Translations under genes and position numbers: made by a program
DNA from: an uncultured Candidatus Binatia bacterium
Lineage (GTDB): Bacteria > Desulfobacterota > Binatia > UBA9968 > CAXXLF01
DNA length: 64,000 bases
Assembly: GCA_965215595.1 (NCBI GenBank)
Contig: CBDCDW010000005.1
Span: 235,316 to 299,315, forward strand
Reading direction: 5' to 3'
Notes under the pieces: generated by a model
The model's database searches: none
Seen by the model: the letters and a program-made list of their open reading frames with translations, nothing else
What the model was told of the DNA's origin: nothing
In this document: piece by piece, positions 1 through 64,000 of the stretch
Layout: the number at the start of each line of letters is the position of its first letter
Numbering within the stretch: the stretch's first letter is position 1

Positions 1-651
1 CAGATCCTGTTTGAACAACTGCCGAATGAAGTCTTTGCCCAAATCGGGATGCAAATAAAAGAACCCAAAGCTGGCCGAACCTGGCCCTGGCTTGAGCGGA
101 TCGTCAACGATAATCTTTCCTTTCCACTTGGCCTTCAGGAGATCTTTGTATGATGTAAAATCCGATTCGCTCGCGAGTTTCGTGTTAATGAACAATTGAC
201 CGCGCGTGTACGGGGACATGACCATGGCCGTCCGTCCAGCATCTAGGAACTCGAATTCCCCGTTGCGCCAGTTCTTCAGATTCTTCACTTCCGGTAGGAT
301 CATGGCCGGCTCCAGGGGAGCCAAGACTTTCATTGGGACAATCAGGGCTTCCAAGGCGCCTGCGACTATAAGATCCCACCCATAATGGCCTGCGCCGCGC
401 TCGGCGGCTATTCTAGGTGGAAAAGTTGTTACCCGTCCGCCCAAGAACTCCACAGAGATCCCGAACTTCTTCTCGAACGGCCGCACAAGACCATCCCGCC
501 GGTCCGTGCCTGTGGGCCCAAACATAGAGACCTTGCCTTCCTTCTTTGCCGCCGCAATGGTGCGCTTCCATTCGTCCTGCCAGGAAGCCCCGGATTCCAC
601 AGAAAAAATGAGGTTTACTAACATTAGGGTTACAAAGATCGAATACCTCAT
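1..651 (-). CDS. Periplasmic ABC-type substrate-binding protein (family-1/Fe3+-like SBP), N-terminal part only; 3' end lies beyond the left window edge
   Basis: Minus-strand translation from ATG (complement of 649-651) gives MRYSIFVTLMLVNLIFSVESGASWQDEWKRTIAAAKKEGKVSMFGPTG..., a signal-peptide-like N-terminus then an SBP core. It is clearly paralogous to the SBP at 52705-53814 (ASDWEQVVAAAKKEGRVVIIGPQGTW...). The frame stays open to position 1, so the ORF is missing from the supplied track. Confidence 0.5.
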   Translation of the reverse strand, partial: MRYSIFVTLMLVNLIFSVESGASWQDEWKRTIAAAKKEGKVSMFGPTGTDRRDGLVRPFEKKFGISVEFLGGRVTTFPPRIAAERGAGHYGWDLIVAGALEALIVPMKVLAPLEPAMILPEVKNLKNWRNGEFEFLDAGRTAMVMSPYTRGQLFINTKLASESDFTSYKDLLKAKWKGKIIVDDPLKPGPGSASFGFFYLHPDLGKDFIRQLFKQDL

Positions 652-755
652 ACCTTCAATCTCCTTTCTGCTAAAATTTTTTCAGTTCCACATTTAGATT
701 GATTGACTCAACTTGGAAATCAGATTTTGCCGGGGGCTTTAAGATTGAGACACAA

Positions 756-2207
756 TCATTTAGATATGCCTGCCAACTCCTTTGCCAACCGAACACAGGT
801 ACTCAGATCATAGGATTGTAAAAGTCTCATTTTGATTTGAGCAGGAGCTCCGGAGTTGTACATTTCAAAAAGCAGTTGGCGGGATCCAAAGGATTCGCAG
901 GTATACTCCCAGGCGAGACGAAGCATACGAAAACGATCAGGTGCACCCTCGTCTTTACCTACAAAATAGCGGAAAATTTCAGGACTGAGTTCCGGATTGG
1001 CCATCTCAAGCTGACCTGGGGCCATGAGCGGTCCAGAACCACACACCTCGCGCAAAATTTGCAGGACTCGAGGGTGACGATCCACTGAATAAGTATGGGC
1101 CACCAGCAACTGAGTGAGGTTAGGCTCAGTCAATCCAGATCTGGATGGAGTAAGATTGGTCTCCGCGGCTTGAATCAGGGCCCGGAGGGTTTCAATATCG
1201 ACTACTATATCGGAGAGCGCAAATTGTACCTGGGCCTGTCCTGCACTGCCGAGATAATCCGCCATTGATTTGCAGATCCCCGCCAACACCTCTAGCTTAA
1301 CCACCTTACGAATTTGAGTATGATAGAAGGTCCATGTGAGGGTCCACAGAAAGATTTGAACCAAAAATGGGATATTTTCAGGAGTAACTCGCCGGTAATA
1401 GAATACCCGATCATTGGGAACGAACACATTGTCGAAAAGAAGGGAAGCATCCATTTCGTCCCAGAACGCGCTCAGGGGATGGTTTTGGGGATCTTCCGGC
1501 GCCAACGGTTGGCGGCAAACGACTTTTACACCCTTGGTATTCAATGGAACGGCAAAGTAGAGAACCTCATCGGCTCCATGGCCCGGTCGCGCAACCAGTC
1601 CTAAAAACTCATCGGCATAAGGCGCTAGGGTCGCCACAGGCTTGCAACCGCTTATGACAATACCATCAGGCCTACGCTCCACTACTTTTAAGAACTCGAA
1701 GTCAGTTGAGGGTCGGTTTTGCGGTCGCTGGGGATCGCCGAAGGCGACGGTTAAGCACAGGTCATTTTCACGGCAGTACTCAAAAAACCGAGATATATTA
1801 TTCGCGAAGGCAGGATCTTCCTGGCCTAGGACTTCCCGCATATCGTACAAGGCCACTAGCATCGTGGCCATAAAATGGGGAAGTCTGGCGGCAACACCTC
1901 CGCACCTGCGTTGCAAGAACTCGGTCATGTGGCGCACTCGTATAAGGTCTTCGGTGGAATTGGGCAGCAGATATCCCAGGCTTACAACGTCTCCCGTAGT
2001 GGGCGACTTCATTGTCAATTGTTCTTGATGGGCAGGGTCATGCTGGAGATCGTAAATCTCCGCCAAAGACTTTGCGAATCCCGACAGGGCGGGATGAGTC
2101 GTGACATCGTCTACTTTTTCACCACGCAACCAAACCTGGCGACCATCCCTGAGGCCGGCGAGATACTCCTCCCCCTGTCTTATTGGCATGACACCTTCTC
2201 CTCCCAA
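756..2207 (-). CDS. HpaB/PvcC-family flavin-dependent aromatic hydroxylase (4-hydroxyphenylacetate 3-monooxygenase oxygenase-component family; 4-hydroxybutyryl-CoA dehydratase superfamily)
   Basis: 483-aa ORF. N-terminus MPIRQGEEYLAGLRDGRQVWLRGEKVDDVTTHPAL and the overall length and composition are typical of the HpaB/AbfD fold. No 4Fe-4S Cys cluster typical of AbfD is seen. Confidence 0.55.
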   Translation of the reverse strand: MGGEGVMPIRQGEEYLAGLRDGRQVWLRGEKVDDVTTHPALSGFAKSLAEIYDLQHDPAHQEQLTMKSPTTGDVVSLGYLLPNSTEDLIRVRHMTEFLQRRCGGVAARLPHFMATMLVALYDMREVLGQEDPAFANNISRFFEYCRENDLCLTVAFGDPQRPQNRPSTDFEFLKVVERRPDGIVISGCKPVATLAPYADEFLGLVARPGHGADEVLYFAVPLNTKGVKVVCRQPLAPEDPQNHPLSAFWDEMDASLLFDNVFVPNDRVFYYRRVTPENIPFLVQIFLWTLTWTFYHTQIRKVVKLEVLAGICKSMADYLGSAGQAQVQFALSDIVVDIETLRALIQAAETNLTPSRSGLTEPNLTQLLVAHTYSVDRHPRVLQILREVCGSGPLMAPGQLEMANPELSPEIFRYFVGKDEGAPDRFRMLRLAWEYTCESFGSRQLLFEMYNSGAPAQIKMRLLQSYDLSTCVRLAKELAGISK

Positions 2208-2273
2208 ATAGCTAAGAAAAATCGCATACTTCGTCCCATCGGGCCGTAAAACACCAGTATTAATTTAGTCAAA

Positions 2274-2293
2274 AACTAGTAATTTTACTAGTT
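2274..2293. promoter_or_regulatory. Near-perfect palindrome aactagtaattttactagtt in the divergent intergenic region between the HpaB-like gene and the LysR fragment; candidate LysR-type box
   Basis: The sequence reads the same on both strands except the centre. Its position between divergently oriented genes, one with a LysR HTH, fits the usual LTTR autoregulatory layout. Confidence 0.25.
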
Positions 2294-2349
2294 CTCAAGG
2301 CACCTATTTTGTTGGTAGTCTCGGGTGGATTACTATTGGCACAGAGAGG

Positions 2350-2640
2350 ATGGAGCAGTCAATGACCCTGCACCAGCTTGAAATCTGGACCACCGTTGCA
2401 AAACGCCAGAGCATGACAAAAGCGGCAAAGGAACTCCGCATCAGGCAACCATCGGTAACCCAACAGATCAAGCTTTTAGAGAGAGAATTCGGGATACAGC
2501 TCTACAAGGTTAATGGGCGAGGGATTGAGCTTACCCCGGCAGGGAAACGTCTACTTACCTATGCTAAAAAGATACTCCTGCATATCGATAAACTTGAAAA
2601 AACATTTAAAAGTCTAAAACGAATTCACCGACGTCGTTGA
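2350..2640 (+). pseudogene. LysR-family regulator, N-terminal HTH domain only (truncated remnant)
   Basis: The 96-aa ORF (LHQLEIWTTVAKRQSMTKAAKELRIRQPSVTQQIKLLEREFGIQLY) is a typical LysR winged-HTH, but it stops after ~90 aa. The ~200-aa effector-binding domain is absent. Confidence 0.45.
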
Positions 2641-2764
2641 CCTCCCCTAGACCCAACTTCCCCTCACTCAATTTTGGAATCCATTTTTGTAACATGTGGA
2701 TTCACCTTGTATTATAAATTCATTTGGAATATTTGTTGATTCTGCCGGTAACAACCAGGTCATT

Positions 2765-3439
2765 ATGGGCAAAAGAATAACCATCACAGGAAAAGACGGA
2801 TTTCATTTTGGCGCCTTTTTGGACGAACCTGACGGCAAACCAAAGGGCGGAGTAGTTGTCTGCCAGGAAATCTTCGGTGTCAATCAATATTTGGAAAACG
2901 TTTGCGACTTTTACACCAAGGCAGGTTACTTGACCATCGCACCAGCGCTCTTTGACCGAATAGAACGCGATCTGGATATAAAATATTCACCAGAAGGCGT
3001 CCAGCGAGGCATACAGATTTCGTCTAAAGTTGACTGGGACCAAGCGCTGGACGACGTAGAGTCGTCACTGGCCACGGTTCGTACGGCGGGAGCTCAAAAG
3101 TTTGGCGCCATCGGATTTTGTTGGGGTGGTACGCTCGCCTGGCTCCTCGCATGCCGCCGTGAAGTTGACTGTGCAGTGGCCTATTACGGCGCGGAGATAG
3201 AGCAATTTCCCAATGAGCATGCCCGTCATCCCGTGATAATGCACATCGGGGAAGAGGACCCTATCATATCGCCAGAGAAACTTGAGAGTATAAAGAAGGC
3301 CCAGGCCGGCACGCCGATTTTCACTTATCCAAAGGCGTCCCACGGTTTTGACAACGAAGCCCGGCCGAAATACGACTCTGCCACGGTAAAGCTCGCTCGC
3401 GAACGCACCCTCGAATTTCTCGCTAAGCACGTACGGTAG
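2765..3439 (+). CDS. Dienelactone hydrolase family protein (carboxymethylenebutenolidase-like)
   Basis: MGKRITITGKDGFHFGAFLDEPDGKPKGGVVVCQEIFGVNQYLENVCDFYTKAGYLTIAPALFDR..., then a GxxG nucleophile elbow region (GFCWGG) and the C-terminal HGFDNE motif. The ORF track starts at 2696, but the internal Met at 2765 gives the canonical DLH length (~225 aa). Confidence 0.75.
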   Translation: MGKRITITGKDGFHFGAFLDEPDGKPKGGVVVCQEIFGVNQYLENVCDFYTKAGYLTIAPALFDRIERDLDIKYSPEGVQRGIQISSKVDWDQALDDVESSLATVRTAGAQKFGAIGFCWGGTLAWLLACRREVDCAVAYYGAEIEQFPNEHARHPVIMHIGEEDPIISPEKLESIKKAQAGTPIFTYPKASHGFDNEARPKYDSATVKLARERTLEFLAKHVR

Positions 3440-3455
3440 GCAAACAACACTCCTC
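3336..3455. repeat. Direct repeat copy 1 (3' end of the DLH gene plus ~15 bp downstream), ~92% identical to 9188-9300
   Basis: cgtcccacggttttgacaacgaagcccggccgaaatacgactctgccacggtaaagctcgctcgcgaacgcaccctcgaatttctcgctaagcacgta... is repeated at 9188 with a few substitutions. The spurious antisense ORFs at 3065..3430 and 8641..9282 share the N-terminus MLSEKFEGAFASELYRGRVVFRPGFVV for the same reason. Confidence 0.85.
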
Positions 3456-3896
3456 TACTGCGCTATGTTCAGTTCGAGGATTTGTCATCTTGGGATTCAC
3501 AATCGTTCTCAATCTCTTCTCGGTTTACGCTGCGGTTGTTCAATGGTAATGGACACTAGTGGCTAATCACGCGAGTTCGGAATCTGTAGGTTCCGTTTAA
3601 GTATAGATGAAACAGCTTGTTCTGTGAAATTTTAGCTACCTTACTTTTAGTTTGATTGAAATGGGCTAGTACAGGCAAGTTCATTTATAGATAAAAATCT
3701 AACTTTAAATAGCAAGCCAGGCTTGACAAGGTTGGCATTCCTAGAATAAGAGTAAAAGAGTTGAAGATCTCCTGGCGAACCCCGGAGAGATAACTACTTT
3801 GAATCGCAGTTCACAACGTCCAACCGGGTTCTTGCCAGCCCATGTGTTTCTCAATGGTTCCAAGCCGAGATTGAATAGAGGAAGGAGCTTTTCATT

Positions 3897-4475
3897 ATGG
3901 CTTTAGTGAGAATTCCAGAGGGTCTTAATCATGCTCACTTTGATAAAATAAGAGAAATACAGGAAAACATTTTATCGGATATAAAAGGTGCAAGGCGGGT
4001 AGGTATTCGGCTTAATAAAACAGACACAACATATCCATCCCCTGTTTTTGTTGGAATTCTTGAGGATGCTACCATGAGGACCGATAGAGTAAGACGGGGT
4101 GGGGTGGATCCGGGACACGAACGGTTTAGGAATGAGGACTTCTCAGTGATTTACAATCAAACTGTTTCTGACCCTCAAGGCAAATATTGGGAGCGAGATT
4201 GGAATGAAGATAATGATTGTTATGAAAAAACCCTAGGGGGATTAAGGAAGCAAGGCAATAATGATAAGGGAGGCGTAAGATATCAAATCTTCATTGCAAT
4301 TAGAATTGCTGACGGGGCTTGTAAGCGTTCTATAGGGATTTTGGGAATAGGACTTGATGAAAAGCCGCAAGATATGAGGGACGTTGGGGCTGCAATGATA
4401 CGCTGGGCCCAAAGCAACTCTGAGCTCGTTCAACATATCACAAATACATACAAGCTTGGGGGGCCACTGTTTTAA
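3897..4475 (+). CDS. Hypothetical 192-aa cytoplasmic protein, translationally coupled to the downstream histidine kinase
   Basis: A good RBS (ggaaggag) precedes the ATG. The stop (4473-4475) lies 3 bp before the HK start. The region is AT-rich relative to its neighbours, no TM segment is present, and I recognise no motif. Confidence 0.5.
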   Translation: MALVRIPEGLNHAHFDKIREIQENILSDIKGARRVGIRLNKTDTTYPSPVFVGILEDATMRTDRVRRGGVDPGHERFRNEDFSVIYNQTVSDPQGKYWERDWNEDNDCYEKTLGGLRKQGNNDKGGVRYQIFIAIRIADGACKRSIGILGIGLDEKPQDMRDVGAAMIRWAQSNSELVQHITNTYKLGGPLF

Positions 4476-4478
4476 GCT

Positions 4479-6173
4479 ATGCCGCGACCGAAACGCAAAG
4501 CCGCGAACAAAAAAAAGGGCTCCTTGTTAAGAATCTCTCCTACCAACGAAAATTTACTCTCTCGGGCTACGGACCTCTCAGCCCTGCTCACACTGGTAGA
4601 AACGGCGACCCAATCGCTCGATACCGACAAGATCTTGAACGACACGCTGGATAAATCGTTGGAGGTCCTGCGTTTTGATGTGGGCTATATTCGAATTTTG
4701 GACCCGGAAACAAGAACTATGGTGGTCCGCGTGGGCAAAGGCTCAAGATTGCCTGAGATTCAGTACAGCACCGTTCCTATAGATTCGCCTCGTCGTCATT
4801 TAGCAAGCATTATCTTCAAAACTCGCGAGCCCTATATCTGCCTCGATGTTCGGAAAGATAAAAAGTTCAACAACCGAAGCATGGAGCGAGAGGGGGCCAT
4901 TTCAGCAGCTTTTATTCCTATTATGTCTAAGACTCGTATATTAGGAATCATAACGTTAGGAAGTCGCAAGTTTCATAAGTTTACCAAAAGAGAGATTAAT
5001 CTCCTCAAGGCCTTTGGCTCCCAGCTTGGCGCTGCGCTGAAAAATGCTCAACTCTACGACGAGGTGAATAATGGCAAGGCCTATATCGAAAATCTCGTGG
5101 AAAATGCGGGCGACGCTATCATCTCCACGGATCTGGAGGACCAGATCCTCACCTGGAACCGTGGCGCAGAGGTCATATTTGGCTACAGTAAAGAAGAGGT
5201 AGTAAGTAAAAATCTGACTATTCTTCTGCTTCCAAGCGATCATAGGGAACTTGAGGGGATGCGTAACAAAGTCAAGCTGACTGGTGTGATTCGTGACCTT
5301 GAGGTGCGACGAAAGAGAAAGGATGGGCGAATCATTAATGTGACCGTGGCAGTTTCACCCATTAAAGACAATAACGGCAATGTTATCGGGTTTCTCCGGT
5401 TAGCCAAAGACATCACTGAGAAAAAACGTTTTGAGGAAAGGCTCAAAGAACTCGATAGGATGAAATCGGACTTTGTTTCCAACGTCTCCCACGAATTAAG
5501 GACACCGCTTACCTCAATTAAAGGCTCGGTGGACAATATGCTTGACGGTATAACGGGCCCATTGAACGAAAAACAAAACCGCTATCTTACGCGCATCAAG
5601 TCGAATTCGGATCGTCTCTCGCGGCTCATCAATGACATCTTGGACCTCTCAAAATCCGAATCGGGGCGATTCGACCTTACGCCGACGGATCTTCCTCTTG
5701 TCACTCTAACGCAGGAGGTCGCAGAGAGCATTAGGCCAGTGGCAACGGAAAAGCTTATTAGTCTTGAGGTTGCCTCTCCTGATATTAATCTGACTGCTTG
5801 GGCAGATCTAGATAAGGTCACGCAGGTGCTGTTGAACCTCATTGGCAATGCAGTCAAGTTCACTCCGCCCTATGGCAAAGTAGGCGTAGCTATTCAAAGA
5901 AATGGGAATGAGTGGGTGCAGATATCCGTTACAGACACAGGACCAGGTATTCAGACGGACCAGGTAGATAAGATCTTCGATAAGTTTTACCAAGTTGCCC
6001 AAGCAACAAAACAAATAGCCAAAGGCACCGGACTGGGACTCGCTATTTGTAAAGCCATTGTGGAAATGCACGGGGGACGTATCTGGGTAGAAAGTAAATT
6101 AGGCAAAGGAAGCACCTTTTCCTTCACTCTACCTGCGCAGCAGCCGTTTAAGTTTGAACTACCTGCCAGATAG
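4479..6173 (+). CDS. Cytoplasmic sensor histidine kinase (GAF - PAS - HisKA - HATPase_c)
   Basis: A GAF-like N-terminal region is followed by a PAS block (ENLVENAGDAIISTDLEDQILTWNRGAEVIFGY), the H-box SHELRTPLTSIKGS, and N/G boxes (NLIGNAVKFT, DTGPGI, GTGLGLAICKAIVEMHGGRIWVES). No TM helices are present. Confidence 0.85.
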   Translation: MPRPKRKAANKKKGSLLRISPTNENLLSRATDLSALLTLVETATQSLDTDKILNDTLDKSLEVLRFDVGYIRILDPETRTMVVRVGKGSRLPEIQYSTVPIDSPRRHLASIIFKTREPYICLDVRKDKKFNNRSMEREGAISAAFIPIMSKTRILGIITLGSRKFHKFTKREINLLKAFGSQLGAALKNAQLYDEVNNGKAYIENLVENAGDAIISTDLEDQILTWNRGAEVIFGYSKEEVVSKNLTILLLPSDHRELEGMRNKVKLTGVIRDLEVRRKRKDGRIINVTVAVSPIKDNNGNVIGFLRLAKDITEKKRFEERLKELDRMKSDFVSNVSHELRTPLTSIKGSVDNMLDGITGPLNEKQNRYLTRIKSNSDRLSRLINDILDLSKSESGRFDLTPTDLPLVTLTQEVAESIRPVATEKLISLEVASPDINLTAWADLDKVTQVLLNLIGNAVKFTPPYGKVGVAIQRNGNEWVQISVTDTGPGIQTDQVDKIFDKFYQVAQATKQIAKGTGLGLAICKAIVEMHGGRIWVESKLGKGSTFSFTLPAQQPFKFELPAR

Positions 6174-6184
6174 TGAGGTGGGTT

Positions 6185-6553
6185 ATGGGGCTCAAAGTCC
6201 TTGTTGTGGATGATGAGGAAGACATTGTCGAGGTGATCAAGGATCGCCTGGAAGCCTATGGGTTCACGATTTCGACAGCGGGAACCGGTCTGCAGGCTTT
6301 GAAAAAGCTTTCCATGGAAAAATTTGACGGTATTTTCCTGGACATTAAGATGCCAGAGATGGGCGGCATGGAAGCCTTGGAGGAGATCCGCAAGAATGGA
6401 TTGACAATCCCTGTGATTATTCTCACCTCATCTTCCACTAAAGATGTACCCTTGGAGGCTATGGCCAAGGGAGCCGATGATTACCTCCTTAAGCCCTTCG
6501 AGTGGGAAGAGCTGAAGGCCAAAATCGAAAAGGTCTACAACATCTCCCTATAG
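6185..6553 (+). CDS. Single-domain response regulator (CheY-like receiver)
   Basis: KVLVVDDEEDIVEVIKDRLEAYGF...FLDIKMPEMGGMEAL...KPF is a REC domain with no output domain. The start overlaps the HK stop (GTG at 6173 or ATG at 6185). Confidence 0.75.
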   Translation: MGLKVLVVDDEEDIVEVIKDRLEAYGFTISTAGTGLQALKKLSMEKFDGIFLDIKMPEMGGMEALEEIRKNGLTIPVIILTSSSTKDVPLEAMAKGADDYLLKPFEWEELKAKIEKVYNISL

Positions 6554-6589
6554 CGATAGCCATGGAAGGTTTTACCCGGGACCATCCTA

Positions 6590-7915
6590 GTGGTCGATGA
6601 TGACCAGAATATCCAGGAGGTGATCAAAGACCGCCTGGAATCCCTGAATTGCCGGGTATTGCTAGCCTCCAATGGGAAAGAGTGCTTGGAAGTTCTCGAG
6701 CACCAGAGCCCGCAGATGGTCCTTCTTGACATCGAGATGCCCGGTGTCAACGGGCTCGAAGTTCTAAAAGAAATTCGTAAGAGAGAGTACGATGTGAGCG
6801 TGGTAATGATCACAGCTCACGGCACCATTGATCGTGCAGTGCAGGCGATCAAGGGAGGGGCCTATGATTTTATTCAGAAGCCTTTTGAGCCTGACCATAT
6901 TGCCTTAATTGTGGAGCGGACCCTGGAGAGGGAAAGGCTTAAAAGAGACGTAGAGATCTTCTCCGAAGAGATAGGCAAACGTTATAACCTGATTGTGGGT
7001 AAGAGTGCCAAGATGAACCGGGCAGTTGAATTGGCTAAGAAGTCGAGCGCAAGTCGGTCCACTGTGTTGCTTTTAGGAGAAAGTGGAACCGGCAAAGAGA
7101 TATTTGCTCGGGCGATCCACAATTGGAGTGAGCGTTATGGCAAGCCCTTTATTGCCATTAACTGCGTTGGCCTTTCACGGGAACTCTTGGAAAGCGAGCT
7201 TTTCGGCCATGAAAAAGGAGCTTTTACGGGGGCCCATCAGCTTAAAAAAGGCAAGATGGAACTGGCCCATGGTGGGACCATCTTTCTTGATGAAGTTGGC
7301 GATATTTCTCAAGAACTCCAAACCAAACTCCTCAGATTTCTCCAAGAGCGGGAATTTGAGCGGGTCGGAGGGACAAAATCTATCATTGTGGATGTGAGAA
7401 TCATAGCCGCCACGAATCGCGATCTGGATCGGGCGGTCAAAGAAAATAAATTCCGTGAGGATCTCTATTATCGCCTCAACGTCATTCCCATTGTTCTTCC
7501 TCCTTTAAGAGAACGAAGAGAAGACATTCCTACCCTGGCCTACTATTTTTTGCGGCGGTTTTCCTCGGAAACCAAGAAAAGCTTCACCGAGATAACCCTA
7601 GAAGCCTCCGAGAAACTCCAAGCCTATGACTGGCCGGGAAATGTCCGCGAGCTAGGAAATGTCATGGAGCGGGCCGTTGTTTTGGGCCAGGCTCCAAAAG
7701 TTCAACTGGAAGACCTGGCACCCAGTATCGCTTTCTCACAGCCCGTGAACCGCGAAGAAGACTATTCGTATCATGAGGCCACGGATAGCTACAAACGGCA
7801 GCTAATCATTCGGGCCCTAACACAGGCACAGGGAAATCGCGCCGCGGCTGCAAGGGCCCTCGGTCTTCAGCGGACCTATCTTTCCCGATTGATAAAAACT
7901 CTTCGTATTGGCTGA
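6590..7915 (+). CDS. Sigma-54-dependent response regulator (NtrC family: REC - AAA+ - Fis-type HTH)
   Basis: REC (VVDDDQNIQEVIKDRLE...LLDIEMP), Walker A GESGTGKE, a canonical GAFTGA (ESELFGHEKGAFTGA), an R-finger region, and a C-terminal HTH (NRAAAARALGLQRTYLSRLIK). The start is GTG. The REC domain is paralogous to that of the preceding CheY-like gene. Confidence 0.85.
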   Translation: MVDDDQNIQEVIKDRLESLNCRVLLASNGKECLEVLEHQSPQMVLLDIEMPGVNGLEVLKEIRKREYDVSVVMITAHGTIDRAVQAIKGGAYDFIQKPFEPDHIALIVERTLERERLKRDVEIFSEEIGKRYNLIVGKSAKMNRAVELAKKSSASRSTVLLLGESGTGKEIFARAIHNWSERYGKPFIAINCVGLSRELLESELFGHEKGAFTGAHQLKKGKMELAHGGTIFLDEVGDISQELQTKLLRFLQEREFERVGGTKSIIVDVRIIAATNRDLDRAVKENKFREDLYYRLNVIPIVLPPLRERREDIPTLAYYFLRRFSSETKKSFTEITLEASEKLQAYDWPGNVRELGNVMERAVVLGQAPKVQLEDLAPSIAFSQPVNREEDYSYHEATDSYKRQLIIRALTQAQGNRAAAARALGLQRTYLSRLIKTLRIG

Positions 7916-8014
7916 GTCATTTTGGATCGCTGACTCCGCTAAGACTTTCCATATCGCCGTCGAATCTCTCACCAAAGAGACTTTCCCTATGGGCTGAATC
8001 CTTTTCTTCACATG

Positions 8015-8034
8015 CCGTATCCACAAGGATACGG
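8015..8034 (+). promoter_or_regulatory. Perfect 8-4-8 palindrome ccgtatcc-acaa-ggatacgg, ~100 bp upstream of the sigma-54 promoter; candidate enhancer (UAS) for the adjacent NtrC-type activator
   Basis: Dyad symmetry is visible directly. The distance to the -24/-12 element is typical for bEBP enhancers. Confidence 0.35.
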
Positions 8035-8118
8035 GTCTCTCTATCGCTCCATCAGATGACTCAACCGATTTCCCTTTGATTCAGTAGCTTATCCAATTTT
8101 GTCGCTACTGCCGCTGAT

Positions 8119-8133
8119 TGGCACAGCCTTTGC
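8119..8133 (+). promoter_or_regulatory. Sigma-54 (RpoN) -24/-12 promoter TGGCAC-N5-TTGC, ~36 bp upstream of the cyclase start
   Basis: ttGGcacagcctttGCg matches the consensus YTGGCACG-N4-TTGCW, with the GG and GC doublets correctly spaced. It sits immediately downstream of a sigma-54 activator gene. Confidence 0.6.
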
Positions 8134-8169
8134 GCTACTGTTTAAACGTACCTTGAAGAAGAATATCAA

Positions 8170-9186
8170 ATGGGGGAAATGATGGCTGAAGAGATTCTGG
8201 TCCCAACCAAAGGTCTAAATGGCATTGAGGAAATCATCCCTCACCTCGAGCATATTGCCAATCCAGCAATGAGCGTCATTTTGCTGGTTCCCTACCGAAC
8301 GGAGCTTCTCCGCAGCCTTTTGCATCAGTGGATTCCAGCAGAGTCGAGGGAGGAAGATTTACCACAGGGTATAGAGACCACGGAAGGGCTCTCACTGGAG
8401 CCACAAAACAGGTTGGCTGATCAGAATAGCGCTCCCGCTCGTGAGAGTTTAATGAAATTTGACCCCCGTAACGTAAGCCTTTACTATCTTGGCTCCAATG
8501 GAGTAGAGCACGACGTTCCTAAAGGAAAGATGGCCATGGAGCTCATAGGACTCGAACGTAAGCTCACCGCCATCCTTAGCGCCGATGTGGTTGGCTATAG
8601 CCGCCTGATGGGCGAGGATGAAGCGGGCACAATCCATACCTTAACGGCCTACCGCGAAGTGATGACCACCCTTATCCAGCAACACCGTGGCAGAGTCGTG
8701 GACGCACCGGGTGACAATCTCTTGGCGGAGTTTGCCAGCGCAGTGGGCGCGGTGGAGAGCGCGCTCGCTATTCAGCAAGAGTTGAAGACGAGGAACGCCG
8801 AACTGCCTGCTGACCGCCAGATGGTCTATCGTATCGGAATTAACGTTGGCGAGGTCGTGGTCGAGGGCGAGCGGATTTATGGTGACGGTGTCAATATTGC
8901 CTCCCGTTTGGAGAGCTTGGCCGAGAGCGGAGGCATCTGCCTCTCGGGGAATGCTTTTGAACTGGTTCGTGATAAGCTGGCGGTCGGCTTTAAAAACCTC
9001 GGTGATCGAAGGGTCAAGAATATCAACAGACCGATTTCTGCCTATAGCGTGCTCACCGATCCTGACTTCGTTGGAAAGGTGAAAAACGCGCCCGCGAAGG
9101 GGTTTGCTCGTTGGAAATGGCCAGCCGTCACCACCACCGTCATGTTCATTCTTATCGCAGCAAGCATTGGAGTGTGGTGGCCCTAA
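8170..9186 (+). CDS. Class III adenylate/guanylate cyclase with an unknown ~120-aa N-terminal region and a C-terminal single TM anchor
   Basis: Cyclase homology domain: LERKLTAILSADVVGYSRLMGEDEAGTI...VDAPGDNLLAEF...YRIGINVGEVVVEGERIYGDGVNIASRL. A C-terminal hydrophobic helix (WPAVTTTVMFILIAASIGVWWP) closes the protein. The N-terminal 120 aa have no recognisable motif. Confidence 0.8.
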   Translation: MGEMMAEEILVPTKGLNGIEEIIPHLEHIANPAMSVILLVPYRTELLRSLLHQWIPAESREEDLPQGIETTEGLSLEPQNRLADQNSAPARESLMKFDPRNVSLYYLGSNGVEHDVPKGKMAMELIGLERKLTAILSADVVGYSRLMGEDEAGTIHTLTAYREVMTTLIQQHRGRVVDAPGDNLLAEFASAVGAVESALAIQQELKTRNAELPADRQMVYRIGINVGEVVVEGERIYGDGVNIASRLESLAESGGICLSGNAFELVRDKLAVGFKNLGDRRVKNINRPISAYSVLTDPDFVGKVKNAPAKGFARWKWPAVTTTVMFILIAASIGVWWP

Positions 9187-9187
9187 A

Positions 9188-9300
9188 CGTCCCATGGCAT
9201 TGACAACGAAGCCCGGCCGAAATACGACTCTGCCACGGTAAAGCTCGCTCGCGAACGCACCCTCGAATTTCTCGCTAAGCACGTAGGATAATCAAACAAG
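9188..9300. repeat. Direct repeat copy 2, starting 2 bp after the cyclase stop codon
   Basis: See copy 1. It encodes a gene-less ...HGIDNEARPKYDSATVKLARERTLEFLAKHVG* tail. Confidence 0.85.
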
Positions 9301-9430
9301 CTTCCAGAATTGTCCTTCACTACGAAACCAACGGGTAGGAGGTTTTACGAAATCTTTAGGCCTATTTAAGGAACATTCTTGGCTAGAAATAACAACGAAC
9401 AGCACAGGCCGGGAGCGCACACCCTATCTT

Positions 9431-11446
9431 CTAGTGCGTCCGCTCCCCGACGAAGTCCGCCAACTCACGGAGTACGTGCGCATCGTTACCGAAGGCGATG
9501 ATCGCCTCTTTCGCCTCGTGGATGAGCTGCTTGGTTCGCTCGCGGGAGTTTTCAACGCCGAGGACCGAAGCGAATGTCGCTTTGCGGTGGCGCGCGTCGC
9601 TGCCTTGCGGCTTACCGAGCTGCTCGGTGGAGGAGGTGACGTCGAGGATGTCATCGACGATCTGAAACGCGAGGCCGACACGCTCACCGTAAATCGCTAG
9701 CTGCTCGATCTGCTCGTCCGTTGCACCGCCCGCAATACCACCCGCCACAATAGACGTGCGCAGGAGCGCTGCCGTCTTCATTCGGTGCAAGCGTATGAGG
9801 GCGTCGGTGTCGAGCTGTTGTCCGTCGGAGAGAATGTCGATGACCTGCCCACCTACCATTCCGTGGGCTCCAACGGCAGACGAAATCTCATGAACGAGAC
9901 GAATGGCGCGAGAGGCTCCGATACGCTCTGTGAGCGTCGGATCTGCCAGTAACTCAAAGGCGCGGGTCAGCAACGCATCCCCAACCAAAATCGCCATCGC
10001 TTCGCCATAGACCTTGTGTGTCGTGGGCTTGCCCCGGCGCAAATCGTCGTTGTCCAAGGCCGGCAGGTCGTCGTGCACCAGCGAGTAGGTGTGGATGAGC
10101 TCGACTGCTAGCGCTGGCATTATCGCGTCGCTCGCCGCGGCTCCCACCGACTCCGCAGCCGCCAGTGCCAGGATCGGGCGAAGTCGCTTTCCCCCTGCGA
10201 ACACCGGGTAGCGGACCGCGTCCGCAAGTTGGTCGGGTGTCGACCCATTCGGGAGCGATCCGTCTAGAGCAATTTCAACAAGCTCCCGCCTGGAAGCCAT
10301 ATAGCCGCTCAAAACATCGGCCGACGTCCCAGCCACTAGCGTGCTCCGGGGTTGCGGCGAGATGGTCACGGGTCCTAGGCTCAGGCGGCAGAAACTGGTG
10401 CGCAGTGCTTCGTCGTCCTCCACATGCTCGACGCAATCCTGGATCAGCTTTTCGACCTCTCCATGGGAGATCTTCACCGGCTCGCCGGGGATGAGCTGGG
10501 CGTCGTTTCTCCGGGCATAGGCAAGGGTGCGCACCGCCATCCACAACGGTAAGAGACAGAAAAGGCGTATGTCTCGTTCGTTCGGCGGGATCGCCAAGCA
10601 ATAGGTGAATGCATGCTCGAACCCGCGCTGAGCACGCTTGAATAGCGGCGCCAGCGCCGTGTGAGCGCGCTCTCGCGCCTCGGGTTGCAACAGCTCGGCT
10701 ACCTCCAGGCCAGCATCCTGGCAGACCGTGCGCGGGACATAGCAAACGCCGCGCTCCCAGTCGTTAGTGATATCCTTGAGGATGTTGGTCATCTGCAGGC
10801 CGACGCCAAACTCCTCCGCGTTGGTGCGCAGGGCATGAGTGCGCGGGGCATCGAGATCGCAGGTATCCGTGAATAGGTCGGTGAGCATGTGCGCGACCGT
10901 CCCTGCGACGAAGTAGCAGTACCGTTCGAGATCCGCAAGTGTTGTCAACGCCACGATGCCATCCTCGCCAGTTGGGCGCCGACTGTATATGGCCATCCCG
11001 CGCGCCATCTCGCATACACCCCGTCGTATCGCTCGCTGCGAGGAGTCGTTGAGCTCCGCGAAGACGCCGAGAACGCGCGGCAGGTTTTTCACTAGCCGAC
11101 GCTCCGCGCTCGCCGGTCTTTCACCGTTGTCAGGGAACCGGCTCGCGAAGTCCGAAGCCGAAGCATCCTGCTCCAAACATTCGAGGAAAGATAAATAGAG
11201 GCCGTCCCGCTCTGCCAGTGTGAGGTTTGACTCATCCTCGATCGTATCGGCAATCCGGCATAGCAAGTAGCCGCAGGTGACCGCACGCTCCAGCGGATCG
11301 CGCAACATCGCGATTGGCAAACTGAAGGTCCGCGAGACCTCCTTCAGCGACTGCTGACAGAAACGCCAATCGCTGGAATTCATAGCGCCATCGGTTAGCA
11401 TAACTTTGTCACAGAATGTAACCCGTTTATTCGGTTTGGAAACCAC
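9431..11446 (-). CDS. Bifunctional fusion: squalene/phytoene synthase-like domain (N) + trans-polyprenyl diphosphate synthase (FPP/GGPP synthase) domain (C)
   Basis: N-terminal half: RIADTIEDE and LQMTNILKDITNDWERGVCYVP, the two Asp-rich SQS/PSY motifs, plus YCYFVAGTVAHM. C-terminal half: GKRLRP, the first DDxxD-type motif LVHDDLPALDNDDLRRGKPTTH and the second FQIVDDILD. The gene is high-GC. Confidence 0.75.
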   Translation of the reverse strand: MVSKPNKRVTFCDKVMLTDGAMNSSDWRFCQQSLKEVSRTFSLPIAMLRDPLERAVTCGYLLCRIADTIEDESNLTLAERDGLYLSFLECLEQDASASDFASRFPDNGERPASAERRLVKNLPRVLGVFAELNDSSQRAIRRGVCEMARGMAIYSRRPTGEDGIVALTTLADLERYCYFVAGTVAHMLTDLFTDTCDLDAPRTHALRTNAEEFGVGLQMTNILKDITNDWERGVCYVPRTVCQDAGLEVAELLQPEARERAHTALAPLFKRAQRGFEHAFTYCLAIPPNERDIRLFCLLPLWMAVRTLAYARRNDAQLIPGEPVKISHGEVEKLIQDCVEHVEDDEALRTSFCRLSLGPVTISPQPRSTLVAGTSADVLSGYMASRRELVEIALDGSLPNGSTPDQLADAVRYPVFAGGKRLRPILALAAAESVGAAASDAIMPALAVELIHTYSLVHDDLPALDNDDLRRGKPTTHKVYGEAMAILVGDALLTRAFELLADPTLTERIGASRAIRLVHEISSAVGAHGMVGGQVIDILSDGQQLDTDALIRLHRMKTAALLRTSIVAGGIAGGATDEQIEQLAIYGERVGLAFQIVDDILDVTSSTEQLGKPQGSDARHRKATFASVLGVENSRERTKQLIHEAKEAIIAFGNDAHVLRELADFVGERTH

Positions 11447-12292
11447 CTAGACAACAATAAGAACATGGTTTTTACCTATTGCCAACAAAAATCTAACAAT
11501 TTCTAACCCACTCGCCTGTATTTTCGCCTTGGATGGGTTCAAGCGAGAGTCGAAGGGTCAAACTAGCTAGCTGGCCATCCCTCGTCAAAGGTAGTGCATG
11601 ACCTTATTCTACCTATTATATTTCAACTTGGCGTCGGCTTCCAGAAAATAATGAGAAGTCGCTTGTTAAATTTAAACACCGCAAACTCTAAAGTTATCCA
11701 CAAGCGACTCTGTGCCAGCTCGCGTTTGAGAACCCCCAGCAGACGTCAGAGAAAGCTGGCTGGCTCCGTACACTGGTTTTTTGTGAGACAAGATCCGATA
11801 TCGGGCTACTATGTCTACGTTAGGTCGAATTGCAGGCAGAGCTGGACGCTGCCTCAATCTGGAAAAGGGTGAGAGTTTTTACATTAACTAGCTATTAGTG
11901 TTAAGGATACAAGATGCAAGGCAATGACGCTTCAAATGCGCTGCAGCAGCATGTTGTCCTGATCAAAGTTTCTCTTCGTACATGAGGACTTTAAGGGCAT
12001 CCAGATATGGTGACACGTCAGATGCGATAGAATCCACCTGCTGTTGAAACTCCACTGTTTTAAAGAGACTATCAGCATCGTCCGCTGACGAAAGAATACC
12101 ACTGGAAACTGAGAATGGTAATAATTGCACAAGCACTACACCTAGCCGGCATAGGTCAATCCCATAGCTAGAATGGGGTGCAAGCAGTGTTTAACACGCA
12201 ATTCAACAACGTTTTAGTTGCATCCCAGTGGTATATAATTAATCAAATTTTATACAGTGCCTCTCCTTGGTGTTCTGCGAGTTCTTAAACTC

Positions 12293-13338
12293 CTATTTCA
12301 GCCCCAAGACTCGTCTCGCTCTTTCTACCACATCTGGCTTAAGGTCCGTTTTCGTCTTTCGAATAAACCCTTCAAGCCATTCAGCACTCTTGGGTGCGAT
12401 ATCCACCTTCAATCGTTTAGCATCCTTATGAAATGCTGGATCTTTCATAATGTCGGCGAGCCCCTTCCGTAGAATTTTTACCCGATCCTTAGGAGTTCCG
12501 GGAACGGTTGCCCAAGGCCGCACCATTGTGGCAGGCATCGTCAATAATTTTAAAAAAGCTTTATCCTCAGCTTCCCGCACATATTCATTCAGAAACGGCA
12601 CCTTACGCTCGTCTAGCTCAGGATGTCGCTCCTCACGATATATGCCAATAGTTTAATGTCTCCCGCTTCTATCATAGGGAGCCCAGTGGCTTTTACTGAA
12701 TCCCAGGTCCATCCAGTTAATGCATCCACCTCCTTGCGCATTAATGCCGCCCGAATGGGAGCTGTGCCGCCATATCCCGGGACAATCGTGGAAATGGGAC
12801 CAAAAATACTGTTCAAGGCCAATGGAAGAGAACATGTGAGAGTGCCTCTGCTAACACAGCCAAATATTAATTTAGGCGTTTTTGGATTTAGCCATTCTTC
12901 GACACTTTGTGCCGGTGCATCAGCACGAATTGCGACGGTTATAACGCTTGAATTGGCGAGTGCTAGCCACTCGAAATCCAGTGACCGATACTTAACGGCT
13001 GGAATCCCCAGAAATTCCATCTGGGGTATCGTCCATAGTATATGTCCAATGGTTAAGCCATCCGGCTTAGACACATTAAACATATAATTAGCCGCGATCA
13101 GGCCTCCGCCACCCGGCATATTCTCCACGATTACGCTGGGTTTCCCGGGAATATGTTTAGGCAAATGCCGCGCAATTAGCCTGGCATAGGTATCAAAACC
13201 ACCGCCGGGAGAAGCTCCCACGTTGATACGTATAGTTTTGCCTTCATAAAACCCCGCACCGGACACTGGTGTCGAAACTCCTGCAACGTAGGCAAGCCCA
13301 GCGGCAAGATAAATCACGAATAAAAATTTCCTGTTCAT
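12293..13338 (-). pseudogene. TctC-family (Bug) tripartite tricarboxylate transporter substrate-binding protein, disrupted by a frameshift near 12600-12615
   Basis: ORF 12613..13338 (signal peptide; GGFDTYARLIARHL; PGGGGLIAANY) and ORF 12293..12601 (C-terminal Bug-domain region; KDPAFHKDAKRLKVDIAPKS) are consecutive parts of one TctC-like protein in different frames. Confidence 0.55.
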
Positions 13339-13515
13339 AAAACCCTCCTGCTGTTTTGGATTAGGAATTTAGTAGAACAGAACGTAAGCCCCCAGGAAAG
13401 AATTGCAGAGGCGGCCGGTCCTAAATATTTCATATTCTCCTTCCGAGAAACGTTCCCGTGCCCCGTGGACTTCACTACGAGGTAATGATGGGGGAGACAA
13501 TTACGCTGGCACTAA

Positions 13516-13590
13516 TATCACAGAGAAGACAGGTGTCAAGGAGATCCTTTTTGATCCTAAGATGTGGTTCAATGACGCTTTAGTCGCATC
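13516..13590. repeat. Short dispersed repeat, copy A (core ...gtcaaggaga-N-aagatgtNNttNaaNgacgctttaNtNg...)
   Basis: Alignable by eye with 13765-13830, 19625-19690 (and its duplicate 20572-20637), and more weakly with 25897-25925 and 19285-19330. Confidence 0.5.
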
Positions 13591-13696
13591 TCACGTGGGA
13601 CACAGTTCATGAGCTACTTAAACCCATCCTAGTATTTATCCACTTGGCGTATTGAAATTTCATTTTCCTAGCGTTTCACCCATTGATCCGTGTTTC

Positions 13697-13735
13697 GTAA
13701 CTAAGAATGGCATTGAGTTTGCGTTCCATATTTTG
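13697..13735 (-). other. Orphan 5' fragment (promoter/5'UTR + first ~10 codons, MERKLNAILS...) homologous to the start of the 1139-aa cyclase-STAND gene
   Basis: The complement reads atggaacgcaaactcaatgccattcttagt (MERKLNAILS), versus atggaacgcaaactcactgccattcttagt at 19249. About 55 bp of upstream sequence are also alignable (catattt-g...tgaaacttaga...). The frame then diverges. Confidence 0.45.
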
Positions 13736-13764
13736 TAATCAATGGGCTTGAAACTTAGAGACCA

Positions 13765-13830
13765 ATATCACAGGGGAAAAGTCTGTCAAGGAGACCAAGA
13801 TGTAATTAAACGACGCTTTAATTGAGCGTT
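13765..13830. repeat. Short dispersed repeat, copy B
   Basis: atatcacaggggaaaagtctgtcaaggagaccaagatgtaattaaacgacgctttaattgagcg versus copy A atcacagagaagacaggtgtcaaggagatcc...aagatgtggttcaatgacgctttagtcg. Confidence 0.5.
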
Positions 13831-13932
13831 ACCCGGGACGAAGTAAGGGGATTGACAACTTCCCGGTCCAGCGATATTGCTCGGGCCAGATAAAAGGTGG
13901 TTTAAATTTCTATAAAGATGTAAGGAGGATTC

Positions 13933-14859
13933 ATGCGCATCGACGTTCATGCCCACTACTACCCGCCGGAACTAGTTGACGCCTACTCAAGGCTCAAGCG
14001 CATGTCCGGTAACCCGCAGATGGCACCCGCTGGACGTGTGCCCCTGGATGAGCGCCTCGACTTGCTCGCCGAGGCGGGAATCGACCTCCAGATCCTCTGC
14101 TCAGGTGCGAACCAGCCTTACGTCGACAACCGGGAGGAAGCTGTTGCCGTAGCGCGATTTGCGAACGACCTCTACGCCGATGTCTGCAAAGCCCACGGAC
14201 GATTTGCGGCCTTTGCCACGCTCCCGTTGCCGCACGTTGATGCCGCGATTGACGAGATGGGCCGCTGCCTGGACACCCTTGGCATGCTGGGGGTCAACAT
14301 TGGCACCTCAGTGGCAGGCCGTCCACTGGATGATCCCATGTTCGGACCGGTGTTTGCCGAGCTCGAGCGTCGGCGTGCGGTGCTTTTCCTCCATCCCCAA
14401 GGGGCGGGTGCCGGTCCCATGGCCGACGCCTTTGGCATGACCTTCATGATCGGAGCATGCTTCGAGGACACCATCACCTCGATCCGTCTCGTCATGTCGG
14501 GAATCACTGCCCGGTATCCCAACATTCGGATCATCGTGCCGCACCTAGGTGGTACTCTGCCCTTCTTGATGCAGCGAATCGAGGACCACACCCGGCGCAT
14601 GGCCCTCAGCGGACAGCCGCTCCCCGTCGCTAAGCCGATCGAGGCGATCCGGAGTATGTACTTCGACACGGTGAACAACTACCCCGCGGCGCTGCGCTGC
14701 TCCTGCGAGGCATTCGGAGTTGACCACATCATGCTTGGCTCAGACTTCCCTTTTCTCTTTGTGAAACCGTGCGTGGAATACATCGAGCGATCTGGCCTCC
14801 CCGCCGAGGACATCGACACGATCCTAAACCACTCGGCGCAACGACTCCTGAAGCTGTAA
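13933..14859 (+). CDS. Amidohydrolase-2 family protein (ACMSD/2-pyrone-4,6-dicarboxylate hydrolase-like metal-dependent hydrolase)
   Basis: MRIDVHAHYYPPELVD... matches the HxH metal-binding start of the amidohydrolase-2 TIM barrel, followed by internal His and Asp ligands (HPQG, HLGG, GSDFPF). The gene is high-GC. Confidence 0.7.
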   Translation: MRIDVHAHYYPPELVDAYSRLKRMSGNPQMAPAGRVPLDERLDLLAEAGIDLQILCSGANQPYVDNREEAVAVARFANDLYADVCKAHGRFAAFATLPLPHVDAAIDEMGRCLDTLGMLGVNIGTSVAGRPLDDPMFGPVFAELERRRAVLFLHPQGAGAGPMADAFGMTFMIGACFEDTITSIRLVMSGITARYPNIRIIVPHLGGTLPFLMQRIEDHTRRMALSGQPLPVAKPIEAIRSMYFDTVNNYPAALRCSCEAFGVDHIMLGSDFPFLFVKPCVEYIERSGLPAEDIDTILNHSAQRLLKL

Positions 14860-15055
14860 ACCGAAGAGAAGGCGCTGCCCATAATATTTGTTTGAGATCA
14901 CTGAAGGTGCCATTCCGTACTCGTACCTCTGGTTAGAGAATAGCACTGGCTTATTTTTCATCGTCTCGGTGATCTAAAACCTGGAACCAACCTTCTGACA
15001 CGAACTGGCGACTTATGAAATTGCGATTGCCTAGAGACCGACTTATAATATTTAC

Positions 15056-15679
15056 ATGCAACCAATAGAGGATATCAAGGAACGCCATGTCTTAAAGATT
15101 GGGCCTCCCGAGATGCCCAATGGCGATCTTTGCTTCTTTCGTAATTTCCTTGATCCGTCCCAGAGCGACGATTTTTTTCAGACGTTGCTAGCATTGGGTC
15201 AATGGCGGCAGGACGCCATCAAACGCGGCCGCAAAGAGACAAAATTGCCTCGACTCACCTTGTGGTACGGCAATTCAGGCAAAAACTATTCTTATTCTGG
15301 AATTCGCATGAAACCTCATCCCTGGAACGCTCCTCTTTTAACGATTAAACAGGCCGTTGATGCTGAAGCCGGAGTTAAATTTAATAGCGTTTTATTGAAT
15401 TTATATCGCAATGAACGTGATTCGGTAGCGTGGCATAGCGATGACGAACCGGAACTGGGTAAGAATCCGATCATCGCTTCGGTCAGTTTAGGAGCAACAC
15501 GTCGGTTTGTCTTGAAGCACAAAAGCGAAAAACGTCTCCCAAAAGTCGAGCTGGAATTGTCCCATGGAAGTCTGCTTCTGATGCGAGGTCCTACGCAACA
15601 TTATTGGATTCATGCGATTCCTAAATCCAAAACTACTGTGGGCCCGCGTCTAAATTTAACTTTTCGGATTATTCATTAG
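15056..15679 (+). CDS. alkB: AlkB-like Fe(II)/2-oxoglutarate-dependent dioxygenase (alkylated DNA/RNA repair)
   Basis: VAWHSDDE...IASVSLGATRRFVLKHK...HGSLLLMRG..QHYWIHAIPK contains the HxD...H facial triad and the RxxxxxR motif typical of AlkB. Confidence 0.7.
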   Translation: MQPIEDIKERHVLKIGPPEMPNGDLCFFRNFLDPSQSDDFFQTLLALGQWRQDAIKRGRKETKLPRLTLWYGNSGKNYSYSGIRMKPHPWNAPLLTIKQAVDAEAGVKFNSVLLNLYRNERDSVAWHSDDEPELGKNPIIASVSLGATRRFVLKHKSEKRLPKVELELSHGSLLLMRGPTQHYWIHAIPKSKTTVGPRLNLTFRIIH

Positions 15680-15829
15680 AATCGGATAGGCTGTAAACCA
15701 ACTGAATTAAATCTGGGGGAAACGGCGCGCCGACGTCTCTTATGCCTTAAGCACCTGCTTCCGGGCCAGAACTTTTTCTCCTCTGAGAAAAGAATGTTAC
15801 TTATATGCACCGAAAGCATAAGCCCTCTT

Positions 15830-18800
15830 TCATGCTGACAGTACGTTTTTATGACGTAGCGCCCGCTCAAGCGCGGGTTTCATCTTCATCTCACGGAACT
15901 CGCTGATGGCGAAGTCCAGGTGCTCTCGCGCCTGAGCTTTTTCCTCTGATGTCCCCTGGAGAAGTAACTCGGCGAGTTGAAGCCGAGTGAGGGCGATCTC
16001 GGGACGATATTGGATGGACGTGGCCCAGGCGAGCGCACGCTCATACTCCGCTTGCGCGTCCTCGCGATCCCCCAGCAGCGCCGCGGCCCCACCAAGCTGC
16101 CGCGCGACATTGAAGACTACGAGGTCGTGTAGCCCGATGGCTACGAGCCCCTGGAGCTGCTCCCTGGCGAACGTTGCGGTTTCTCTGTCGCCGACCACCA
16201 CGGCGACTTCTAAGAGGGTAGCCAGGTGGAAGGTACCTGCCTCCCCCGCTGCCGCCTGCGGTCGCAAATTGGCCAAGCTCCTCTGCGCCCCCATCAAGGC
16301 TTCCGCGCTCCGACCTTGGTGGGCGTCTTTAAGGATTTGCACCACCGCAAATGCCCCTCTTGCGGCTAAAACTCTTTCCCTGATGGGGCTTGCATCCTCG
16401 TGTCCGAGATAAAGCAGCGGCTGGAAACTCAACCATTCAGCCGAAAGCTCTCCAGCTCTCGGGATTCCCAGCTCGATCGCCTGGCTTTTGAGCCGTGCAG
16501 CGACCTCGACGCTACTTTCTAGTTCCCCGCTCAGGGTGGCTCGAACCGCTTCGAGCTGGAGCGGCCAGAGTAGAGCAACCACGTCACGAGTATGATTGGC
16601 CAGCTCGCTCAGCTCCCGCCAGACCTGCTCTGTTCGAGCTCGGTCCCCGGCTGCTAAGAATAGCGTCTGAGCCCGCTGCAACACCAGAGCCAGCGTGGTC
16701 GTTCGAACCCGGTGACGGGGCCGGTCGGTGATCTCGTATGCCATGTGCCGCTGCTCCTGCTGATACTGCGGAGGCCAACCCATAAACATCATCGAGGCGG
16801 CCGCCCGGAAAAGCACCTCCGGATCGTCGAGCCGCCGCGCCAGCTCCAGAGCCCGGAGTACCAGTGCATTTGCAACGCCGTGCTTCCCTCGAGGACGGCG
16901 CACTGACGCTAAGATACAGTCGGCGTAAACGCGGGAGCGTGAGTTGGGTGCCGCGTACCGGTCCAAGCTCTCTGCCCAGTTCAGATAGATATCTGTTAAG
17001 ACCATGTAGGGCCCACCGTGACGGTGGAGCGCATCGACCGCCAGCTCGCAAGCCCGGCTAGCCCGAATGTCGTCGCCGAGGAATTCAGCCAGCCGTAGCG
17101 CCTCCGTGGCAACCTGTTCAGCTGCCCTTTGGGGCTCGCCGGCAGGACCAATGGCCTCCCCTAGCGCCAGCAAGAGGTCGCAACGCTTCGCCTTGTTATC
17201 CGGGTCGAGGACTTCCTGAGTGCGGAGTGCTTGCTCAAGGCGTCGCGCCGCCTCGCCATAGGCAAAGACCTGCATGGCTTGTTTCGCCGCCATCTCCGAG
17301 TAACTCAGAGCCTTTTCCAAGTCGCCGCGCTCCGTGCTCTGGATGAAATGCTCCGTCAGCTCCGCCGCGTGCTCGTCCAATCGCTGACTATAGACCTCCT
17401 CCAGGGTCTTGCCCACTTGTTGATGGAGGCGAATCCGCCGTGGGACAAAGATCTCTTCGTAGAGAGTTTGGCGAAAAAACGCATGGGTGAAACGAAATCC
17501 CACCGTCCCCACAGCCTGGCGTTGCTCGATCACAGCTCGCCCAGTCGCCTCCTCCAATGCCCCGTACAGCTCCTCTTCCGGCAAACCGGCCACTTGTTCG
17601 AGAACGTCCAGGCGGAACTCCCGCCCGATGACCGCCGCAACAGACAGAATCTGGTTGGCCTTCTCGGTGAGTCGACTCAGGCGCTTGCCGACCACATCTC
17701 GCAGACCCTCGGGAATCCCCGCTTCCGAGTCGGCGAGCAAGTACCGCCCGCTCTCACGGACGACAATCCCTTCCTCCACCAGGTAGCGTAGCACCTCATG
17801 GACGAACAAAGGATTGCCCTCCGTCTGGCGGTGGATCGCCTCTGCCCCACTCCAGGGCACGTCCTGCCCACGGACGATGGACATCATCCGCTGCACTTCC
17901 TCAACCGTGAGGCCGCGCGGTGATACGCGCAGGAAGCTCCCCGCCCGCCGCAACTCGGCGAGGGCACTGGACAGCGGATGGGCGCGATCTACCTCGACGT
18001 CTCGGTAGGTGCCAACGATGAGCAGATGGGTCCCCTGGAGATTGTGGGAGATGTGGAGGAGGAGGTCGAGGGTGCCACGGTCGGCATCGTGCAAATCCTC
18101 GAGAACAACCAGCAACGGTTGAACCATCGACGCATTGCGTAGGAATTCACTCACAGCTTGCAAAAGTCGCCAGCGGTCGTCCTCAGGATCGCCCGGCGGT
18201 CGCACTTCGACCCGCAAACGGTCTTGGATCTCCGAGACTAGCCGCGCCACGTCGGCGGCCCCGCTGCCCAGATCCCGGCGCAGGTCATCTGACTCTTGCG
18301 TGAGGACGTACGAACGCATTGCCTCCACGAAGGGCAGATAGGGCAAAGATAGTGAGCCTTCCTCATAGCAGTGTCCAACGAGAGCCATGCCACCCCGTTG
18401 CGTGACGTAGGTGACGAGCTGCTCGCAGAGCGAAGTCTTGCCGATGCCAGGTTCGCCGACGACCATCGCCAGCGATCCCTGATAGGACAGGGTAGCATCA
18501 AAGGCCCCCTGGAGCTGACGTAGTTCCCGCTCGCGCCCGACGAACGTACGGCCGTAGAGCGAGTCGTTCACGCCTAACCTTGCGGTCTCCTTCCCCGCGA
18601 CGGAGAGCGGAGTCGGCTCAACAGTACCGGCATTGAGCTTCTCTTCCGGTAGCGTGACTTTTTCCGGCAGCTCCACTGTTGGCGGCTGCCGCCTTGGAAC
18701 TTCGACTTTCTTCTGTGGCTTGGCCAATGCCGTCCCCTGATCCAAAACCGCCCGATAGGCACGAATTGGCTCCGCAATGTTCTTGACCTGCTGCGGGCCA

Positions 18801-19249
18801 AGGTCCTCAAAGTTAACAGATACCTTTCCCTTGATATGCTCAAATACCGTCCCCGATATGCATATGCCACCAGGTTCCGCTAATCCCTCCATCCGTGCTG
18901 CGATGTTCACCCCATCACCGTAAATCCGCTCCCCTTCCACGATCACATCACCAAGGTTAATCCCTATACGAAACTCCATGCTGCGGTTCTCTGGCAAATT
19001 GGCGTTCTCTGCCCTGAGCGTAGATTGGACTACGGCGGCACATTTCACCGCATCTACCACGCTGCCAAACTCCGCCAACAGGTTATCTCCAGGGGAGTCC
19101 ACTACTCTGCCCCGATTGCGCGGGATGAGAAACGTCATCACTTGTCGGTGAGAGGTCAATGTGCGAATGGTCGCCTCCTCATCCTCCCCCATTAGTCGAC
19201 TGTAACCTTCGACATCCGCACTAAGAATGGCAGTGAGTTTGCGTTCCAT
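15830..19249 (-). CDS. Large tripartite signalling protein: N-terminal class III nucleotidyl cyclase domain - central P-loop NTPase (AAA/NB-ARC-like, GEPGIGKTSL) - C-terminal TPR-like helical repeats; no HTH
   Basis: N-terminus MERKLTAILSADVEGYSRLMGEDEEATI...SPGDNLLAEF...FRIGINLGDVIVEGERIYGDGVNIAARM is paralogous to the cyclase at 8170. Walker A VGEPGIGKTSLCEQL and a Walker B-like LLVVLEDLHDAD follow. About 600 aa of Ala/Leu-rich repeats make up the C-terminal half. The gene is high-GC. Confidence 0.8.
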   Translation of the reverse strand: MERKLTAILSADVEGYSRLMGEDEEATIRTLTSHRQVMTFLIPRNRGRVVDSPGDNLLAEFGSVVDAVKCAAVVQSTLRAENANLPENRSMEFRIGINLGDVIVEGERIYGDGVNIAARMEGLAEPGGICISGTVFEHIKGKVSVNFEDLGPQQVKNIAEPIRAYRAVLDQGTALAKPQKKVEVPRRQPPTVELPEKVTLPEEKLNAGTVEPTPLSVAGKETARLGVNDSLYGRTFVGRERELRQLQGAFDATLSYQGSLAMVVGEPGIGKTSLCEQLVTYVTQRGGMALVGHCYEEGSLSLPYLPFVEAMRSYVLTQESDDLRRDLGSGAADVARLVSEIQDRLRVEVRPPGDPEDDRWRLLQAVSEFLRNASMVQPLLVVLEDLHDADRGTLDLLLHISHNLQGTHLLIVGTYRDVEVDRAHPLSSALAELRRAGSFLRVSPRGLTVEEVQRMMSIVRGQDVPWSGAEAIHRQTEGNPLFVHEVLRYLVEEGIVVRESGRYLLADSEAGIPEGLRDVVGKRLSRLTEKANQILSVAAVIGREFRLDVLEQVAGLPEEELYGALEEATGRAVIEQRQAVGTVGFRFTHAFFRQTLYEEIFVPRRIRLHQQVGKTLEEVYSQRLDEHAAELTEHFIQSTERGDLEKALSYSEMAAKQAMQVFAYGEAARRLEQALRTQEVLDPDNKAKRCDLLLALGEAIGPAGEPQRAAEQVATEALRLAEFLGDDIRASRACELAVDALHRHGGPYMVLTDIYLNWAESLDRYAAPNSRSRVYADCILASVRRPRGKHGVANALVLRALELARRLDDPEVLFRAAASMMFMGWPPQYQQEQRHMAYEITDRPRHRVRTTTLALVLQRAQTLFLAAGDRARTEQVWRELSELANHTRDVVALLWPLQLEAVRATLSGELESSVEVAARLKSQAIELGIPRAGELSAEWLSFQPLLYLGHEDASPIRERVLAARGAFAVVQILKDAHQGRSAEALMGAQRSLANLRPQAAAGEAGTFHLATLLEVAVVVGDRETATFAREQLQGLVAIGLHDLVVFNVARQLGGAAALLGDREDAQAEYERALAWATSIQYRPEIALTRLQLAELLLQGTSEEKAQAREHLDFAISEFREMKMKPALERALRHKNVLSA

Positions 19250-19555
19250 ATTTGGGACTCAATCGGACTGAAACTAAGAAAACAAAATTACGGAGAAACA
19301 GGATTTCTCAACGCAAAAAGTAAGTCAGTTTTTCCGTTAAGTAGAAATGATGATATGATTTGTCTTTTCAGCATAGCTTTATCCTCCTCTATATTTGTTG
19401 ATCAGCGGAGATCTAAACGCTAGTTATTTATCCTTTGCCCGCTCTCCCAAAGCGTCGTTGATCACTCAAACGTATGGCTTAAGCTCCCTGCCATCCGGGT
19501 CAAATTTTTAAGCTGGCTATTCTGCAACCGATATCCAGCACTTGTCAAGGTTCGG

Positions 19556-19810
19556 ATGGAGCCGCCGCTGCTTGCGCGCACAGTAGCCTGCTACTTTTGG
19601 TCCAGAGACTATCGGTGTACCTTGGCGGGAGATCCTATTCCACCTTAAGATACAATTCAACGCCGCTTTAATTGAGTCTTACGGCCGTTGGAAAAGAAAA
19701 GGCGGCCCGATATGGACCGCCTTTTCTTTAGGGAGTAAGGATTGTGTCTGGATGGCTTTAGCTTACAAGATTACTGATGTTCTTTTGTTCGGCAACAACT
19801 CCAATGCCCG
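19556..19810. repeat. Tandem duplication, first copy of the ~250-bp overlap (unit length 947 bp; second partial unit at 20503-20750)
   Basis: ggagccgccgctgcttgcgcgcaca...ggcggcccgatatggaccgccttttcttta...atggctttagcttacaagattactgatgt is repeated 947 bp downstream with ~95% identity. It includes the start of the transposase ORF. Confidence 0.85.
19625..19690. repeat. Short dispersed repeat, copy C (again at 20572-20637 inside the tandem duplication)
   Basis: gggagatcctattccaccttaagatacaattcaacgccgctttaattgagtcttac shares the aagat...ttNaacgNcgctttaattgag core. Confidence 0.45.
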
Positions 19811-20507
19811 GGATCTGGATAAAGAGGTTAAGTTTTACCATAGACGTCCCCTGCAGTACCGCTATCAGTTCTTTGATGGGGTGGTGTTAAAGAGCAAGGG
19901 GGTTACAGAAAAAGATATTACTTTGTGCCTTCGGGATCCTGATGGGAAGGGGATCGATTTCTATGCGGCCCCAACTGAATCTGAAGCCTGCTCGTTGTTA
20001 AGGGACCTGTATCTAGAGGGGGGGTGTTGTGAGCTGATTGTGACCGATGGGGGAACGGGGCTGCATGGAGCCTTACAGATTGTCTATCCTAAGATCCTCG
20101 CCCAACGCTGCTGGGCCCATAAGACAAGAAACGTGTTGGACAAGGTAAAAAGGGCCGATCAACCAGCGGTCAAAAAAGCTCTAAATCGTATCAGTCATGC
20201 CCCTAATTATAGAAAAGCTACGGAAGCTTACTGGCGGTTTGGTTCACGCTGGAGGAAGGCTTATCCAAGGGCTGTGGCCTGTTTGGAAAAGGATCTCGAT
20301 CAAACTTCTTTCAGATCAAGCGGCCTGAAGCCGCTTGGAACCACCAACCTCATAGAAAGATCGTTCCGGGAAGTCAGGCGCAGGACTCGCCCTATGGGGG
20401 TGATGGCAAATACCCAAAGCATACAAAGAATCGTTTTTTCTGTCTTTCATCACTTGAACCAAAATTGGAGTGAGAATGCCCCTAAGAAATTTACACACAA
20501 GTCTTGA
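19752..20507 (+). CDS. IS256 (Mutator)-family transposase, C-terminal ~250 aa only (N-terminal ~120-150 aa missing)
   Basis: QRCWAHKTRNVLDKVKRADQPAVKKAL is the IS256-family C-terminal signature. FFDGVVLKSKG and LIVTDGGTGL match the DDE-region blocks of IS256 transposases. The ORF is too short for an intact enzyme. Confidence 0.6.
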   Translation: MALAYKITDVLLFGNNSNARDLDKEVKFYHRRPLQYRYQFFDGVVLKSKGVTEKDITLCLRDPDGKGIDFYAAPTESEACSLLRDLYLEGGCCELIVTDGGTGLHGALQIVYPKILAQRCWAHKTRNVLDKVKRADQPAVKKALNRISHAPNYRKATEAYWRFGSRWRKAYPRAVACLEKDLDQTSFRSSGLKPLGTTNLIERSFREVRRRTRPMGVMANTQSIQRIVFSVFHHLNQNWSENAPKKFTHKS

Positions 20508-20750
20508 CGATGGAGCCGCCGCTGCTTGCGCGCACATAGCCTGCTACTTTTGGTCCAGAGACTATCGGGTACCTTGGCGGGAGATCCTATTCCACCTTAA
20601 GATACAATTCAACGCCGCTTTAATTGAGTCTTACGGCCGTTGGAAAAGAAAAGGCGGCCCGATATGGACCGCCTTTTCTTTAAGTAAGGATTGTGTCTAT
20701 GGCTTTAGCTTACAAGATTACTGATGTCTTTTGTTGCAACAACTAATCCG
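20503..20750. repeat. Tandem duplication, second (partial) unit; truncated where the IS3 element begins
   Basis: See 19556-19810. Confidence 0.85.
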
Positions 20751-20806
20751 TGCCTGGACTGACCCCCTGCAGTTGGACAGTTTGAGGGAGCAGGTTAGAA
20801 TGCCTG

Positions 20807-21223
20807 ATGGGAAGGGGAAAGGATCTCATCATGGCAGAGAGAAGAAGGTTTACAGCGAATTTCAAGCGGCAGGTAGTGGAGGAACTCCTCAGTGAGAGCT
20901 CCACGTTGGCCCAACTGAGCCGCCGCTACGACATCTCCTCAGGCTCCACGTTGGCCCAACTGAGCCGCCGCTACGACATCTCCTCAGGACTTATTCGACA
21001 TTGGACGAAGCGCTACGAACAAGGGGGCCTGGTGGAGGGCCCCTCTCTGCCAGAGAAGGAACTTCGAGCGCGCAATGCGGAGTTGGAGCGGATGGTGGGC
21101 AGACTCACCATGGAGAATGATCTTTTAAAAAAAGCCGTAGAGTACACACTGCGGCGGAGAAAAGAGAATTCGTCACCCATCACGGCCAAGAGTTTGGCAG
21201 CATCCATAGGGGGTGTGAAGTGA
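20807..21223 (+). CDS. IS3-family transposase OrfA (HTH + leucine zipper)
   Basis: See the element entry. It contains a 45-bp in-frame tandem duplication (SSTLAQLSRRYDISSG twice). Confidence 0.7.
   Translation: MGRGKDLIMAERRRFTANFKRQVVEELLSESSTLAQLSRRYDISSGSTLAQLSRRYDISSGLIRHWTKRYEQGGLVEGPSLPEKELRARNAELERMVGRLTMENDLLKKAVEYTLRRRKENSSPITAKSLAASIGGVK
20899..20988. repeat. Perfect 45-bp tandem duplication inside IS3 orfA
   Basis: ctccacgttggcccaactgagccgccgctacgacatctcctcagg occurs twice, back to back. Confidence 0.85.
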
Positions 21224-22038
21224 TGGGGATAGCGCGCAGCACTTTTTATTACCGAACCCGGGAGCCTTCTATGCTCCACGAGATTGAGGAGGCGGACTTA
21301 CGGGACCGGATTGAGCAGGTAGTGGAGGAGTATCTGCGTTACGGCTACCGGCGAGTCACCCATCATCTGAGGCGCGAGGGCTTTAAGGTTAATCACAAGC
21401 GGGTGTCGAGAATCATGCGGGAGGAATCATTGCAATGCCAGGTCAAGCGGCACTGGGTGAAGACCACTGACAGTGATCATCCCTACCGGGTCTATCCGAA
21501 CCTCCTTAAGGGACTAAGGGCCACAAGACCTAACCAGGCATGGGTGGCCGATATCACCTACATCCGGATCCTCACGGGGTTTTTGTACTTGGCGGTGATC
21601 TTGGATCTGTTCTCACGTAAGGTTATTGGGTGGGCGCTTTCTAAATCGATCGATACCGAGATGACTTTAATGGCTCTGCGGATGGCTTTAGTGGAGAGAA
21701 GGCCGCCCTGGGGTTGTATCCATCATTCAGATCGCGGAGTGCAGTACGCCGCCCATGCTTATGTGGAGGAGTTGCGGGCAGCGGGGATCTTAATCAGCAT
21801 GGCCCGCAAGGGCAATCCCTATGACAATGCGACAGCGGAGAGCTTCATGAAGACGCTCAAGCATGAAGAAGTCTACCTGTGGGAGTACAGGACGGCGCAG
21901 GATGTGAAGCAAAGGGTTCCTTATTTTCTGGAGGAAGTCTATAACCAGAAGCGGTTGCACTCGGCTTTGGGGTACTGTCCACCGAATGAGTTTGAGCAGG
22001 CCTGGCAGATGAAAGCCGAGGTGGTGTGTGAGGCCTGA
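21220..22038 (+). CDS. IS3-family transposase OrfB (DDE integrase core)
   Basis: rve-domain motifs: WVADITYI, HSDRGVQY, NPYDNATAESFMKTLKHE. Confidence 0.75.
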   Translation: MMGIARSTFYYRTREPSMLHEIEEADLRDRIEQVVEEYLRYGYRRVTHHLRREGFKVNHKRVSRIMREESLQCQVKRHWVKTTDSDHPYRVYPNLLKGLRATRPNQAWVADITYIRILTGFLYLAVILDLFSRKVIGWALSKSIDTEMTLMALRMALVERRPPWGCIHHSDRGVQYAAHAYVEELRAAGILISMARKGNPYDNATAESFMKTLKHEEVYLWEYRTAQDVKQRVPYFLEEVYNQKRLHSALGYCPPNEFEQAWQMKAEVVCEA

Positions 22039-22326
22039 AGGGGGGGGGTACTGAGATATCTACCCGGTGTGAGATCGTCGTTTCTAGGGCAATTGTGAAA
22101 GCCGTTTTGACCGGCCACCAAGACAAGAGGCATAGGGAAGGGCATAGATCACAGAACTCACAATGTGGACTCTTGCAAACAGGAAGGGAACAGCATAATT
22201 AATTCAACCACCCTGGAGGGCATTCTAATTTCAGCCCAGTGACTGTCCAACCAATGGGGTTCACTCCATTGATCGTGTTTGGGACCATGAGATGTACTTC
22301 TGCTGCATACTTCCAGTAGATCGATC

Positions 22327-23346
22327 TCACTTGATCACCCGATCCGCCCGCGCAAGAAACTGGGGCGAGAAGGTAAGGCCGATCTTCTTGGCTGTCTTTA
22401 GATTGATCACTAGATTGAACTTGGTGGGTTGCTCGATGGGAAGATCTGCCGGCTTCGCGCCCCTGAGTATTTTGTCTACGTAAGTGGCTACTCTGCGGTA
22501 CAAGTCAGGACGGTTCGTCCCGTAGGACATTAGCCCACCAGCCTTCACATTTCGACTCCGAGTGTATATCGTAGGCAGCCGTTTCTTGGTTGTGAACTCA
22601 ATGAACCGAGCTCGATGACGTATCATGAGACCGGCTGTTGTAACTAAAAGTCCATCAAGGCCCTCTCGCCTGATTGTAGAGAAGGCGCTCTCCAGCTCGT
22701 CCAAACGTGTTCCGACATCCAGCAATTGGACCTGGATGCCCAAAGATCGTCCCACAGCTTCGGTTTCTTTTACCCAAGGTTCCGGTTGGGTTCTATGCCT
22801 ATGCCAGAGGATTGCCACACGGGAGGTTCGCGGGAACGCCTCCTTGAGTAGCTCCAGCCTTTTTGGGTGTAACTTCGTAGAAAGGTTAGTCATCCCCGTA
22901 ATGTTGCCACCTGGCCTAGCGAGGCTGACAACAAATCCAGCCTTAACAGGATCAGCACTGACGCCTGCCATGACGATGGGGATTGTACTGGTTGAGTGTT
23001 ACGCAGCACGGATCGCTGGCCGCGCTGACGAGGTGACAATGACATCCACCTTTCGCCGTACAAATTCGGCAGCTATGTGGGGGAGCCGTTCGCGCTTACC
23101 TTCTGCCCAACGGTACTGAAGAACAAGGTTCTGTCCTTCAACATACCCGAGCTCTCGCAGCCGTTGCCGGAAGGCAATGAATTGTGGCGAGGGTTTCAAT
23201 TTGTTCTTACGCTGGCTTCCAGGTCCACCTATACCTAGCCATCCTACCCGATAGACCTTTTCCGCCTGCTGCGCCTCGACTAGGGAAACAGTAAGCAGAA
23301 GGACAATAAGCAGTAGGCAGAAAAAGACGAAGATTCTTCTGATCAT
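22327..23346 (-). pseudogene. PF04392-type ABC-transporter-associated substrate-binding protein, paralogue 1, interrupted by an in-frame TAA (complement of 22999-23001)
   Basis: ORF 22999..23346 (signal peptide; KVYRVGWLGIG...VDVIVTSSARPAIRAA*) and ORF 22327..22971 (HSTSTIPIVM-AGVSADPVKAGFVVSLARPGGNITG...) are in the same frame. The TAA sits where the paralogues have K/E (AAKRATSTIPIVM; AKEATSTIPIVM). Confidence 0.55.
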
Positions 23347-23398
23347 GCGCCTTCCTCCCGGTCTTTTCTGACCTCTGATTTCTGATCTCTGACCTCTA

Positions 23399-24421
23399 TC
23401 ATCTTATGACCTTGTCCGCCCGGTACAGAATGGACGGTGGTATCGTAAGGCCAAGTTGCATCGCCGTCTTGAGGTTGATGATCAAGTCGAACTTTGTGGG
23501 TCGTTCCACAGGCAACTCTGCGGGCTTAGCACCTTTCAGGATCTTGTCTACGTATGTGGCGGCGCGCCAAGTTGCATCGCCGTCCAGGTTGTTGATCAAG
23601 TCGAACTTTGTGGGTCGTTCCACAGGCAACTCCGGGCTTAGCACCTTTAGGATCTTGTCTACGTAAGCGGCCGCCGTCCATGCTGAAGTTCGTACATAAT
23701 CTATTGGCTTGTTGTATATCACCGGGAGCCGGCTTTTTACCGCGAGTTCTGCAACCTGTGTTCGGTTAGAATTGTAGTTGGGGTTCGGCACCAGCCAGAG
23801 TGCTGCCTCCGCATACCTCTTGCTTGCCTCACGGAATGCTGGCTCTATATCCATGGGACCTTGCACGTCGAGGAATTGAAGCTTTAGCCCCAACGCCCCT
23901 GCGGCGAGTTTGATCTCTTTTCTCATACTCGCGCTCGTCCGGCTGGTTGAAGACCAGAAGGCGGCCACGCGGGAGAGCCTGGGAACGATCTCCTTCAGAA
24001 GCTCCAATTGTTTTGTGCTTAGCTCCGGGGCAAGTCTGGACAGTCCCGTAATGTTCCCGCCAGGCCGTGCAAGGCTGGCGACGTGTCCGTTTCCAACAGG
24101 GTCGCGATCCTGGGTCATCACAATGGGAATCGTAGAAGTTGCTTCCTTGGCATGACGGGTCGCTCCCCCGCCCCCTGTGACGATGACGTCTACCTTGAGA
24201 CGCACTAACTCGGCCGCGACCACGCGGTAGTGACTGCGTTTCGCCTTACGACCGCGTTTTACCCTGCCAGATCGCAACTCAATGACAATGTTTTTTCCCT
24301 CGACGTAGCCGAGGTCGCGCATAGCTTGGCGGAATGCCTCGATGCGGTGCGGGATACGGGCAACGTTACTGCTTAAGTACACTATCCTGGGGACTTTCCC
24401 AGTCTGCTGAGCCATAGCCAC
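23399..24421 (-). CDS. PF04392-type substrate-binding protein, paralogue 2 (internal ~117-bp tandem duplication; N-terminal signal peptide encoded in a different frame upstream)
   Basis: ASLARPGGNITG, TIPIVMTQDRDPV. The C-terminus has the duplicated block YVDKILK..PELPVERPTKFDLI.NL twice. Upstream of 24421 the hydrophobic h-region (WTGIVAFVVTFTLCGAVAMAQQ) is in-frame, but the positively charged n-region (MENTMRNKSLSENNLK...) lies in another frame, implying a frameshift around the A-runs at ~24465-24490. Confidence 0.5.
   Translation of the reverse strand: MAMAQQTGKVPRIVYLSSNVARIPHRIEAFRQAMRDLGYVEGKNIVIELRSGRVKRGRKAKRSHYRVVAAELVRLKVDVIVTGGGGATRHAKEATSTIPIVMTQDRDPVGNGHVASLARPGGNITGLSRLAPELSTKQLELLKEIVPRLSRVAAFWSSTSRTSASMRKEIKLAAGALGLKLQFLDVQGPMDIEPAFREASKRYAEAALWLVPNPNYNSNRTQVAELAVKSRLPVIYNKPIDYVRTSAWTAAAYVDKILKVLSPELPVERPTKFDLINNLDGDATWRAATYVDKILKGAKPAELPVERPTKFDLIINLKTAMQLGLTIPPSILYRADKVIR
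23451..23684. repeat. ~117-bp in-frame tandem duplication within paralogue 2
   Basis: ccaagttgcatcgccgtc..gttgatcaagtcgaactttgtgggtcgttccacaggcaactc...cttagcacctttcaggatcttgtctacgta appears twice in succession (23451 and 23566). Confidence 0.7.
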
Positions 24422-24586
24422 AGCCCCACACAGTGTGAATGTAACAACGAAGGCGACAATCCCCGTCCATTTTGGTCCGCGGGGCCGCTTTTTGATTTTA
24501 GATTATTCTCGGACAGAGACTTGTTGCGCATTGTGTTCTCCATTTTTCTTCTCCTTAATCAAAAATCCAAAATCGCCAATCCAAAA

Positions 24587-25678
24587 TCATTTTATGACCT
24601 TTGTCGCTTGCAGGAGAAGGGACGGTGGGATCGTCACACCGAGAGCCTTCGCTGTCTTGAGATTTATCCTGAGTTCGAATTTCTTTGGCCGCTCTATGGG
24701 AAGGTTCCATGGATTCGCGCCCTTGAGGATCTTGGCTACGTGGGTAGCAGCCTGGCGGTATAAATCTAGGATGTCTGTGCCGTAGGACATGAGTCCACCT
24801 GCATTCACAAATCGGATTCGATCGTAGATCGCCGGTAACTGCCTCTCCCTCGCAAATTTTATGATCCGTGCTCGATTTGCTACGCTCGCACCCCCGGCTG
24901 CAGTAACCGATAGCCCTTCCGCTTTCCGGCTAATTTCGGATAAGGTTGTCTCAATGTCATTACGGTGAACAATCACGGATTGGACCTGCATACCCAAAGC
25001 CTTTCCTTCGGCTTTGATTTCTTCTTCCCAACGTTCCTTTTGGTCCTCACTCAAGAGCATGGTCACACGGGAAATGTGGGGGAACACCTCTTTGAGTAGT
25101 TCTAGTCGCTTTCCATATAACTCTGCTCTTAGGTCAGCTATCCCTGTCATATTGCCGCCGGGCCTTGCGAGGCTGACAACATAACCAGCCTCAACTGGAT
25201 CAACTCGACTCCCTGACATAACAATAGGGATCGTGCTGGTTGCCCGCTTCGCAGCGCGAGTCGGATTCCTACCCGGCGAGGTGAGAATGACATCAACCTT
25301 GAGCCGAACCAGCTCAGCCGCAACCTCCTGGAGCCGTTCCTTGTCACCTTTTCCGTTACGGTACTCGATAACGTAGTTTTGTCCGTGAACAAACCCGAGC
25401 TCCCGCATTCCTTGCTTGAAAGAAGCGAGTTGGCCAATCTGTGCTTTAGTCCAGCGGTAGGACAGATAACCTATGCGGTAGACTTTCTTTGGCTGCTGCG
25501 CCTGAATTTGGGAGACAGTTAGCAGAAGGACAGCAAGCAGTAGGCAGAAAGAAACAAAGATACTTCTGGTCACCCGTTTTTCTCCCTTCTTTTGCTGCTG
25601 TTTGCATTCTGCTCGCTCCCAACCGTTCTGATTGGTTACCATCGAATCCTCCTTGTCATCTAATCGCCTGCCGGTCAT
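24587..25678 (-). CDS. PF04392-type substrate-binding protein, paralogue 3 (apparently intact)
   Basis: Signal/TM SIFVSFCLLLAVLLLTVSQIQAQQ, then KVYRIGYLS...TIPIVMSGSRVDPVEAGYVVSLARPGGNMTG...NLPIERPKKFELRINLKTAKALGVTIPPSLLLQATKVIK. Confidence 0.65.
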   Translation of the reverse strand: MTGRRLDDKEDSMVTNQNGWERAECKQQQKKGEKRVTRSIFVSFCLLLAVLLLTVSQIQAQQPKKVYRIGYLSYRWTKAQIGQLASFKQGMRELGFVHGQNYVIEYRNGKGDKERLQEVAAELVRLKVDVILTSPGRNPTRAAKRATSTIPIVMSGSRVDPVEAGYVVSLARPGGNMTGIADLRAELYGKRLELLKEVFPHISRVTMLLSEDQKERWEEEIKAEGKALGMQVQSVIVHRNDIETTLSEISRKAEGLSVTAAGGASVANRARIIKFARERQLPAIYDRIRFVNAGGLMSYGTDILDLYRQAATHVAKILKGANPWNLPIERPKKFELRINLKTAKALGVTIPPSLLLQATKVIK

Positions 25679-25860
25679 ATCACTAACTCAACTCATTGAG
25701 CAATGCGCGTGCCTAGCCTATGGGATTGCTCTGAATTTAGATAAGGTGCTGAATTGGTACGAGAATTTTCGTGCGGGGATTTTAGAAGATGCTGGAACAA
25801 GAAGGAAAAGTGTAGCTTTTTTGCTACACCTGTGTAGCATAAATGCATCACCGGAAATTC

Positions 25861-26331
25861 TTAGGGCAGCGTAATATGAGGTCGCTTTTCAGCTGAAGGA
25901 GAATTTAAACGACGCTTAATTTGCATCACAAGGGCAAAAAAGCCCGTTAGTATAGCCAACACTAATGTCCAAAGGACCGAAGTCCTTTTTTGCCTCGAAT
26001 CTTCCAATGAGGGTACGGCATCAAATCTTAGGCGATTCGTTACGTTAGGGTCGTCGATACCTCTCCATTGAATTTTATTTGCATCGATTCCATCGACTCG
26101 CACGAAGGAAGAATCGCTCTCCCCCTGATCAGCATTACTTTTCCTATTAATGACTTGCTTGATTTTATCAGGAAGCCTTTTAATCGTCTGGACGACCACT
26201 TTAGTTTCCTTTAATACAAAAGTCGGCTCCGGACGATCCAGATCCCAGACATCCTCTTGCTGCGCTCTGGCAGTAGAGCGAATCGCCAACAGCAAAGCGC
26301 ACAGTGCAAAACAAAATAATTTCATAGGCAT
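25861..26331 (-). CDS. Hypothetical protein with N-terminal signal peptide and C-terminal hydrophobic segment
   Basis: MPMKLFCFALCALLLAIRSTARAQQ... then ...VLWTLVLAILTGFFALVMQI. No recognisable domain. The 3' end overlaps a weak copy of the dispersed repeat. Confidence 0.35.
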   Translation of the reverse strand: MPMKLFCFALCALLLAIRSTARAQQEDVWDLDRPEPTFVLKETKVVVQTIKRLPDKIKQVINRKSNADQGESDSSFVRVDGIDANKIQWRGIDDPNVTNRLRFDAVPSLEDSRQKRTSVLWTLVLAILTGFFALVMQIKRRLNSPSAEKRPHITLP

Positions 26332-26349
26332 TCAATTTCCCCCCAAGGT

Positions 26350-27145
26350 GGGTAGAGTAGAGGACAGGCTTAGCTTGCTTTAGGCCGCACCTTGGCTGTA
26401 TCCGCCGTTTCCAGCTTCGTGCCCGTTTAGGCACTTCCGTAACAAGCGTTCCTGTCCCCCCTCATCAAACCGTACTTGCAGTTTTCCCGCATACGGCTTT
26501 CCGATCATCTTCATCTCAAGGCATGCGAGGCCGCCTATTGAGCTCCCTCTTGGCCTTGAGATACAGTCTCCGCTAGAGGTCTCGAATCTTGTTAGGTGTT
26601 TGTAGCCTCACGGCAATCACCTCTCCTTCCCTCTTTAAGAGACACAATGAAAGTAGGGCGCCTTCCCTCAGCCGGCATTACCCAGCCTCCTCGGTAATAC
26701 TCGCCCCTCCGACTTCTCGCCCGCCTGACCCTGACTTCGGTTTCCCTTATACCGAGCCATTGCGGCTATCACCCGCGACAAACGAGATCTCCCGCGTTAC
26801 CCATCACAACTTCCCCCACATGCCGTCCCGACGACCCCGGAGAGCCCATCTGCTTCTGTCTCGGTTATTTCCACAGATGGCACCGGCCTTCCCCATCTGA
26901 CCACAGGGTCGGCACTCTCAATCAGCAAGTTACGAGGCTCTATGGGTTCCCTAGTAGTACGGCCTGCGAGTTTGCGATCCTCTCCTTTTGGAAAGTTTTC
27001 TCGATCCACTTAGCCCTGAGAGTCACCCCTCAAAACCGGATCTTCGCTAGCGGGGTGAACCGTTAATTCCCCGCACCGGACTTTAACCGGCAAGTTGCAC
27101 TGCTTCCGCGGCATACGGTCAGGTCTTGACGGGCTGTTGCCCAAA
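26350..27145. repeat. ~796-bp repeat, copy 1 (>99% identical to 28697-29492)
   Basis: Direct comparison shows only two mismatches, both near the right end. The identical spurious ORFs 26589..26900 and 28936..29247 in the track reflect this. Confidence 0.9.
26439..27076 (-). ncRNA. Putative ORF-less group II intron (ribozyme only), copy 1
   Basis: On the minus strand the element starts GTGCG (complement of 27072-27076) and contains a textbook domain V near its 3' end: aAGCcgtatgcggGAAAActgcAAgtacggttt. That is a 9-bp lower stem beginning with the AGC triad, an AA bulge, a 4-bp upper stem and a GNRA-like loop (complement of 26467-26499). A hairpin region follows and ends ...gttac. There is no room for an intron-encoded protein. 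Confidence 0.55.
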
Positions 27146-27160
27146 CGTCGGTTAAATATC
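27130..27160. mobile_element. Solo ~31-bp terminal fragment of the IS1182-family element (matches its right inverted repeat), abutting intron copy 1
   Basis: cgggctgttgcccaaacgtcggttaaata versus the IS end cgggctgttgcccaaacctcggttaaata (33289-33317). The sequences diverge after that. Confidence 0.6.
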
Positions 27161-27394
27161 TCAGGGGACTTCTCAGGGGACATTGCGACTCTTGTGGCTT
27201 TTTATAAATAATTTCTCATGCCTCCTGGTCCCTGCTTGAGCAGGGGGGGTACGCTGGCCTAATTGTTATTCGAGAATTACCAGTGCTGTGCGAGGTCGTA
27301 ATCGAAATCCTTGATAGGCTTAATGTTGAACTAATTCCTATTTGCTGACCTTCACGAACCTCCTCCCTTGATAAGCTTTTAATGAATAACCCCA

Positions 27395-27690
27395 TGACCA
27401 CATTTCCGGGTCGGACCAAGGTAACTGATTGATATAGAATGTGAAGATTGTAAAAACGAGGCAAATTTAGTGCTTAAAATGGAAGTTTCGATAACAAAAA
27501 TGCAGGGCTAAGGAAAGATTGGGTTGATGAATTTGTGAGAGGTGGTAAACGGTGGAAACAAACTTCCGGAACCAGCCATTCCTTGCAATAGGGATTTCGA
27601 CTCTAAAAATTCGATTTTAAGCGAGAACAGCACTTACTTTTAGAGTGAACCCATTAAGATTTCAACCTGAAAGCTTGGTCCGACCCGGCT
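27395..27690. repeat. MITE-like element: ~290-bp AT-rich segment bounded by imperfect ~30-bp inverted repeats (ccgggtcggaccaag... / ...cttggtccgacccgg), with an internal 8-bp-stem hairpin ctctaaaa/ttttagag
   Basis: 27402-27417 ccgggtcggaccaagg is the reverse complement of 27668-27683, and similarity continues for ~15 bp more. There is no coding potential. Confidence 0.35.
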
Positions 27691-28075
27691 AGCGGCTAGC
27701 AGTGTCCCGCTCTGTCCGAAAAACCAACTTCAGGTTGACATAACAGCTCGCGATTGGATATTGCCGGCTCAGAAGCACAAAGCTTGGGCGGTTTGCCGCT
27801 CCAGTCGTCGCTGGGAGCCCTCGAAGGCGGGCACGAGGAGGCTACTCGCGGCAATTTTCGACTTTTTCACGGCCATTCCCGAAAAGCGACTTCCTATCAG
27901 TTTAAATTTCCTATATGTATTGGTTGCTCGCATAAAGTTAGACCAGCTGGAAACGGACGACGTGCTCGATCGGGCGATCGACTATCGCGCCGTGATTGCC
28001 ACGGCAGCAATCGAGGTCATGGTCGAGCTGCGGTAAATAGGGCTGCTAGGCAGTATAGATACAGGGAGATATACA

Positions 28076-28621
28076 ATGACACGCATTAGCATTCTGACGC
28101 CCGACGAGATGAACGATGAACAGCGCGCAGTGATCGACGCGTCCAAGGCCAACGGCAAGCCGCATGGCGGGCCATTCTGGGCCTATATCCGCAATCCCAA
28201 ACTAATGCAGAACGTCCAGGACACAGGAGCCTGTATCGCCGACAGCACCCTGTCCGCCCGCGAATCACAGATCGCCATCTTGACCGTGGCGCGGTTCTGG
28301 GGCGCCAAATACCCGTGGGCGGTTCAATGCCGCAACGCTCTTAAAGTTGGACTCACGCAGGAAGAGATCGACGCCATCAACGCCCGCGGCGCGCCGCCAA
28401 CCGATGACAAGCGTGAATTGCTCGCGCATCAGGTCGCCAATGAACTGCTCGCCGACAAGGGTTTAAGCGATGCCACCTACGCATCCGCCGAATCATCCTT
28501 TAGCACCGAAGAGCTGGTGGCTCTAGTTGCCCGCGTCGGCTCGTTCTCGATGACGTGTTGCACCGCCAACGCATTTGATATCACGCCGCCCGATGAGGTA
28601 CCTGCGCGCCTTAAGGCATAG
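28076..28621 (+). CDS. Carboxymuconolactone decarboxylase (AhpD-like) family protein
   Basis: 181 aa; ...ESQIAILTVARFWGAKYPWAVQCRNALKVGLTQEEID... is typical of the CMD/AhpD helical fold. A conserved Cys is present (not a CxxC pair). The gene is high-GC and lies between the two intron-like repeat copies. Confidence 0.65.
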   Translation: MTRISILTPDEMNDEQRAVIDASKANGKPHGGPFWAYIRNPKLMQNVQDTGACIADSTLSARESQIAILTVARFWGAKYPWAVQCRNALKVGLTQEEIDAINARGAPPTDDKRELLAHQVANELLADKGLSDATYASAESSFSTEELVALVARVGSFSMTCCTANAFDITPPDEVPARLKA

Positions 28622-28696
28622 CAAACGCGTTGGAGCTCAATTGACAGCGCCAAATCCGACGAATGGTCTGCACAGGATCTATTAGGGGTCATATTA

Positions 28697-29492
28697 GGGT
28701 AGAGTAGAGGACAGGCTTAGCTTGCTTTAGGCCGCACCTTGGCTGTATCCGCCGTTTCCAGCTTCGTGCCCGTTTAGGCACTTCCGTAACAAGCGTTCCT
28801 GTCCCCCCTCATCAAACCGTACTTGCAGTTTTCCCGCATACGGCTTTCCGATCATCTTCATCTCAAGGCATGCGAGGCCGCCTATTGAGCTCCCTCTTGG
28901 CCTTGAGATACAGTCTCCGCTAGAGGTCTCGAATCTTGTTAGGTGTTTGTAGCCTCACGGCAATCACCTCTCCTTCCCTCTTTAAGAGACACAATGAAAG
29001 TAGGGCGCCTTCCCTCAGCCGGCATTACCCAGCCTCCTCGGTAATACTCGCCCCTCCGACTTCTCGCCCGCCTGACCCTGACTTCGGTTTCCCTTATACC
29101 GAGCCATTGCGGCTATCACCCGCGACAAACGAGATCTCCCGCGTTACCCATCACAACTTCCCCCACATGCCGTCCCGACGACCCCGGAGAGCCCATCTGC
29201 TTCTGTCTCGGTTATTTCCACAGATGGCACCGGCCTTCCCCATCTGACCACAGGGTCGGCACTCTCAATCAGCAAGTTACGAGGCTCTATGGGTTCCCTA
29301 GTAGTACGGCCTGCGAGTTTGCGATCCTCTCCTTTTGGAAAGTTTTCTCGATCCACTTAGCCCTGAGAGTCACCCCTCAAAACCGGATCTTCGCTAGCGG
29401 GGTGAACCGTTAATTCCCCGCACCGGACTTTAACCGGCAAGTTGCACTGCTTCCGCGGCATACGTTCAGGTCTTGTCGGGCTGTTGCCCAAA
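28697..29492. repeat. ~796-bp repeat, copy 2; ends in the left inverted repeat of the IS1182-family element
   Basis: See copy 1. The offset is 2347 bp. Confidence 0.9.
28786..29423 (-). ncRNA. Putative ORF-less group II intron, copy 2
   Basis: Identical to copy 1 (offset 2347 bp). Confidence 0.55.
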
Positions 29493-31108
29493 TCAATAAT
29501 TTCAGTGCGTTAACAGAACTCTCTGGTTATAATGCTCTCAGTTATTCTCAATTATTATAGGGAGCAAAGCCATGATGGGTCATCAGCCACCCTCTCAGCC
29601 TGCACTATTCTACACAGGATTTAATTTGGAAAAACGGATTCGTGCGGACCACATGTTGCGCAAAGTAGCACGGATGGTGGATTTTGATTTTGTGTACCAA
29701 GAAGTCAAGGATCGATATGGATACAACGGCAACGTATCGGTTGCACCGCCAATGATAATAAAGCTGATGATGCTTTTGGTGCTCTACAACGTTCGTAGCG
29801 AGCGAGAGTTGATGGCAACGTTGCCGGAGCGGCTAGACTGGTTGTGGTTTTTGGGATTGGAGTTGGATTCGGAGATACCGCACCATAGCGTGCTGAGCAA
29901 GGCGAGGAGGCGTTGGGGTGTAGAGTTGTTTCGATCCTTTTTCGAGCGAGTCGTGTGGCAGTGTGTGGAGAGCGGGTTAGTGGACGGGAGTAAGCTTTTT
30001 TGCGACTCCAGTTTGATTGAAGCGGATGCTTCACGCAACTCGGTTATAGACACCCAGGGGCTTAGACGTTACCTGAGCCCAGCATACAAGGAGTTGGAGG
30101 CACGATTAGAGGAGCGGGAAGAGGCAAGAGAGGACAACCATGAGGATCCACCCGAGAACCCTCCCCGGCGTAACGTTGTCAACCAGCGCTACGTGTCGGC
30201 AACCGATCCAGATGCCTCGGTGGTACGCAAGGGAAAGAAGGGGGACTCTAAGCTGCGTTATCAGACCCACCGTGGGATCGACGGGGCGTATGGGGTAATT
30301 ACCGCGACGGTGGTTGGCCCTGGGGACGAGAACGAAGCACATCGCATGACAGAGCTTCTCCAGGATCATCAGGCCCATACCCAACGAAGTGCCCAGGTGG
30401 TGGTAGCCGATAGCAAGTACGGGACAACAGCTAATTTCTTAGATTGCTACGACCGTGGGATATTGGCACACATTCCGGTGTTGAAACAGACCCAGGATAA
30501 GCAGGAGCGTCGGAGCAAGATATTTCCTGAAAGTATGTTTGTTTATGACCCAGAAACCGACACTTATACATGTCCTGCCGGGCAACCGCTTAGGCGGCGT
30601 AAGCACTGGGTGGAGCGCAAGGCGTTTGAGTACGTGACGAGCCGCGGGGTGTGCCAGCAGTGTACCTTGCGGCTTCAATGCACTCGTTCTCAAAGTGCGG
30701 GGCGAACCATCAAACGCCATGAGCGCCAGGAGATATTGGATAGCGTGCGTATGCGAGCACAGAGCCCATGGGCAAGAAGAGATATCAAGGTCCGTCAGCA
30801 TTTCATGGAACGATCGTTTGCTCAAGGGAGACGATATGGACTGAAACGAGCGCGGTGGCGTGGTCGTTGGCGGGTGCAGATTCAAGATTACTTGATAGCG
30901 ATTGTGCAGAACATCGAGCTATTGATTAATCATGCACGGCCAAAACCAAGAGCGGTTTTGGCTGCAGCAACGAAGGTGGCCATTCGCTTTGCGACCCACC
31001 ATCCCACGGCCTTGCAGCAAGCCGTGGTGGTTTGAGCAAACAAACACCGCACGTTATAGCTCGGTTGGATCTATTGCGCTATTTAACCGAGGTTTGGGCA
31101 ACAGCCCG
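29477..31108 (+). mobile_element. IS1182/IS5-family insertion sequence, copy 1 (1632 bp; 16-bp terminal IRs cgggctgttgcccaaa / tttgggcaacagcccg)
   Basis: Perfect terminal inverted repeats. It carries a single transposase ORF at 29572..31035 and is identical in length and nearly identical in sequence to the inverted copy at 33289-34920. Confidence 0.8.
29572..31035 (+). CDS. IS1182/IS5-family DDE transposase (DUF772 N-terminal domain + DDE_Tnp_1)
   Basis: PALFYTGFNLEKRIRADHMLRKVARMVDFDFVYQEV...YGYNGNVSVAPPMIIKLMMLLVLYNVRSEREL is the characteristic IS5-group N-terminus. A C-terminal Cys-rich region follows (CPAGQPL...CQQCTLRLQC). Confidence 0.8.
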   Translation: MMGHQPPSQPALFYTGFNLEKRIRADHMLRKVARMVDFDFVYQEVKDRYGYNGNVSVAPPMIIKLMMLLVLYNVRSERELMATLPERLDWLWFLGLELDSEIPHHSVLSKARRRWGVELFRSFFERVVWQCVESGLVDGSKLFCDSSLIEADASRNSVIDTQGLRRYLSPAYKELEARLEEREEAREDNHEDPPENPPRRNVVNQRYVSATDPDASVVRKGKKGDSKLRYQTHRGIDGAYGVITATVVGPGDENEAHRMTELLQDHQAHTQRSAQVVVADSKYGTTANFLDCYDRGILAHIPVLKQTQDKQERRSKIFPESMFVYDPETDTYTCPAGQPLRRRKHWVERKAFEYVTSRGVCQQCTLRLQCTRSQSAGRTIKRHERQEILDSVRMRAQSPWARRDIKVRQHFMERSFAQGRRYGLKRARWRGRWRVQIQDYLIAIVQNIELLINHARPKPRAVLAAATKVAIRFATHHPTALQQAVVV

Positions 31109-31411
31109 TTGAATCTTGGCATAAGCCTTTCATGGCCGACTCAATTGAAGGAGCAATGAGCGTGCCGATCCAACACGACTACCCGGACTTAAGCCAGGTG
31201 CTGAATTGGTGAGGGAAATTTTTAGCAGATAAATTTAACGGAGCTTGCCGGGAAAGGCGTAAGTGTAGCTTCCTTGCTACACCCCTGTAACAAAAATGCT
31301 CCAGCAGAATTCGGAATCTTTAGGCCCTATTTCCACACCAGATGCTATTAATCGAGAATTAATTGCATCTCATGCACGACTCAAAGTACTGAGTGCCGTG
31401 AACACTCTGGG

Positions 31412-31798
31412 TTAGAGGGCCGCAACACAGGCGATCTCGATCAGGTAGTCCGGATTTGCCAGGCCTTTTACCACCACAAGGGTACTCGTAGGCGGAGTTC
31501 CTTTATAATATTGACTACGAACCCGACCATAACCCTCGCGATATTTTATGTCGGTGATGTAGGTCGTGGTCATCACCAGGTTTTCCGTGGTCGCGCCGAC
31601 CTCCTTGAGTACGGCCTCTATATTCTGAAAGACCTGCTTCGCCTGAGCTTCAATATCGCCTTTGCCAACGACGTTGCCGTTTTTGTCGCTGGCCGTTTGG
31701 CCAGCAATAAAAAGCAATTTGCCCGGCTGTGTGACGATACCCTGCGAATAGCGTGGTCTGGGATCTGACAAACCTTGCGGCTGAATAACTTCTTTCAT
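31412..31798 (-). CDS. ridA: RidA/YjgF/UK114-family enamine/imine deaminase
   Basis: 128 aa; ...QAKQVFQNIEAVLKEVGATTENLVMTTTYITDIKYREGYGRVRSQYYKG..PPTSTLVVVKGLANPDYLIEIACVAAL is a typical RidA C-terminus. Confidence 0.75.
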   Translation of the reverse strand: MKEVIQPQGLSDPRPRYSQGIVTQPGKLLFIAGQTASDKNGNVVGKGDIEAQAKQVFQNIEAVLKEVGATTENLVMTTTYITDIKYREGYGRVRSQYYKGTPPTSTLVVVKGLANPDYLIEIACVAAL

Positions 31799-31881
31799 GG
31801 TCTCCCCCTTTGTCTTGTTGCACTCACATCCTAAATCAAAATTATCTGCCTTTAAAATATTGGTCAGGTCTTGAATCTTGG

Positions 31882-32592
31882 CTACGCCATAATTTTACTA
31901 ATCGTTGAGTAATGCATCTTAAGATATTCTGCAACCTCCCGTTGGTTGTATCCATAACTTTTGACCGCCTCTTTGATCAACCTGTCTCTTGCTCCCTTAT
32001 CCTTCCGTCCCTTTCCATGGAACAACCTCTCTAGCGATGGACGGCTTATATATCTCTCTGCTTTCGGTATCTCACGAAGCTCTTCATAACCCTTTACGTA
32101 ACCAATGAGCTTGTCAACAAAATCCTCCTCCCTTAATATTTGCCCTCTAACTTGGCTATAGATACGCTGCCCACCTACTCCCTCCTTCACAAACTTTTCA
32201 TATAACTTTTGTGCTCTTTTGCGTCTGTTTCCAAAATGAGCTAGCACCCAATCTGTTGTTAGGCATCCATGAGGCGCTCCTCTCCCCGTCGTCCCACGGT
32301 AACTACTCCATTTCCACTTGCCAGCCTCTGAAACCACCGCAGCTCGAACAGGGTTTAGTACAACGTATCGACAAACTTCTAAACAATGGCTTTCCTTTTC
32401 CACCAATATGGACTTATATCGACCTTCAAATATGTGGCCTGTCCTATGGTGCTTACGGTTGTGATCTTGCGTATAGACACCGTTCAGTTGCCTCATGCCA
32501 CTAGCCAAATTCCCATCCGGCGTTTCTATCACCAAATGATAATGATTGTTCATTAGGCAGTAACTGTGACATAGCCAGTGGTAGCGATCCAC
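31882..32592 (-). CDS. HuH Y1 (IS200-like/REP-associated-type) tyrosine transposase with C-terminal HTH-like extension
   Basis: HuH motif NNHYHLVIETPDGNL, downstream Tyr-containing block (RYKSILVEKE...RYVVLNPVRAA), and C-terminal ...NQREVAEYLKMHYSTISKIMA. 236 aa. Confidence 0.55.
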   Translation of the reverse strand: MDRYHWLCHSYCLMNNHYHLVIETPDGNLASGMRQLNGVYTQDHNRKHHRTGHIFEGRYKSILVEKESHCLEVCRYVVLNPVRAAVVSEAGKWKWSSYRGTTGRGAPHGCLTTDWVLAHFGNRRKRAQKLYEKFVKEGVGGQRIYSQVRGQILREEDFVDKLIGYVKGYEELREIPKAERYISRPSLERLFHGKGRKDKGARDRLIKEAVKSYGYNQREVAEYLKMHYSTISKIMA

Positions 32593-32728
32593 GACCTCTT
32601 TGAGTCGGTTTAAAAACTGATGCCTTTCCTGCTCGTCTCTAAAGATGGATTGGCGAGCATTACCGCGGGAGGTAATGTGGTACAGGGCCCCTGGATAATG
32701 AAGAACCCCGTGGCAAGACCACGGGGTA

Positions 32729-33169
32729 TCAGAAGAGGCTCAGCTGACGAAGTTCTCCCACACCTTTGCCTTGGCTCTCCACATAGTTCTCTACAGCCCT
32801 CCAGTTGCCCCGCTCTCCGACTGTCCCCACGTAGTAACCGTCTGTCCAAAACTCCCCACCCCAAAGCTCCTGTCTTACCTCCGGCTTCCTACGAAAGATC
32901 TCCCTCGCCGTAATGCTCTTGAATACTCGTACAATCTGCCCCGGCGAGATCTTCGGATGCGCCGTGCATAGAAGATGAATATGCTCTCTGTCGCACCCTA
33001 TCGTTTCCATCTCTATATCATAGCGCTCGCTGATCCCCTTGGCTGTTTCCACGATGATCCCTACCACTTCCTCGCTCAAAAGAGCCTTCCTATATTTCAC
33101 CGGAAACACAATATGATAGTGAATCTGCCACGCACAATGACTACCTTTCTCAACCTCGCCTGCTCCCAT
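32729..33169 (-). CDS. tnpA: IS200/IS605-family transposase TnpA (HuH Y1)
   Basis: IHYHIVFPVKYRKALL (HuH), HIHLLCTAHPKISPGQIVRVFKSITAREIFRR, and catalytic Tyr region ...GYYVGTVGE. 146 aa. Confidence 0.75.
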   Translation of the reverse strand: MGAGEVEKGSHCAWQIHYHIVFPVKYRKALLSEEVVGIIVETAKGISERYDIEMETIGCDREHIHLLCTAHPKISPGQIVRVFKSITAREIFRRKPEVRQELWGGEFWTDGYYVGTVGERGNWRAVENYVESQGKGVGELRQLSLF

Positions 33170-33288
33170 CCACCCATGCTACTATAAGGTGTCCCCGTGG
33201 CAAGACCACGGGGAATTACAAGTTCAATTCGAAGTGGTCGTGCCATTAATCGTTTCTACCGTGAAGAGAGACCATATTCAATAATCAA

Positions 33289-34920
33289 CGGGCTGTTGCC
33301 CAAACCTCGGTTAAATAGCGCAATAGATCCAACCGAGCTATAACGTGCGGTGTTTGTTTGCTCAAACCACCACGGCTTGCTGCAAGGCCGTGGGATGGTG
33401 GGTCGCAAAGCGAATGGCCACCTTCGTTGCTGCAGCCAAAACCGCTCTTGGTTTTGGCCGTGCATGATTAATCAATAGCTCGATGTTCTGCACAATCGCT
33501 ATCAAGTAATCTTGAATCTGCACCCGCCAACGACCACGCCACCGCGCTCGTTTCAGTCCATATCGTCTCCCTTGAGCAAACGATCGTTCCATGAAATGCT
33601 GACGGACCTTGATATCTCTTCTTGCCCATGGGCTCTGTGCTCGCATACGCACGCTATCCAATATCTCCTGGCGCTCATGGCGTTTGATGGTTCGCCCCGC
33701 ACTTTGAGAACGAGTGCATTGAAGCCGCAAGGTACACTGCTGGCACACCCCGCGGCTCGTCACGTACTCAAACGCCTTGCGCTCCACCCAGTGCTTACGC
33801 CGCCTAAGCGGTTGCCCGGCAGGACATGTATAAGTGTCGGTTTCTGGGTCATAAACAAACATACTTTCAGGAAATATCTTGCTCCGACGCTCCTGCTTAT
33901 CCTGGGTCTGTTTCAACACCGGAATGTGTGCCAATATCCCACGGTCGTAGCAATCTAAGAAATTAGCTGTTGTCCCGTACTTGCTATCGGCTACCACCAC
34001 CTGGGCACTTCGTTGGGTATGGGCCTGATGATCCTGGAGAAGCTCTGTCATGCGATGTGCTTCGTTCTCGTCCCCAGGGCCAACCACCGTCGCGGTAATT
34101 ACCCCATACGCCCCGTCGATCCCACGGTGGGTCTGATAACGCAGCTTAGAGTCCCCCTTCTTTCCCTTGCGTACCACCGAGGCATCTGGATCGGTTGCCG
34201 ACACGTAGCGCTGGTTGACAACGTTACGCCGGGGAGGGTTCTCGGGTGGATCCTCATGGTTGTCCTCTCTTGCCTCTTCCCGCTCCTCTAATCGTGCCTC
34301 CAACTCCTTGTATGCTGGGCTCAGGTAACGTCTAAGCCCCTGGGTGTCTATAACCGAGTTGCGTGAAGCATCCGCTTCAATCAAACTGGAGTCGCAAAAA
34401 AGCTTACTCCCGTCCACTAACCCGCTCTCCACACACTGCCACACTACTCGCTCGAAAAAGGATCGAAACAACTCTACACCCCAACGCCTCCTCGCCTTGC
34501 TCAGCACGCTATGGTGCGGTATCTCCGAATCCAACTCCAATCCCAAAAACCACAACCAGTCTAGCCGCTCCGGCAACGTTGCCATCAACTCTCGCTCGCT
34601 ACGAACGTTGTAGAGCACCAAAAGCATCATCAGCTTTATTATCATTGGCGGTGCAACCGATACGTTGCCGTTGTATCCATATCGATCCTTGACTTCTTGG
34701 TACACAAAATCAAAATCCACCATCCGTGCTACTTTGCGCAACATGTGGTCCGCACGAATCCGTTTTTCCAAATTAAATCCTGTGTAGAATAGTGCAGGCT
34801 GAGGGGGTGGCTGATGACCCATCATGGCTTTGCTCCCTATAATAATTGAGAATAACTGAGAGCATTATAACCAGAGAGTTCTGTTAACGCACTCAAATTA
34901 TTGATTTGGGCAACAGCCCG
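33289..34920 (-). mobile_element. IS1182/IS5-family insertion sequence, copy 2 (inverted relative to copy 1)
   Basis: Same IRs as copy 1. The transposase at 33362..34825 differs from copy 1 by ~2 aa. Confidence 0.8.
33362..34825 (-). CDS. IS1182/IS5-family DDE transposase (copy 2)
   Basis: 487 aa, essentially identical to 29572..31035. Confidence 0.8.
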   Translation of the reverse strand: MMGHQPPPQPALFYTGFNLEKRIRADHMLRKVARMVDFDFVYQEVKDRYGYNGNVSVAPPMIIKLMMLLVLYNVRSERELMATLPERLDWLWFLGLELDSEIPHHSVLSKARRRWGVELFRSFFERVVWQCVESGLVDGSKLFCDSSLIEADASRNSVIDTQGLRRYLSPAYKELEARLEEREEAREDNHEDPPENPPRRNVVNQRYVSATDPDASVVRKGKKGDSKLRYQTHRGIDGAYGVITATVVGPGDENEAHRMTELLQDHQAHTQRSAQVVVADSKYGTTANFLDCYDRGILAHIPVLKQTQDKQERRSKIFPESMFVYDPETDTYTCPAGQPLRRRKHWVERKAFEYVTSRGVCQQCTLRLQCTRSQSAGRTIKRHERQEILDSVRMRAQSPWARRDIKVRQHFMERSFAQGRRYGLKRARWRGRWRVQIQDYLIAIVQNIELLINHARPKPRAVLAAATKVAIRFATHHPTALQQAVVV

Positions 34921-34973
34921 GATAGACCTGACCCCACCCTAGAGGGAGGTGGGATCGGCATGAAATGATAGGA

Positions 34974-36134
34974 TTAATCCCTGAGGATGCTGCCTGCGGT
35001 TGTGGCTATGCACTTGGCATTATCAGGGTCCCGCTTGATTCCTTTTGGATCTCTACCTTCTTTAACTGTGTCTATGGCTTCGCGCAAAATCTTTCGGAAC
35101 ATGAGCACGCCTTGGTCAGAAGTCACGTGGTGTTCTAGCGCATGGATCGCAATTGGGCCTTGCCCTTCCATGGCCTCCTTGTCATCAGGAAATCTCTGGG
35201 TGTGTTCATAGCTTCTATCCTGTCTGCTGGCGGGAGCCAGTTTTTCACGTCCAGACATTTCTTGTGGGTCTACATCTGCCGGAATCCACCGAATCGAGGC
35301 TCCAAGTTGGTGCGTGTCATCTACCGGTATGCAATAAGATACAGCGCGGATTTTCTCCGTCTTGGGTTCATCAGTGTAAGTTAAATGTATGTTCAGGGGC
35401 ATAATCATTTCCCAAATGACATCCCACCATCGACCATCAGCAAGCTTCCGAGTCATAACAAATCGCATGCCCATATCGGTCTCTTCGTATTTGATTTCTT
35501 GCGGCATGGAAACATACGAATCAGACGGAAATTGTGGACCGCTATGGGCCGTGTGAAGCCATTGAGTATGGAGCGCATCCATGAGATTTTCTTCGCTCTG
35601 CAACCAATTACAGTTTATTGCTCCGCCTATTCGGGGACCCATTCTGACTCTCAATTTGCCGCCTTCCTTCATCCAGACATCGTATTTCGGTAGTTGAGGT
35701 ATTTTCTCCAGGGGTCCCATATACGCGAAAACCATGCCTCCAAATTCCTGGACGGGATAACATGGATGTTTGATTTGTTCCTTAAAGGCGCTGCCAGGAG
35801 GCTCCAGGGGCATATCCAGAATGTTGCCCTCAACGTCGTAAAGCCATCCGTGGTAACAGCAACGAAGTCCTTGATCTTCAATGCGGCCGTACTCTAAAGA
35901 AGTGCCGCGGTGGCTGCAACGGAGGAACAGCAGACCCGGTCGACCCCCTGCATCACGAAAGGCCACAAGATTTTCACCCAGGATCCGGACACGTTTGGGC
36001 AGGTCTTTCAAATCCTGCGAAAGACAAACAGGTTGCCAGTATCGTCGCATGAGCTCTCCGCAAGGAGTCTCAGAGCCCACATGGGTTAATTCTGGATCTT
36101 CTCTGGGAATCCGAAAACGGTAGGCGCTTCTCAT
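34974..36134 (-). CDS. Rieske non-haem iron ring-hydroxylating oxygenase, alpha (large) subunit
   Basis: Rieske motif CSHRGTSL...CCYHGW (CxH-N17-CxxH) in the N-terminal third. The C-terminal catalytic domain has conserved His/Asp (DALHTQWLHTAH). Confidence 0.8.
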   Translation of the reverse strand: MRSAYRFRIPREDPELTHVGSETPCGELMRRYWQPVCLSQDLKDLPKRVRILGENLVAFRDAGGRPGLLFLRCSHRGTSLEYGRIEDQGLRCCYHGWLYDVEGNILDMPLEPPGSAFKEQIKHPCYPVQEFGGMVFAYMGPLEKIPQLPKYDVWMKEGGKLRVRMGPRIGGAINCNWLQSEENLMDALHTQWLHTAHSGPQFPSDSYVSMPQEIKYEETDMGMRFVMTRKLADGRWWDVIWEMIMPLNIHLTYTDEPKTEKIRAVSYCIPVDDTHQLGASIRWIPADVDPQEMSGREKLAPASRQDRSYEHTQRFPDDKEAMEGQGPIAIHALEHHVTSDQGVLMFRKILREAIDTVKEGRDPKGIKRDPDNAKCIATTAGSILRD

Positions 36135-36236
36135 GGCGAATCCTCCTCGTGCTTACTTTTGGAAAATCGCCACTCATTGACGATTCCGTCTTGGAAGGCT
36201 CCTCGACACGGAACAGCCTCGGCAAATAAGAGGGCG

Positions 36237-37022
36237 TTATATCTGAGGATAACTCACACAAAAACGATCGTAGAGAACATCCCGCCAGTTGATCTGGCCT
36301 GCCGGGTTGGCCAGCCCGACATGTCTCTCAACCTGCATTGCCATTCCGCGGTGATCCTCTTCCACTACCAGACCTAGCTTGTATAATCTTGCCAGCAGCA
36401 TTTCTCCCATTGGACCATGCTCTTCCAGATCCGCCTGCACATGGATATCGTAATATTCTAATGCCTCGTCAGGTACGTCGTATTTCTCATGCAAAGTATC
36501 CCGCCAAAACTTCAAATGATAGCCGGCGAAACCCTCTAGCATCCACCGCACCGCCATCTGTACCGGTGTTGAACGATAGGAGCTTACCGTTGTGTTGATC
36601 CGGGATTCCATCTCGGGGATTGGCTTGGCATATATCAGATCCTCATCCTTTAGCCCAAGATAACGAGCATACTTAATATAGGTCCGACCGTGACCCCCTG
36701 GCCCAGGATCGGCTAGTTCTTCTCCTATCTTGGCCGCCACGACGTCGTAAAGGTCAGGATTTTGTCGCCACAAATCCAAAAAGTTCACCAGCGTCCAAGT
36801 TAGATGAACGTTCGTCAACTGGGCAAATACATAAAATTGCTGCGCGTACTCTCGTAAAAATCCTAAGGGAACCTTCCCGCTGGCAAAATCCTGGTAAAAC
36901 CGACCTAGTTTGCCCGTCTTGGCCTCAGTAAAGACCATCTTTGAAGGATGTTCTCTTGTCTTTTCATCAAACCAAACCTTGAACGAATCAAAATTAGGAA
37001 AAGTAAACTCTGCTGATTCCAT
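36237..37022 (-). CDS. Hypothetical protein (possibly haem-oxygenase-like/TenA-PqqC-type helical iron enzyme); co-oriented with the Rieske oxygenase
   Basis: 261 aa, all-helical composition with several His/Glu pairs (HLKFWRDTLHEKYD, EEHGPMGEM). Assignment is weak. Confidence 0.3.
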   Translation of the reverse strand: MESAEFTFPNFDSFKVWFDEKTREHPSKMVFTEAKTGKLGRFYQDFASGKVPLGFLREYAQQFYVFAQLTNVHLTWTLVNFLDLWRQNPDLYDVVAAKIGEELADPGPGGHGRTYIKYARYLGLKDEDLIYAKPIPEMESRINTTVSSYRSTPVQMAVRWMLEGFAGYHLKFWRDTLHEKYDVPDEALEYYDIHVQADLEEHGPMGEMLLARLYKLGLVVEEDHRGMAMQVERHVGLANPAGQINWRDVLYDRFCVSYPQI

Positions 37023-37380
37023 AGGTCACCCGTCTCAAAGCAAACGATTAAAACTTATTTTTAAGATTGCTTCCTTTTTTATATGTTTGCAACTCACCTT
37101 TTTTCCTCAGTGGCTTCTTATGCAGGCACTCATATCACATAGAAAAATGTTGTAAAAGTAGGTGCAATTTCACGCTGCAGGCAATAAGACCACACTTTAA
37201 TGAAGTTCTAGCGCTGCCGGAAACTCAGCGTCTTGTGGCCATGTCTCATGAGTTTTCTTATAAAAGTCAGGGGGTTGAACCCATGTTAACCTTGTTGACA
37301 GTTGTCTTGTTGGTGTGTTAATCCAGCTTCAAGTCGGAACTGTGACCGACGGCTAACATTGCCACGGAAAGGCAAGAAAG

Positions 37381-38937
37381 ATGGATTCTGTCAAGTCGCC
37401 AATTTCTCCTGAGAAAAACGGGCATAGCAAAAAAGTCGATGCCCTTCTGACAATCTGCCAGAAAATCAATTCGGAGCGAGACCTCGGGGTGGTCTTGGAT
37501 CTAATCGCTCGAGAAGCCACAAATCTCATGGAAGCAGATCGGTCGAGCATTTTCCTACTCGATCGGGAAAAACGGATGCTTTGGTCGCAAGTGACTCAAG
37601 ATGGCGAGACCATCCAGTTTGATGCACGCCTGGGAATCGCCGGAGCCGTAGTCACGTCAGGTCAAGCAATAAACGTAGCAGACGCTTATAACGACCCACG
37701 CTTTAATAAGGACATCGATGTCAAAACCGGGTTTAAGACCAGGAGCGTACTGGCCGTGCCGCTGAGAAATCACGAGGGGGAGGTCATTGGCGCCTTTGAG
37801 GCAATGAATAAAAAACAAGGATTATTTTCGCCTGAAGATCAGGAGTTCCTGGTGGCCTTGGCGGCTCAGGCGGCAGTTGCAATTGAAACGGCAAGAATGT
37901 TTCACGAGCTGAAGCAGCACCGAGATCAACTCCTGGTTGAAAGTAACCAGTTATGGAAAGAGCTGAAGGGTTCACTCTCGACGCAGAACATCATTGGCAC
38001 CAGCGGGAAGATTCAACAGGTGATACGGCAAATAGATCAGATGAGTCACAGTGCGGTGGATACCCTGATCACGGGAGAAAGCGGAACGGGGAAAGAACTG
38101 GTAGCCAAGGCGATCCACTACAATAGTCCCAGGGGCCGAAAGCCACTGGTTGCCCTGAACTGCGCCGCTCTTCCTGAAAGTTTGGTAGAAAGTGAGCTGT
38201 TAGGCATCGAAAAGGGAGTAGCCACCGGCGTTGAGCAACGCATCGGCAAGTTCGAAGAGGCACACGGCGGGACACTATTCCTCGATGAGATTGGCGACCT
38301 GAGTCTCACCGCCCAGGCCAAGATCCTGCGAGTCTTACAGGAACGGGTGGTCCAGCATGTCGGCGGGAGGAGAACGATCCCGGTGGATGTGCGGATACTG
38401 GCGGCAACGAATAAGGACCTGGAAGTTGAAATGAAGAACGGGAACTTTCGCCAGGACCTCTTCTACCGCCTGAGGGTGGCTCATATCCAGTTACCCGCGC
38501 TTCGAGAGGTACCGCAGGATATCCCGCTATTGGCGAAAAGCTTCCTGACTAAATATTGTCAAGAGATGAAAAGAGAACCCATGACACTGTCTGAATCTGC
38601 ACTGAAAAGTCTAGGGTCCTATTCCTGGCCTGGAAACGCGCGGGAACTAGAGAATGAGATGAAGCGAGTGGTGGTTTCGGTTCCGCGCGGGTTAGTCACG
38701 GAAGAGGATCTAACAGAAACCATTCGAAGCGAGGGCAGCGAGTCGGTTGGTGCAGGAACTATGCGGGGAGGCTCGTTGAAAGAAACTGTAGAGAGCCTGG
38801 AAAGGGACCTGATTCGTAATGCGTTACAAACCTCTCAGCAAAATCAGCTGAGAGCAGCGTCTGCATTGGGTTTGAGCCGCCAAGGATTAATCAAGAAAAT
38901 GAAACGCTATGGCATAAAAACTCAGAAAGATTCTTAA
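37381..38937 (+). CDS. GAF-domain sigma-54-type enhancer-binding protein (GAF - AAA+ - Fis HTH) with non-canonical GVATGV in place of GAFTGA
   Basis: N-terminal GAF region (LDLIAREATNLMEADRSSIFLLDREKRMLW...). Walker A GESGTGKE, ESELLGIEKGVATGVEQRIGKFEEAHGGTLFLDEIGDL, arginine finger block, and C-terminal HTH (QNQLRAASALGLSRQGLIKKMKRYGI). Confidence 0.8.
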   Translation: MDSVKSPISPEKNGHSKKVDALLTICQKINSERDLGVVLDLIAREATNLMEADRSSIFLLDREKRMLWSQVTQDGETIQFDARLGIAGAVVTSGQAINVADAYNDPRFNKDIDVKTGFKTRSVLAVPLRNHEGEVIGAFEAMNKKQGLFSPEDQEFLVALAAQAAVAIETARMFHELKQHRDQLLVESNQLWKELKGSLSTQNIIGTSGKIQQVIRQIDQMSHSAVDTLITGESGTGKELVAKAIHYNSPRGRKPLVALNCAALPESLVESELLGIEKGVATGVEQRIGKFEEAHGGTLFLDEIGDLSLTAQAKILRVLQERVVQHVGGRRTIPVDVRILAATNKDLEVEMKNGNFRQDLFYRLRVAHIQLPALREVPQDIPLLAKSFLTKYCQEMKREPMTLSESALKSLGSYSWPGNARELENEMKRVVVSVPRGLVTEEDLTETIRSEGSESVGAGTMRGGSLKETVESLERDLIRNALQTSQQNQLRAASALGLSRQGLIKKMKRYGIKTQKDS

Positions 38938-39045
38938 AGGGGGATATGCAATCCTTCCAAACAAGCAACCCACTACCCCAGAATCACTACGACCAGGAAT
39001 CGAAATGTAAACTTTTAAGCCAAAGTCTCCCGACCGAATTTTCTA

Positions 39046-39822
39046 TCAAACTCCATCCACTGCCGAGTATTGCACAGTTTGCGAGGAAGGGACAAGATGG
39101 ATGACCTTGAGTCTGGCTAGAAGCTTGATGACCGGATAGGCGGGGTCGACTTCGAACCATCGGACCGCGAAGTTAGGTGAAGTGAAGTACTTGTGGTGGT
39201 TATTCTGAAACAGCTCACCGCCAGTCACGAAGTCAATAATCAGTGTGTTCTTGGAATTATCCTTCCTAGTGGTTTCAAAGTTGCGGTAACCGTATTTGTG
39301 ACCACACCAGTTGACGATAGCACCGTGAATTGGTCCCATCATGTAGTGAACGGGGAGCAGCAGATAAAACACCCAGTGTGGAGCGAAGAGAAGATAAAAC
39401 AACGTGTAAAATATCACAAAGAGAAATTTGGAGAACCAACCTCGACCGAAATTATCGATCAAGGGCCAATCCGGGGGGGGAGGGTTTAATAATTTCGCAT
39501 CCGGCTGGATGCCGCGACGGTTAAAGTCCTCGTAACGCTCCCTGGTTGCCAGCATTAGTGTGACGGGGTTTTTATGGATCAGTGGCGAGTGCGGGTCGCG
39601 CTCGGTCTCGCTATAGGCGTGATGTTCGCGGTGAAGGAAAGCATAGGCTCGCGGCTTCAAGTATGAGGTACCCTGAGATAGATACGTTAAAAGATGGAAA
39701 GCCCGCTCCCATCGCCGGCTCATGGTGAACATTGAATGCGCGCCATAACGGTGAAGGAAAAAGGTCTGGCAGAAGATGCACAGCACCCAGTGGGCCACAA
39801 AGAAGATGATAATTGGAATCAT
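39046..39822 (-). CDS. Membrane fatty-acid desaturase (acyl-CoA/acyl-lipid delta-9 desaturase family)
   Basis: Three His boxes HRYGAH, HREHHAY and NNHHKYF, and four hydrophobic segments. Confidence 0.7.
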   Translation of the reverse strand: MIPIIIFFVAHWVLCIFCQTFFLHRYGAHSMFTMSRRWERAFHLLTYLSQGTSYLKPRAYAFLHREHHAYSETERDPHSPLIHKNPVTLMLATRERYEDFNRRGIQPDAKLLNPPPPDWPLIDNFGRGWFSKFLFVIFYTLFYLLFAPHWVFYLLLPVHYMMGPIHGAIVNWCGHKYGYRNFETTRKDNSKNTLIIDFVTGGELFQNNHHKYFTSPNFAVRWFEVDPAYPVIKLLARLKVIHLVPSSQTVQYSAVDGV

Positions 39823-40184
39823 AAGATATTAGTTAGGATGCGAGTTTCCATGCATCGATCTGATGCCCTGCACATCACAGTATATTACCCCGGTTGGTTA
39901 TAAAAATCCAGACAACTTGGGTCTAAAATGCATTCCAGAGAAAAAATTCGAACCCATGGGCGCTGAGGCAAAGGTGGCGAGGATAGCGAAACGAAGGGAC
40001 CCCGAGTCGACTCTACCGCTACGAGGGAGGCCGAAGAGGCATTGCGAAGAAAAGTAAAAGACTACCGATCCATTTTTTTCCACCGAGTTAAAAAAGCATA
40101 AGCCTCCCTTTTTATTGGACTTTGATTACTACCACGTTGAGACCCTCGGGTTGTTCCAGGTCGCCCACGAAGAATTATCGGCTC

Positions 40185-40379
40185 TCATAGCCCGAAGGGG
40201 CAATCAGATTCGAAATCGTCTATGGCGTCTATAGGAACCGCCAGGTAAACGTAACCGTCTATGCCGACTTCCACAGGCATGGTTGGATTGGATTTCGCGA
40301 AATACGCCCCGACTCCTGCCGTGCTTCCGAGGATCAGAGCCATCGCTACCACCATAACCTTGATTCTATTAGTCTTCAT
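40185..40379 (-). CDS. Small secreted/exported peptide (~64 aa) of unknown function
   Basis: MKTNRIKVMVVAMALILGSTAGVGAYFA is signal-peptide-like. The track ORF starts further upstream at 40472. Low support. Confidence 0.25.
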   Translation of the reverse strand: MKTNRIKVMVVAMALILGSTAGVGAYFAKSNPTMPVEVGIDGYVYLAVPIDAIDDFESDCPFGL

Positions 40380-40754
40380 ATTGCTTCTCCTTTCGGATTT
40401 TGAGTTTTCTGAAACTCTCGCAGTCTTTTTTTTGTCCTGCATGCAATACCTTGTTTGCAACCGCTGTGCCAAACCAGCCAGGCATGGATAACTCCCTGAG
40501 TTTTAAGGATTTTTTGAAAAATCAGGTTCGAAAGTGTTTGCCTAGCGAGTCAACTCCGTTGACATCCATTTCCCGGAAAATGCCCCAATTATCAACAAAG
40601 ACAAAGCTTTCGCTTGTCAGTAAACCGGGTTACGGTGCAGTAAACTTTGTTAACAGGATAGTTGACTGTCATCGAGGAACGATGGTTACAACGATAAATC
40701 TGATCCCAGATTGCAGCCCCCCGAGCAATTTGACAACCGATTGACCTCGGAGTT

Positions 40755-41810
40755 ATGAAGGCTTGGACCTTTGGGAAATTTCTCTCAAGAAAACTGGATA
40801 AGTCAGCCGCTAGAATAGAAAGGGAATCAACAATGGAAGCACAAAAAGAACGAGCCTTTGCGATTCCGGTAACCACACGATCCCTGGTGGTCCTTGAGGT
40901 GGCCTCGGAACTTGTGTCACGCAAAAGATCAGAATGGCGCTACCCGCAGGCAAAGGTGAGCCTCCGGAATCAAGGTGATGAGGATTGGAAAGTCTGCTTT
41001 TTTGGCAGCGATACTCCTGGCGCCATTGATTCGGTTGCTAGTGGTGAAGTTCAAGTGGCCATCATCAACCCGGCGGAGCCGTTGAACCTCGCCGTGCGCG
41101 GCACCGGCCCATACAAAGAACCCATCCCGCTCAGGATAATTTCAGTTATTCCATCCTTCGATCAATTGGGTTTTGCCGTCACTGAAAAGACTGGTTTGAC
41201 ATCACTGGCGCAAATTCGCGAACGGCGATTTCCGCTCAAGGTCTCATTGCGCGGGCAGAAGGATCATTCACTTCACTTTATGGTGCGACACGTGCTATCC
41301 GCCTATGATTTCACACTGGAGGACATTGTCTCCTGGGGAGGAGAGGTGCGGTACGATCCTGGTTTACCAGACGAAGGTTCCGGCCGTCTTGGCGCCGTGG
41401 CGCGTGGGGAAATCGACGCCATATTTGACGAAGCCATTAACGTGTGGCTGGACCAGGGATTGGACCTGGGAATGCGATTCTTGGAGTTGGAGGAGCCTTA
41501 CCTTCAAAAACTCGAAAAGATGGGCTATCACCGGGCGCCCATCACCAAGGCGGAGTTTCCGAGGTTAGGCCGGGATATTATGAGTATCGATTTTAGCGGT
41601 TGGCCTATCTTTACTCATGCCAATGTCGCTGATGACGTGATCACTTCTTTCTGTTCAGCTCTGGAGGCACGCAAGGACCGTATTCCATGGCAGGGAGAAG
41701 GTCCCCTACCCATAGAACGGATGTGCAAAGACAGTCCCGACTCGCCCTTGGACATCCCGCTGCACCCGGCGGCCGAGCGATATTGGCGTGGGCGTGGTTA
41801 CCTGCCGTAA
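40755..41810 (+). CDS. Hypothetical protein, possibly periplasmic-binding-protein-like fold (NMT1/PhnD/SsuA-like) but without a signal peptide
   Basis: 351 aa. The weak resemblance to type-2 PBP folds is an impression only. No motifs were recognised with confidence. Confidence 0.3.
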   Translation: MKAWTFGKFLSRKLDKSAARIERESTMEAQKERAFAIPVTTRSLVVLEVASELVSRKRSEWRYPQAKVSLRNQGDEDWKVCFFGSDTPGAIDSVASGEVQVAIINPAEPLNLAVRGTGPYKEPIPLRIISVIPSFDQLGFAVTEKTGLTSLAQIRERRFPLKVSLRGQKDHSLHFMVRHVLSAYDFTLEDIVSWGGEVRYDPGLPDEGSGRLGAVARGEIDAIFDEAINVWLDQGLDLGMRFLELEEPYLQKLEKMGYHRAPITKAEFPRLGRDIMSIDFSGWPIFTHANVADDVITSFCSALEARKDRIPWQGEGPLPIERMCKDSPDSPLDIPLHPAAERYWRGRGYLP

Positions 41811-41892
41811 GCAGTTCTCAACATTCTGCCAAAGGCTGATGAGGTTCAATTTGAATCACCAGGTGTAACGATGAAACTACAACAGAGGGCGT

Positions 41893-42105
41893 TTACAGAT
41901 CCTCTGGCTTGAGTCCTGTTCTTTTGGCGATTCTGGCAAGCATCCGCGGGCCAAGCTCTTCTTGGTCGTGAAAGGCAAATACGAAGTCGGGCCACCCAGG
42001 TCGAGATAGAATACGGTGAGACCCTACCTGTCGTTTAAGGCTCCACCCAATTCGAAGAAGTGCAGCGAACGCACGTCTGGCGCGAGTACTCGGCCACTGA
42101 CTCAT
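41893..42105 (-). CDS. hicA: HicA-family toxin (mRNA interferase)
   Basis: 70 aa; ...GWSLKRQVGSHRILSRPGW... matches the HicA dsRBD-like core. It overlaps the upstream hicB-like gene by 4 bp. Confidence 0.65.
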   Translation of the reverse strand: MSQWPSTRARRAFAALLRIGWSLKRQVGSHRILSRPGWPDFVFAFHDQEELGPRMLARIAKRTGLKPEDL

Positions 42106-42311
42106 GCTGCGGCAGAAAAGGAAATACTCAGAAGATCGGGACCGGCTTCACCGTGTTCTAGACGGTCCGCAATTACACGGAGAGCGAGGGCTTGGACCTT
42201 CGCCTTGGCTTCATCTGGGGTCTTTCCATATGCGAGAACCCCAGCCAGATCGACGACTTCCGCGATCCAGCGACCGTCTTCTTCCTGCTCAATTTCAACT
42301 TTAAACGTCAT
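42102..42311 (-). CDS. hicB: HicB-family antitoxin (UPF0150)
   Basis: 69 aa; MTFKVEIEQEEDGRWIAEVVDLAGVLAYGKTPDEAKAKVQALALRVI is a typical HicB RNaseH-like N-terminal domain. Confidence 0.6.
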   Translation of the reverse strand: MTFKVEIEQEEDGRWIAEVVDLAGVLAYGKTPDEAKAKVQALALRVIADRLEHGEAGPDLLSISFSAAA

Positions 42312-42433
42312 GGAACTTTCACTTCCAATATAGTAAGGCTAATTTTACGCTTTTTAGCCAGCCATGGGAAGACGACCTAGATGATCCATTAATCTATATA
42401 ATTCATTTTGAATGTTAATAAAAGGAGCAAACC

Positions 42434-44089
42434 ATGCAGGTTATTGATGCCATTTCACAGGTGATGAAACGGGAGGGGATTGAGTTCGTAAGTTGCTATC
42501 CCACTAGCCCTATCATCGAAGCCGTTGCCGTTGCCGGTATTCGGCCCATTGTCTGCCGCCAGGAGAGGGTTGGGGTGGGTTTCGCCGACGGTTTCAGTCG
42601 AGTCACCAACGGAAACCGCATAGGCGCGTTCACGATGCAGGCCGGCCCCGGGGCCGAGAACGCCTATTCCGGCATTACCACAGCCTATTCCGATTCTGTG
42701 CCGATCCTCGTTTTGGCGTCCGGATATCCCAGAGATACGGCGCAGGTCTTTCACTTTTTCAATTCTTCCAGGGCGTATTCATCGGTGTGTAAATGGGCAG
42801 AGGAAATCAACGTAGCCGATCAGGCCCTGGATGTCATGCGTCGTGCGTTTAGTTTGTTAAAGATGGGCAGGCCGGGTCCAGTCATTGTTGAAATTCCCCG
42901 CGATGTCCAAACTCAAGAATTCGGTGGGGACCCTTCCAAGTACAAACCAGTAAAGTCCACGCGGGCGGGCGCTAACGCTCAAGACGTTGCAGAAGCGGCC
43001 CGTGTTCTATTGGAAGCTCGCAACCCCGTGATATATGCAGGACAGGGCGTCCTATATGCGGAGGCGACCGATAAACTGGTTGCCCTTGCAGAGCTTTTGC
43101 AGGTACCGGTGCTGACCACCCTTGAGGGCAAGAGTGCTTTCCCCGAGGACCACCCCCTGGCACTGGGAACCGCCGCTTCGGGTATCACCCGAGCCGCCTA
43201 CCAATTCCTACAGAAAGCCGATGTCGTTCTTGCCATGGGAACCAGCCTGACGCGTCATGGCATTACTGCAGCACCCGTGCCGCCTGGCAAAGTTATCATT
43301 CAATGCACCCATGACGAGAGAGAAATTAACAAACAGTATGTAGTTGACTATCCCATATTAGGCGATGTGGATCTCGTATTGGCCCAATTCCTTGAAGCGG
43401 CAAAGGATCTGCTGGGCAATCGTAAGCGAGATTCGGACGGTGCAGTGGTTGGAGAAATCAAGAAAACAAAGGAAGAGTGGCTCGCTCAGTGGATGCCTAA
43501 ACTAACCTCGAATGAAGTTCCCATGACCCCCTATCGAGTCATCTGGGAATTCATCCAAGCGGTGGATCCGAAAAATACCATTGTTACACACGACTCGGGG
43601 AGTCCGAGAAACCAGCTCGTTCCTTTTTACCCGGCAACTACACCTCGTGGTTACCTGGGATGGGGGAAATCCCATGCCCTAGGCTGCGGGTTGGGTCTTA
43701 TCATCGGCGCAAAGCTTGCCGCCCCGGAAAAGTTCTGCGTCAACTTCATGGGCGATAGCGCCTTTGGTATGACTGGTCTAGACTTTGAAACGGCAGCACG
43801 CTGCAACATACCCATTTTGACTATTGTCTTAAACAACTTTTCAATGGCCGTAGAAACCCAGAGCATGACCAAGTCTCACGAACTGTTCAAGACACGCGAC
43901 GTGACGGGAAACTACGCTGAGATCGGTCGGGCCCTAGGCGGTTATGCCGAAAGGATCGAAAAGCCAGAAGAAATAGGGGCAGCCATTAGGCGGGCGAAGA
44001 AGGCAAACGAGGAAGGCAAGGCTGCCCTTCTGGAATTCATCACTAGCCAGGAGATCTCTTATTCCAACCTGCCAGCAATGGAGAGGTAA
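42434..44089 (+). CDS. Thiamine-diphosphate-dependent enzyme (acetolactate synthase large subunit / benzoylformate decarboxylase / sulfoacetaldehyde acetyltransferase family)
   Basis: N-terminal Pyr domain (EFVSCYPTSPIIEAV...GPGAENAYSGITTAYSDSVPILVL), central domain, and C-terminal PP domain with GDSAFGMTGLDFETAARCNIPILTIVLNN (a GDG-x24-NN-like Mg-TPP motif). Confidence 0.8.
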   Translation: MQVIDAISQVMKREGIEFVSCYPTSPIIEAVAVAGIRPIVCRQERVGVGFADGFSRVTNGNRIGAFTMQAGPGAENAYSGITTAYSDSVPILVLASGYPRDTAQVFHFFNSSRAYSSVCKWAEEINVADQALDVMRRAFSLLKMGRPGPVIVEIPRDVQTQEFGGDPSKYKPVKSTRAGANAQDVAEAARVLLEARNPVIYAGQGVLYAEATDKLVALAELLQVPVLTTLEGKSAFPEDHPLALGTAASGITRAAYQFLQKADVVLAMGTSLTRHGITAAPVPPGKVIIQCTHDEREINKQYVVDYPILGDVDLVLAQFLEAAKDLLGNRKRDSDGAVVGEIKKTKEEWLAQWMPKLTSNEVPMTPYRVIWEFIQAVDPKNTIVTHDSGSPRNQLVPFYPATTPRGYLGWGKSHALGCGLGLIIGAKLAAPEKFCVNFMGDSAFGMTGLDFETAARCNIPILTIVLNNFSMAVETQSMTKSHELFKTRDVTGNYAEIGRALGGYAERIEKPEEIGAAIRRAKKANEEGKAALLEFITSQEISYSNLPAMER

Positions 44090-44124
44090 TGGTAAGGTGC
44101 GAGGCCAGGAATATAGAATTTTAA

Positions 44125-44982
44125 ATGGAAAAGGATGAGTCACAAACCATGATTGCCAAAATTAGACACTGTGCAGTTTGGAGTGATGACTGTGCGGCCT
44201 CAGCCAGGTTTTATAAGACGATTTTTGGAATGAAACAGTACACGCGTGCGCAGCCTGGTGGTGAACTTCCAAATAGCGAAGATGACCAACCCAATCGACC
44301 GCGCGGGCAGATTAGCGATGGAGTCATTGGCTTCGCCCTCAACCCCAAGCCACCCGGATTCCGGTCGGGGCTTGATCATTTTGGATTTCAACTACAGGAT
44401 GTTGACACGGTTGTGAGCAGGATCAAGCAGTATTATCCCGATACGATATTAACAAGCGGTCTCGAAGGCGTCGCTTTTGTTGCAATGAGGGTTCATGACC
44501 CTGTAGGTACCCATATCGATATCGCTCAAGCCGGGGGCGGCAATCTAAGAGACGGATACAGCAGAGGTGAGAGTTGGGAACACCCACGACACCTGCATCA
44601 CATAGCGATCCGAGCCAGACAACCCGACCGGCTTGCTGAGTTCTATCAAAAAGTCTTTGAACTCATCGAGGTGAAAAAATTGTCCAGTGAGAAAGGTATT
44701 TGTCTCACAGACGGAACCTCCTATCTCCTCATACGTCCTTGCGACAACAACTATTACAGGAGCATGAGTCAGGGCTTGGATCACATCGGCTTTATGGTAG
44801 AGAGCATAGAAGCTGTCAAAAAGGAACTAGACGAAATTCGTAAAACCTTCCCAGACTCAGCGCCTAGAAAAATTAATATCGGTAGAAACGGACGATTTAT
44901 TCAGAGGGACATGGACGACTGCCCGCTGGGCCAATACGCACTTTCTGATCCTGAGGGTGTGTTAATTGACCTCGCAGCATAA
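44125..44982 (+). CDS. Two-domain VOC (glyoxalase/bleomycin-resistance/extradiol-dioxygenase) family protein
   Basis: Two repeats of the beta-alpha-beta-beta-beta module, each with a His (HCAVWSDD..., HHIAIRARQ...) and Glu ligand. Confidence 0.6.
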   Translation: MEKDESQTMIAKIRHCAVWSDDCAASARFYKTIFGMKQYTRAQPGGELPNSEDDQPNRPRGQISDGVIGFALNPKPPGFRSGLDHFGFQLQDVDTVVSRIKQYYPDTILTSGLEGVAFVAMRVHDPVGTHIDIAQAGGGNLRDGYSRGESWEHPRHLHHIAIRARQPDRLAEFYQKVFELIEVKKLSSEKGICLTDGTSYLLIRPCDNNYYRSMSQGLDHIGFMVESIEAVKKELDEIRKTFPDSAPRKINIGRNGRFIQRDMDDCPLGQYALSDPEGVLIDLAA

Positions 44983-45049
44983 TGGGAATTTCTGCTTCTT
45001 CGGGCGGAATTGGAGAAAGTGCGATTATTCTTCTTCATGGAGGTGAAAA

Positions 45050-45862
45050 ATGGATAAGTTTATTAACGTCGATGGCCTGAAAACTCGCTATTTAGAGGAA
45101 GGAACAGGTCCCGCTGTTGTCCTGCTGCATGGAGCTTCATTGGGCTCCTCTGCCGAAGTGTACCAGGATACATTGGAGCGGTTGGCCAAGGGAGGGTATC
45201 GCGCCATTGCTTTTGACCAGCCCGGCTATGGCCACACGGAAAACCCGAGTGACTACAGAGCTTCATACCGGATGAGGTTTATTCCCAAATTCCTTGACGC
45301 GATGGGTCTTGGCAATGCCTGCGTTGGGGGCCATTCTCAAGCGGGAAACATGGCGACACAGTTGGCTTTGGACGGAAGCCCTCAAGTAAGTAGGGTTATC
45401 ATCATCGGGACGGGTCCGCTTCTCCCCCCGCTGCCAGACCAAGGTGGCGCGGGAAGGGCGGGTGGTGGTGACGAAGGGGAAGCATCCGAACCCACTCTAG
45501 AGTCCACCAAAAAGGACCTTGAAGCCAACACCTTTCATCAAGAGCTAATCACCCCTGAGGTCGTGCAAAAGAGACACCAGTTGAGCATCGGGAAAAACTT
45601 TGAGGCCGCAAAACAGCGAGCGAAAGCCCGTGAGCGGTCGACAAGTGATGTACCCCTGTGGAAACGGTTGAAAGAGCTACCCGTACCCCTTTTGATGATT
45701 TACGGAAAGCAGGATCGTGGTCAGGCGGGGAAAAGAGCCGCCCTATTCATGGAAATGGAACCGGGTATCAGACTGGAATTGATCGACAACGCACGTCACA
45801 TGGTCATGTGGGATGCCAAGGAACTGTTTGCCCAAAAAATCCTGGATTTTCTTTCTAAATGA
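45050..45862 (+). CDS. Alpha/beta-fold hydrolase (meta-cleavage-product hydrolase/haloalkane-dehalogenase-like)
   Basis: HG oxyanion motif (VVLLHGASLGSS), nucleophile elbow GGHSQAG, and C-terminal His (NARHMVMWD). Confidence 0.75.
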   Translation: MDKFINVDGLKTRYLEEGTGPAVVLLHGASLGSSAEVYQDTLERLAKGGYRAIAFDQPGYGHTENPSDYRASYRMRFIPKFLDAMGLGNACVGGHSQAGNMATQLALDGSPQVSRVIIIGTGPLLPPLPDQGGAGRAGGGDEGEASEPTLESTKKDLEANTFHQELITPEVVQKRHQLSIGKNFEAAKQRAKARERSTSDVPLWKRLKELPVPLLMIYGKQDRGQAGKRAALFMEMEPGIRLELIDNARHMVMWDAKELFAQKILDFLSK

Positions 45863-46288
45863 CTGATCGGAGTCAACCAGGAAACAGCAAGGAGACAATG
45901 GACAACCTGAGAAATGTCAGAGATAGAGACAGGACAGAGTAAGATAAGAGAATAGCGCCAAAGGCATAGAATCCGTGTAGTTTCAGGACCACTGACTACC
46001 GACCTTCGACCCGGATCCGGGGATTAATGAGCGTGAGTCTGTAGTCCATTGTCTTTATTCTGTTGTCTCTCTAGGTTTCTCGCTCAGCACTCAGCACTCG
46101 TTTCTCAGTACTATTAAGAAACGCTTTGCGCCACGCACCATGCGCTCTGCGCTTTGCTGTCCCTTAGTCTACTAAAATCCGCGATTAGAATATCTTCTCC
46201 GAACTTGGCCACCTTCGCGCCTTTGCGAGAGGATCTTTTCTTAGAATTTGGGACTAAAAGCTCTTGACGCTTAGCGCTATGCGCTTTG

Positions 46289-47413
46289 CTATTTATTGCC
46301 CATGGCATGGAGCTTGGGAATAACTTCCTTGCCAAACAAGCGCACATTGTTGAGCACCATTTCCTGGGGCATCGCACCCATGCGCACTATGGCCATGAAT
46401 GTGCCGAACCCGCCGAGCTCCTCATACTGCGACTTGAGGTCGCTCAAGACTCGATCCGGTGTTCCCACTAACACAAACCCATCGTCGCGCATTTTTTCCA
46501 TGGGGGTTGTATCAAAGGGGTATGGGGTTTTCACCTGGTCTCTGGTCAGGTCGGGATTCTGTTCCAGTAACTTACCGATGGCTGCGTTATTGATCTCTCC
46601 CAACAGTTTCTGGAAATAGTACTCAAAGTGTTTTTTGCACTGCTTCTCCGCCTCCTTTTGACTTTCTGCAACGAAGACATGGCGTGCAAGCAGGATGTCC
46701 TTTTCGGTAACCTTGCGGCCCTCCTCCGCACACGCCTCACGGAAAAAATCCAACTGCTTTTTGATGAATGCCGTGGGTGTAAAGGTCACACAAAGGGTTA
46801 CTCCGGGTCTCTTAGCTACGTTCCTGGTTGGTTCCGGGCCGATGGCGCCGACCCACACCGGCGGGTGGGGTTTCTGATAGGGGCGTGGCCACATGTCAAC
46901 ATCCTTGTATTGGTAGTATTGTCCTTTGTGGGAAAATAGATCGCTGGTCCAGGCATTGATAATCACATCCAGGGCTTCTTCAAATCGGGGCCGCCCCTCT
47001 TTCACTGGGATACAATAGGGCAGGTACTCCCTGGGGATGCCACGCACGAATCCAGCGATCACTCGACCATGGGACAGGTTGTCCAACATGGCCAATTCCT
47101 CGGCAACGCGCAGGGGATGGCCATGGAGAGGGAGCAAATTGCCCGCCATGGCAAGCTTGAGGGTTTTGGTCTTGGCGGCGATGTAGGATAAAAACACATT
47201 GGGCGAGTTATCCAGGCTGTAGGGGCTCCCGTGGTGCTCGTTGAGGCAGACCCCGTCAAAGCCCATCTCTTCCATGAGTAGAAACTGTTCGACGTGGTTC
47301 TCATAGGTTTTGACGGCCATTTCAGGTTCGTAATTTTTGATCCCCACCGGATAGCCCAAACGTCCCGTTAAGTCTTTCATGTAAGGAACAAAATCAAAGG
47401 TAAAAACTTGCAT
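46289..47413 (-). CDS. LLM-class (luciferase-like) flavin-dependent monooxygenase/oxidoreductase
   Basis: ...EEMGFDGVCLNEHHGSPYSLDNSPNVFLSYIAAKTKTLKLAMAGNLLPLHGHPLRVAEELAMLDNLSHGRVIAGFVRG is the hallmark LLM TIM-barrel region. Confidence 0.8.
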   Translation of the reverse strand: MQVFTFDFVPYMKDLTGRLGYPVGIKNYEPEMAVKTYENHVEQFLLMEEMGFDGVCLNEHHGSPYSLDNSPNVFLSYIAAKTKTLKLAMAGNLLPLHGHPLRVAEELAMLDNLSHGRVIAGFVRGIPREYLPYCIPVKEGRPRFEEALDVIINAWTSDLFSHKGQYYQYKDVDMWPRPYQKPHPPVWVGAIGPEPTRNVAKRPGVTLCVTFTPTAFIKKQLDFFREACAEEGRKVTEKDILLARHVFVAESQKEAEKQCKKHFEYYFQKLLGEINNAAIGKLLEQNPDLTRDQVKTPYPFDTTPMEKMRDDGFVLVGTPDRVLSDLKSQYEELGGFGTFMAIVRMGAMPQEMVLNNVRLFGKEVIPKLHAMGNK

Positions 47414-47587
47414 GTACTTTTTCCTCCCTAGTTAACTTATTTCATCATAGAGTCACACTATTAAACGTATAACAGATTGATTTTAATTATATTTATCGCG
47501 CTAAGGCACCGCTGAGCTAAAAATCCGAAATCCCAAACTCGAAATCTCAAACAAACCAAAAAACTCAAATCCAAAAAACTAAATTCA

Positions 47588-47601
47588 AAACGAATTCGTT
47601 T
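47588..47601. promoter_or_regulatory. Perfect 14-bp palindrome aaacgaattcgttt, ~115 bp upstream of the LLM gene and ~120 bp downstream of the TetR gene; candidate TetR-family operator
   Basis: Dyad symmetry is visible directly. It is embedded in an A-rich low-complexity tract (47521-47590). Confidence 0.3.
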
Positions 47602-47723
47602 GGAATTCAATTTATTTTATCATTTAGAATTGTTTCGAATTTCAAGTTTGTAATTCTAGTTATACTTGGCGTCCTTTGCGTCTTTGCGCGAGTCATCCTT
47701 TTCTGGATCCTGTAGACCCTCAA

Positions 47724-48392
47724 TTACTCCGAACGTACTTTCGTTGTCATAGATTGATTCTTCATCGCGGATAGTGAAAATTGGGTGATGTGTTGAGCCA
47801 GCTTTTCAATATTCTCCACAGAAAATTTCTGCATGGAGTACAACCGGCTGATTACCGCCCTGGAATGGTGATAGAAGCCGCATTGACTCACCACGCTCAA
47901 CATGTTCAGACGAACCGATTCATCATCAGCTTCAGGCCCAAGAAGCTCCCGCACAATGGACTCCAGTTCCTGACTCAGCGGTCGAATGGCTTCTTCCACA
48001 ATCACATCAAGGGCGGGTGATGGTTCGATCAACTCTCGTGCCGCCAACTTCATATGCCAGTTTGGACGTCCCTCACTCAAGAGTCGATTTAGCAACGATC
48101 GAATGAAGGCATGAAGCCTATCGTCCGCGCTGGCCCCGCGTTTCAAACCGAGACTTGGGGGATACAGATCCGTAGCGGTGGAATGCAGGTAGCGCATCAC
48201 CGCAAGGTACAGGCCGTCCTTGTCCCTAAAGTAGTAATTCACCGCGGCAAGGTTCGCCCTGGCCTTTTCGCAGATTTGCCGTACCGTCGCGCCGCGATAA
48301 CCATACTCGGCAAAGATTTCACCCGCCGCCTCCAGAAGACGTTCCTCTGTTCCTAAACTATTGGCAGAATCTGTCCGTGCTTCCTTAATCAT
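47724..48392 (-). CDS. TetR/AcrR-family transcriptional regulator
   Basis: N-terminal HTH LLEAAGEIFAEYGYRGATVRQICEKARANLAAVNYYFRDKDGLY, then a ~150-aa helical ligand-binding domain. Confidence 0.8.
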   Translation of the reverse strand: MIKEARTDSANSLGTEERLLEAAGEIFAEYGYRGATVRQICEKARANLAAVNYYFRDKDGLYLAVMRYLHSTATDLYPPSLGLKRGASADDRLHAFIRSLLNRLLSEGRPNWHMKLAARELIEPSPALDVIVEEAIRPLSQELESIVRELLGPEADDESVRLNMLSVVSQCGFYHHSRAVISRLYSMQKFSVENIEKLAQHITQFSLSAMKNQSMTTKVRSE

Positions 48393-48509
48393 GGTATTAA
48401 AACGCTTGTATTAAACAACTGTATCATTGTCAACTACTTTCTTGTCAGAGGCAGGCGCTACAAATGTAAGTAGCTAATTCTACTGGACTAATTATGAGAG
48501 CAACTGGCA

Positions 48510-48551
48510 GAAAATTAAACGAGACCGGGGGTGGGGAAAAATCCCCCGGTC
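48510..48551 (-). terminator. Rho-independent-terminator-like hairpin (9-bp GC stem gaccggggg/cccccggtc) followed on the minus strand by a T-rich run, just downstream of the bicupin gene
   Basis: gaccgggggtggggaaaaatcccccggtc. The minus-strand continuation is tcgtttaatttt. Confidence 0.4.
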
Positions 48552-48591
48552 AATTGATTGGAAGTTGACGACAAGCCTTTGTTGGCGACTC

Positions 48592-49731
48592 CTAAGGAAT
48601 GACCGTACTCTTTTGCTGTGTTGATTGACGATAATTTATGGGGGCCATTCCAATCTGGATTCCTTCCTTTGCCAATTCCGCTTCGTATATGGATCGGACT
48701 TCGCGCGGTTCATCCTCATGCTCCATAATGTGACCACCTTCCAGTTCGCTGGTGGTGGGCAGCCAGGTGGTTCCCACACCGCGGAGGCCGCTACGAAGCG
48801 CGAGATGTCGGGCCGGTTCCTTGCTGGTAGTGAAATGGGAATGGTACCACCCTTCGGGAGGAACCAGCAGACTACCCTTGCGCCAGTCAACTTTAACGAA
48901 CTCTCCGCCCGGCGGCCACATGAGACTGTATCCCTTACCACCCAAAACGACCACTTGGGCCCCCGGGCCATGTCGGTGAGGTTTTCTGTACGTCCCGCTT
49001 TCGATTTGCATGATATGGCCAATCATCGCAGTGTTATTGGAACCACTGATTCCGAGGCGACTGAAACCTGCACCGCGGGTGGGATATTTAGTCAGTTGTA
49101 CCGCCTCAGCGTCAGGAATAAAGTTGACCGATGTGTCTTCCAAAATTCCAGGTTTCATTTCGGCACTAAAATAATCGCTCTCTCCTGAAAATCGATCGGC
49201 AAATTCATAGGGTGCATTAAATATAAAATCGGCCGAGCCGTAAACGTTGAAGATCATCGGCGCGTTGTTGGCCGCCACAAACCGCACTGCCTCCGATGCC
49301 GAGCCATTGAAGTGCTGAAATTTGGTGTTCAGAGGCGGGGAGAAGATGCTACCGGGTTGCCACTCCACGGTGGTCGCTTGATTGGTCCTGTCACACCAGA
49401 TCTGGGTGGCCCCATGACCTTCTAGAATGAGAATCAATTCCTCATACATATGACGCATGGGCTGTAGGCTCTGCCCTGGGGGAATCTCCGCCACCAGGGA
49501 ACCCACCATTCCCTGAGATCCCGCGAGATGACAGTAGGCAGCAGGACCTCCAAGCCGGTCCCAGGGTTTCAATGGCGCGGTGCGCAGATCCTCCACCCCG
49601 TATCCAGTGATTACGGAAAGTCCCTCGTCCTCACAAAACTTTAAAAATTGAGACTTTACCAGGAACCTGCTTTTCGCCTCCGCCTCTAGATCCGCTAATG
49701 ATCGGTTACTCGTCTTTGAAACAACTGCCAT
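48592..49731 (-). CDS. Bicupin-like protein (gentisate/1-hydroxy-2-naphthoate-dioxygenase-like fold), assignment tentative
   Basis: Two cupin-like blocks (…HMYEELILILEGHGATQIW… and …GWYHSHFT…). Its length is ~380 aa, typical of bicupin dioxygenases. Confidence 0.45.
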   Translation of the reverse strand: MAVVSKTSNRSLADLEAEAKSRFLVKSQFLKFCEDEGLSVITGYGVEDLRTAPLKPWDRLGGPAAYCHLAGSQGMVGSLVAEIPPGQSLQPMRHMYEELILILEGHGATQIWCDRTNQATTVEWQPGSIFSPPLNTKFQHFNGSASEAVRFVAANNAPMIFNVYGSADFIFNAPYEFADRFSGESDYFSAEMKPGILEDTSVNFIPDAEAVQLTKYPTRGAGFSRLGISGSNNTAMIGHIMQIESGTYRKPHRHGPGAQVVVLGGKGYSLMWPPGGEFVKVDWRKGSLLVPPEGWYHSHFTTSKEPARHLALRSGLRGVGTTWLPTTSELEGGHIMEHEDEPREVRSIYEAELAKEGIQIGMAPINYRQSTQQKSTVIP

Positions 49732-49926
49732 TTAATCCTCCTCCTTCCTAAACAAAACATTCCAACGGGTTCAAACGTTAAAGGTTCATTTTTCAACTAG
49801 AAGAAATCGACCAAATCTTAGTAGTACCTTCTTACTTTTTACCCCGAACCACGGAACGCACCGTCAGTAAGCGCTGGGATGAATGTTCCGGCCTCCCTGC
49901 AAGGACTGGCCCCGACACCCTGGGCG

Positions 49927-50523
49927 TTATCCGGTGGTACGGGGTTTACCCCAGTAATCGGGATGCTGAAGCACTGCATTGACAAAGGCCTCTTTCATGG
50001 GCCGGCCAGAGGTAACACGCGGATCCCTTTTAATCCGTACTGTCTCTGCGTCAACCTTGACTACCAAGAAATGCGGCCCTGGTTCCTTTACCGCCGGCTG
50101 TACGATCCTGATGAACTCGTCCAAGGTCCGGATAGTTGCGGTCTTTTGGATTCCCGCACCTTGGGCCATCTTTTCCAGGTCCGTCCGCCGGGAGGTGAAC
50201 GTGGGCCCCATCCGCGCATAGGATTCATTGTCAAATACAAGGACCATCAAGTTGGTCGGATTGGCATCCGCCATGGTGATCAGAGCGCTGGTATCGATCA
50301 TCAGGCTTCCATCGGAGTCCAGGGCAATAACTTTTCGCTTGGGAAAGGCAAAACTAAGCCCCACAGAAAACCCGACGGTGAGTCCCATGTTCCAGGCATA
50401 GAAGTTTACCCCCTTTTCTCGCAGGTTGGGCCATATGGCCGAGTTGGATGATAGGCTGGTTACCACAGGGTCGTTCACATCGACCCATTTAACAAGATGT
50501 TCGAGGCATTCAAGGCGATTCAC
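49927..50523 (-). CDS. TPP-dependent decarboxylase, beta subunit (sulfopyruvate/phosphonopyruvate decarboxylase ComE-like; PP-binding domain)
   Basis: ...NPTNLMVLVFDNESYARMG... is a TPP/Mg-binding GDG-N-type region. It overlaps the alpha-subunit gene by 4 bp. Confidence 0.65.
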   Translation of the reverse strand: MNRLECLEHLVKWVDVNDPVVTSLSSNSAIWPNLREKGVNFYAWNMGLTVGFSVGLSFAFPKRKVIALDSDGSLMIDTSALITMADANPTNLMVLVFDNESYARMGPTFTSRRTDLEKMAQGAGIQKTATIRTLDEFIRIVQPAVKEPGPHFLVVKVDAETVRIKRDPRVTSGRPMKEAFVNAVLQHPDYWGKPRTTG

Positions 50524-51035
50524 CAGAGCACCTCCCCCGTTAAAAGCACCACCACTGGCGAGTGATAATCATGGGCGGCAAAATTGGCATCCCGAAGGGT
50601 ACGCTGCAGATCGCTTTTTTTGTTCACCACCCGATATGGGAGCTGGAGAGCATTCAAGAGCGGCTCAGCCACCTGTTTGAAAAGTAGAAGCTGGGAACCG
50701 GGAACACCGCTGTGATCACCCATATCCCCCCGGTATGAGGCCAAAATCAAAAACGGAATTCCGTAGCTGATTGCAGTTGACTGTGCTAGCGCCCAGGTAC
50801 CCACCATAAGGCCGGCGATGCCAGTAACAAAAACAACCTTTCGTCCCCCCAGTGCAGCCCCCGCACAGAGGGCTATGCCGTTTCCTTCCGCGGCCACCGT
50901 AAGGGAAGTAAAACTCGAATCCTTGCGTATGGCCTCAGTTAGGGAGGAAGTAGGCTCCTCCGGCAGGGTCACAACCATATCGATCCCTTCTTCCTTGAAG
51001 GTCTCGATAATCAACTCACCTGAATCTTGATGCAT
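50520..51035 (-). CDS. TPP-dependent decarboxylase, alpha subunit (ComD-like; Pyr domain)
   Basis: ...AAEGNGIALCAGAALGGRKVVFVTGIAGLMVGTWALAQSTAISYGIPFLILASYRG is a typical pyrimidine-binding domain of two-subunit TPP decarboxylases. Confidence 0.65.
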   Translation of the reverse strand: MHQDSGELIIETFKEEGIDMVVTLPEEPTSSLTEAIRKDSSFTSLTVAAEGNGIALCAGAALGGRKVVFVTGIAGLMVGTWALAQSTAISYGIPFLILASYRGDMGDHSGVPGSQLLLFKQVAEPLLNALQLPYRVVNKKSDLQRTLRDANFAAHDYHSPVVVLLTGEVLW

Positions 51036-51257
51036 AGTGTTTTTATCCTCACTTTGGTAAATAAAATTAGTAAAGTTTCTGAGTCATTTCTAACAAAATC
51101 TTTTAAAAGATTCCGTGGTTTCTGGATCACAGAATTCTGAGAAAGACTACTCGCGCAAAGGACGCCAAGTTTAAAGAAAACATTATCTTTGCGAGCTTTG
51201 CGTCTTGGCGCGAAAATCTTTATTAAAGTCGTTTTGTTCGTATTTTACAATATAGAT

Positions 51258-52667
51258 CTAACGTCCCTTTCCTGTGGAAGGCCCCAGAGAAATTCCATAA
51301 CGATCCCATTCACGGCTCACCTTTTCCACGGCCTCCGGAGCCGGCTGACACACGGCGGGAAAATCTTTGGCGTTGTATCGAGTCGCGTCGATGATCATCT
51401 TGGAGCAACGTGCCGGCCCTGCCTGTTCTTCAGGCGGTAGGGACGGATCCAAAAAGATACCCGTCACCTCGCGCAGGATCTCCACATCCCGATGGGCCTG
51501 AACACGTGTGGACACCGCCCACTCCACTGCCAGCGAGTCAGTTGGGTCCACGTCATGGTCCACCACGGTCACATGTTTAATGTGGCGGCCACTGGGTGAG
51601 CCCAGCACGGCCATGCCAACCATCTTGCCGTATCCCTCGAACAGTTTTTCCACAGAGATTACGGCATGAAAGACACCACATCCACCTTCCGGGAGATGGA
51701 TCCCTTTGACTCCCGGCAGCTTGATGGCGCGCAGGATCTCCGATTCCTTTCCCACTGCTGTTAGCACATCCGTCTCATGGGGAGGCGCCCCCTGATACGC
51801 CAGGTGCTGGATGAAGTTCTTGCGATGCGTGATTGCAGTAACGTGAATGGTCGAGCGTGGCAGTCTCGGCCCGCCGTAGTGACCGGTAAACTCGCCGAAG
51901 GGGCCCTCCTCCCGCTTTTCAGCCGGCCTTACCTCTCCTTCGATCACCACCTCGGCATCGGCAGGCACCTCCAGGGGGACCGTCTTGCAAGGTACAATTT
52001 CGATGGGCTTGCCACGCAGGGCACCTGCCATGGCAAGCTCGTCGGCTTCAAAGGGAAAGGGGGAGCATGCAGCCATGACTACCCTTGGATCAGCTCCCAT
52101 GACGATGGCCACTGGGAACGGTTCGTTGGGCGCGGTACGGTGCTGCAGCATAATATGAGTGTAAGGACCGGAAAGGAGGCCCAAAGTGTGCTTGTCATGA
52201 ACCATGTTGCGATAGACCCCCACATTGCGCTCACCGGTGGTCAAGTCCCTGGTGATGTGACAAGAAAGGGTAAGGTAGGGACCGCCGTCACGGGCGTTCA
52301 GTATGGGCGCGATGAGCCGGTTCAGGTCCGCCTCCTCCCCCAGCCAAACCTCTTCCTGACATTTCCCGCTCTCAACCATTATAGGAGGCAAAGGGTTACT
52401 TGCCCGGCGGTTCCACTCCGCGTGCATCTCTTCCTGCTTGCACTGCATGGCCATTGCGTAGCGGCGCCGGGTTGCCAACAGGTTGATGACCACCGGGATA
52501 TCCCTTCCTCCCGGTTTTTCGAAAAGCAATGCCGGACCGTAATTCTTCAGGCTTTTGACGCAAACAGCACCAAACTCCTGGTTCAGATCCACAGGTATCT
52601 TCACCCGTGCAAGCTCTCCTTCTTTTTCCAGCAAGTCTATGAACTCACGCAAACCATTAAAAGGCAT
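51258..52667 (-). CDS. UbiD-family (prFMN-dependent) reversible aromatic-acid decarboxylase/carboxylase, paralogue 1
   Basis: MPFNGLREFIDLLEKEGELARVKIPVDLNQEFGAVCVKSLKNYGPALLFEKP has the same N-terminal architecture as E. coli UbiD. A UbiD-typical Gly-rich loop with Glu follows (...EGPFGEFTGHYGG...). 469 aa. Confidence 0.8.
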   Translation of the reverse strand: MPFNGLREFIDLLEKEGELARVKIPVDLNQEFGAVCVKSLKNYGPALLFEKPGGRDIPVVINLLATRRRYAMAMQCKQEEMHAEWNRRASNPLPPIMVESGKCQEEVWLGEEADLNRLIAPILNARDGGPYLTLSCHITRDLTTGERNVGVYRNMVHDKHTLGLLSGPYTHIMLQHRTAPNEPFPVAIVMGADPRVVMAACSPFPFEADELAMAGALRGKPIEIVPCKTVPLEVPADAEVVIEGEVRPAEKREEGPFGEFTGHYGGPRLPRSTIHVTAITHRKNFIQHLAYQGAPPHETDVLTAVGKESEILRAIKLPGVKGIHLPEGGCGVFHAVISVEKLFEGYGKMVGMAVLGSPSGRHIKHVTVVDHDVDPTDSLAVEWAVSTRVQAHRDVEILREVTGIFLDPSLPPEEQAGPARCSKMIIDATRYNAKDFPAVCQPAPEAVEKVSREWDRYGISLGPSTGKGR

Positions 52668-52704
52668 AGATTCCTCTCCCTAATCCTCGTTATGCGCGCC
52701 GAGT

Positions 52705-53814
52705 CTAACGAGGCATGACTTTTTTCAGCAGACCAACCACCTGTTTCCGCCGTTTTACAAAGGACTCATCGGAAGTCACCGGGAACTGGTTGTTCTCCTT
52801 GGGCACCAAGATGTTCAACACATGTTTAGTTGATACATCCTTTCGCATGGATGGAACACCGGCACCCTTACTCCAGCTGAGTTGACCCTCGCGGGAAAGC
52901 ACAAAGTCGAGGTAGACCCTGGTGGCGTTAGGATGGGGAGCATTCTTTACCACCGAAATGTTGCCGGCCCCCGCGGTAATGTAGGTGCCTTCTTTTATGG
53001 TATTTGGATCCGCCTGCTGGAGTGGTATTCCCTTGCCAACCATTTCCGTGGTCAAGACATCGCTGGGGCCAATGGCAATGGGATATTTTCCCTTTCCCAC
53101 AAAGTCCAAAATCTGGCGGTCGTTCCTAGAAACGACCAGGTTTTTTGCTAATTTCCGAATAAAGTTCGCACCCAGTTCATCATTAAAATACCAGAAGGTG
53201 GCCGTGCCGAGGCCTCCACCTGGTCTTGTGGGATCGCGAATAACGATTTTTCCTTTCCACTTGGGATCCAGCAAATCCTTCCATGAGGTTATTTCACCTG
53301 CGGACACCATCGTCGGATTGAACACGAAAGGCGCCTTTACATAAGCGCTCATCACCAGCGTGTATTTCCGGGCAGTGTCCGAGAATTTCATCTCTCCTCC
53401 ACGCCATTTCGACGGGTCCTTTGTATTGGGTCCACTGAGATAAGGTGTGATTGGCACGATGGCACCCACCGGCAATAGTCCCGTAAGTGCCGTGGTGGAG
53501 CCTCCGATAAAGATGTCCGTCAGGAATTTCCTCGCCCCATGTTCGTTTAGCATCTTGGGTAGAACTCGTGAGCCTCTCATACCGCTGAATTCCACCTGAA
53601 TTTCTGGATACTTTTTATTAAATTCCAGGGTCAGAGCATCCTTGGTCCAGGTACCCTGGGGCCCAATAATCACCACCCGTCCTTCTTTTTTCGCTGCTGC
53701 CACCACTTGCTCCCAATCGGAAGCAGCCTGTGCTGTGGTGGCAACAAACGAAACAATAGTTGCCGCAAACAATATTGCCGCCACCAGAATGATTGGGAGA
53801 ATGTTCTTCTTCAT
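52705..53814 (-). CDS. Periplasmic family-1 (Fe3+/polyamine-type) ABC substrate-binding protein, orphan (no permease/ATPase nearby), embedded between two UbiD genes
   Basis: Signal peptide MKKNILPIILVAAILFAATIVSFVATTAQA, then an SBP core. It is paralogous to the partial gene at 1-651. Confidence 0.6.
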   Translation of the reverse strand: MKKNILPIILVAAILFAATIVSFVATTAQAASDWEQVVAAAKKEGRVVIIGPQGTWTKDALTLEFNKKYPEIQVEFSGMRGSRVLPKMLNEHGARKFLTDIFIGGSTTALTGLLPVGAIVPITPYLSGPNTKDPSKWRGGEMKFSDTARKYTLVMSAYVKAPFVFNPTMVSAGEITSWKDLLDPKWKGKIVIRDPTRPGGGLGTATFWYFNDELGANFIRKLAKNLVVSRNDRQILDFVGKGKYPIAIGPSDVLTTEMVGKGIPLQQADPNTIKEGTYITAGAGNISVVKNAPHPNATRVYLDFVLSREGQLSWSKGAGVPSMRKDVSTKHVLNILVPKENNQFPVTSDESFVKRRKQVVGLLKKVMPR

Positions 53815-53896
53815 GTTCATGCCTCCTAACCATAGATTAATAACCGATGATATTCGAATTCGGGTTTCCATCTTCAATTGGATCTAAATTTCATCA

Positions 53897-55543
53897 TCAA
53901 CGTCCGATGACGATATTTTTCTTTTCAGTTTCAGCTGTAACCTTCTTCTGACGCTTCGCCGTTGTCTCCCCAACTTCCCGATACTTTCCTTCCACAATGA
54001 GCTTGGCAAATACATCGTTATCCTTGGTCCAGTTTCCTAGACTGTACCCATGCCATGGCTCCCGCAGCCTTGGTTGCGGCAGTTCGCTATGTTCGGCCCA
54101 CATGGCCATGGCTCGCTCCATGTATTGCTTGTCCGGCAAACCTACCGGAGGGTAAGCCCACTTTCGCGTTGCATTAAATAACAACCGGCTGTGGTGGTAG
54201 TTCTGCAGCAACGAAGAGCCATAAACCATCTCACCGTGTCCTGAACCCGGCGGTGTCCCCGACGGATCCAATGCCGGATTGCGACCATGAACCACCTCCA
54301 CATCGAGCTCAGGACGGCACCGGTAGGCCATGGCCCAAAGCATCGCATCCTTGTCCCGAACGTCGATATCATTGTCCACGAGGACGATGTACTTTGATCC
54401 CCCCATCAACCCCGCTGCGGCATGGAGAACCGTCCAGGGGTCCACTCCCCTCTGGCTCCGCAAGCGAATGAGACACCACTCGCGTCCACCGGCGCTATCG
54501 GGAAAGTGGATGTCTTCGATGGGATAGCCCGCCCCGTAGTAGAGGTGATCGTACAGCATGGTTGCGTAGGTATAGCTCAAGATTGTGTTGGAGTCGCTAG
54601 GATACATTCCCACCGTTATGGGTGTAAATATTGCGTTATTGCGGTGAGTAATTGCGGTCACCTGGATCACCGGAAAGTAGGTAGATTCAGTTGACATATA
54701 ACCCGGATACTCGCCAAAGGGTGTCAACTCTTCTGTGGTCTCGGTGGACATGAGCCCTTCGATAACGATCTCAGCCGATGCCGGTACCTCCAGGGGGATC
54801 GTCTTGCACTTTACCAACTCCACCGGCTCACCCATGATTCCACCGGCCACTGCTAGTTCGTCGTATCTCCCATAGGGGATCGGTGCCGAAGCTACGATCA
54901 TGACAACGGGAGTGGATCCTACGATGATGGCCACTGGCAATGGCTCCTTACGCTGTCTCGCCTTTGGCCAGTGATAGGCCATGGCATCGTGAAAAACCGC
55001 AGAGCCCGATACGATCCGATCTCGGTCGCGGAAAAACCCGTTATAGGCTCCCAGATTGCGCATGCCCGTCTCGGGATCTTTCGTGAGCATGGAGGTGCCG
55101 GTACGAATCATGCAGCTAAATCCGGGTTCTTCCACCGGAGCCGGCAATTCATCCAAGCCCAATTCCTTAAGCTCTTTGCCGGTATGCACTTCTTCGTGTA
55201 CGGGACCATCTTTGACAATCACCGGATCAATGGGATGCGCCATGCCCTCATGCCAACGGTCCATAGCTTCCCGAATGGACTCGCAACCCAAACCCCACGC
55301 AACAAAATCCGTCGCGGCACCGTAAACTCCTGCCGCAACTCTCATTGGAAAACGTTTGCCGTTGGCTCCCCGCACGTTTTCGAACAGCAGGATCTTCCGC
55401 TCTTCTTCAGGGAGGCCACGCATCTCAACCCGGAACAGCGGCATCAACTCCGTTTCTTTATTGACTGGTTCCGTGAACGTATGAAGCCGACCTCGGCGTT
55501 GTACTTCGGCCATGAACTCCCGAAGATCCTTGAAGTACGCCAT
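53897..55543 (-). CDS. UbiD-family decarboxylase/carboxylase, paralogue 2 (divergent, ~549 aa)
   Basis: MAYFKDLREFMAEVQRRGRLHTFTEPVNKETELMPL..., ...EELTPFGEYPGYMS... and GGSKYIVLVDNDIDV. The track ORF begins 22 codons further upstream. Confidence 0.75.
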   Translation of the reverse strand: MAYFKDLREFMAEVQRRGRLHTFTEPVNKETELMPLFRVEMRGLPEEERKILLFENVRGANGKRFPMRVAAGVYGAATDFVAWGLGCESIREAMDRWHEGMAHPIDPVIVKDGPVHEEVHTGKELKELGLDELPAPVEEPGFSCMIRTGTSMLTKDPETGMRNLGAYNGFFRDRDRIVSGSAVFHDAMAYHWPKARQRKEPLPVAIIVGSTPVVMIVASAPIPYGRYDELAVAGGIMGEPVELVKCKTIPLEVPASAEIVIEGLMSTETTEELTPFGEYPGYMSTESTYFPVIQVTAITHRNNAIFTPITVGMYPSDSNTILSYTYATMLYDHLYYGAGYPIEDIHFPDSAGGREWCLIRLRSQRGVDPWTVLHAAAGLMGGSKYIVLVDNDIDVRDKDAMLWAMAYRCRPELDVEVVHGRNPALDPSGTPPGSGHGEMVYGSSLLQNYHHSRLLFNATRKWAYPPVGLPDKQYMERAMAMWAEHSELPQPRLREPWHGYSLGNWTKDNDVFAKLIVEGKYREVGETTAKRQKKVTAETEKKNIVIGR

Positions 55544-56029
55544 GGTTTCCCCTTCCTTGCAGTTTAAGTGATACTTTCCACAAACCCGCGTGAACCACCT
55601 ACGACACAAAAAATTACCGTAAGAATTTCCCAGGACGGGTTCTCAACTTAGGTATGCTCAAAAGGTCATAATATAGTTGCCCAGGTGTGTCAAACTGACA
55701 AGCTAGTACAAGTGGTGTTCGATACATGTTACATCAATAACTGCGAAGATTGCTTCCTCTTGACAAATGGAGCCTCGTCCTCGTAGTTTCTGTAATGACG
55801 AAACACCCAAAGGGTTCATGATCATGGATGACTACGGTTTATTGACCCGCACGGGACGGGGACTCCTTGTGGCAACCAACGGTATAATCCCGAGCTCTCT
55901 GGACTGGAGGGAGTATTGTCGCATTCTGGTTGCCGAAGACCGAGATTAGGTTGGTAGACCAGCCATTACGAGAACCGCAAGCTAAATCATTCAGAGACAG
56001 CAGGTGAGCAATGCGGAAGGAGTTTTAGC

Positions 56030-57256
56030 ATGGCAGATGTTTTAAGGTTAGGTATCGTGGGCTTGGGAATGGGAGCTGGTCGGGTCATACCAGAGATCGC
56101 TCATCTACCCTACATCAAATTGACTGCGGGTGCCGACCTTCGTCCACACGCGCTTAAACAGTTCCGCGAAGAGTTCGGCGCACAGGGGTATCAGAGTGTG
56201 GAAGAAATGTGCCAGAGCCCGGATGTCGACGCAGTTTATGTTTGCACGCCACATAATTACCACTGTGAGCATACGATCACCGCACTGAAAAACAAAAAAC
56301 ACGTCATTGTGGAAAAGCCCATGGCCCTATCCATTGAAGAATGTGAAGCCATGAACCAGGCAGCCGAGGCAAATGGGGTCAAACTCCTATGCGGTCATAC
56401 CCACAGCTTCGATCCGCCAATTCAAAAGATGGCGGAAGTAATTCGCAGCGGCCAGTTGGGTCGAACACTGATGATCAACAGTTCCTACTACAAAAACTTT
56501 ATTTACCGACCGTTTTCAGATCAGGATGTGGGCATGAGCCGGGGTGTAGTCTTGAACCAGGGGCCCCACCAGGTGGACATCGTACGTCTGTTAGGCGGTG
56601 GCATGGTCCGAAGCGTTCGGGCCATGGCTGGAGTCGGTGATCCTACGCGAGGAGAACCCAGACCGGCAGAGGGGCACTATATTTGTTATCTCGAGTTTGA
56701 AAATGGAGTGCCAGCAAGTTTGGTATTTAGCGGGTATGCCTACCTGGACACTGCCGAACTCGTCTGGGGCATCGGTGAGGGAGGACAGCCGGTTGATCCC
56801 CAGTCCTTCGTCAATGCCCATCAGTTTTTCAAGGAAGTCGGCACCGGATCGGAACGCAAAAAGAAAATGGAGCAGCTCCTGGAATCATGGCGGTATGGGG
56901 GAACTAACGTTGGCGAGTGGTTCCGTAGCGGCAGTTCGGGTCAGCTACCAGGGAAGCGACATCAACCCTTCTTTGGGCTTAACATTGTGACCTGCGAGAA
57001 AGGCGATATTCGTCAATCGCCGGATGGAATTTACCTATACACCGACCAGGGACGGAGCGAGGTCCCCATACCTGCGGGCGCCCATGGCCGGGAGGCTGAA
57101 ATACGTGAGCTTTACGAAGGAGTAGTGAACGGCCACCCTGTGTTCCATGATGGCCGGTGGGGTGAGGCCACACTGGAGGTTAGTTTGGCCATTCTCCAGT
57201 CAGCAGAGGAAAGACGAGAGATTTCGATGTCTCATCAAGTGGCAGTACCGAACTAG
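56030..57256 (+). CDS. Gfo/Idh/MocA-family NAD(P)-dependent oxidoreductase
   Basis: Rossmann start LRLGIVGLGMGAGRV, then ...AVYVCTPHNYHCEHTITALKNKKHVIVEKPMALSIEECEAM is the family signature (EKP motif). Confidence 0.8.
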   Translation: MADVLRLGIVGLGMGAGRVIPEIAHLPYIKLTAGADLRPHALKQFREEFGAQGYQSVEEMCQSPDVDAVYVCTPHNYHCEHTITALKNKKHVIVEKPMALSIEECEAMNQAAEANGVKLLCGHTHSFDPPIQKMAEVIRSGQLGRTLMINSSYYKNFIYRPFSDQDVGMSRGVVLNQGPHQVDIVRLLGGGMVRSVRAMAGVGDPTRGEPRPAEGHYICYLEFENGVPASLVFSGYAYLDTAELVWGIGEGGQPVDPQSFVNAHQFFKEVGTGSERKKKMEQLLESWRYGGTNVGEWFRSGSSGQLPGKRHQPFFGLNIVTCEKGDIRQSPDGIYLYTDQGRSEVPIPAGAHGREAEIRELYEGVVNGHPVFHDGRWGEATLEVSLAILQSAEERREISMSHQVAVPN

Positions 57257-57297
57257 AAAGAACCTGAACACTAGCCATTCAAAAGAGGAGCATTTGA

Positions 57298-58740
57298 ATG
57301 ATTCCTGACCTGAGGAAGTTCCTTGAGAAACTTGAAGCTATAGGAGAACTGAAGCGAATCAGTGGCGCAGACCTGAAATTTGAAATCGGCGCCATTTCAG
57401 AACTCGCCTTTCAGAACCACGGACCGGCCCTTCTGTTTGACCGCATCAATCAGTATCCGCCCAACTACCGAATCGCATCGAACGTTTGCAGCACAAAGAA
57501 GAGATCGTTGCTGGCCATAGGCATGGACCCTGAGTTAACCGAGGACGAGGCAATGACGCGGTTCAAGCGGAGATGGGATGACTACAAGCCCATTCCCCCG
57601 GTGAAAGTCCATAGCGGCTCAATGATGGAAAACATTCAAAATGGCGAAGAAGTGGACCTCATGAAGATCCCGGTGCCCGTCTGGCACGAACTGGATGGCG
57701 GTCCTTATATTGGTACAGGATTAGCCGTCATTCTGAAGGACCCGGATATAGGCTGGGTCAATCTGGGGAGCTACAGGCTTCAACGTCATGACCGTTACAC
57801 AACGGGTGTTTTCAGTGAGCCGGCCAACGATGGAACCAAAATAATGCAGAAATACTGGGCTCAGGGTAAAGCCTGTCCCGTGGCTGTTTCCCTGGGTCCG
57901 GAGCCGATCATTTTTTTGACGGCTTCAGGCAGTACCGGATGCCCCAAAGGCGTTCCGGAGTATGACTATGCAGGCTTTCTCCTGGGAGAACCCATCCCTA
58001 TTGTCGAAGGACCTTTGACTGGCCTGCCCATTTCTGCGAATTCTGAGATCGCAATTGAGGGAGAGATACCACCACCGCAAGCTGAGTCGAGACCTGAAGG
58101 TCCATTTGGTGAATGGACTGGTTACTACATGGGTGGCTCTGTACCTGAGCCGGTCATTCGGGTAAAGGCACTGTACCATCGAACTGATCCCATTCTTTTC
58201 GGCGCCTCACCATTGAAGCCCAATGAAGAAGCCTATTCCTTCTCTCTTCCGATGATCTTAGTCACCGGGATCTTGAGTCGTTTACAGAAACAGGGAATAC
58301 CCGTCCGCCGCGTTTCCAATCCGGTGAAGATGGGGGTAACTGTAATTACGATTCAGCAACAAGAAAAAGACGACGTGGAGCGGGCCATGAAAGCCATCGA
58401 TAAAATTCCGGGACCTCAGCGGCTTTTTATCCTCGTGGACGACGACGTTGATCTTGAGGACCCTCGGGACGTCTTGTGGGCCGTCACCACGCGCTATGAT
58501 CCCACGACGGGGGCTCGGGTCAGTACGATAGAAAGTGAATGGCTATTGGATCCATTACGTAAGGTAGAAGAGAGAGCACAGCGACCGTCTCTTCCTTACA
58601 AGCGACTCATCTTGAATGGCTGTCGTCCTTTCGATCGCATAAAAGATTTCTCCGCGGTAAACCTGCTAAGTAAGACGAGGCGCGATGAGACGTGGAGCAA
58701 GTGGCAGATGGAAAAGTGGGCCTCTCGTCCAGTGAAGTAA
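57298..58740 (+). CDS. UbiD-family decarboxylase/carboxylase, paralogue 3 (480 aa)
   Basis: MIPDLRKFLEKLEAIGELKRISGADLKFEIGAISELAFQNHGPALLFDRI, ...EGPFGEWTGYYMGGS... and ...LFILVDDDVDLEDPRDVLWAV. Confidence 0.8.
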   Translation: MIPDLRKFLEKLEAIGELKRISGADLKFEIGAISELAFQNHGPALLFDRINQYPPNYRIASNVCSTKKRSLLAIGMDPELTEDEAMTRFKRRWDDYKPIPPVKVHSGSMMENIQNGEEVDLMKIPVPVWHELDGGPYIGTGLAVILKDPDIGWVNLGSYRLQRHDRYTTGVFSEPANDGTKIMQKYWAQGKACPVAVSLGPEPIIFLTASGSTGCPKGVPEYDYAGFLLGEPIPIVEGPLTGLPISANSEIAIEGEIPPPQAESRPEGPFGEWTGYYMGGSVPEPVIRVKALYHRTDPILFGASPLKPNEEAYSFSLPMILVTGILSRLQKQGIPVRRVSNPVKMGVTVITIQQQEKDDVERAMKAIDKIPGPQRLFILVDDDVDLEDPRDVLWAVTTRYDPTTGARVSTIESEWLLDPLRKVEERAQRPSLPYKRLILNGCRPFDRIKDFSAVNLLSKTRRDETWSKWQMEKWASRPVK

Positions 58741-58757
58741 TATGAAGGGAGTTAATC

Positions 58758-60206
58758 ATGGGGCACAAGTCTTTAGGCGAGTTTATTGAAGCGGCTCGGG
58801 CCATTGGCGAGGTGAAAAATGTACACGGTGCCGCTCTTGAAATGGAGGTCGGCTGCTTGACTGAACTGTCAGCCGAACAAAATGGGCCAATGCTGCTTTT
58901 CGACCAATTTAAGGGTTATCCAGATGACTTCCGTGTGGCCAGCAACGTCGTTCGAAACAGTCGACGCCGATATGCGTTGGCCATGGGTCTCCCGGTAGAT
59001 GCCCATGCCATCGAAATGGTCAAGCAGCTAAGAGAACGGCGAAAGAGGAAAGAGCCAACACCTCCAGTTCTGGTAAAAGATGGACCCATCCTGGAAAATA
59101 TACTTTCCGGTCAAGATGCGGATGTCGGGAAATTCCCCGCACCTAAGTGGCACTCAGAGGACGGCGGGCACTACATTGGGACGGGGGACATTGTTCTCAT
59201 GCGTGACCCGGATACTGGGTGGGTTAATTTTGGCACCTATCGCGCATGCGTGCAGGGACAGAATCTAATAAGCATCTGGATCATCAAGCATAAACGGGGC
59301 CGCATCATAGCTGAAAAGTACTGGGCCCAGGGTAAGGCATGTCCCGTGGCTGTGGTCCTTGGATGTGACCCGTTAACCTTTATGGCTGGAACAAGCCGTT
59401 TGAAATACGAAGAGGCAGGGGCCCTTCACGGTGCACCGGTTGAAGTTGTAAAGGGGCCACTCACAGGTCTTCCCATCCCTGCCCATGCAGAGATCGTCCT
59501 TGAAGGGGAAATTCCTTCGCCCGACGAGGAGACTGCGGTGGAAGGACCCTTTGGTGAATGGCCAGGGTACTACTCCCACACCGGGCCGGAATGCGTGGTC
59601 CGAATAAAGCAGATCGCGCACCGTAGCTCTCCGATTATTAACGGCAACCCACCATTGAGACCCTTGCTCGGATTACGTGACGATCTGCCGTCAACTGCTG
59701 TAAATATGTGGGATCACCTGGAAAACTCTGGTATCTCTGATGTCGTCGGAGTCTGGGGGTTTTGTAACTCACTTATGATAGTTATCTCGTTGAAACAGCG
59801 CTACGCGGGCCACGCACAGCAGGCACTCCTGGCCGCGGCTGGTTTGCGCAGCTCGGCCAGTATGAATACTTACTTTGTGGCAGTGGACGAGGATATTGAC
59901 CCCTCCGCGTTGAACGATGTCGTTTGGGCGCTATGCACACGAGTGAATCCTGCCACCGCCCTGGACGTACTCCATAATGCATGGACAAGCGACCTGGACC
60001 CCAGATTGACTCCGGAGCAAAAGTCCTCGGGTGACTACACCATGGGGCGTTTATTGATCAATGCTTGCAAGCCTTTTTCGTGGAAGGATTCCTTCCCCAA
60101 GACAAATATTTTCTCCACCGAGGAACGCCGGCAAGTCGCAGAACGATGGGGTAGTTTATTAAGTGAAATCACAAGTTTATCAAAACGATCCACACCCCTT
60201 GGATGA
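58758..60206 (+). CDS. UbiD-family decarboxylase/carboxylase, paralogue 4 (482 aa), 18 bp downstream of paralogue 3
   Basis: MGHKSLGEFIEAARAIGEVKNVHGAALEMEVGCLTELSAEQNGPMLLFDQF, ...EGPFGEWPGYYSH... and ...YFVAVDEDIDPSALNDVVWAL. Confidence 0.8.
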   Translation: MGHKSLGEFIEAARAIGEVKNVHGAALEMEVGCLTELSAEQNGPMLLFDQFKGYPDDFRVASNVVRNSRRRYALAMGLPVDAHAIEMVKQLRERRKRKEPTPPVLVKDGPILENILSGQDADVGKFPAPKWHSEDGGHYIGTGDIVLMRDPDTGWVNFGTYRACVQGQNLISIWIIKHKRGRIIAEKYWAQGKACPVAVVLGCDPLTFMAGTSRLKYEEAGALHGAPVEVVKGPLTGLPIPAHAEIVLEGEIPSPDEETAVEGPFGEWPGYYSHTGPECVVRIKQIAHRSSPIINGNPPLRPLLGLRDDLPSTAVNMWDHLENSGISDVVGVWGFCNSLMIVISLKQRYAGHAQQALLAAAGLRSSASMNTYFVAVDEDIDPSALNDVVWALCTRVNPATALDVLHNAWTSDLDPRLTPEQKSSGDYTMGRLLINACKPFSWKDSFPKTNIFSTEERRQVAERWGSLLSEITSLSKRSTPLG

Positions 60207-60325
60207 GCGGCCCTACCTTAGGATGAAATGTTCAACACCTCTTGACTAGCTTCTAAAAGCCACATAGGATGCCACCTTTCTCGGCGAAGAATTGGGTGTG
60301 GAGGAAACTACACTAAGGGGGGCCT

Positions 60326-61375
60326 ATGAGATTATATAAAGCAAGCACGATATGCGCCTTGGCGATTTTTCTTGCGATGGTATTCGCAATGATATCGCAG
60401 CCTGCGGTATCAAATGCCTTCACCGAAGGCAAAACTGTTCGCCTTCTGGTCTTTGCCACTCCGGGTGGTGGCTACGACTATTACTCTAGGTTAGTCATGC
60501 GTTACATCCCAAAGTATCTTCCTGGCAATCCAAAAATCCTCGTTCAGAACATGCCCATAGGATATTTGGCCGCCAACACCCTTTGGCGATCCAAACCCGA
60601 TGGCATTACGTGGGGCGTATTGGGCCAGGAAGGCTAACTAAACAATATTGCAGGTGAGAAAGCGCAAAAGTACGATTTCAGTAAAGGCATTTCCATTGGC
60701 AGTATTGCAGATGAAAATACGCTAATCTATATCCGTACCGACAGCTGGATATCTTCTTTGAAAGATCTGGCCGCCGCGATTAAGGCGGGAAAGAAGCGTC
60801 CCATTATGGGTGGCACCACCCGGTCAGGTTCGAGTTATGTTATGGGGGAGGTCTTGGAGTATTTGTCACCGAATATGAAGTTTAAACAGGTCCTGGGTTA
60901 TCCTGGCGGTTCTGAGGTGGACCTGGCGATCCGAAGGGGGGAAGCCCAGGCGGCCGGGCGTAGTAAGAACTCCTTCTTTTCGCGCATGAGCGATATCTAC
61001 AAATCGGGCGAAATCGTAGTCATCTTGCAAACCGGCACTGTCGACGGAAAACGCGACCCAACTTTCGAGAATGTGCCCACCCTTGGAGAGTTCGCCGACA
61101 GCAGTGACGATAAGGCACTCCTAAATCTGGTGCTCCTTAACCAGATTGTTGCAAGACCGTTCTGGCTGCCACCAGGAGTACCCCAGGATAGGGTGAAGTT
61201 AATCCGGGAGGCCTTCCGTAGGACGGTCAATGATCCCAAGCTAGTTGCGCAGGCCAAGAGGTCCCGGCGTCATATTGGACCCGTATACGGTGACCAAGTG
61301 GCCAAGCTGTACGCAGAAGCCTTCGCTGCGCCCGAGAGTGTTAAGGAGCGCATAAGAAAGATCCTCGGAAAATAG
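60326..61375 (+). pseudogene. TctC-family (Bug) substrate-binding protein interrupted by an in-frame TAA at 60635-60637
   Basis: ORF 60326..60637 (signal peptide; FATPGGGYDYYSRLVMRYIPKY) and ORF 60758..61375 are in the same frame. The intervening 120 bp is open in that frame (LNNIAGEKAQKYDFSKGISIGSIADENTLIYIRTDSW...). A single TAA stop separates them. Confidence 0.6.
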
Positions 61376-61405
61376 CGTGGTTATCAGGCAACCAAAGTTG
61401 CATCC

Positions 61406-63434
61406 ATGTCTATTTTTGATGCCTCTACCGCTGGTCTAATCGCCGTCTTTCAGTATCCCGCGTTTCCCCTGATGCTCCTGGGGATCGTGATCGGATTTAT
61501 AGTGGGGTTATTGCCGGGATTAGGGGGAGCGACAACCCTCGCCTTGATGCTCCCCTTTATCTACGATATGCCACCCATCGCCGCATTTGCCTTTCTCTTA
61601 GGGATGCATTCGGTCACGTCGACTACCGGAGATATCACCTCGGTCCTCTTTGGGAGAGGGAACGGCGGCAGCTACCATCGTTGACGGTCACCCCATGGCC
61701 AAAAAGGGAGAGGCTGGTAGGGCCCTTGGGGCCGCCCTCTTCAGTTCTTTGGTTGGAGCGGTGATCGGTGCCTTTGTTCTAGCCGCCTCCATTCCCATCA
61801 TTACGCCACTGGTGCTTGCCCTGGGTTCGCCTGAATTCTTCATGTTGGCCATACTCGGCATAAGCTTTATTGCCGCTCTAAGCGGAGGTTCGTTGACTCG
61901 TGGGCTGATCGCTGGCTGCACGGGATTGCTGTTGGCCACCATCGGTCTGGATCCACGAACCGGTGCCATGCGGGTTGGTTTCGATATGCCTTACATGATG
62001 AGTGGCATCAGCCTGGTGCCGGTGGGTATCGGGTTGTTTGCTATTCCTGAGATTATCGACCTGGCCGTGCGAGGAACAAGTATCGCCGAGACCAACGTGG
62101 GCAAGCTTGGTGGGGTATGGGAGGGGGTCAAGGATACCTTCCGGCATTGGGGCGTCACTCTTCGATGCAGCCTTCTTGGCACATTCATCGGTATCATCCC
62201 GGGGTTGGGAGGCGGCGTGGCGCAGTGGATCGCTTACGGACATGCGGTGCAGAGTGCAGACGACAAGAGTCAGTTCGGGAGAGGCGATGTGCGCGGCGTG
62301 CTGGGACCGGGGGCAGCGAATAACTCCAAAGAGGGTGGGAGCTTGATCCCCACCATAGCCTTTGCCGTACCGGGAAGCTTGAGCATGGCCATCCTCCTCG
62401 GTGCCTTCTTGATCTTGGGTCTAAATCCCGGTCCGGAGATGCTAACAAAGGACCTGAATATTACCCTCTCCATGGTTTGGGTGATCGTCATCTCCAACAT
62501 CATTACCGTCCTCATCAGCCTGGCCTTCCTGGATCAGCTGGCGAAGATCACCACCGTACGGGGTGTTCTATTGATTCCCTTCCTCCTGATGCTGATCTAT
62601 CTCGGCGCCTTTGCGACCAACAACCACATTGGCGATATGATCATGATGGTCCTGTTCGGCCTCTTAGGTTACATCATGGTCTTGTTTCACTGGCCTCGTC
62701 CACCGCTGGTTTTGGGATTGGTATTGGGCCACCTGGCGGAGAACTATCTCTTTATATCTGCCAATATTTACGGCGCTAGAATGATGATACAACCGGGGGT
62801 TATTATCATTTCGATTTTGATCATAGCCGCCATTGTTTATCCGCTCTATCAGAACCGGCGCGATAAACGTGCGGAGGATGCCAGCCAAACCTTAACCCCG
62901 GAATCCGAGCAGACCTCATCTGCCAAGCCCAAAAGCAGTGTGAATTTTCACTTCCAACCAAAACTGGTGGTCAGCCTTGCGTTTGCTACATTTACAGCTT
63001 TCTTCTTATGGGCAGGAAGGGATTGGCCCTTCGAGGCACGACTTTTTCCTTGGTTTGTTGCCATTCCGGCCCTTGCGTTGTCGTTGTTGGAGTTCGGCCG
63101 TGACTTAACAACCGCATCAGGAAAAGCAAGGGGCCAAATTCTCGATTTTCAGTTTGCCGAGGGTATTGACCCCGCTGTGGCCCGTCCACGAATGCTCAAC
63201 ATCCTGTCTTGGACCCTGGGCATACTTGCCGCGGTGTGGCTGGTGGGAGTCGAAATTACCATGACCGGTATGACCTTTGCCTATCTAAAATTCCAGGGCG
63301 GAGAGCGCTGGGTCATTACTCTCGTTCTGACCCTCATCGCCTGGTTGTTCGTACGTCTCCTCTTTATTGAATTTATGCATCTCCCCTTCCCCGAGGGAAT
63401 CATCATTGAAGGCATCCGCAGCCTATTTGAATAA
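61406..63434 (+). pseudogene. TctA-family large permease with C-terminal TctB-like extension; frameshift around 61650-61684
   Basis: ORF 61406..61684 (MSIFDASTAGLIAVFQYPAFPLMLLGIVIGFIVGLLPGLGGATTLALMLPF... is the TctA N-terminus) and ORF 61650..63434 (...TAAATIVDGHPMAKKGEAGRALGAALFSS... continues TctA) overlap in different frames. The C-terminal ~150 aa after the TctA core are hydrophobic and TctB-like. Confidence 0.6.
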
Positions 63435-63630
63435 CCTTTCCGCCTTCCTGTTGCTCAAATTCTTATAACTAACCCGACTTAGCGGATTCGACCCCCTCGA
63501 TAACTTTTTTCGCGTTTTAAGTAGCCAATTTCCAAGGCGAGGTGAGCCCGAAATGGGCCTAAACAGCCTGTAGTGAAGACCTACCCCCTTTTCAGGGTTG
63601 CCCAACACGCAGTATTCTACGTGCGCTATG

Positions 63631-64000
63631 TTCTTACGTTGCACGAAACGCAACAAAGATGGCAAGGAACACCGTTACTGGAATGTGGTGGAGAACCGCC
63701 GGGTAACAGGTGGACGAGTCGTTCAGCGCCAGGTGCTCTATCTCGGTGAGATCAACGACTCTCAGCATCAGGCGTGGCGTAAGACCATCGAGGTCTTCGA
63801 GGATGGAGCCGTATTGCCGCGTACGATAGCACTGTTTGCCGAGGATCGGCCTGTAGAAATTGATGACGACGAAGTGGTGCAGATCCGGCTGAAGGATCTG
63901 GAACTGCACCGGCCCAGACAGTGGGGCGCATGCTGGCTGGCCTGTCACCTGTACGAGCAGTTGGGGCTCGATGAGTTCTGGGCGACACGGTTGGAGCCGA
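63631..64000 (+). CDS. IS1634 (IS4-superfamily) transposase, N-terminal ~123 aa; continues beyond the right window edge
   Basis: MFLRCTKRNKDGKEHRYWNVVENRRVTGGRVVQRQVLYLGEINDSQHQAWRKTIEVFEDG is the highly characteristic IS1634-family N-terminus. The frame is open to the window end. Confidence 0.6.

Follow-up and report, generated by a model that had tools for sequence, protein, structure and literature searches.

Fusions of farnesyl diphosphate synthase (FPPS) to squalene synthase (SQS), of the ERG20-ERG9 type, are used in metabolic engineering to pull farnesyl diphosphate (FPP) into squalene. In fungal chimeric prenyltransferase-terpene synthases, the terpene-forming domain is N-terminal and the trans-prenyltransferase C-terminal, joined by a flexible linker, which is also the domain order of the fusion described here, and clustering of the second active sites by the prenyltransferase oligomer has been proposed. 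Enzyme fusion as a general strategy is set out in a preprint (bioRxiv 10.1101/2022.11.08.515726). A one-enzyme squalene synthase (Sqs, Erg9-type), representing the SQS pathway as opposed to HpnCDE, is found in myxobacterial and other bacterial sterol clusters (PMC8237579, PMC7306690). These surveys of bacterial squalene and sterol pathway evolution do not mention fusions of FPPS with SQS, and the searchable literature yielded no account of a bacterial FPPS-squalene synthase fusion that occurs in nature. Squalene, hopanoids, sterols and phytoene are not mentioned in the Binatota genome paper (PMC8262859).

The locus lies in a 64-kb stretch of DNA (hereafter the window) from an uncultured Binatia lineage. 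The initial annotation had described a single-polypeptide fusion of a head-to-head condensing enzyme with a polyprenyl diphosphate synthase, and one uninterrupted open reading frame carrying both Pfam domains was indeed found at exactly 9431..11446 on the minus strand (671 aa, GTG start at 11446, TAG stop at 9431-9433). All four peptides quoted there were recovered: RIADTIEDE (aa 64-72), LQMTNILKDITNDWERG (aa 217-233), LVHDDLPALDNDDLRRGKP (aa 456-474) and FQIVDDILD (aa 594-602). An ATG at 11399-11401 is a likelier start than the GTG at 11446, because it is the called start of most orthologues and the AF2 model predicts disorder over residues 1-22 (pLDDT ~30), and the probable true coding sequence is 9431-11401 on the minus strand (656 aa). 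The 656-aa start is also used in the gene call on the near-identical contig L001. No obvious Shine-Dalgarno sequence was found at either candidate start codon, and the promoter/terminator, Rfam and tRNA scans returned nothing informative beside the gene. From its domain and motif content, we consider it quite probable that the gene encodes a soluble bifunctional enzyme, converting IPP and DMAPP to FPP and FPP to squalene.

Two adjacent genes falsely joined by an indel, through an assembly or sequencing error or in a recent pseudogene, would be a trivial explanation of such an ORF. Indel errors or real frameshifts do occur in the window assembly, as nine indels were counted against L001 in 19.8 kb, one of which frameshifts the neighbouring TctC gene. 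However, L001 is an independently assembled contig of 6.17 Mb, and it carries the fusion ORF at unchanged length, with 99.8% sequence identity. Dozens of sequences from separate projects share this collinear architecture; their clusters come from NCBI, ENA, JGI and Logan assemblies, with identities of 41-100%, and cluster P0001 matches the window protein at 100% over 656 aa. The SQS->FPPS fusion family was defined as clusters P0001-P0008 and P0144, with PF00494 followed by PF00348, a short variable linker and invariant catalytic residues. Linker length is conserved in the family, and the catalytic residues of both halves are invariant across eight clusters. Both halves are under purifying selection, with dN/dS of 0.14-0.19 in the SQS half, 0.13-0.15 in the FPPS half and, by comparison, 0.36-0.69 in the linker. 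A frameshift or stop artefact is thus effectively refuted by the independent assemblies and the selection on both halves, and we give it next to no probability.

The N-terminal half contains a squalene-synthase (Sqs/Erg9-type) domain (10376..11377, minus strand, aa 24-357), of which the Pfam PF00494 SQS_PSY core (10466-11347, minus strand, aa 34-327) was matched with an E-value of 2.8e-47 and 162 bits against a cut-off of 26. The first Asp-rich motif, DTIED (11234..11248, minus strand, aa 67-71), aligns with DTLED of human SQS, and the second, DITND (10760..10774, minus strand, aa 225-229), is preceded by LQMTN (Q218, N221); D67, E70 and D71 of the former, and D229 with Q218 and N221 of the latter, are invariant in the fusion family. 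Among NCBIfam models, squalene synthase (TIGR01559) scored best with 129 bits, followed by HpnD (69), CrtB (51, with 43-51 bits over the CrtB models) and HpnC (39). The TIGR01559 score falls under the equivalog trusted cut-off of that model (129.2 vs 286.75 bits), and the cut-offs for HpnC, HpnD and CrtB (TIGR03464, TIGR03465 and NF042419) also failed, with 39, 69 and 51 vs 250, 279 and 480 bits. A separate NCBIfam model for bacterial Sqs was not among the NCBIfam matches of this half. In the PDB, the N-terminal half matched the squalene synthase 7wgh (E 6e-28) and human SQS (E 2e-19, aligned over aa 24-339); squalene synthases span the whole domain (aa 24-341), whereas CrtM, CrtB and HpnC align at aa ~168-288 only.

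Motifs typical of SQS are conserved across the family, namely SRTF, DTIED, YCYFVAGTV, LQxTNILKD, FCLLPLWMA (the human F288 region) and KIS. In human SQS, the SRSF motif, the Tyr171 region, Gln212/Asn215, the Phe288 region and the JK loop are tied to the two half-reactions, and the corresponding regions (SRTF, YCYFVAGTV, LQMTN, FCLLPLWMA and KISH) are aligned and conserved. By profile, structure match and motif, the N-terminal half is assigned to the eukaryote/bacterial Sqs type of squalene synthase, not to CrtB, CrtM or HpnC/D, and squalene formation is predicted.

The window's species departs from its clade at three positions that do not vary elsewhere in the clade: AGTVG is changed to AGTVA, the fourth residue of the second Asp-rich motif from D/E to N, and KISR of the JK loop to KISH (R328H), which is specific to this species. 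The second motif reads Dxx[D/E]D in the clade consensus, NIT[D/E]D in sister clusters and DITND in the window; the initial annotation, which had called both pairs of Asp-rich motifs intact, was right as to their presence and to the canonical Asp residues, both of which are kept in this motif, while DITND itself lies off the consensus. The three substitutions might alter Mg2+ or NADPH handling. They would suit a head-to-head half that is non-reductive or otherwise altered and that releases presqualene diphosphate, hydroxysqualene or dehydrosqualene in an HpnD- or CrtM-like manner, perhaps for C30 carotenoids, with the FPPS half working as proposed. The sub-threshold score on the SQS equivalog points the same way, and a squalene/C30 route to carotenoids exists in bacteria (PMC9907078). 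Against this, the half is SQS-type over its full length, SRTF and the F288-region motif are conserved, CrtM and HpnD match weakly, the sister cluster member P0122 has the consensus DITDD, and no relaxed selection is seen in the SQS half, given a dN/dS like that of the FPPS half. We regard a squalene-forming N-terminal half as the better account and the altered enzyme as improbable.

The C-terminal half contains a farnesyl-diphosphate synthase domain of the bacterial IspA type (9434..10312, minus strand, aa 379-671), with a Pfam PF00348 polyprenyl_synt core (9515-10231, minus strand, aa 406-644, E 1e-58). Tyr454 (10085-10087) and Ser455, at positions -5 and -4, and the FARM DDLPALD (aa 459-465, 10052-10072) lie within 10052..10087 on the minus strand, and the second Asp-rich motif (SARM), DDILD, at 9641..9655 on the minus strand (aa 598-602). 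Both the FARM DDxxxxD with RRG (DDLPALD...RRG, aa 459-472) and the SARM DDxxD, including D598, D599 and D602, are invariant in the family. The half scored above the cut-off of the NCBIfam FPPsyn model NF045485 (355.1 vs 275 bits, aa 385-671, covering all 288 model positions), and under those of the E. coli-type equivalog PRK10581 (238.7 vs 321) and the CrtE GGPPS equivalog NF045685 (336 vs 460 bits).

Following a suggestion in the initial annotation, the chain-length-determining residues upstream of the FARM were inspected and found to be FPPS-type, with Tyr at -5 and Ser at -4, unlike the Met of CrtE. A bulky aromatic residue at -5 before the FARM reportedly limits the product to C15, from mutagenesis of Y81 in Geobacillus FPPS. 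This rule, which is not stated in a prenyltransferase review (PMC7839719), was checked empirically against PDB sequences. The segment IHTYSLxHDD is common to the window protein and the FPPS structures 5AYP, 3UCA, 1RTR and 3P8L, and the CrtE GGPP synthase 6SXN has IHTMSLIHDD, with Met at -5, as do the CrtE structures 7MY6 and 7MXZ. The entries 7MY6/7MY7 are labelled 'FPPS' and are in fact CrtE. Tyr and Ser at -5/-4 were present in each of the nine SQS->FPPS fusions, and 69 of the 84 stand-alone relatives had them as well. Overall, the C-terminal half is nearer to CrtE-type GGPP synthases (47% identity to Se-CrtE) than to E. coli IspA (38%), and among full-length PDB matches the best were CrtE-type GGPP synthases of cyanobacteria and plants; the fold search, like the sequence searches, matched it to IspA/CrtE-type enzymes, and no solved chain spanning both domains was found. 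We infer FPP (C15) as its product, a call that rests mainly on the Tyr at -5 and the NCBIfam score, because the half as a whole is more CrtE-like.

The closeness to CrtE in the PDB and the 336 bits on NF045685 would fit a fusion of the CrtE-CrtB type, in which a GGPP synthase feeds a phytoene synthase to give C40 phytoene for carotenoids, and Binatota are reported as pigment producers (PMC8262859). Yet the CrtE model stays under its cut-off while the FPPS model passes, the residue at -5 is Tyr where CrtE has Met, and the N-terminal half scores 129 bits as squalene synthase against 43-51 as CrtB, with an end-to-end SQS alignment that takes in the F288 and JK-loop regions. Related fusions, moreover, adjoin squalene epoxidase (SE) and oxidosqualene cyclase (OSC) genes and not phytoene desaturases, and we consider phytoene formation highly improbable. 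According to the initial annotation, the enzyme would supply itself with a prenyl diphosphate and turn this by condensation into squalene, dehydrosqualene or phytoene; the profiles, the -5 Tyr and the operons of related fusions support this in outline and narrow it to FPP and then squalene, with phytoene and dehydrosqualene disfavoured.

Both domains were found on one chain in 8 of the best 150 representatives among 1.84 billion proteins, so that such fusions are rare, as had been claimed, yet recurrent. Three of these eight have the window order, three the reverse order FPPS->SQS (P0182, P0202 and P0264) and two the arrangement HMGR-FPPS-SQS (P0213 and P0257). In the reverse-order fusions the prenyl synthase is of another kind (25-30% identical, A/T at -5/-4, DDxxD as FARM). 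Further fusions in the same SQS clade are SE(-OSC)-SQS, in many Myxococcota, and SQS-SQS (P0189). P0224, a match in two stretches at 61%, was examined as a further fused lineage and rejected as an FPPS fragment with an internal duplication. A scan of a genome collection with peptides from the fusion alignment, mostly from the IspA half, returned stand-alone ispA and no fusion genome among the matches listed. Trees of each half were built by NJ with bootstrap. Because the FPPS tree was poorly resolved, with bootstraps <25% above the terminal groups, the case for independent origins draws chiefly on the SQS tree, on domain order and on FPPS type, which together suggest at least three fusion events in both domain orders.

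The closest unfused SQS, P0143, is 59-60% identical to the fusion. Eight nt after this gene, in L097, follows a polyprenyl-synthase gene, which shares 58-62% identity with the FPPS half of the window's fusion lineage (lineage A) and whose reading frame stays open over at least the 30 codons before it. The SQS tail and the 8-nt spacer of this unfused pair amount to 26.67 codons, compared with 27 in the linker region of the window. By this codon count, the sqs-ispA pair in L097 would be one frameshift away from a window-type fusion, and the fusion most likely arose from such an adjacent pair by loss of the stop through a 1-nt frameshift.

The nearest unfused SQS genes lie in SQS-HMGR-SE/OSC clusters, and other fusion lineages are placed within sterol operons. 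In the P0008 context the order is fusion, FMN_dh (IDI2-like), HMGR and squalene epoxidase, in the P0144 context fusion, FMN_dh, HMGR and SE/OSC, and in that of the reverse-order P0182 SE, OSC, a hypothetical gene and the fusion. The window lineage is without such neighbours: lineage A is solitary, in four different and unrelated contexts, and no squalene-using gene was found in the 64-kb window or in any of these four contexts.

The fusion gene has a GC content of 0.609 and a GC3 of 0.720, compared with 0.520±0.042 and 0.564±0.081 for 43 window ORFs, which bears out the observation that it is GC-richer than the flanking DNA. The GC step falls at the ends of the gene, and both halves are equally GC-rich. 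A 'high-GC island', as it had also been called, was not recovered: the elevation is gene-sized, three other window genes (13933-14859, 15830-19249 and 28076-28621) are about equally GC-rich, and one contiguous island was rejected in favour of a mosaic in which GC-rich and GC-poor genes alternate. The fusion gene keeps ~0.60 GC in hosts with flanks of 0.51, 0.53 and 0.58, and its nearest relatives come from DNA of 0.66-0.75 GC. Between genomes with homoserine dehydrogenases only 61% identical, the dS of the fusion gene is unsaturated. A horizontal origin, suggested from GC alone, is strengthened by the GC in other hosts, the four contexts, the GC of the relatives and the unsaturated dS, and is plausible, short of proof. 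Directly beyond the 3' end of the fusion gene, in the gap between convergent genes, lies a 112-bp duplicate of the 3' end of a dienelactone-hydrolase gene (9188..9299, plus strand; original at 3336-3447, 93.8% identical), a scar of rearrangement that borders the GC-rich segment.

The AF2 model consists of two confident all-alpha domains (pLDDT mostly 85-95 in the SQS domain) joined by a disordered inter-domain linker (10325..10375, minus strand, aa 358-374, pLDDT <50), within a wider variable region at ~aa 351-377. No transmembrane helix was found in the fusion protein (maximum 19-aa Kyte-Doolittle score 1.52); eukaryotic SQS has a C-terminal transmembrane anchor, and the fusion has the FPPS domain at its C-terminus instead. 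In the proposed reaction sequence, the C-terminal IspA-type trans-prenyltransferase would build FPP (C15) from DMAPP and two IPP. The N-terminal one-enzyme Sqs/Erg9-type domain would then join two FPP head-to-head into presqualene diphosphate, which would be rearranged and reduced with NAD(P)H to squalene (C30). A flexible linker of ~17-27 residues would tether the two domains. Trans-prenyltransferases are homodimers, and for this reason the fusion should set two SQS domains beside two FPP-producing sites, a proximity that would commit FPP to squalene. The pTM of 0.53 means that no fixed inter-domain interface is predicted, and since the model gives no confident inter-domain geometry, any channelling would be argued from proximity only.

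The lack of a predicted interface would also agree with a protein in which one half alone matters for catalysis, either with the FPPS as the sole housekeeping IspA for quinones and bactoprenol and the SQS minor, or with one domain serving as scaffold or regulator. This is unlikely in our view, as the catalytic residues of both halves are invariant across the eight clusters, dN/dS is similar in both, the unfused state that resembles a precursor consists of a dedicated sqs-ispA pair, and other fusion lineages are embedded in dedicated pathway operons. The bifunctional reading is preferred, and in a Binatia-like lineage the fusion may act as a self-contained, laterally mobile one-gene squalene module. 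A broader account, which we offer as possible but rather doubtful when taken as a whole, would have FPPS and SQS joined at least three times, in both orders and with two FPPS types, the window lineage formed by frameshift and escaped from a sterol operon as a self-sufficient mobile module, and a dimeric FPPS scaffolding two SQS domains, so that FPP would go to squalene and not to quinone and bactoprenol synthesis as well. If this were true, any recipient with IPP and DMAPP would gain a squalene supply from one gene.

Both activities are those of textbook enzymes, and new chemistry is therefore not expected. The fusion is a natural counterpart of a design that engineers have built by hand, and its selected linker and domain order are directly useful and easily tested in E. 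coli. Together with the HMGR-FPPS-SQS, FPPS-SQS and SE-OSC-SQS proteins, it marks the sterol-linked bacterial Sqs clade as a hotspot of pathway-compacting fusions, which is relevant to the assembly and transfer of such pathways and to the debate over what bacteria contributed to sterol synthesis in eukaryotes. It also points to squalene-derived lipids in an uncultured Binatia lineage.

Compared with bacterial Sqs, the N-terminal half is the same type of enzyme, and the sequences closest to it, at 50-60% identity, are SQS genes or SQS domains from clusters of the sterol type; in the window, however, the SQS C-terminus is joined to an FPP synthase, and no epoxidase or cyclase is nearby. The C-terminal half shares motifs, chain-length segment and fold with bacterial type-II FPP synthases of the IspA kind (Geobacillus 5AYP, S. 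aureus 1RTR and E. coli 1RQI), but the window protein has a 378-residue N-terminal extension that is a second enzyme, and this half is slightly closer to the CrtE type than to E. coli IspA. The FPPS->SQS, HMGR-FPPS-SQS, SE(-OSC)-SQS and SQS-SQS proteins carry an SQS of this family too, and in them, as in the window protein, successive steps of the squalene and sterol pathway tend to be fused. The diatom IDI-SQS fusion (PtIDISQS; PMC12168105) is likewise a natural single chain of squalene synthase and an upstream isoprenoid-supply enzyme, but it is eukaryotic, its partner is an IPP isomerase, and FPP comes from a separate enzyme. The fungal chimeras (fusicoccadiene synthase PaFS; TvTS and MpMS in PMC9177416) follow the same fusion logic, whereas their N-terminal partner is a class I cyclase with a single prenyl diphosphate as substrate and that of the window protein a head-to-head condensing reductase, and the sequence relationship is limited to the shared isoprenoid-synthase fold. 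Engineered ERG20-ERG9-type fusions carry the same two activities on one chain and are man-made, while the fusion in the window is natural and selected, with a linker of its own.

The fusion gene was recovered at 9431-11446 on the minus strand as a single open frame of 671 aa with a GTG start and a TAG stop, exactly where the initial annotation had placed it and with no interruption, and all four peptide strings quoted there were found in the translation (aa 64-72, 217-233, 456-474 and 594-602). Pfam domains SQS_PSY (PF00494, E 2.8e-47) and polyprenyl_synt (PF00348, E 1e-58) were located at aa 34-327 and aa 406-644, respectively. Contig L001 (6.17 Mb, assembled independently; 99.85% identity to the window across 19.8 kb) carries the same ORF, with its start called at an internal ATG (window 11401), giving 656 aa. 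Since most orthologues start at this ATG and residues 1-22 are predicted to be disordered, the CDS is likely 9431-11401. The gene is GC-richer than the surrounding DNA, as described initially, with a GC of 0.609 and a GC3 of 0.720 against 0.520±0.042 and 0.564±0.081 for 43 window ORFs. The GC step falls at both gene ends, and the two halves have equal GC/GC3 (0.60/0.72 and 0.62/0.72).

Because the window contains indels relative to L001, one of which frameshifts the adjoining TctC gene, an artefactual join of two genes had to be ruled out. It was excluded by recurrence of the fusion in other assemblies, by selection on both halves and by the predicted two-domain structure. The collinear architecture, squalene synthase (SQS) followed by farnesyl diphosphate synthase (FPPS), recurs in protein clusters P0001-P0008 and P0144 from NCBI, ENA, JGI and Logan assemblies, at 100% to 41% identity to the window protein, and across these SQS-FPPS fusion clusters the catalytic residues do not vary in either half. 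The proposed single polypeptide with intact catalytic motifs was upheld. Between the window gene and orthologues of two other genomes, dN/dS was lower in both domains (SQS half 0.14-0.19, FPPS half 0.13-0.15) than in the linker (0.36-0.69), the pattern left by two domains under selection that are joined by a tether. AlphaFold2, run on an 8-sequence alignment (mean pLDDT 79.6), gave two confident all-alpha domains separated by a disordered stretch at aa 358-374; the pTM was 0.53, thus no fixed geometry between the domains is predicted. Foldseek against the PDB returned single-domain matches only (≤306 aligned columns, TMq ≤0.40). No hydrophobic anchor was detected in the fusion protein.

The best NCBIfam model for the N-terminal half was the squalene synthase TIGR01559, at 129 bits and under the equivalog cut-off of 287, followed by HpnD (69 bits), CrtB (51) and HpnC (39). 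Squalene synthases in the PDB (7wgh, E 6e-28; human; Trypanosoma) align over aa 24-341, and alignment of CrtM, CrtB and HpnC is limited to the central ~120 residues. Counterparts of the human SRSF, DTLED, YCHYVAGLVG and LQKTNIIRD-YLED motifs, the Phe288 region and the JK loop are present and kept throughout the fusion family. Three positions otherwise invariant in the SQS clade are changed in the window species: AGTVG to AGTVA (aa 176-185, window 10892-10921), the second Asp-rich motif Dxx[D/E]D to DITND (aa 225-229, window 10760-10774) and the JK-loop KISR to KISH (aa 325-328, window 10463-10474). Sister clusters have a complementary change in the second Asp-rich motif (NIT[D/E]D), and P0122, in the same 90% cluster as the window protein, keeps the consensus DITDD. 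These substitutions are a caveat and would not amount to evidence of inactivation, as dN/dS is as low in the SQS half as in the FPPS half.

The C-terminal half passes the NCBIfam FPPsyn model NF045485 (355 bits, cut-off 275) and fails the CrtE GGPPS model (336 bits, cut-off 460). Its best full-length PDB matches are labelled FPPS/GGPPS, with entry titles of cyanobacterial CrtE. Inspection of the chain-length residues upstream of the first Asp-rich motif (FARM), as the initial annotation proposed, gave an FPPS-type and not a CrtE-type pattern: the cyanobacterial CrtE matches have Met at -5 (HTMSLIHDD), whereas the window protein has Tyr-Ser at -5/-4 (IHTYSLVHDD), as do 9/9 SQS-FPPS fusions and 69/84 stand-alone relatives. 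When the PDB was searched with the FARM segment alone, the top matches were FPP synthases with an identical IHTYSLIHDD (5AYP from Geobacillus, 1RTR from S. aureus, 3UCA and 3P8L); CrtE 6SXN has IHTMSLIHDD. An aromatic residue at -5 stops elongation past C15, a rule reportedly derived from mutagenesis of Y81 in Geobacillus FPPS. Given the Tyr at this position, the product of the C-terminal half should be FPP, the substrate of squalene synthase. Of the products initially considered (squalene, dehydrosqualene or phytoene), the choice is thereby narrowed to squalene.

HMMER, run exhaustively against 1.84 billion representatives clustered at 50% identity, yielded 47,869 matches at E ≤ 1e-3. Among the 150 best, only eight carry both domains on one protein, in line with the supposed rarity of such fusions: P0001 (the window protein's own cluster), P0006 and P0144 have the collinear SQS-FPPS order, P0182, P0202 and P0264 have the reverse FPPS-SQS order, and P0213 and P0257 combine HMG-CoA reductase, FPPS and SQS. 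The latter two (1162 and 1453 aa) unite three non-consecutive steps of the mevalonate-to-squalene route in a single chain. Squalene-epoxidase(-cyclase)-SQS fusions from Myxococcota are numerous in the same SQS clade, which also includes an SQS-SQS tandem (P0189, 703 aa).

Identities and neighbour-joining trees (200 bootstraps) were calculated separately for each half. The window's fusion and P0001-P0005 (lineage A) are monophyletic (200/200), and their SQS half is closest to the unfused P0143 and P0009 (58-59% identity, sister at 92/200). It shares 50% identity with that of lineage B (P0006/7, 'Deltaproteobacteria HGW-14', GC 0.73-0.75), whose closest relative is the unfused P0145, and just 35% with that of lineage C (P0008, P0144), which groups with the reverse-order fusions (200/200). 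The prenyl synthase of the reverse-order fusions is quite different (25-30% identity, A/T at -5/-4, short DDxxD FARM). From these comparisons we conclude that fusion happened independently at least three times: in A (with B or without it), in C and among the reverse-order proteins. As the FPPS tree was poorly resolved, A and B may be one event or two.

A possible route to the fusion is indicated by P0143, the closest unfused relative of the window SQS half (59-60% identity), on a 1.9-kb ENA contig (L097, GC 0.66). A gap of 8 nt separates its TGA stop from the ATG of a downstream polyprenyl-synthase gene (PF00348, E 1.6e-28), whose product shares 58% identity with window aa 377-515 and 62% with P0003, scores highest against lineage-A fusions within the compared set, and starts with MEDFLTGYL, aligning precisely at the end of the window linker (ADVLSGYM). 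Upstream of this ATG, at least 30 codons of the FPPS frame are free of stops, and the spacing between the conserved DD(A/E)xxR and D(F/V)L(T/S)GY is 26.67 codon-equivalents in L097 and 27 codons in the window, so that shifting the frame once within the SQS tail, by +1 or -2, would give this fusion with this linker length. By analogy, the fusion could thus be derived from an sqs-ispA pair by a single frameshift, with L097 as a relative and not the ancestor.

No other isoprenoid, hopanoid or sterol genes were found within the 64-kb window. Next to the fusion gene lie genes for an adenylate cyclase, a two-component/sigma-54 system, TctC and an amidohydrolase, along with IS elements. Lineage-A genes were located in four unrelated contexts: one shared by the window and L001; L093, adjoining LigAB; L082 and L094, flanked by meta-cleavage genes and glpX; and L091 (the P0005 genome), immediately downstream of MPAB_Lcp_cat, MMPL/sterol-sensing RND, DUF1329 and DUF1302 genes. 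On L091 (4255-11971) the fusion gene and these four genes share one strand, spaced by 0-171 nt, an operon-like arrangement not seen in the other three contexts. The MPAB_Lcp_cat oxygenase family includes isoprenoid-cleaving enzymes, and the set may serve to export or process a squalene-derived lipid. Other fusion lineages are embedded in pathway operons: fusion, FMN_dh (type-2 IDI-like), HMGR and squalene epoxidase (SE) for P0008; fusion, FMN_dh, HMGR and SE/OSC for P0144; and SE, OSC, a hypothetical gene and FPPS/SQS for P0182. The closest unfused SQSs lie in SQS-HMGR-SE/OSC (P0009) and SQS-SE/OSC (P0014) clusters. These neighbourhoods independently support the role of such fusions as FPP synthase plus squalene synthase supplying squalene-consuming enzymes. 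In the window's host, the squalene may go into hopanoids, sterols or C30 carotenoids, or be kept as squalene itself. Oxygenase genes are plentiful in the window (Rieske, HpaB, luciferase-like, extradiol dioxygenase, desaturase), which fits an aerobic lifestyle.

The initially suggested horizontal origin gained support from several sides. The lineage-A gene has a GC of 0.59-0.61 against flanks of 0.51 (window), 0.53 (L082) and 0.58 (L091), with the caveat that further window genes are equally GC-rich, and its closest outside relatives lie in DNA of GC 0.66-0.75. The four contexts are non-syntenic, and directly beside the locus lie IS elements and a duplicated 112-bp piece of a gene. In two sister genomes the fusion genes are 78% identical (dS about 0.8, a value that codon bias can lower), in contrast to just 61% for homoserine dehydrogenase, a single housekeeping comparison, and no sister-genome orthologue of the window NtrC-type regulator was found among matches of ≥69% identity. 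The commonest named relatives of this regulator (72-74% identity) and of the sister-genome homoserine dehydrogenase (58-60%) are 'Candidatus Binatia bacterium', with generic 'Deltaproteobacteria bacterium' labels also present. This points to an uncultured bacterium of the Binatia/Binatota as the probable host.

The 112-bp direct repeat (9188-9299 and 3336-3447, plus strand, 93.8% identity) brackets a 5.7-kb two-component/cyclase segment, suggesting a rearrangement scar. The copy at 9188-9299, with the adenylate cyclase gene on one side and the fusion gene's 3' end on the other, is a detached 3'-end fragment of a dienelactone-hydrolase gene (2696-3439), ending in EFLAKHVG and a stop. An Amidohydro_2 gene (13933-14859; GC 0.611, GC3 0.741) and a gene for a 1139-aa AAA_16/guanylate-cyclase protein (15830-19249; GC 0.606, GC3 0.679) match the fusion gene in composition. 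An 80-bp sequence (82.5% identity) is common to 13700-13779, upstream of the former, and 19220-19298, covering the 5' end of the latter and upstream DNA. GC-rich and GC-poor genes interleave as a mosaic. The TctC (Bug-family) gene (12293-13338, minus strand) is split into ORFs of 241 and 102 aa in different frames and is intact on L001 (348 aa); with 17 mismatches and 9 indels between window and L001 in 19.8 kb, this may reflect an indel error of the assembly or else pseudogenisation at strain level.

Further along, an IS3-family element (HTH_Tnp_1, HTH_21, rve; 19555-22040) has a 246-bp direct repeat (19555-19800 and 20509-20744) and differs structurally from L001, the BLAST alignment breaking at ~19800-20943. 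Three tandem ABC_sub_bind (PF04392) paralogues (22327-25678, minus strand) contain internal ~110-bp repeats, the first (22327-22971) being N-terminally truncated. Direct repeats of 796 bp (26350-27145 and 28697-29492, 99.7% identity), each containing a complete minus-strand group II intron without an ORF (Rfam group-II-D1D4-6, 91.7 bits; Intron_gpII domain V/VI, 47.9 bits), flank a GC-rich CMD-family gene (28076-28621). Two inverted 1653-bp IS copies (29466-31118 and 33279-34931, 99.5% identity), each with a 487-aa DDE_Tnp_1_6/DUF772 transposase, may form a composite transposon; the ~2.2 kb between them includes an IS200-like Y1 transposase fragment (31882-32592). The region 49927-60206, with four UbiD-family decarboxylase paralogues (51258-52667, 53897-55609, 57298-58740 and 58758-60206), a solute-binding protein, a GFO/IDH/MocA oxidoreductase and a TPP enzyme in two separate ORFs (49927-50523 and 50520-51035), resembles a locus for aromatic-acid (de)carboxylation.

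Both domains of the fusion belong to well-known families, and automatic annotation already labels it, with JGI names like 'geranylgeranyl pyrophosphate synthase/phytoene/squalene synthetase'. No description of such a natural bacterial FPPS-SQS fusion was found in the literature searched, including the main surveys of bacterial squalene/sterol pathway evolution. The fusion is easy to test and of some value for pathway-evolution and engineering questions. Our best estimate of its mechanism is a bifunctional FPP-to-squalene enzyme, in which the C-terminal domain would make FPP and the N-terminal domain would join two FPP to presqualene diphosphate and then reduce it to squalene. Trans-prenyltransferases are dimers; the flexible tether and the prenyltransferase dimer would hold two SQS domains beside two FPP sources, and this proximity would bias FPP toward squalene. 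A parallel logic underlies the fungal chimeras of prenyltransferase and terpene synthase and the IDI-SQS fusion of diatoms.

Follow-up and report, generated by a model that had tools for sequence, protein, structure and literature searches.

Several described families of STAND ATPases resemble the protein reported here. Escherichia coli MalT, the LAL regulators and archaeal PH0952 are STAND ATPases with TPR or SUPR sensors; their HTH effector is absent from the present protein, the output of which is enzymatic. The PknK type, comprising PknK of M. tuberculosis and a kinase-AAA_16-TPR family of Chloroflexota/Dehalococcoidia, has a NOD-arm-TPR body that is homologous to ours from end to end, and it likewise carries an N-terminal enzyme effector on a flexible linker and has no DNA-binding domain. 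However, the effector of the PknK type is a Hanks kinase, whereas here it is a class III nucleotide cyclase; some PknK-like relatives carry an extra, different cyclase at the C-terminus (25% identical; P0012). The mycobacterial proteins of the Rv0386/Rv1358/Rv2488c type also combine an N-terminal class III cyclase, an AAA_16-type ATPase and TPRs, and have non-canonical base-specifying residues. Castro et al. reportedly described Gln/Asn at these positions of Rv0386 in 2005. In contrast to this type, the present protein has no C-terminal LuxR/GerE HTH, its cyclase has an Asp/Arg pair, and its body is not a close relative of theirs, the nearest relatives being kinase-headed. The same domain order without an HTH, cyclase-AAA_16-TPR_MalT, is found in proteins of other bacteria (L034, 1061 aa, Desulfobacteraceae; L037, 1155 aa) and in one of the same genome (L083, 907 aa), which are about 25% identical over aa 2-732, have Q/D or Q/R pairs in their cyclases and in some cases an N-terminal zinc ribbon; they are of independent origins. 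Since HTH-less proteins of this kind are also encoded by unrelated bacteria and at other loci of this genome, the layout itself is already known, and no paper characterising an HTH-less cyclase-STAND protein was found in the literature searched. The best NCBIfam match, over the NOD and the following region (aa 235-685), is the TOMM system kinase/cyclase fusion TIGR03903; it scores 182 bits against a threshold of 705.75, the protein lacks a kinase domain, and the 64-kb window (the whole stretch of DNA that was analysed, 64,000 nucleotides) contains no genes for TOMM biosynthesis.

The gene at 15830-19249 is a real, intact gene encoding a cyclase-headed STAND ATPase, the repeat sensor of which is MalT-like. 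The reading that we prefer, and consider fairly probable, is that of a soluble MalT/PknK-type STAND ATPase, with an AAA_16 NOD, a MalT-like TPR sensor and a class III cyclase as output, that was born when a kinase head was replaced with the leader and 187 codons of a same-genome cyclase. Its features are as follows.

15830..19249, minus strand: whole gene for the cyclase-STAND-TPR protein, 1139 aa, with the stop codon at 15830-15832 (ORF list; 99-100% identical proteins in other assemblies)
18740..19249, minus strand: class III nucleotide cyclase catalytic domain, aa 1-170 (Pfam PF00211; 3MR7; Ma1120 alignment; residue states in homologues)
18689..19302, minus strand: part inherited from a family of stand-alone cyclase genes, made up of codons 1-187 and the 53 bp of leader before them (nucleotide and protein identity)
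18560..18688, minus strand: junction and flexible linker, aa 188-230 (BLASTP breakpoints; pLDDT <50 and no secondary structure)
17915..18559, minus strand: NOD nucleotide-binding domain, aa 231-445, AAA_16 (Pfam E 1e-29; motifs; invariant columns; beta-alpha-beta core in model 2; matches to STAND NOD folds)
18434-18457, minus strand: Walker A, aa 265-272 (motif)
18092-18115, minus strand: Walker B, aa 379-386 (motif)
17450..17914, minus strand: predicted helical and winged-helix parts of the NOD, aa 446-600; the wings are beta-hairpins, at aa 496-505 and 574-587 (model 2 secondary structure; Foldseek against PH0952, Apaf-1 and the MalT NOD)
15833..17449, minus strand: arm and MalT-like superhelical TPR sensor, aa 601-1139
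16130..16969, minus strand: variable sensor core, aa 761-1040, candidate ligand-specificity region (column identity and entropy)

In the ORF list, the encoded protein begins with MERKLTAILSADVEGYSRLMGEDE. At least five further assemblies contain it with 99-100% identity, which excludes an assembly artefact. Pfam assigns Guanylate_cyc to aa 7-157 (E 1.8e-10, above the cut-off) and AAA_16 to aa 235-412 (E 1.1e-29); the sole TPR family match is a weak one to TPR_12 at aa 1047-1108, and at E <= 0.1 no HTH family, GerE included, is found. Together with structure prediction, these assignments bear out the sequence-only reading, which had described a cyclase, a P-loop NTPase and helical repeats with no DNA-binding domain; what was read into this layout is borne out in part. 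It had also put the repeats at about 600 aa: the region is indeed all-helical, with pLDDT >90, but spans about 540 aa (aa 600-1139).

The central domain has a P-loop with a Walker A motif of the form GxxxxGK[ST] (GEPGIGKT, aa 265-272) and a Walker B motif of the form hhhhD[DE] (LLVVLED, within aa 379-386), the columns of both being invariant among 100 homologues. Its fold was judged from model 2, an AlphaFold prediction made from the body-only alignment A2 (pLDDT 88.8); in the model based on alignment A1 the cyclase part is poor because A1 is misaligned there. With model 2, Foldseek retrieves 6MFV (4e-11), Apaf-1 (5.5e-8) and the MalT NOD 8BOB (6.8e-7), and further CED-4, NLRC4 and Sr35, so that the predicted nucleotide-binding, helical and winged-helix domains resemble those of solved STAND proteins. 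The layout is tripartite, the repeat sensor being at the C-terminus and the effector at the opposite end. The predicted structure places the centre of the protein firmly among the STAND ATPases (PH0952, Apaf-1, MalT NOD), as had been proposed from the letters. Sequence profiles alone do not establish a link to MalT. Pfam AAA_16 is common to this protein and E. coli MalT, but hhalign of the NOD profile A3 with MalT matches the P-loop alone (probability 12%), hmmsearch of the PDB with a NOD-only profile returns generic P-loop proteins and nothing else, and the A1 profile returns kinases only. Since sequence comparison with MalT gives the P-loop only, the MalT-type assignment rests on the predicted structure and on a relative of 55% identity (P0088) that has LAL architecture.

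A TPR solenoid had been anticipated for the tail, and structure prediction agrees: the closest fold is the sensor domain of MalT. The NOD and sensor as a whole are closest to regulators of the MalT/PH0952 type and to PknK-like kinases. Conservation is uneven along the body, the mean identity being 0.73 in the NOD, 0.57 in the C-terminal cap and 0.30-0.37 at aa 761-1040, where entropy is about 2.3 bits.

The N-terminal domain scores 41 bits against PF00211 (cut-off 21.9) and matches 3MR7 in the PDB (E 1e-38). Alignment to Ma1120 and 3MR7 shows that the two metal-binding aspartates (D12 and D55) and the transition-state residues (N115 and R119) of class III cyclases are all there, and this DDNR core is kept in 149 of about 167 related domains. 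The base-specifying pair, at the positions of K101 and D157 in Ma1120, is D51/R108. Class III adenylyl cyclases have Lys and Asp at these positions, and guanylyl cyclases have Glu at the first and Cys, Ser, Thr, His, Ala or Gly at the second (PMC4215837). Asp/Arg corresponds to neither, although the acidic first residue is guanylyl cyclase-like. As Asp/Arg stands in place of Lys/Asp, the product is probably a cyclic nucleotide other than cAMP, and the hydrogen-bond pattern of Asp51 and Arg108 would suit guanine (or uracil) and not adenine. The pair is shared by 110 of the about 167 domains, taken from the best 150 of 7,127 representative clusters (E <= 1e-30). It is conceivable, and we put it forward only tentatively, that Asp/Arg marks a very large clade of class III cyclases making a non-cAMP nucleotide (cGMP or a pyrimidine cNMP), which would here be harnessed to a STAND-gated, ligand-triggered and oligomerisation-driven second-messenger system of Chloroflexota-like bacteria. 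A second cyclase of this type lies in the window, as had been noticed from the sequence; it is a true paralogue, sharing 64% of its residues over 170 aa (E 2e-70), and a tblastn search of the window gives no further copies.

8551..9060, plus strand: paralogous D/R-type cyclase domain inside ORF 8170-9186 (64% identity, tblastn, Pfam)

The cyclase and the body have different ancestries. From position -53 to codon 187 the gene matches stand-alone cyclase genes of this genome, L083 and L084, at 82% of nucleotides, and this similarity ends abruptly; at the protein level, aa 1-187/191 are 83-89% identical to the stand-alone family, and the start codon is the one used in all stand-alone homologues. 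Similarity to kinase-STAND relatives restarts at about aa 204 by BLASTP breakpoints. The closest relatives of the body are Ser/Thr-kinase-STAND-TPR proteins of Chloroflexota (PknK-like), which are 50-63% identical to it over aa 204/231-1139 and reach 78-83% in the NOD. With the junction mapped between codons 187 and 204, in frame and with the natural pre-NOD linker kept, the gene is a chimera in which a kinase effector was swapped for a cyclase. The possibility that an N-terminal kinase was lost when the adjacent IS inserted was considered and rejected, in view of the start codon common to stand-alone homologues and of the 5′ leader, which shares its ancestry with the cyclase parent. Six kinase heads used as tblastn queries find no kinase remnant in the window, including near 19250-19750. 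The composition also changes: the body has 60-66% GC and the flanks have 45-48%, with a GC3 of 0.66-0.80 in the body and of 0.52-0.65 in the cyclase part. This was not accepted as evidence that the body was acquired horizontally; because other genes of the window reach a GC3 of 0.72-0.74, the step fits a chimera and is no proof of transfer.

A chimera demonstrated in this way could also be young and selectively neutral, a product of IS-rich rearrangement that, translated or not, is decaying with no maintained function. Transposase genes lie directly upstream, the IS content varies among strains, the exact fusion is seen only in one 90% cluster of 7 sequences, and in one assembly a frameshift splits the gene into parts of 359 and 765 aa. 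Between the window gene and its copy L001 there are 2 synonymous and 7 nonsynonymous differences, giving a within-lineage pN/pS of about 1.2 from 9 changes, too few to inform. On the other hand, at least five assemblies have the 3.4-kb ORF unbroken, all catalytic and nucleotide-binding motifs of the protein are intact, its junction preserves both frame and linker, and the cyclase module has a dN/dS of 0.12 at a dS of about 0.73. Moreover, the 18% nucleotide divergence from the nearest donor-type gene of the same genome indicates that the fusion or the donor lineage is not brand new, and the same cyclase type has been joined independently to other AAA_16 NODs (P0294, P0127), which suggests that the pairing is useful. 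We consider neutral decay unlikely.

An anti-phage immune sensor, either Avs-like or Pycsar-like, in which the solenoid would detect some protein of the phage and the cyclase would supply an alarm nucleotide to an effector encoded elsewhere, seems to us improbable. The likeness to antiviral Avs proteins had been raised in the sequence-only reading, and the tripartite STAND architecture, the variability in the middle of the sensor, the many family paralogues per genome (at least nine loci in one Dehalococcoidia MAG), the IS-rich region and the intermixing of defence and non-defence STAND clades in phylogeny (PMC13581612) would all agree with it. However, PADLOC on the protein gives no match to Avs or to any other STAND defence model: the top matches are mad8 (1.3e-4, P-loop region only) and PycC, a weak match in favour, whose E-values of 5e-4 to 2e-2 fall far short of that of the generic cyclase 3MR7. 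The relationship of the NOD and sensor to MalT/PH0952-type regulators and PknK-like kinases also points elsewhere. In the ORF list the gene is monocistronic, with a divergent neighbour on one side and, on the other, a convergent gene 150 bp past its 3′ end; it has no flanking operon partner and no adjoining effector or defence gene. The neighbours are AlkB-like, amidohydrolase, transport, aromatic-catabolism and IS genes, and by Pfam the 64-kb window contains no defence genes and no cNMP-effector or cNMP_binding receptor genes.

That the protein is a conventional LuxR/LAL-type transcription factor that lost its HTH by truncation is effectively refuted and retains hardly any probability: mycobacterial Rv0386 and Rv2488c do consist of cyclase, ATPase, TPR and LuxR HTH (preprint 10.1101/2024.03.06.583649) and the relative P0088 does end in a GerE domain, but relatives align to residue 1134 of 1139, which is the natural end in the HTH-less P0002, P0004 and P0007, the C-terminal cap is conserved, the HTH of P0088 is an extra ~80 aa beyond the shared end, and the convergent gene leaves no room for HTH remnants past 15830. 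Relatives had been expected usually to end in such a domain; its absence here stands, and 119 of 120 relatives are without it.

For the MalT/PknK-type STAND ATPase with a cyclase output, the following course of events may be proposed. The parent of the body would have been a Chloroflexota-type kinase-STAND-TPR gene, the Hanks-type kinase head of which was replaced in frame. At rest, the protein would be a monomer with a closed, ADP-bound NOD that is kept shut by the arm and the sensor. Binding of a ligand, most likely in the variable solenoid middle (aa 761-1040), would lift this autoinhibition, ADP would be exchanged for ATP and the NODs would assemble head to tail into multimers. The linker, disordered and about 60 residues long, could then let adjacent cyclase domains pair into the obligate dimer that forms the active sites, and this pairing would release a burst of cyclic nucleotide. 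Such induced proximity follows the same logic as would switch on the kinase heads of the relatives.

As the cyclase-STAND-TPR architecture is established, the finding is a modest one: as a signalling protein this is of an ordinary kind, although its origin is unusually clear. It provides a clean natural experiment in STAND modularity, in which a whole head has been exchanged, the junction is mapped and both parental families are extant. The swap of a kinase for a cyclase supports the view that STAND outputs require induced proximity only, and the kinase-headed and cyclase-headed proteins, with bodies about 60-80% identical, form a matched pair for testing it. The cyclase, for its part, belongs to a huge clade with residues that fit neither adenylyl nor guanylyl cyclases. 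Upstream of the gene lies one candidate regulatory element.

19519..19548, minus strand: TTGACA-18-CAGAAT, resembling a sigma-70 promoter and lying some 270 bp 5′ of the ATG (similarity to the consensus only)

The ORF at 15830-19249 (-) is real and encodes a product of 1139 aa (N-terminus MERKLTAILSADVEGYSRLMGEDE), in which Pfam recognizes a class III cyclase domain (PF00211, aa 7-157, E 1.8e-10), an AAA_16 domain (aa 235-412, E 1.1e-29) and, towards the C-terminus, only a weak TPR_12 match; it recognizes no HTH family. Several other assemblies, among them contigs of 6.17 Mb, 2.19 Mb and 308 kb, encode the protein with 99-100% identity. The cyclase-STAND-TPR layout is already known, and the 1139-aa protein adds a member to it.

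Judged from its sequence, the gene is a chimera of a stand-alone cyclase head and a kinase-STAND body. The cyclase module (aa 1-187/191) shares 83-89% identity with stand-alone cyclases of ~381-389 aa, an abundant family whose member P0351 is encoded in the same genome. DNA identity of 82% to the stand-alone cyclase genes starts 53 bp before the ATG and breaks off sharply at codon 187. From ~aa 204 onwards the protein is homologous to the kinase-STAND family (the homologue P0346, 78% over 204-651), leaving only ~12 junction residues without a parental match; no kinase remnant was found in the window. The effector-swap origin of the gene is well resolved. P0012-type relatives also carry a cyclase, which is unrelated to the head swap because it is C-terminal and only 25% identical. 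The same cyclase type as the head has been fused independently to other AAA_16 nucleotide-binding oligomerisation domains (NODs) in P0294 and P0127, with different linkers and Walker A variants; usually it is paired with simple TPR arrays that lack an NTPase. A 230-aa protein, P0131 (related loci L084, at 4001-4907, L085 and L086), looks like a stand-alone cyclase of the ~388-aa type that was truncated or frameshifted, and it is followed by an overlapping 89-aa ORF; it adjoins Mu-transposase and IS21-type genes.

The homology search recorded >8000 matches, and the closest relatives of aa 204/231-1139 are >100 Ser/Thr-kinase-AAA_16-TPR proteins of Chloroflexota/Dehalococcoidia/SAR202 (50-63% identity), whose kinase heads are PknB-like. 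The body alignment reaches residue 1134 of 1139, which is where the body naturally ends in HTH-less relatives, and a LuxR domain, with ~80 extra residues, occurs in one of 120 relatives among the matches listed, which rules out a truncated LuxR regulator. Cyclase-AAA_16-TPR_MalT proteins without an HTH are also found in unrelated bacteria (loci L034, 1061 aa, and L037, 1155 aa), and the 6.17 Mb genome itself codes for another cyclase-AAA_16-TPR protein, of 907 aa. Therefore the absence of the HTH, regarded as unusual in the sequence-only reading, is no anomaly, HTH-less proteins being the rule among the relatives listed. The 907-aa protein (L083 8949-9167, and on past the locus end; L082 likewise) consists of a zinc-ribbon, cyclase, AAA_16 and TPR and is unrelated to the 1139-aa protein; its gene sits a few kb from that of P0351.

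The assignment of the centre as a STAND NTPase, already proposed from the sequence, is supported. Walker A (GEPGIGKT, aa 265-272) and Walker B (LLVVLED, aa 379-385) are both invariant in 100 homologues. The NOD was poorly supported in a first AlphaFold model, for which MAFFT had mis-paired the N-terminal third of the query with the kinase domains of relatives, and its fold was read from a second model, of aa 197-1139, with the alignment in the correct register (pLDDT 88.8, pTM 0.82). In a Foldseek search of the PDB, the top match of this model is the STAND-TPR crystal structure of PH0952 (6MFV, E 4e-11); next come Apaf-1, SAMD9, the E. coli MalT NOD (8BOB, E 6.8e-7), CED-4, NLRC4 and plant NLR resistosomes. 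A MalT link of the NOD was not demonstrable from sequence alone; P0088, which is 55% identical, has exactly the same body plus a C-terminal GerE HTH, a layout that is the LAL/MalT architecture. Walker motifs, structural matches and the P0088 architecture therefore all argue against a non-STAND centre.

The active sites of class III cyclases form on dimerisation. STAND proteins rest in an ADP-bound state with a closed NOD, autoinhibited by arm and sensor, and are activated when an inducer binds, ATP is exchanged in and the proteins multimerise head to tail (PMC4381067, PMC6468293). Because the body would multimerise and the cyclase needs to dimerise, the most economical model is that a ligand would trigger oligomerisation, by which the linker-tethered cyclase domains would meet and cyclic-nucleotide synthesis would be switched on. 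Along the body, identity to the query is highest in the NOD (0.73), lowest in the central solenoid (0.30-0.37, aa 761-1040) and 0.57 in the C-terminal cap; this low conservation between conserved NOD and cap suggests that paralogues probably differ in ligand. For the cyclase module, dN/dS against same-genome paralogues is 0.12 (dS ~0.73). Comparison within the lineage gives only 9 differences (2 synonymous and 7 nonsynonymous). On a 42.8-kb ENA contig, a frameshift near aa 350 breaks the fusion gene into products of 359 aa and 765 aa (P0244 and P0245), perhaps a genuine pseudogene allele, perhaps a sequencing error. These data therefore do not demonstrate recent constraint.

What would the cyclase make? 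Alignment to the class III references Ma1120 and 3MR7 places the metal-binding aspartates (D12, D55) and the transition-state residues (N115, R119) as expected, and the base-specifying positions are D51 and R108. These are Lys/Asp in adenylyl cyclases and Glu plus Cys, Ser, Thr, His, Ala or Gly in guanylyl cyclases (PMC4215837). Among the 122 nearest homologues, Asp is kept in 117 and Arg in 112; of 68 cyclase domains taken from related loci, 55 have the pair and none has Lys/Asp, and the pair recurs in 110 of ~167 domains from the best 150 representative clusters of the 7,127 in the cyclase family at E <= 1e-30. With the acceptor first and the donor second, the adenine-reading pair is reversed, a pattern that would suit guanine or uracil. 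The cyclases at 18740-19249 (-) and 8551-9060 (+), together with the proteins P0121-P0553, are assigned to a very large D/R clade. Related domains also carry N/Q, D/Q, Q/R and Q/D pairs, the DDNR catalytic core being intact throughout. Tandem arrays of 3-5 cyclase-TPR genes (~630-750 aa each) with the N/Q pair are found in a 'proteobacterium' MAG (L057 5995-12140 and L063 5953-12642).

The second cyclase of the window, which had been taken for a close paralogue, is a true one (64% identity over 170 aa, E 2e-70), and no further cyclase copies were found in the window. It is the last of a head-to-tail trio spanning 4479-9186:

4479-6173 (+), histidine kinase, GAF-PAS-HisKA-HATPase
6590-7915 (+), sigma-54 response regulator
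8170-9186 (+), D/R-type cyclase

The GAF domain of the histidine kinase could be a cyclic-nucleotide receptor. The cyclase has a 127-aa N-terminal extension without a Pfam match and a hydrophobic C-terminal tail, WKWPAVTTTVMFILIAASIGVWWP, which looks like a C-terminal membrane anchor, a topology unusual for the family.

An antiviral role, suggested earlier by likeness to Avs proteins, finds no backing: Pfam detected no defence-like genes in the 64-kb window, and for the protein itself PADLOC gave only weak generic matches. No PF00027 cNMP-binding protein was found in the window. The gene is monocistronic: 150 bp downstream lies a convergent AlkB-like gene, and the upstream neighbour is a divergent fragment of a Mutator-family transposase; the rest of the window is occupied by aromatic catabolism, transporters, two sigma-54 activators and many IS elements, including the following:

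37381-38937, second GAF-sigma-54 activator
~29504-31112 (+) and ~33284-34893 (-), inverted IS copies with DDE transposase, 1462 of 1464 nt identical across the ORF

Identity of the two IS copies reaches 68 and 77 bp past the ORF, and since they flank a segment of ~2.2 kb holding an IS200-like ORF (31882-32592), the whole may be a composite transposon. Just upstream of the fusion gene, at 20807-22038 (+) and 19752-20507 (+), an IS3-family orfA/orfB pair adjoins the truncated Mutator-family transposase; the orfA contains an internal duplication, with STLAQLSRRYDISSG occurring twice, and the near-identical strain contig L001 has a different IS content here. Four paralogous UbiD-family decarboxylases are grouped at 51258-60206 with genes for solute-binding proteins and oxidoreductases, and together with HpaB, dienelactone hydrolase, Rieske oxygenase, extradiol dioxygenase and luciferase-like monooxygenase genes elsewhere in the window they look like an aromatic-catabolism island, which would fit a SAR202 or Dehalococcoidia-like host. 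A single 671-aa ORF at 9431-11446 (-) is a fusion of squalene/phytoene synthase (SQS_PSY) and polyprenyl synthetase domains.

Follow-up and report, generated by a model that had tools for sequence, protein, structure and literature searches.

Two identical ORF-less group II introns beside IS1182-like elements: a probable non-autonomous derivative mobilised in trans

Two copies of an ORF-less group II intron, identical at 765/765 nt, lie on the minus strand of the window (the whole 64-kb stretch of DNA analysed here; Table 1) and very probably represent a non-autonomous form, mobilised in trans, of a mobile, IIB-like group II intron lacking an endonuclease. The locus provides a clean natural example of such an intron caught soon after a new insertion, with identical donor-like and new copies, an exact empty site in sister strains and at least eight 'driver' copies, in an En-minus lineage with IIE/IIF-type features that has seen little experimental study. 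The understanding of how group II introns work is left unchanged.

Each copy matches the Rfam models RF02005 (group-II-D1D4-6; 91.7 bits against a gathering score of 49, E=2e-24, full model length) and RF00029 (domains V/VI; 47.9 bits against a gathering score of 40), so that the Rfam search suggested in the first-pass annotation bears out its recognition of two minus-strand group II introns. The near-identical copies of ~800 bp that it described correspond to an exact repeat of 768 nt (26350-27117 = 28697-29464, 100% identity). The intron ends were fixed by alignment with relatives and with four strain variants that have an exact empty copy-2 site, which rules out the ends proposed earlier. 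The GTGCG at 27077 that had been taken as the 5' end is internal, at intron positions 40-44, the true start being GUAUG at 27116 (copy 1) and 29463 (copy 2), while the 3' end, formerly placed ~35 nt beyond domain V (GTTAC, ~26440), is the ...CUCUAC at 26352 and 28699, 115 nt past domain V, a distance explained by the length of domain VI, a 109-nt structure supported by covariation. The 3' terminus is ...UAC. The 5' terminus of the window sublineage, including its full-length, active-looking copies, is GUAUG, a variant of the GUGYG consensus, and GUGCG is present in relatives ~83-87% identical to the window intron. As the ends had been misplaced, the apparent extension of the repeat by ~90 bp and ~69 bp past the splice sites was an artefact: it continues for only 2 nt past the 3' splice site and for 29 nt on the 5' side, made up of 13 nt of exon (2 mismatches) and a 16-nt IS end. 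The CMD-family gene reported between the copies is indeed there and is a bystander, which in other strains adjoins the site lacking copy 2.

Table 1. Positions of intron, exon and IS features in the window
Feature	Position	Strand	Remarks
Intron copy 1	26352-27116	-	765-nt ORF-less group II intron, 5' GUAUG ... CUCUAC 3'; Rfam, relatives
Intron copy 2	28699-29463	-	765-nt ORF-less intron, same sequence as copy 1
Domain V, copy 1	26467-26499	-	Copy 2: 28814-28846; RF00029 alignment, RNAalifold
Domain VI, copy 1	26355-26463	-	Copy 2: 28702-28810; 109-nt branched domain, RNAalifold
EBS1, copy 1	26897-26902	-	Copy 2: 29244-29249; complementary to CUGACC
Domain IV IEP-gene remnant, copy 1	26516-26620	-	Copy 2: add 2347; tblastn, pairwise alignment to L029
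Remnant GTG start and N-terminal codons, copy 1	26573-26620	-	In-frame TAG at end
Deletion junction, copy 1	26524-26547	-	Junction alignment
Last codons and stop of former ORF, copy 1	26516-26536	-	
5' exon, copy 1	27117-27129	-	UCAAGACCUGACC; IBS1 = 27117-27122
5' exon, copy 2	29464-29476	-	ACAAGACCUGAAC
CMD-family gene	28076-28621	+	Between both intron copies; Pfam PF02627, E=4.7e-8
Solo IS end, IRR-type, ~35 nt	27130-27163	-	13 nt upstream of copy 1
IS-A, 1632-bp IS1182-like	29477-31108	+	Left end 13 nt upstream of copy 2
IS-A transposase, 487 aa	29572-31035	+	Pfam DDE_Tnp_1_6 and DUF772
IS-B, second IS copy	33289-34920	-	99.5% identical
Unoccupied target motif GACCTGACC	31862-31870	-	Without IS or intron; just past Y1_Tnp/HTH stop codon

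In sequence the ribozyme is complete, comprising domains I-III, the domain IV base, domain V and a domain VI of enlarged size. Domain V shows the AGC triad and AA bulge already recognized at first reading, together with a 5-nt GAAAA loop (described then as of GAAA type), and its pairs are invariant or compensated across 10 sequences compared with RNAalifold. The D5/D6 fold of 10 sequences (RNAalifold) has compensatory changes at 12 of 47 pairs and places a bulged branch-point A at 26358 (28705 in copy 2), at intron position 759/765 and 6 nt before the last base, in keeping with the 7-8 nt to the 3' splice site that is usual for group II introns, within a 13-bp basal stem of domain VI whose distal extension is supported by covariation. 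A consensus fold of 9 distinct ribozymes, a check of the kind suggested beforehand, contains 218 pairs of which 35 are compensatory and supports the domain I-IV architecture. EBS1 is the GGUCAG at intron positions 215-220, in a domain I loop, and pairs with the last six exon nucleotides, CUGACC; exon variants UUGACC, CUGGCC and CUGAUC still pair with it through G-U (more than 15 sites), and the copy 2 IBS1, CUGAAC, has one mismatch. A search for an EBS2/IBS2 interaction gave no convincing pairing.

The alignments show the window copies to be internal deletions of a full-length RT/maturase-encoding intron. They lack ~1.23 kb relative to the full-length intron L029, and full-length relatives align on both sides of a ~1.23-kb insertion encoding RVT_1+GIIM proteins. 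Remnants of ~27 N-terminal codons (tblastn) and ~8 C-terminal codons lie on either side of the deletion, and the domain IV base has kept the former ORF's start and its ribosome-binding site. As the first-pass annotation had observed, neither copy encodes an IEP: domain IV of the window copies holds only remnants of the RT/maturase ORF, the N-terminal one being all that tblastn recovers, and no RT gene was found anywhere in the 64-kb window. The IEP of the full-length introns is a 441-aa RT/maturase with the Pfam domains RVT_1 and GIIM only, without a D/En (endonuclease) domain, and it matches solved group II RTs (GsI-IIC RT, E=2e-57). Contig ERZ25069191:ctg586975 (2,188,772 bp), on which this locus with both ORF-less copies (L071) is found too, encodes the exact 441-aa protein (P0127) at five positions, and a 1.04-Mb contig of that assembly encodes it at another three. 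The search for further copies and an RT/maturase gene that had been recommended thus gives at least eight full-length P0127-encoding copies, counted in the genome of this near-identical strain, which is other than the window's assembly. Between the window copies and the resident full-length ribozymes identity is 96.4%, and one full-length copy occupies a site in L081 that is empty in L062.

ORF-less copies with the window junction also occur elsewhere, one complete (L061), one 3'-truncated (L069) and others truncated (L086/L087); a metagenome scan with the deletion-junction 24-mer returned only two matches, both truncated. ORF-less forms are found in three sublineages and several taxa, with 86-88% identity to the window intron (93.5% for L061). 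A single ancient ORF deletion common to all of them was rejected, because the junctions differ among forms of 765, 751 and 759 nt and because the window copy is closer to the resident full-length introns than to the other ORF-less forms. Conceivably, the occurrence in three sublineages and several taxa of much the same deletion, placed just within the domain IV stem, could point to a long-lived, MITE-like class of non-autonomous introns as opposed to a short-lived by-product. If the ORF-less copies were immobile, decaying relics, dead deletion products that merely persist, the missing IEP, the in-frame stop in the ORF remnant and the non-consensus GUAUG would all be expected. Such a reading is very unlikely however, given that the two copies show 100% identity and the presence of copy 2 varies between strains, that the same junction recurs in copies elsewhere, and that the catalytic elements are all intact, with base pairs kept by compensatory change.

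All copies of the intron lineage are located at (GA)YYTGACC/C(C) (slashes mark element or splice boundaries), and the recognised exon sequence, (GA)YYUGACC/CC, contains no IS sequence. The spliced exon junctions predicted for the window copies are ...GACCUGACC/CCACCUUGG and ...GACCUGAAC/CCUAAUAUG. Exon-to-exon BLAST gives only the short motif, which excludes the exons as part of a longer repeat or REP, and a homing site at the 3' end of a Y1_Tnp/HTH gene holds for one empty window motif and for L029 and not generally. The target motif occurs five times in the 64 kb, where ~2 occurrences would be expected, and most of the five lie where an IS or an intron is inserted.

The IS1182-like elements, which have ends CGGGCTG...CAGCCCG, 4-bp duplications and a transposase matching DUF772 (E=1e-15) and DDE_Tnp_1_6 (E=9.5e-18), are separate from the intron, each having its own preference for one short motif. 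The IS prefers NNNN/GAYYTGACC at independent loci, with the 4-bp duplication directly upstream of the motif; the IS insertion preference therefore overlaps the intron target, and this is why IS ends and introns are repeatedly found 13 nt apart. The left end of IS-B abuts an unoccupied intron target, GATA/GACCTGACC/CC (34925-34933). The possibility that AGACCTGACC belongs to the IS is ruled out, because IS-A and IS-B, despite their near identity inside, differ at 4/13 positions there, and because the motif occurs beside either IS end and was present before the IS, as an empty IS site in L081 demonstrates. A promoter-like site (29583->29554) faces copy 2.

IS1182 sequences do lie beside both intron copies as the first-pass annotation stated, as a full IS at copy 2 and a solo end at copy 1, although not in direct abutment, 13 nt of exon lying between. 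A first interpretation of this arrangement, that the intron homes specifically to a site which the IS1182 terminus creates or is part of, in an obligate association, draws on the fact that window copies 1 and 2 and the full-length L079 are each exactly 13 nt from an IS end, but is highly improbable. At least 14 other copies of the intron lineage, ten of them full-length, occupy the motif and only L079 has an IS nearby; with 50-70 nt of 5' exon examined, no IS end was seen at nine of the ten full-length copies or at the ORF-less L050, L044, L026, L061 and L069. The exon sequence common to the copies is limited to the 9-10 nt beside the splice site, an IS adjoins the motif without an intron at many loci, and in L081 the motif is older than the IS.

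Comparison of the window with six strain variants of the locus (L070-L075) instead identifies copy 2 as a recent insertion. Copy 1 is present in all six. An intron occupies the copy-2 site in the window and in L070 and L071, and the site is empty in L072-L075, where the sequence ACAAGA(C or T)CTGAAC/CCTAATATG matches the predicted intron ends exactly. IS-A is already in place in 4/4 of the variants with the empty site, and copy 2 is therefore a recent insertion and not part of a duplicated IS-end segment. The second interpretation offered earlier, in which a block of IS end plus intron was duplicated around the CMD gene, would call for recombination or a rearrangement mediated by the IS and for no intron mobility, and could appeal to the 29 nt of upstream flank, including the 16-nt IS end, taken in by the repeat and to a locus that is prone to rearrangement. 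It is scarcely tenable in view of the IS-A-bearing empty sites, and three further observations oppose it: the solo end at copy 1 is IRR-like (over 35 nt its complementarity to the IS-A right end is 91%) whereas copy 2 faces the IRL of a complete IS, the 5' exons differ at 2/13 positions against 0/765 in the intron, and identity ends 2 nt beyond the 3' splice site.

For mobilisation in trans, the intron RNA would be transcribed and then spliced with assistance from the 441-aa RT/maturase, which full-length copies at other genomic positions would supply. The RNP so formed would reverse-splice into DNA where EBS1 can pair with CUGACC followed by C, and the inserted RNA would be copied to DNA, probably from a replication-fork primer since the IEP has no endonuclease domain. 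Copy 2 probably arose recently by this route, at a near-cognate site that lies 2.3 kb from its most likely donor, copy 1. We infer that trans-mobilisation, already proposed in the first-pass annotation, is the best explanation for the ORF-less copies, and it is well supported by the full-length P0127 copies in the genome of the near-identical strain that carries the locus. Against it stand the RT-free 64-kb window, the single mismatch between EBS1 and the copy 2 IBS1, the want of an assignable EBS2/IBS2 pairing and the departure of the 5' end from GUGYG, though this departure is common to the full-length copies. Hydrolytic endonuclease ribozymes (HYERs) were reportedly described in Science in 2024. 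That the window intron is likewise a protein-free ribozyme with its own function, HYER-like or as a regulatory RNA, and not a parasite of the full-length intron, would agree with the spread of ORF-less forms over three sublineages and several taxa and with the protein-free self-splicing of IIE/IIF ribozymes in vitro (PMC3753933), but merits hardly any credence. Complete insertion with exact ends, and a domain IV that has kept its base and the start region, are as expected for IEP-dependent retromobility; copies of full length that encode an identical IEP abound in the same genome, and no sign of a host function was seen.

Elements of this type are already known; the ORF-less introns of Thermosynechococcus elongatus offer a close parallel. 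The T. elongatus introns are chloroplast-like IIB introns with IEPs of the En-domain type, unlike the window lineage, which is En-minus with IIE/IIF-type RNA features. In T. elongatus the ORF-less introns (TeI3 families) keep N- and C-terminal ORF remnants and owe their mobilisation to 'driver' IEPs that TeI4 introns encode (Mohr et al. 2010, PMC2882425); the window copies similarly have an internal deletion in domain IV that takes out most of the ORF and leaves remnants of both ORF ends in a disrupted frame, and full-length relatives in the same genome that would supply the RT/maturase. More generally, a bacterial intron without an ORF is nearly always accompanied in its genome by related introns that encode an IEP (PMC4424553), and to call the present intron unusual was an overstatement given this known pattern (PMC4424553, PMC2882425). 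Trans mobility was shown experimentally in T. elongatus whereas here it is read from sequence, and the ORF-less copies seen here are few in number, unlike in T. elongatus. A cyanobacterial origin was ruled out, no HIP1 motif being found.

On RNA and IEP domain features, as distinct from IEP phylogeny, the intron resembles class F (IIF) and class E introns such as Ge.ur.I1, Pe.th.I2 and D.a.I1 (PMC3753933, PMC3552965), sharing with them a IIB-like ribozyme, a domain V loop of 5 nt and a domain VI that is long and highly structured (PMC3753933), an IEP of RT and X domains only, a compact ribozyme (~740 nt without the ORF here) and hosts that include Deltaproteobacteria-type lineages. It differs in a ribozyme slightly above the quoted 450-700 nt and in the GUAUG 5' end of its sublineage. 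Class C (IIC) introns insert just after a terminator or attC hairpin and have an IBS1 of 3-4 nt; here the IBS1 is of 6 nt, no conserved upstream hairpin was found and the exons have only a short motif in common. RmInt1 lies in ISRm2011-2, and the window intron is likewise beside an IS, in non-essential intergenic DNA, but lies outside it and reads no IS sequence. Group II introns in or beside IS and other mobile DNA are recorded by Dai & Zimmerly (2002), as far as that work is cited in PMC4424553.

With the idea of intron homing to the IS corrected, the short target motif common to the two elements is a modest curiosity for research on target choice. It is rather unlikely, though conceivable, that the overlap is not coincidental and that an IS1182-like DDE transposon and the intron share the 9-nt motif GAYYTGACC through convergence or a functional coupling; an IS end might for example act as an outward promoter that expresses the adjacent intron, or the motif might mark a 'safe-harbour' sequence used by both elements. 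The IS itself resembles the IS1182 family member IS1272 in its DUF772 and DDE_Tnp_1_6 transposase and short terminal inverted repeats (PMC5678879), although IS1272 replaces stem-loops with no target duplication (PMC5678879) while the window IS makes its 4-bp duplications at a preferred motif.

The two copies form an exact direct repeat of 768 nt in a self-comparison of the window (26350-27117 and 28697-29464), beyond which 12 nt with two mismatches lead into a common stretch of 16 nt (27130-27145 and 29477-29492). Both copies, read on the minus strand, exceed the gathering scores of two Rfam group II intron models, RF02005 (group-II-D1D4-6; 91.7 bits at E=2e-24, spanning the full model) and RF00029 (domains V/VI; 47.9 bits); repeat, Rfam and domain matches thus confirm the core first-pass observation of two group II intron-like copies around a CMD-family gene with an IS1182-type neighbour. 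Relatives, gathered by a domain V pattern scan of GTDB genomes followed by BLAST, comprise ORF-less introns of Syntrophobacteraceae (L050), Deltaproteobacteria (L044) and Binatia (L026) with 86-88% ribozyme identity, and ORF-containing introns (L029/L046, L033 and L056) with 83-85%. In all of them similarity extends from GUGCG/GUAUG-CCGCGGAAGCAG to ...CUCUACUCUAC and outside it the sequences have nothing in common apart from a short motif in the exons; these common limits give the window introns a length of 765 nt. The GTGCG originally taken as the 5′ end lies at intron positions 40-44, and the 3′ end as first placed falls within domain VI.

Feature coordinates at the window locus, with loci of target-like repeats elsewhere
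Feature	Position	Strand	Remark
Intron copy 1	27116-26352	minus	765 nt
Intron copy 2	29463-28699	minus	765 nt
CMD-family protein gene	28076-28621		between intron copies
IS-A, IS-B	29477-31108, 33289-34920	plus, minus	IS1182-like
IS1182-type transposase ORFs	29572-31035, 33362-34825		487 aa; DUF772 + DDE_Tnp_1_6
Sigma-70-like promoter match	29554-29583	minus	ATGACC-18-TATAAT
IS200-like element	32700-33250	minus	Y1 TnpA ORF 32729-33169
RAYT-like Y1_Tnp+HTH gene	start ~33244; body 32700-31882		MARPLRIEL at start
26-nt direct repeat	25744-25769, 31196-31221		85% identical
ORF resembling gene-start fragment	25632-25874
Target-like tandem repeats	L062		left of IS
Target-like tandem repeats	L066		3′ exon of full-length intron
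Target-like tandem repeats	L061		3′ exon

Domain VI spans 109 nt and has a 13-bp basal stem and a branched distal part, with a bulged A 6 nt ahead of the final intron base. Among 10 sequences compensatory changes occur in 12 of the 47 pairs predicted for the D5-D6 region, and the whole-ribozyme consensus fold has 218 pairs, 35 with such changes. The 5-nt domain V loop (GAAAA here), the long structured domain VI and an endonuclease-less intron-encoded protein (IEP) are all likenesses to the IIE/IIF lineages (PMC3753933), and the length of domain VI would point to IIF. The domain V pattern used in the scan was seen at no fewer than 14 loci (among scan loci L002-L059) of the MAG ‘uncultured delta proteobacterium MFD05674.bin.2.49’; the lack of similarity to the window intron outside domain V marks them as a different, high-copy intron family.

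A search of public assemblies for the exact CMD protein revealed six strain variants of the locus. All six carry copy 1; L070 and L071 share copy 2 with the window, and it is missing from L072-L075, where the empty site reads IS end, ACAAGA(C/T)CTGAAC, CCTAATATGACCCC, both exons being joined exactly at the predicted splice sites. These empty alleles already carry the IS and the two copies are identical at 765/765 positions; copy 2 thus arose by recent insertion of the intron, which rules out a duplicated block, the earlier proposal that an intron-containing IS-end segment had been duplicated around the CMD gene. A full-length intron is likewise polymorphic (L081 filled, L062 empty). Base -2 of the copy 2 5′ exon (window 29465; ~6390 in L070) is C in L070, matching the copy 1 exon, and A at every empty site as well as in L071 and the window; either co-conversion from the donor or a sequence error in a contig of 4x coverage may account for the C.

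Aligned with full-length relatives, the window copies lack ~1.23 kb of domain IV. The ribosome-binding site, GTG start and ~27 N-terminal codons (VIAVRLQTPNKIRDL, ending at an in-frame TAG) are kept 5′ of the deletion and the final few IEP codons and stop 3′ of it, and in the consensus fold these retained parts build the domain IV stem AUCUCAAGGCC/GGCCUUGAGAU that closes the one-time ORF loop. Junctions differ slightly between the three ORF-less sublineages (765, 751 and 759 nt), just inside this stem, and resident full-length introns resemble the window copy more closely (96.4%) than other ORF-less forms do, so that repeated loss of the ORF, at positions that the structure tolerates, is probable. 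The exception, L061, has the same junction as the window copy at 93.5% identity, which indicates that this form has persisted to some extent.

As first annotated, no intron-encoded protein is present at the locus, the 64-kb window containing no RT gene. The lineage IEP has 441 aa with RVT_1 and GIIM and no endonuclease domain, and solved group II RTs are among its homologues (GsI-IIC RT, E=2e-57). Its exact sequence, P0127, is encoded at five places on contig ERZ25069191:ctg586975 (2,188,772 bp), which also bears the window locus with both ORF-less copies (L071), at three further places on a 1.04-Mb contig of that assembly, and in the source sample of L070. At all 10 loci examined, each a different site, the full-length intron measures 1985 nt (1984 nt in L082). 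Help in trans is thus available in a genome bearing the ORF-less copies; that they use it we infer from the precedent of the Thermosynechococcus elongatus ORF-less introns (PMC2882425) and the general rule stated in PMC4424553. The T. elongatus introns closely parallel the overall biology of the window intron, which is a well-documented further example of known ORF-less intron biology and of modest interest.

Every intron copy is preceded by (GA)YYUGACC and followed by C(C), and the last six exon bases pair with a domain I loop sequence, GGUCAG at intron 215-220, variants being G-U-compatible. Next to several target sites lie short tandem repeats similar to the target, for instance CCCTTGACC... 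and four units of CCCCTGACT. The IS (1632 bp, ends CGGGCTG...CAGCCCG) makes 4-bp duplications, with five clean cases (TTTT, TATG, GATA, TTCT and CAAA). One of its ends, either one, abuts NNNN-GAYYTGACC in 9-10 of 12 distinct insertions, and in the single empty/filled pair (L081 versus L062) the empty IS site in L081 shows that the motif predates the IS. The IS therefore favours, on its own account, a motif overlapping the intron target. The preferred arrangement, seen across both window elements, L060-L069, L079 and L081, places the duplication immediately upstream of GAYYTGACC in either orientation. Other IS1182-family members use palindrome targets without duplication (PMC5678879); the preference here is sequence-specific, whereas stem-loop replacement is reported for IS1272. 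That the intron homes to a site created by the IS, as once suggested, is contradicted by the prior existence of the motif and by 9 of the 10 full-length copies, which have no IS end in the 50-nt stretch of 5′ exon inspected. Instead, overlapping target preferences explain the three intron-IS pairs (both window copies and L079) without dependence between the elements, neither site being destroyed by the other element because the IS enters 13 nt upstream of the intron insertion point. The motif common to two unrelated elements is the only real oddity.

The putative promoter within the left end of IS-A, a consensus match only (10/12), points outward to copy 2. Between strains (window versus L072, L074 and L075) the region 29477-34920 is structurally polymorphic: the window has the second IS copy in inverted and L072/L075 in direct orientation, and in L074, where the 2.2-kb RidA/Y1_Tnp segment is missing, just one IS separates the CMD and Rieske genes. 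The lack of matching 4-bp duplications at several IS copies points to IS-IS recombination. The IS200-like element, with hairpins CCCCGTGGTCTTGCCACGGGG at its bounds, has inserted close to the 5′ end of the RAYT-like gene. The 26-nt repeat marks a short plus-strand gene-start fragment (MSVPIQHDYPDLSQVLNW, then a stop) right of IS-A, resembling part of the ORF listed in the table.
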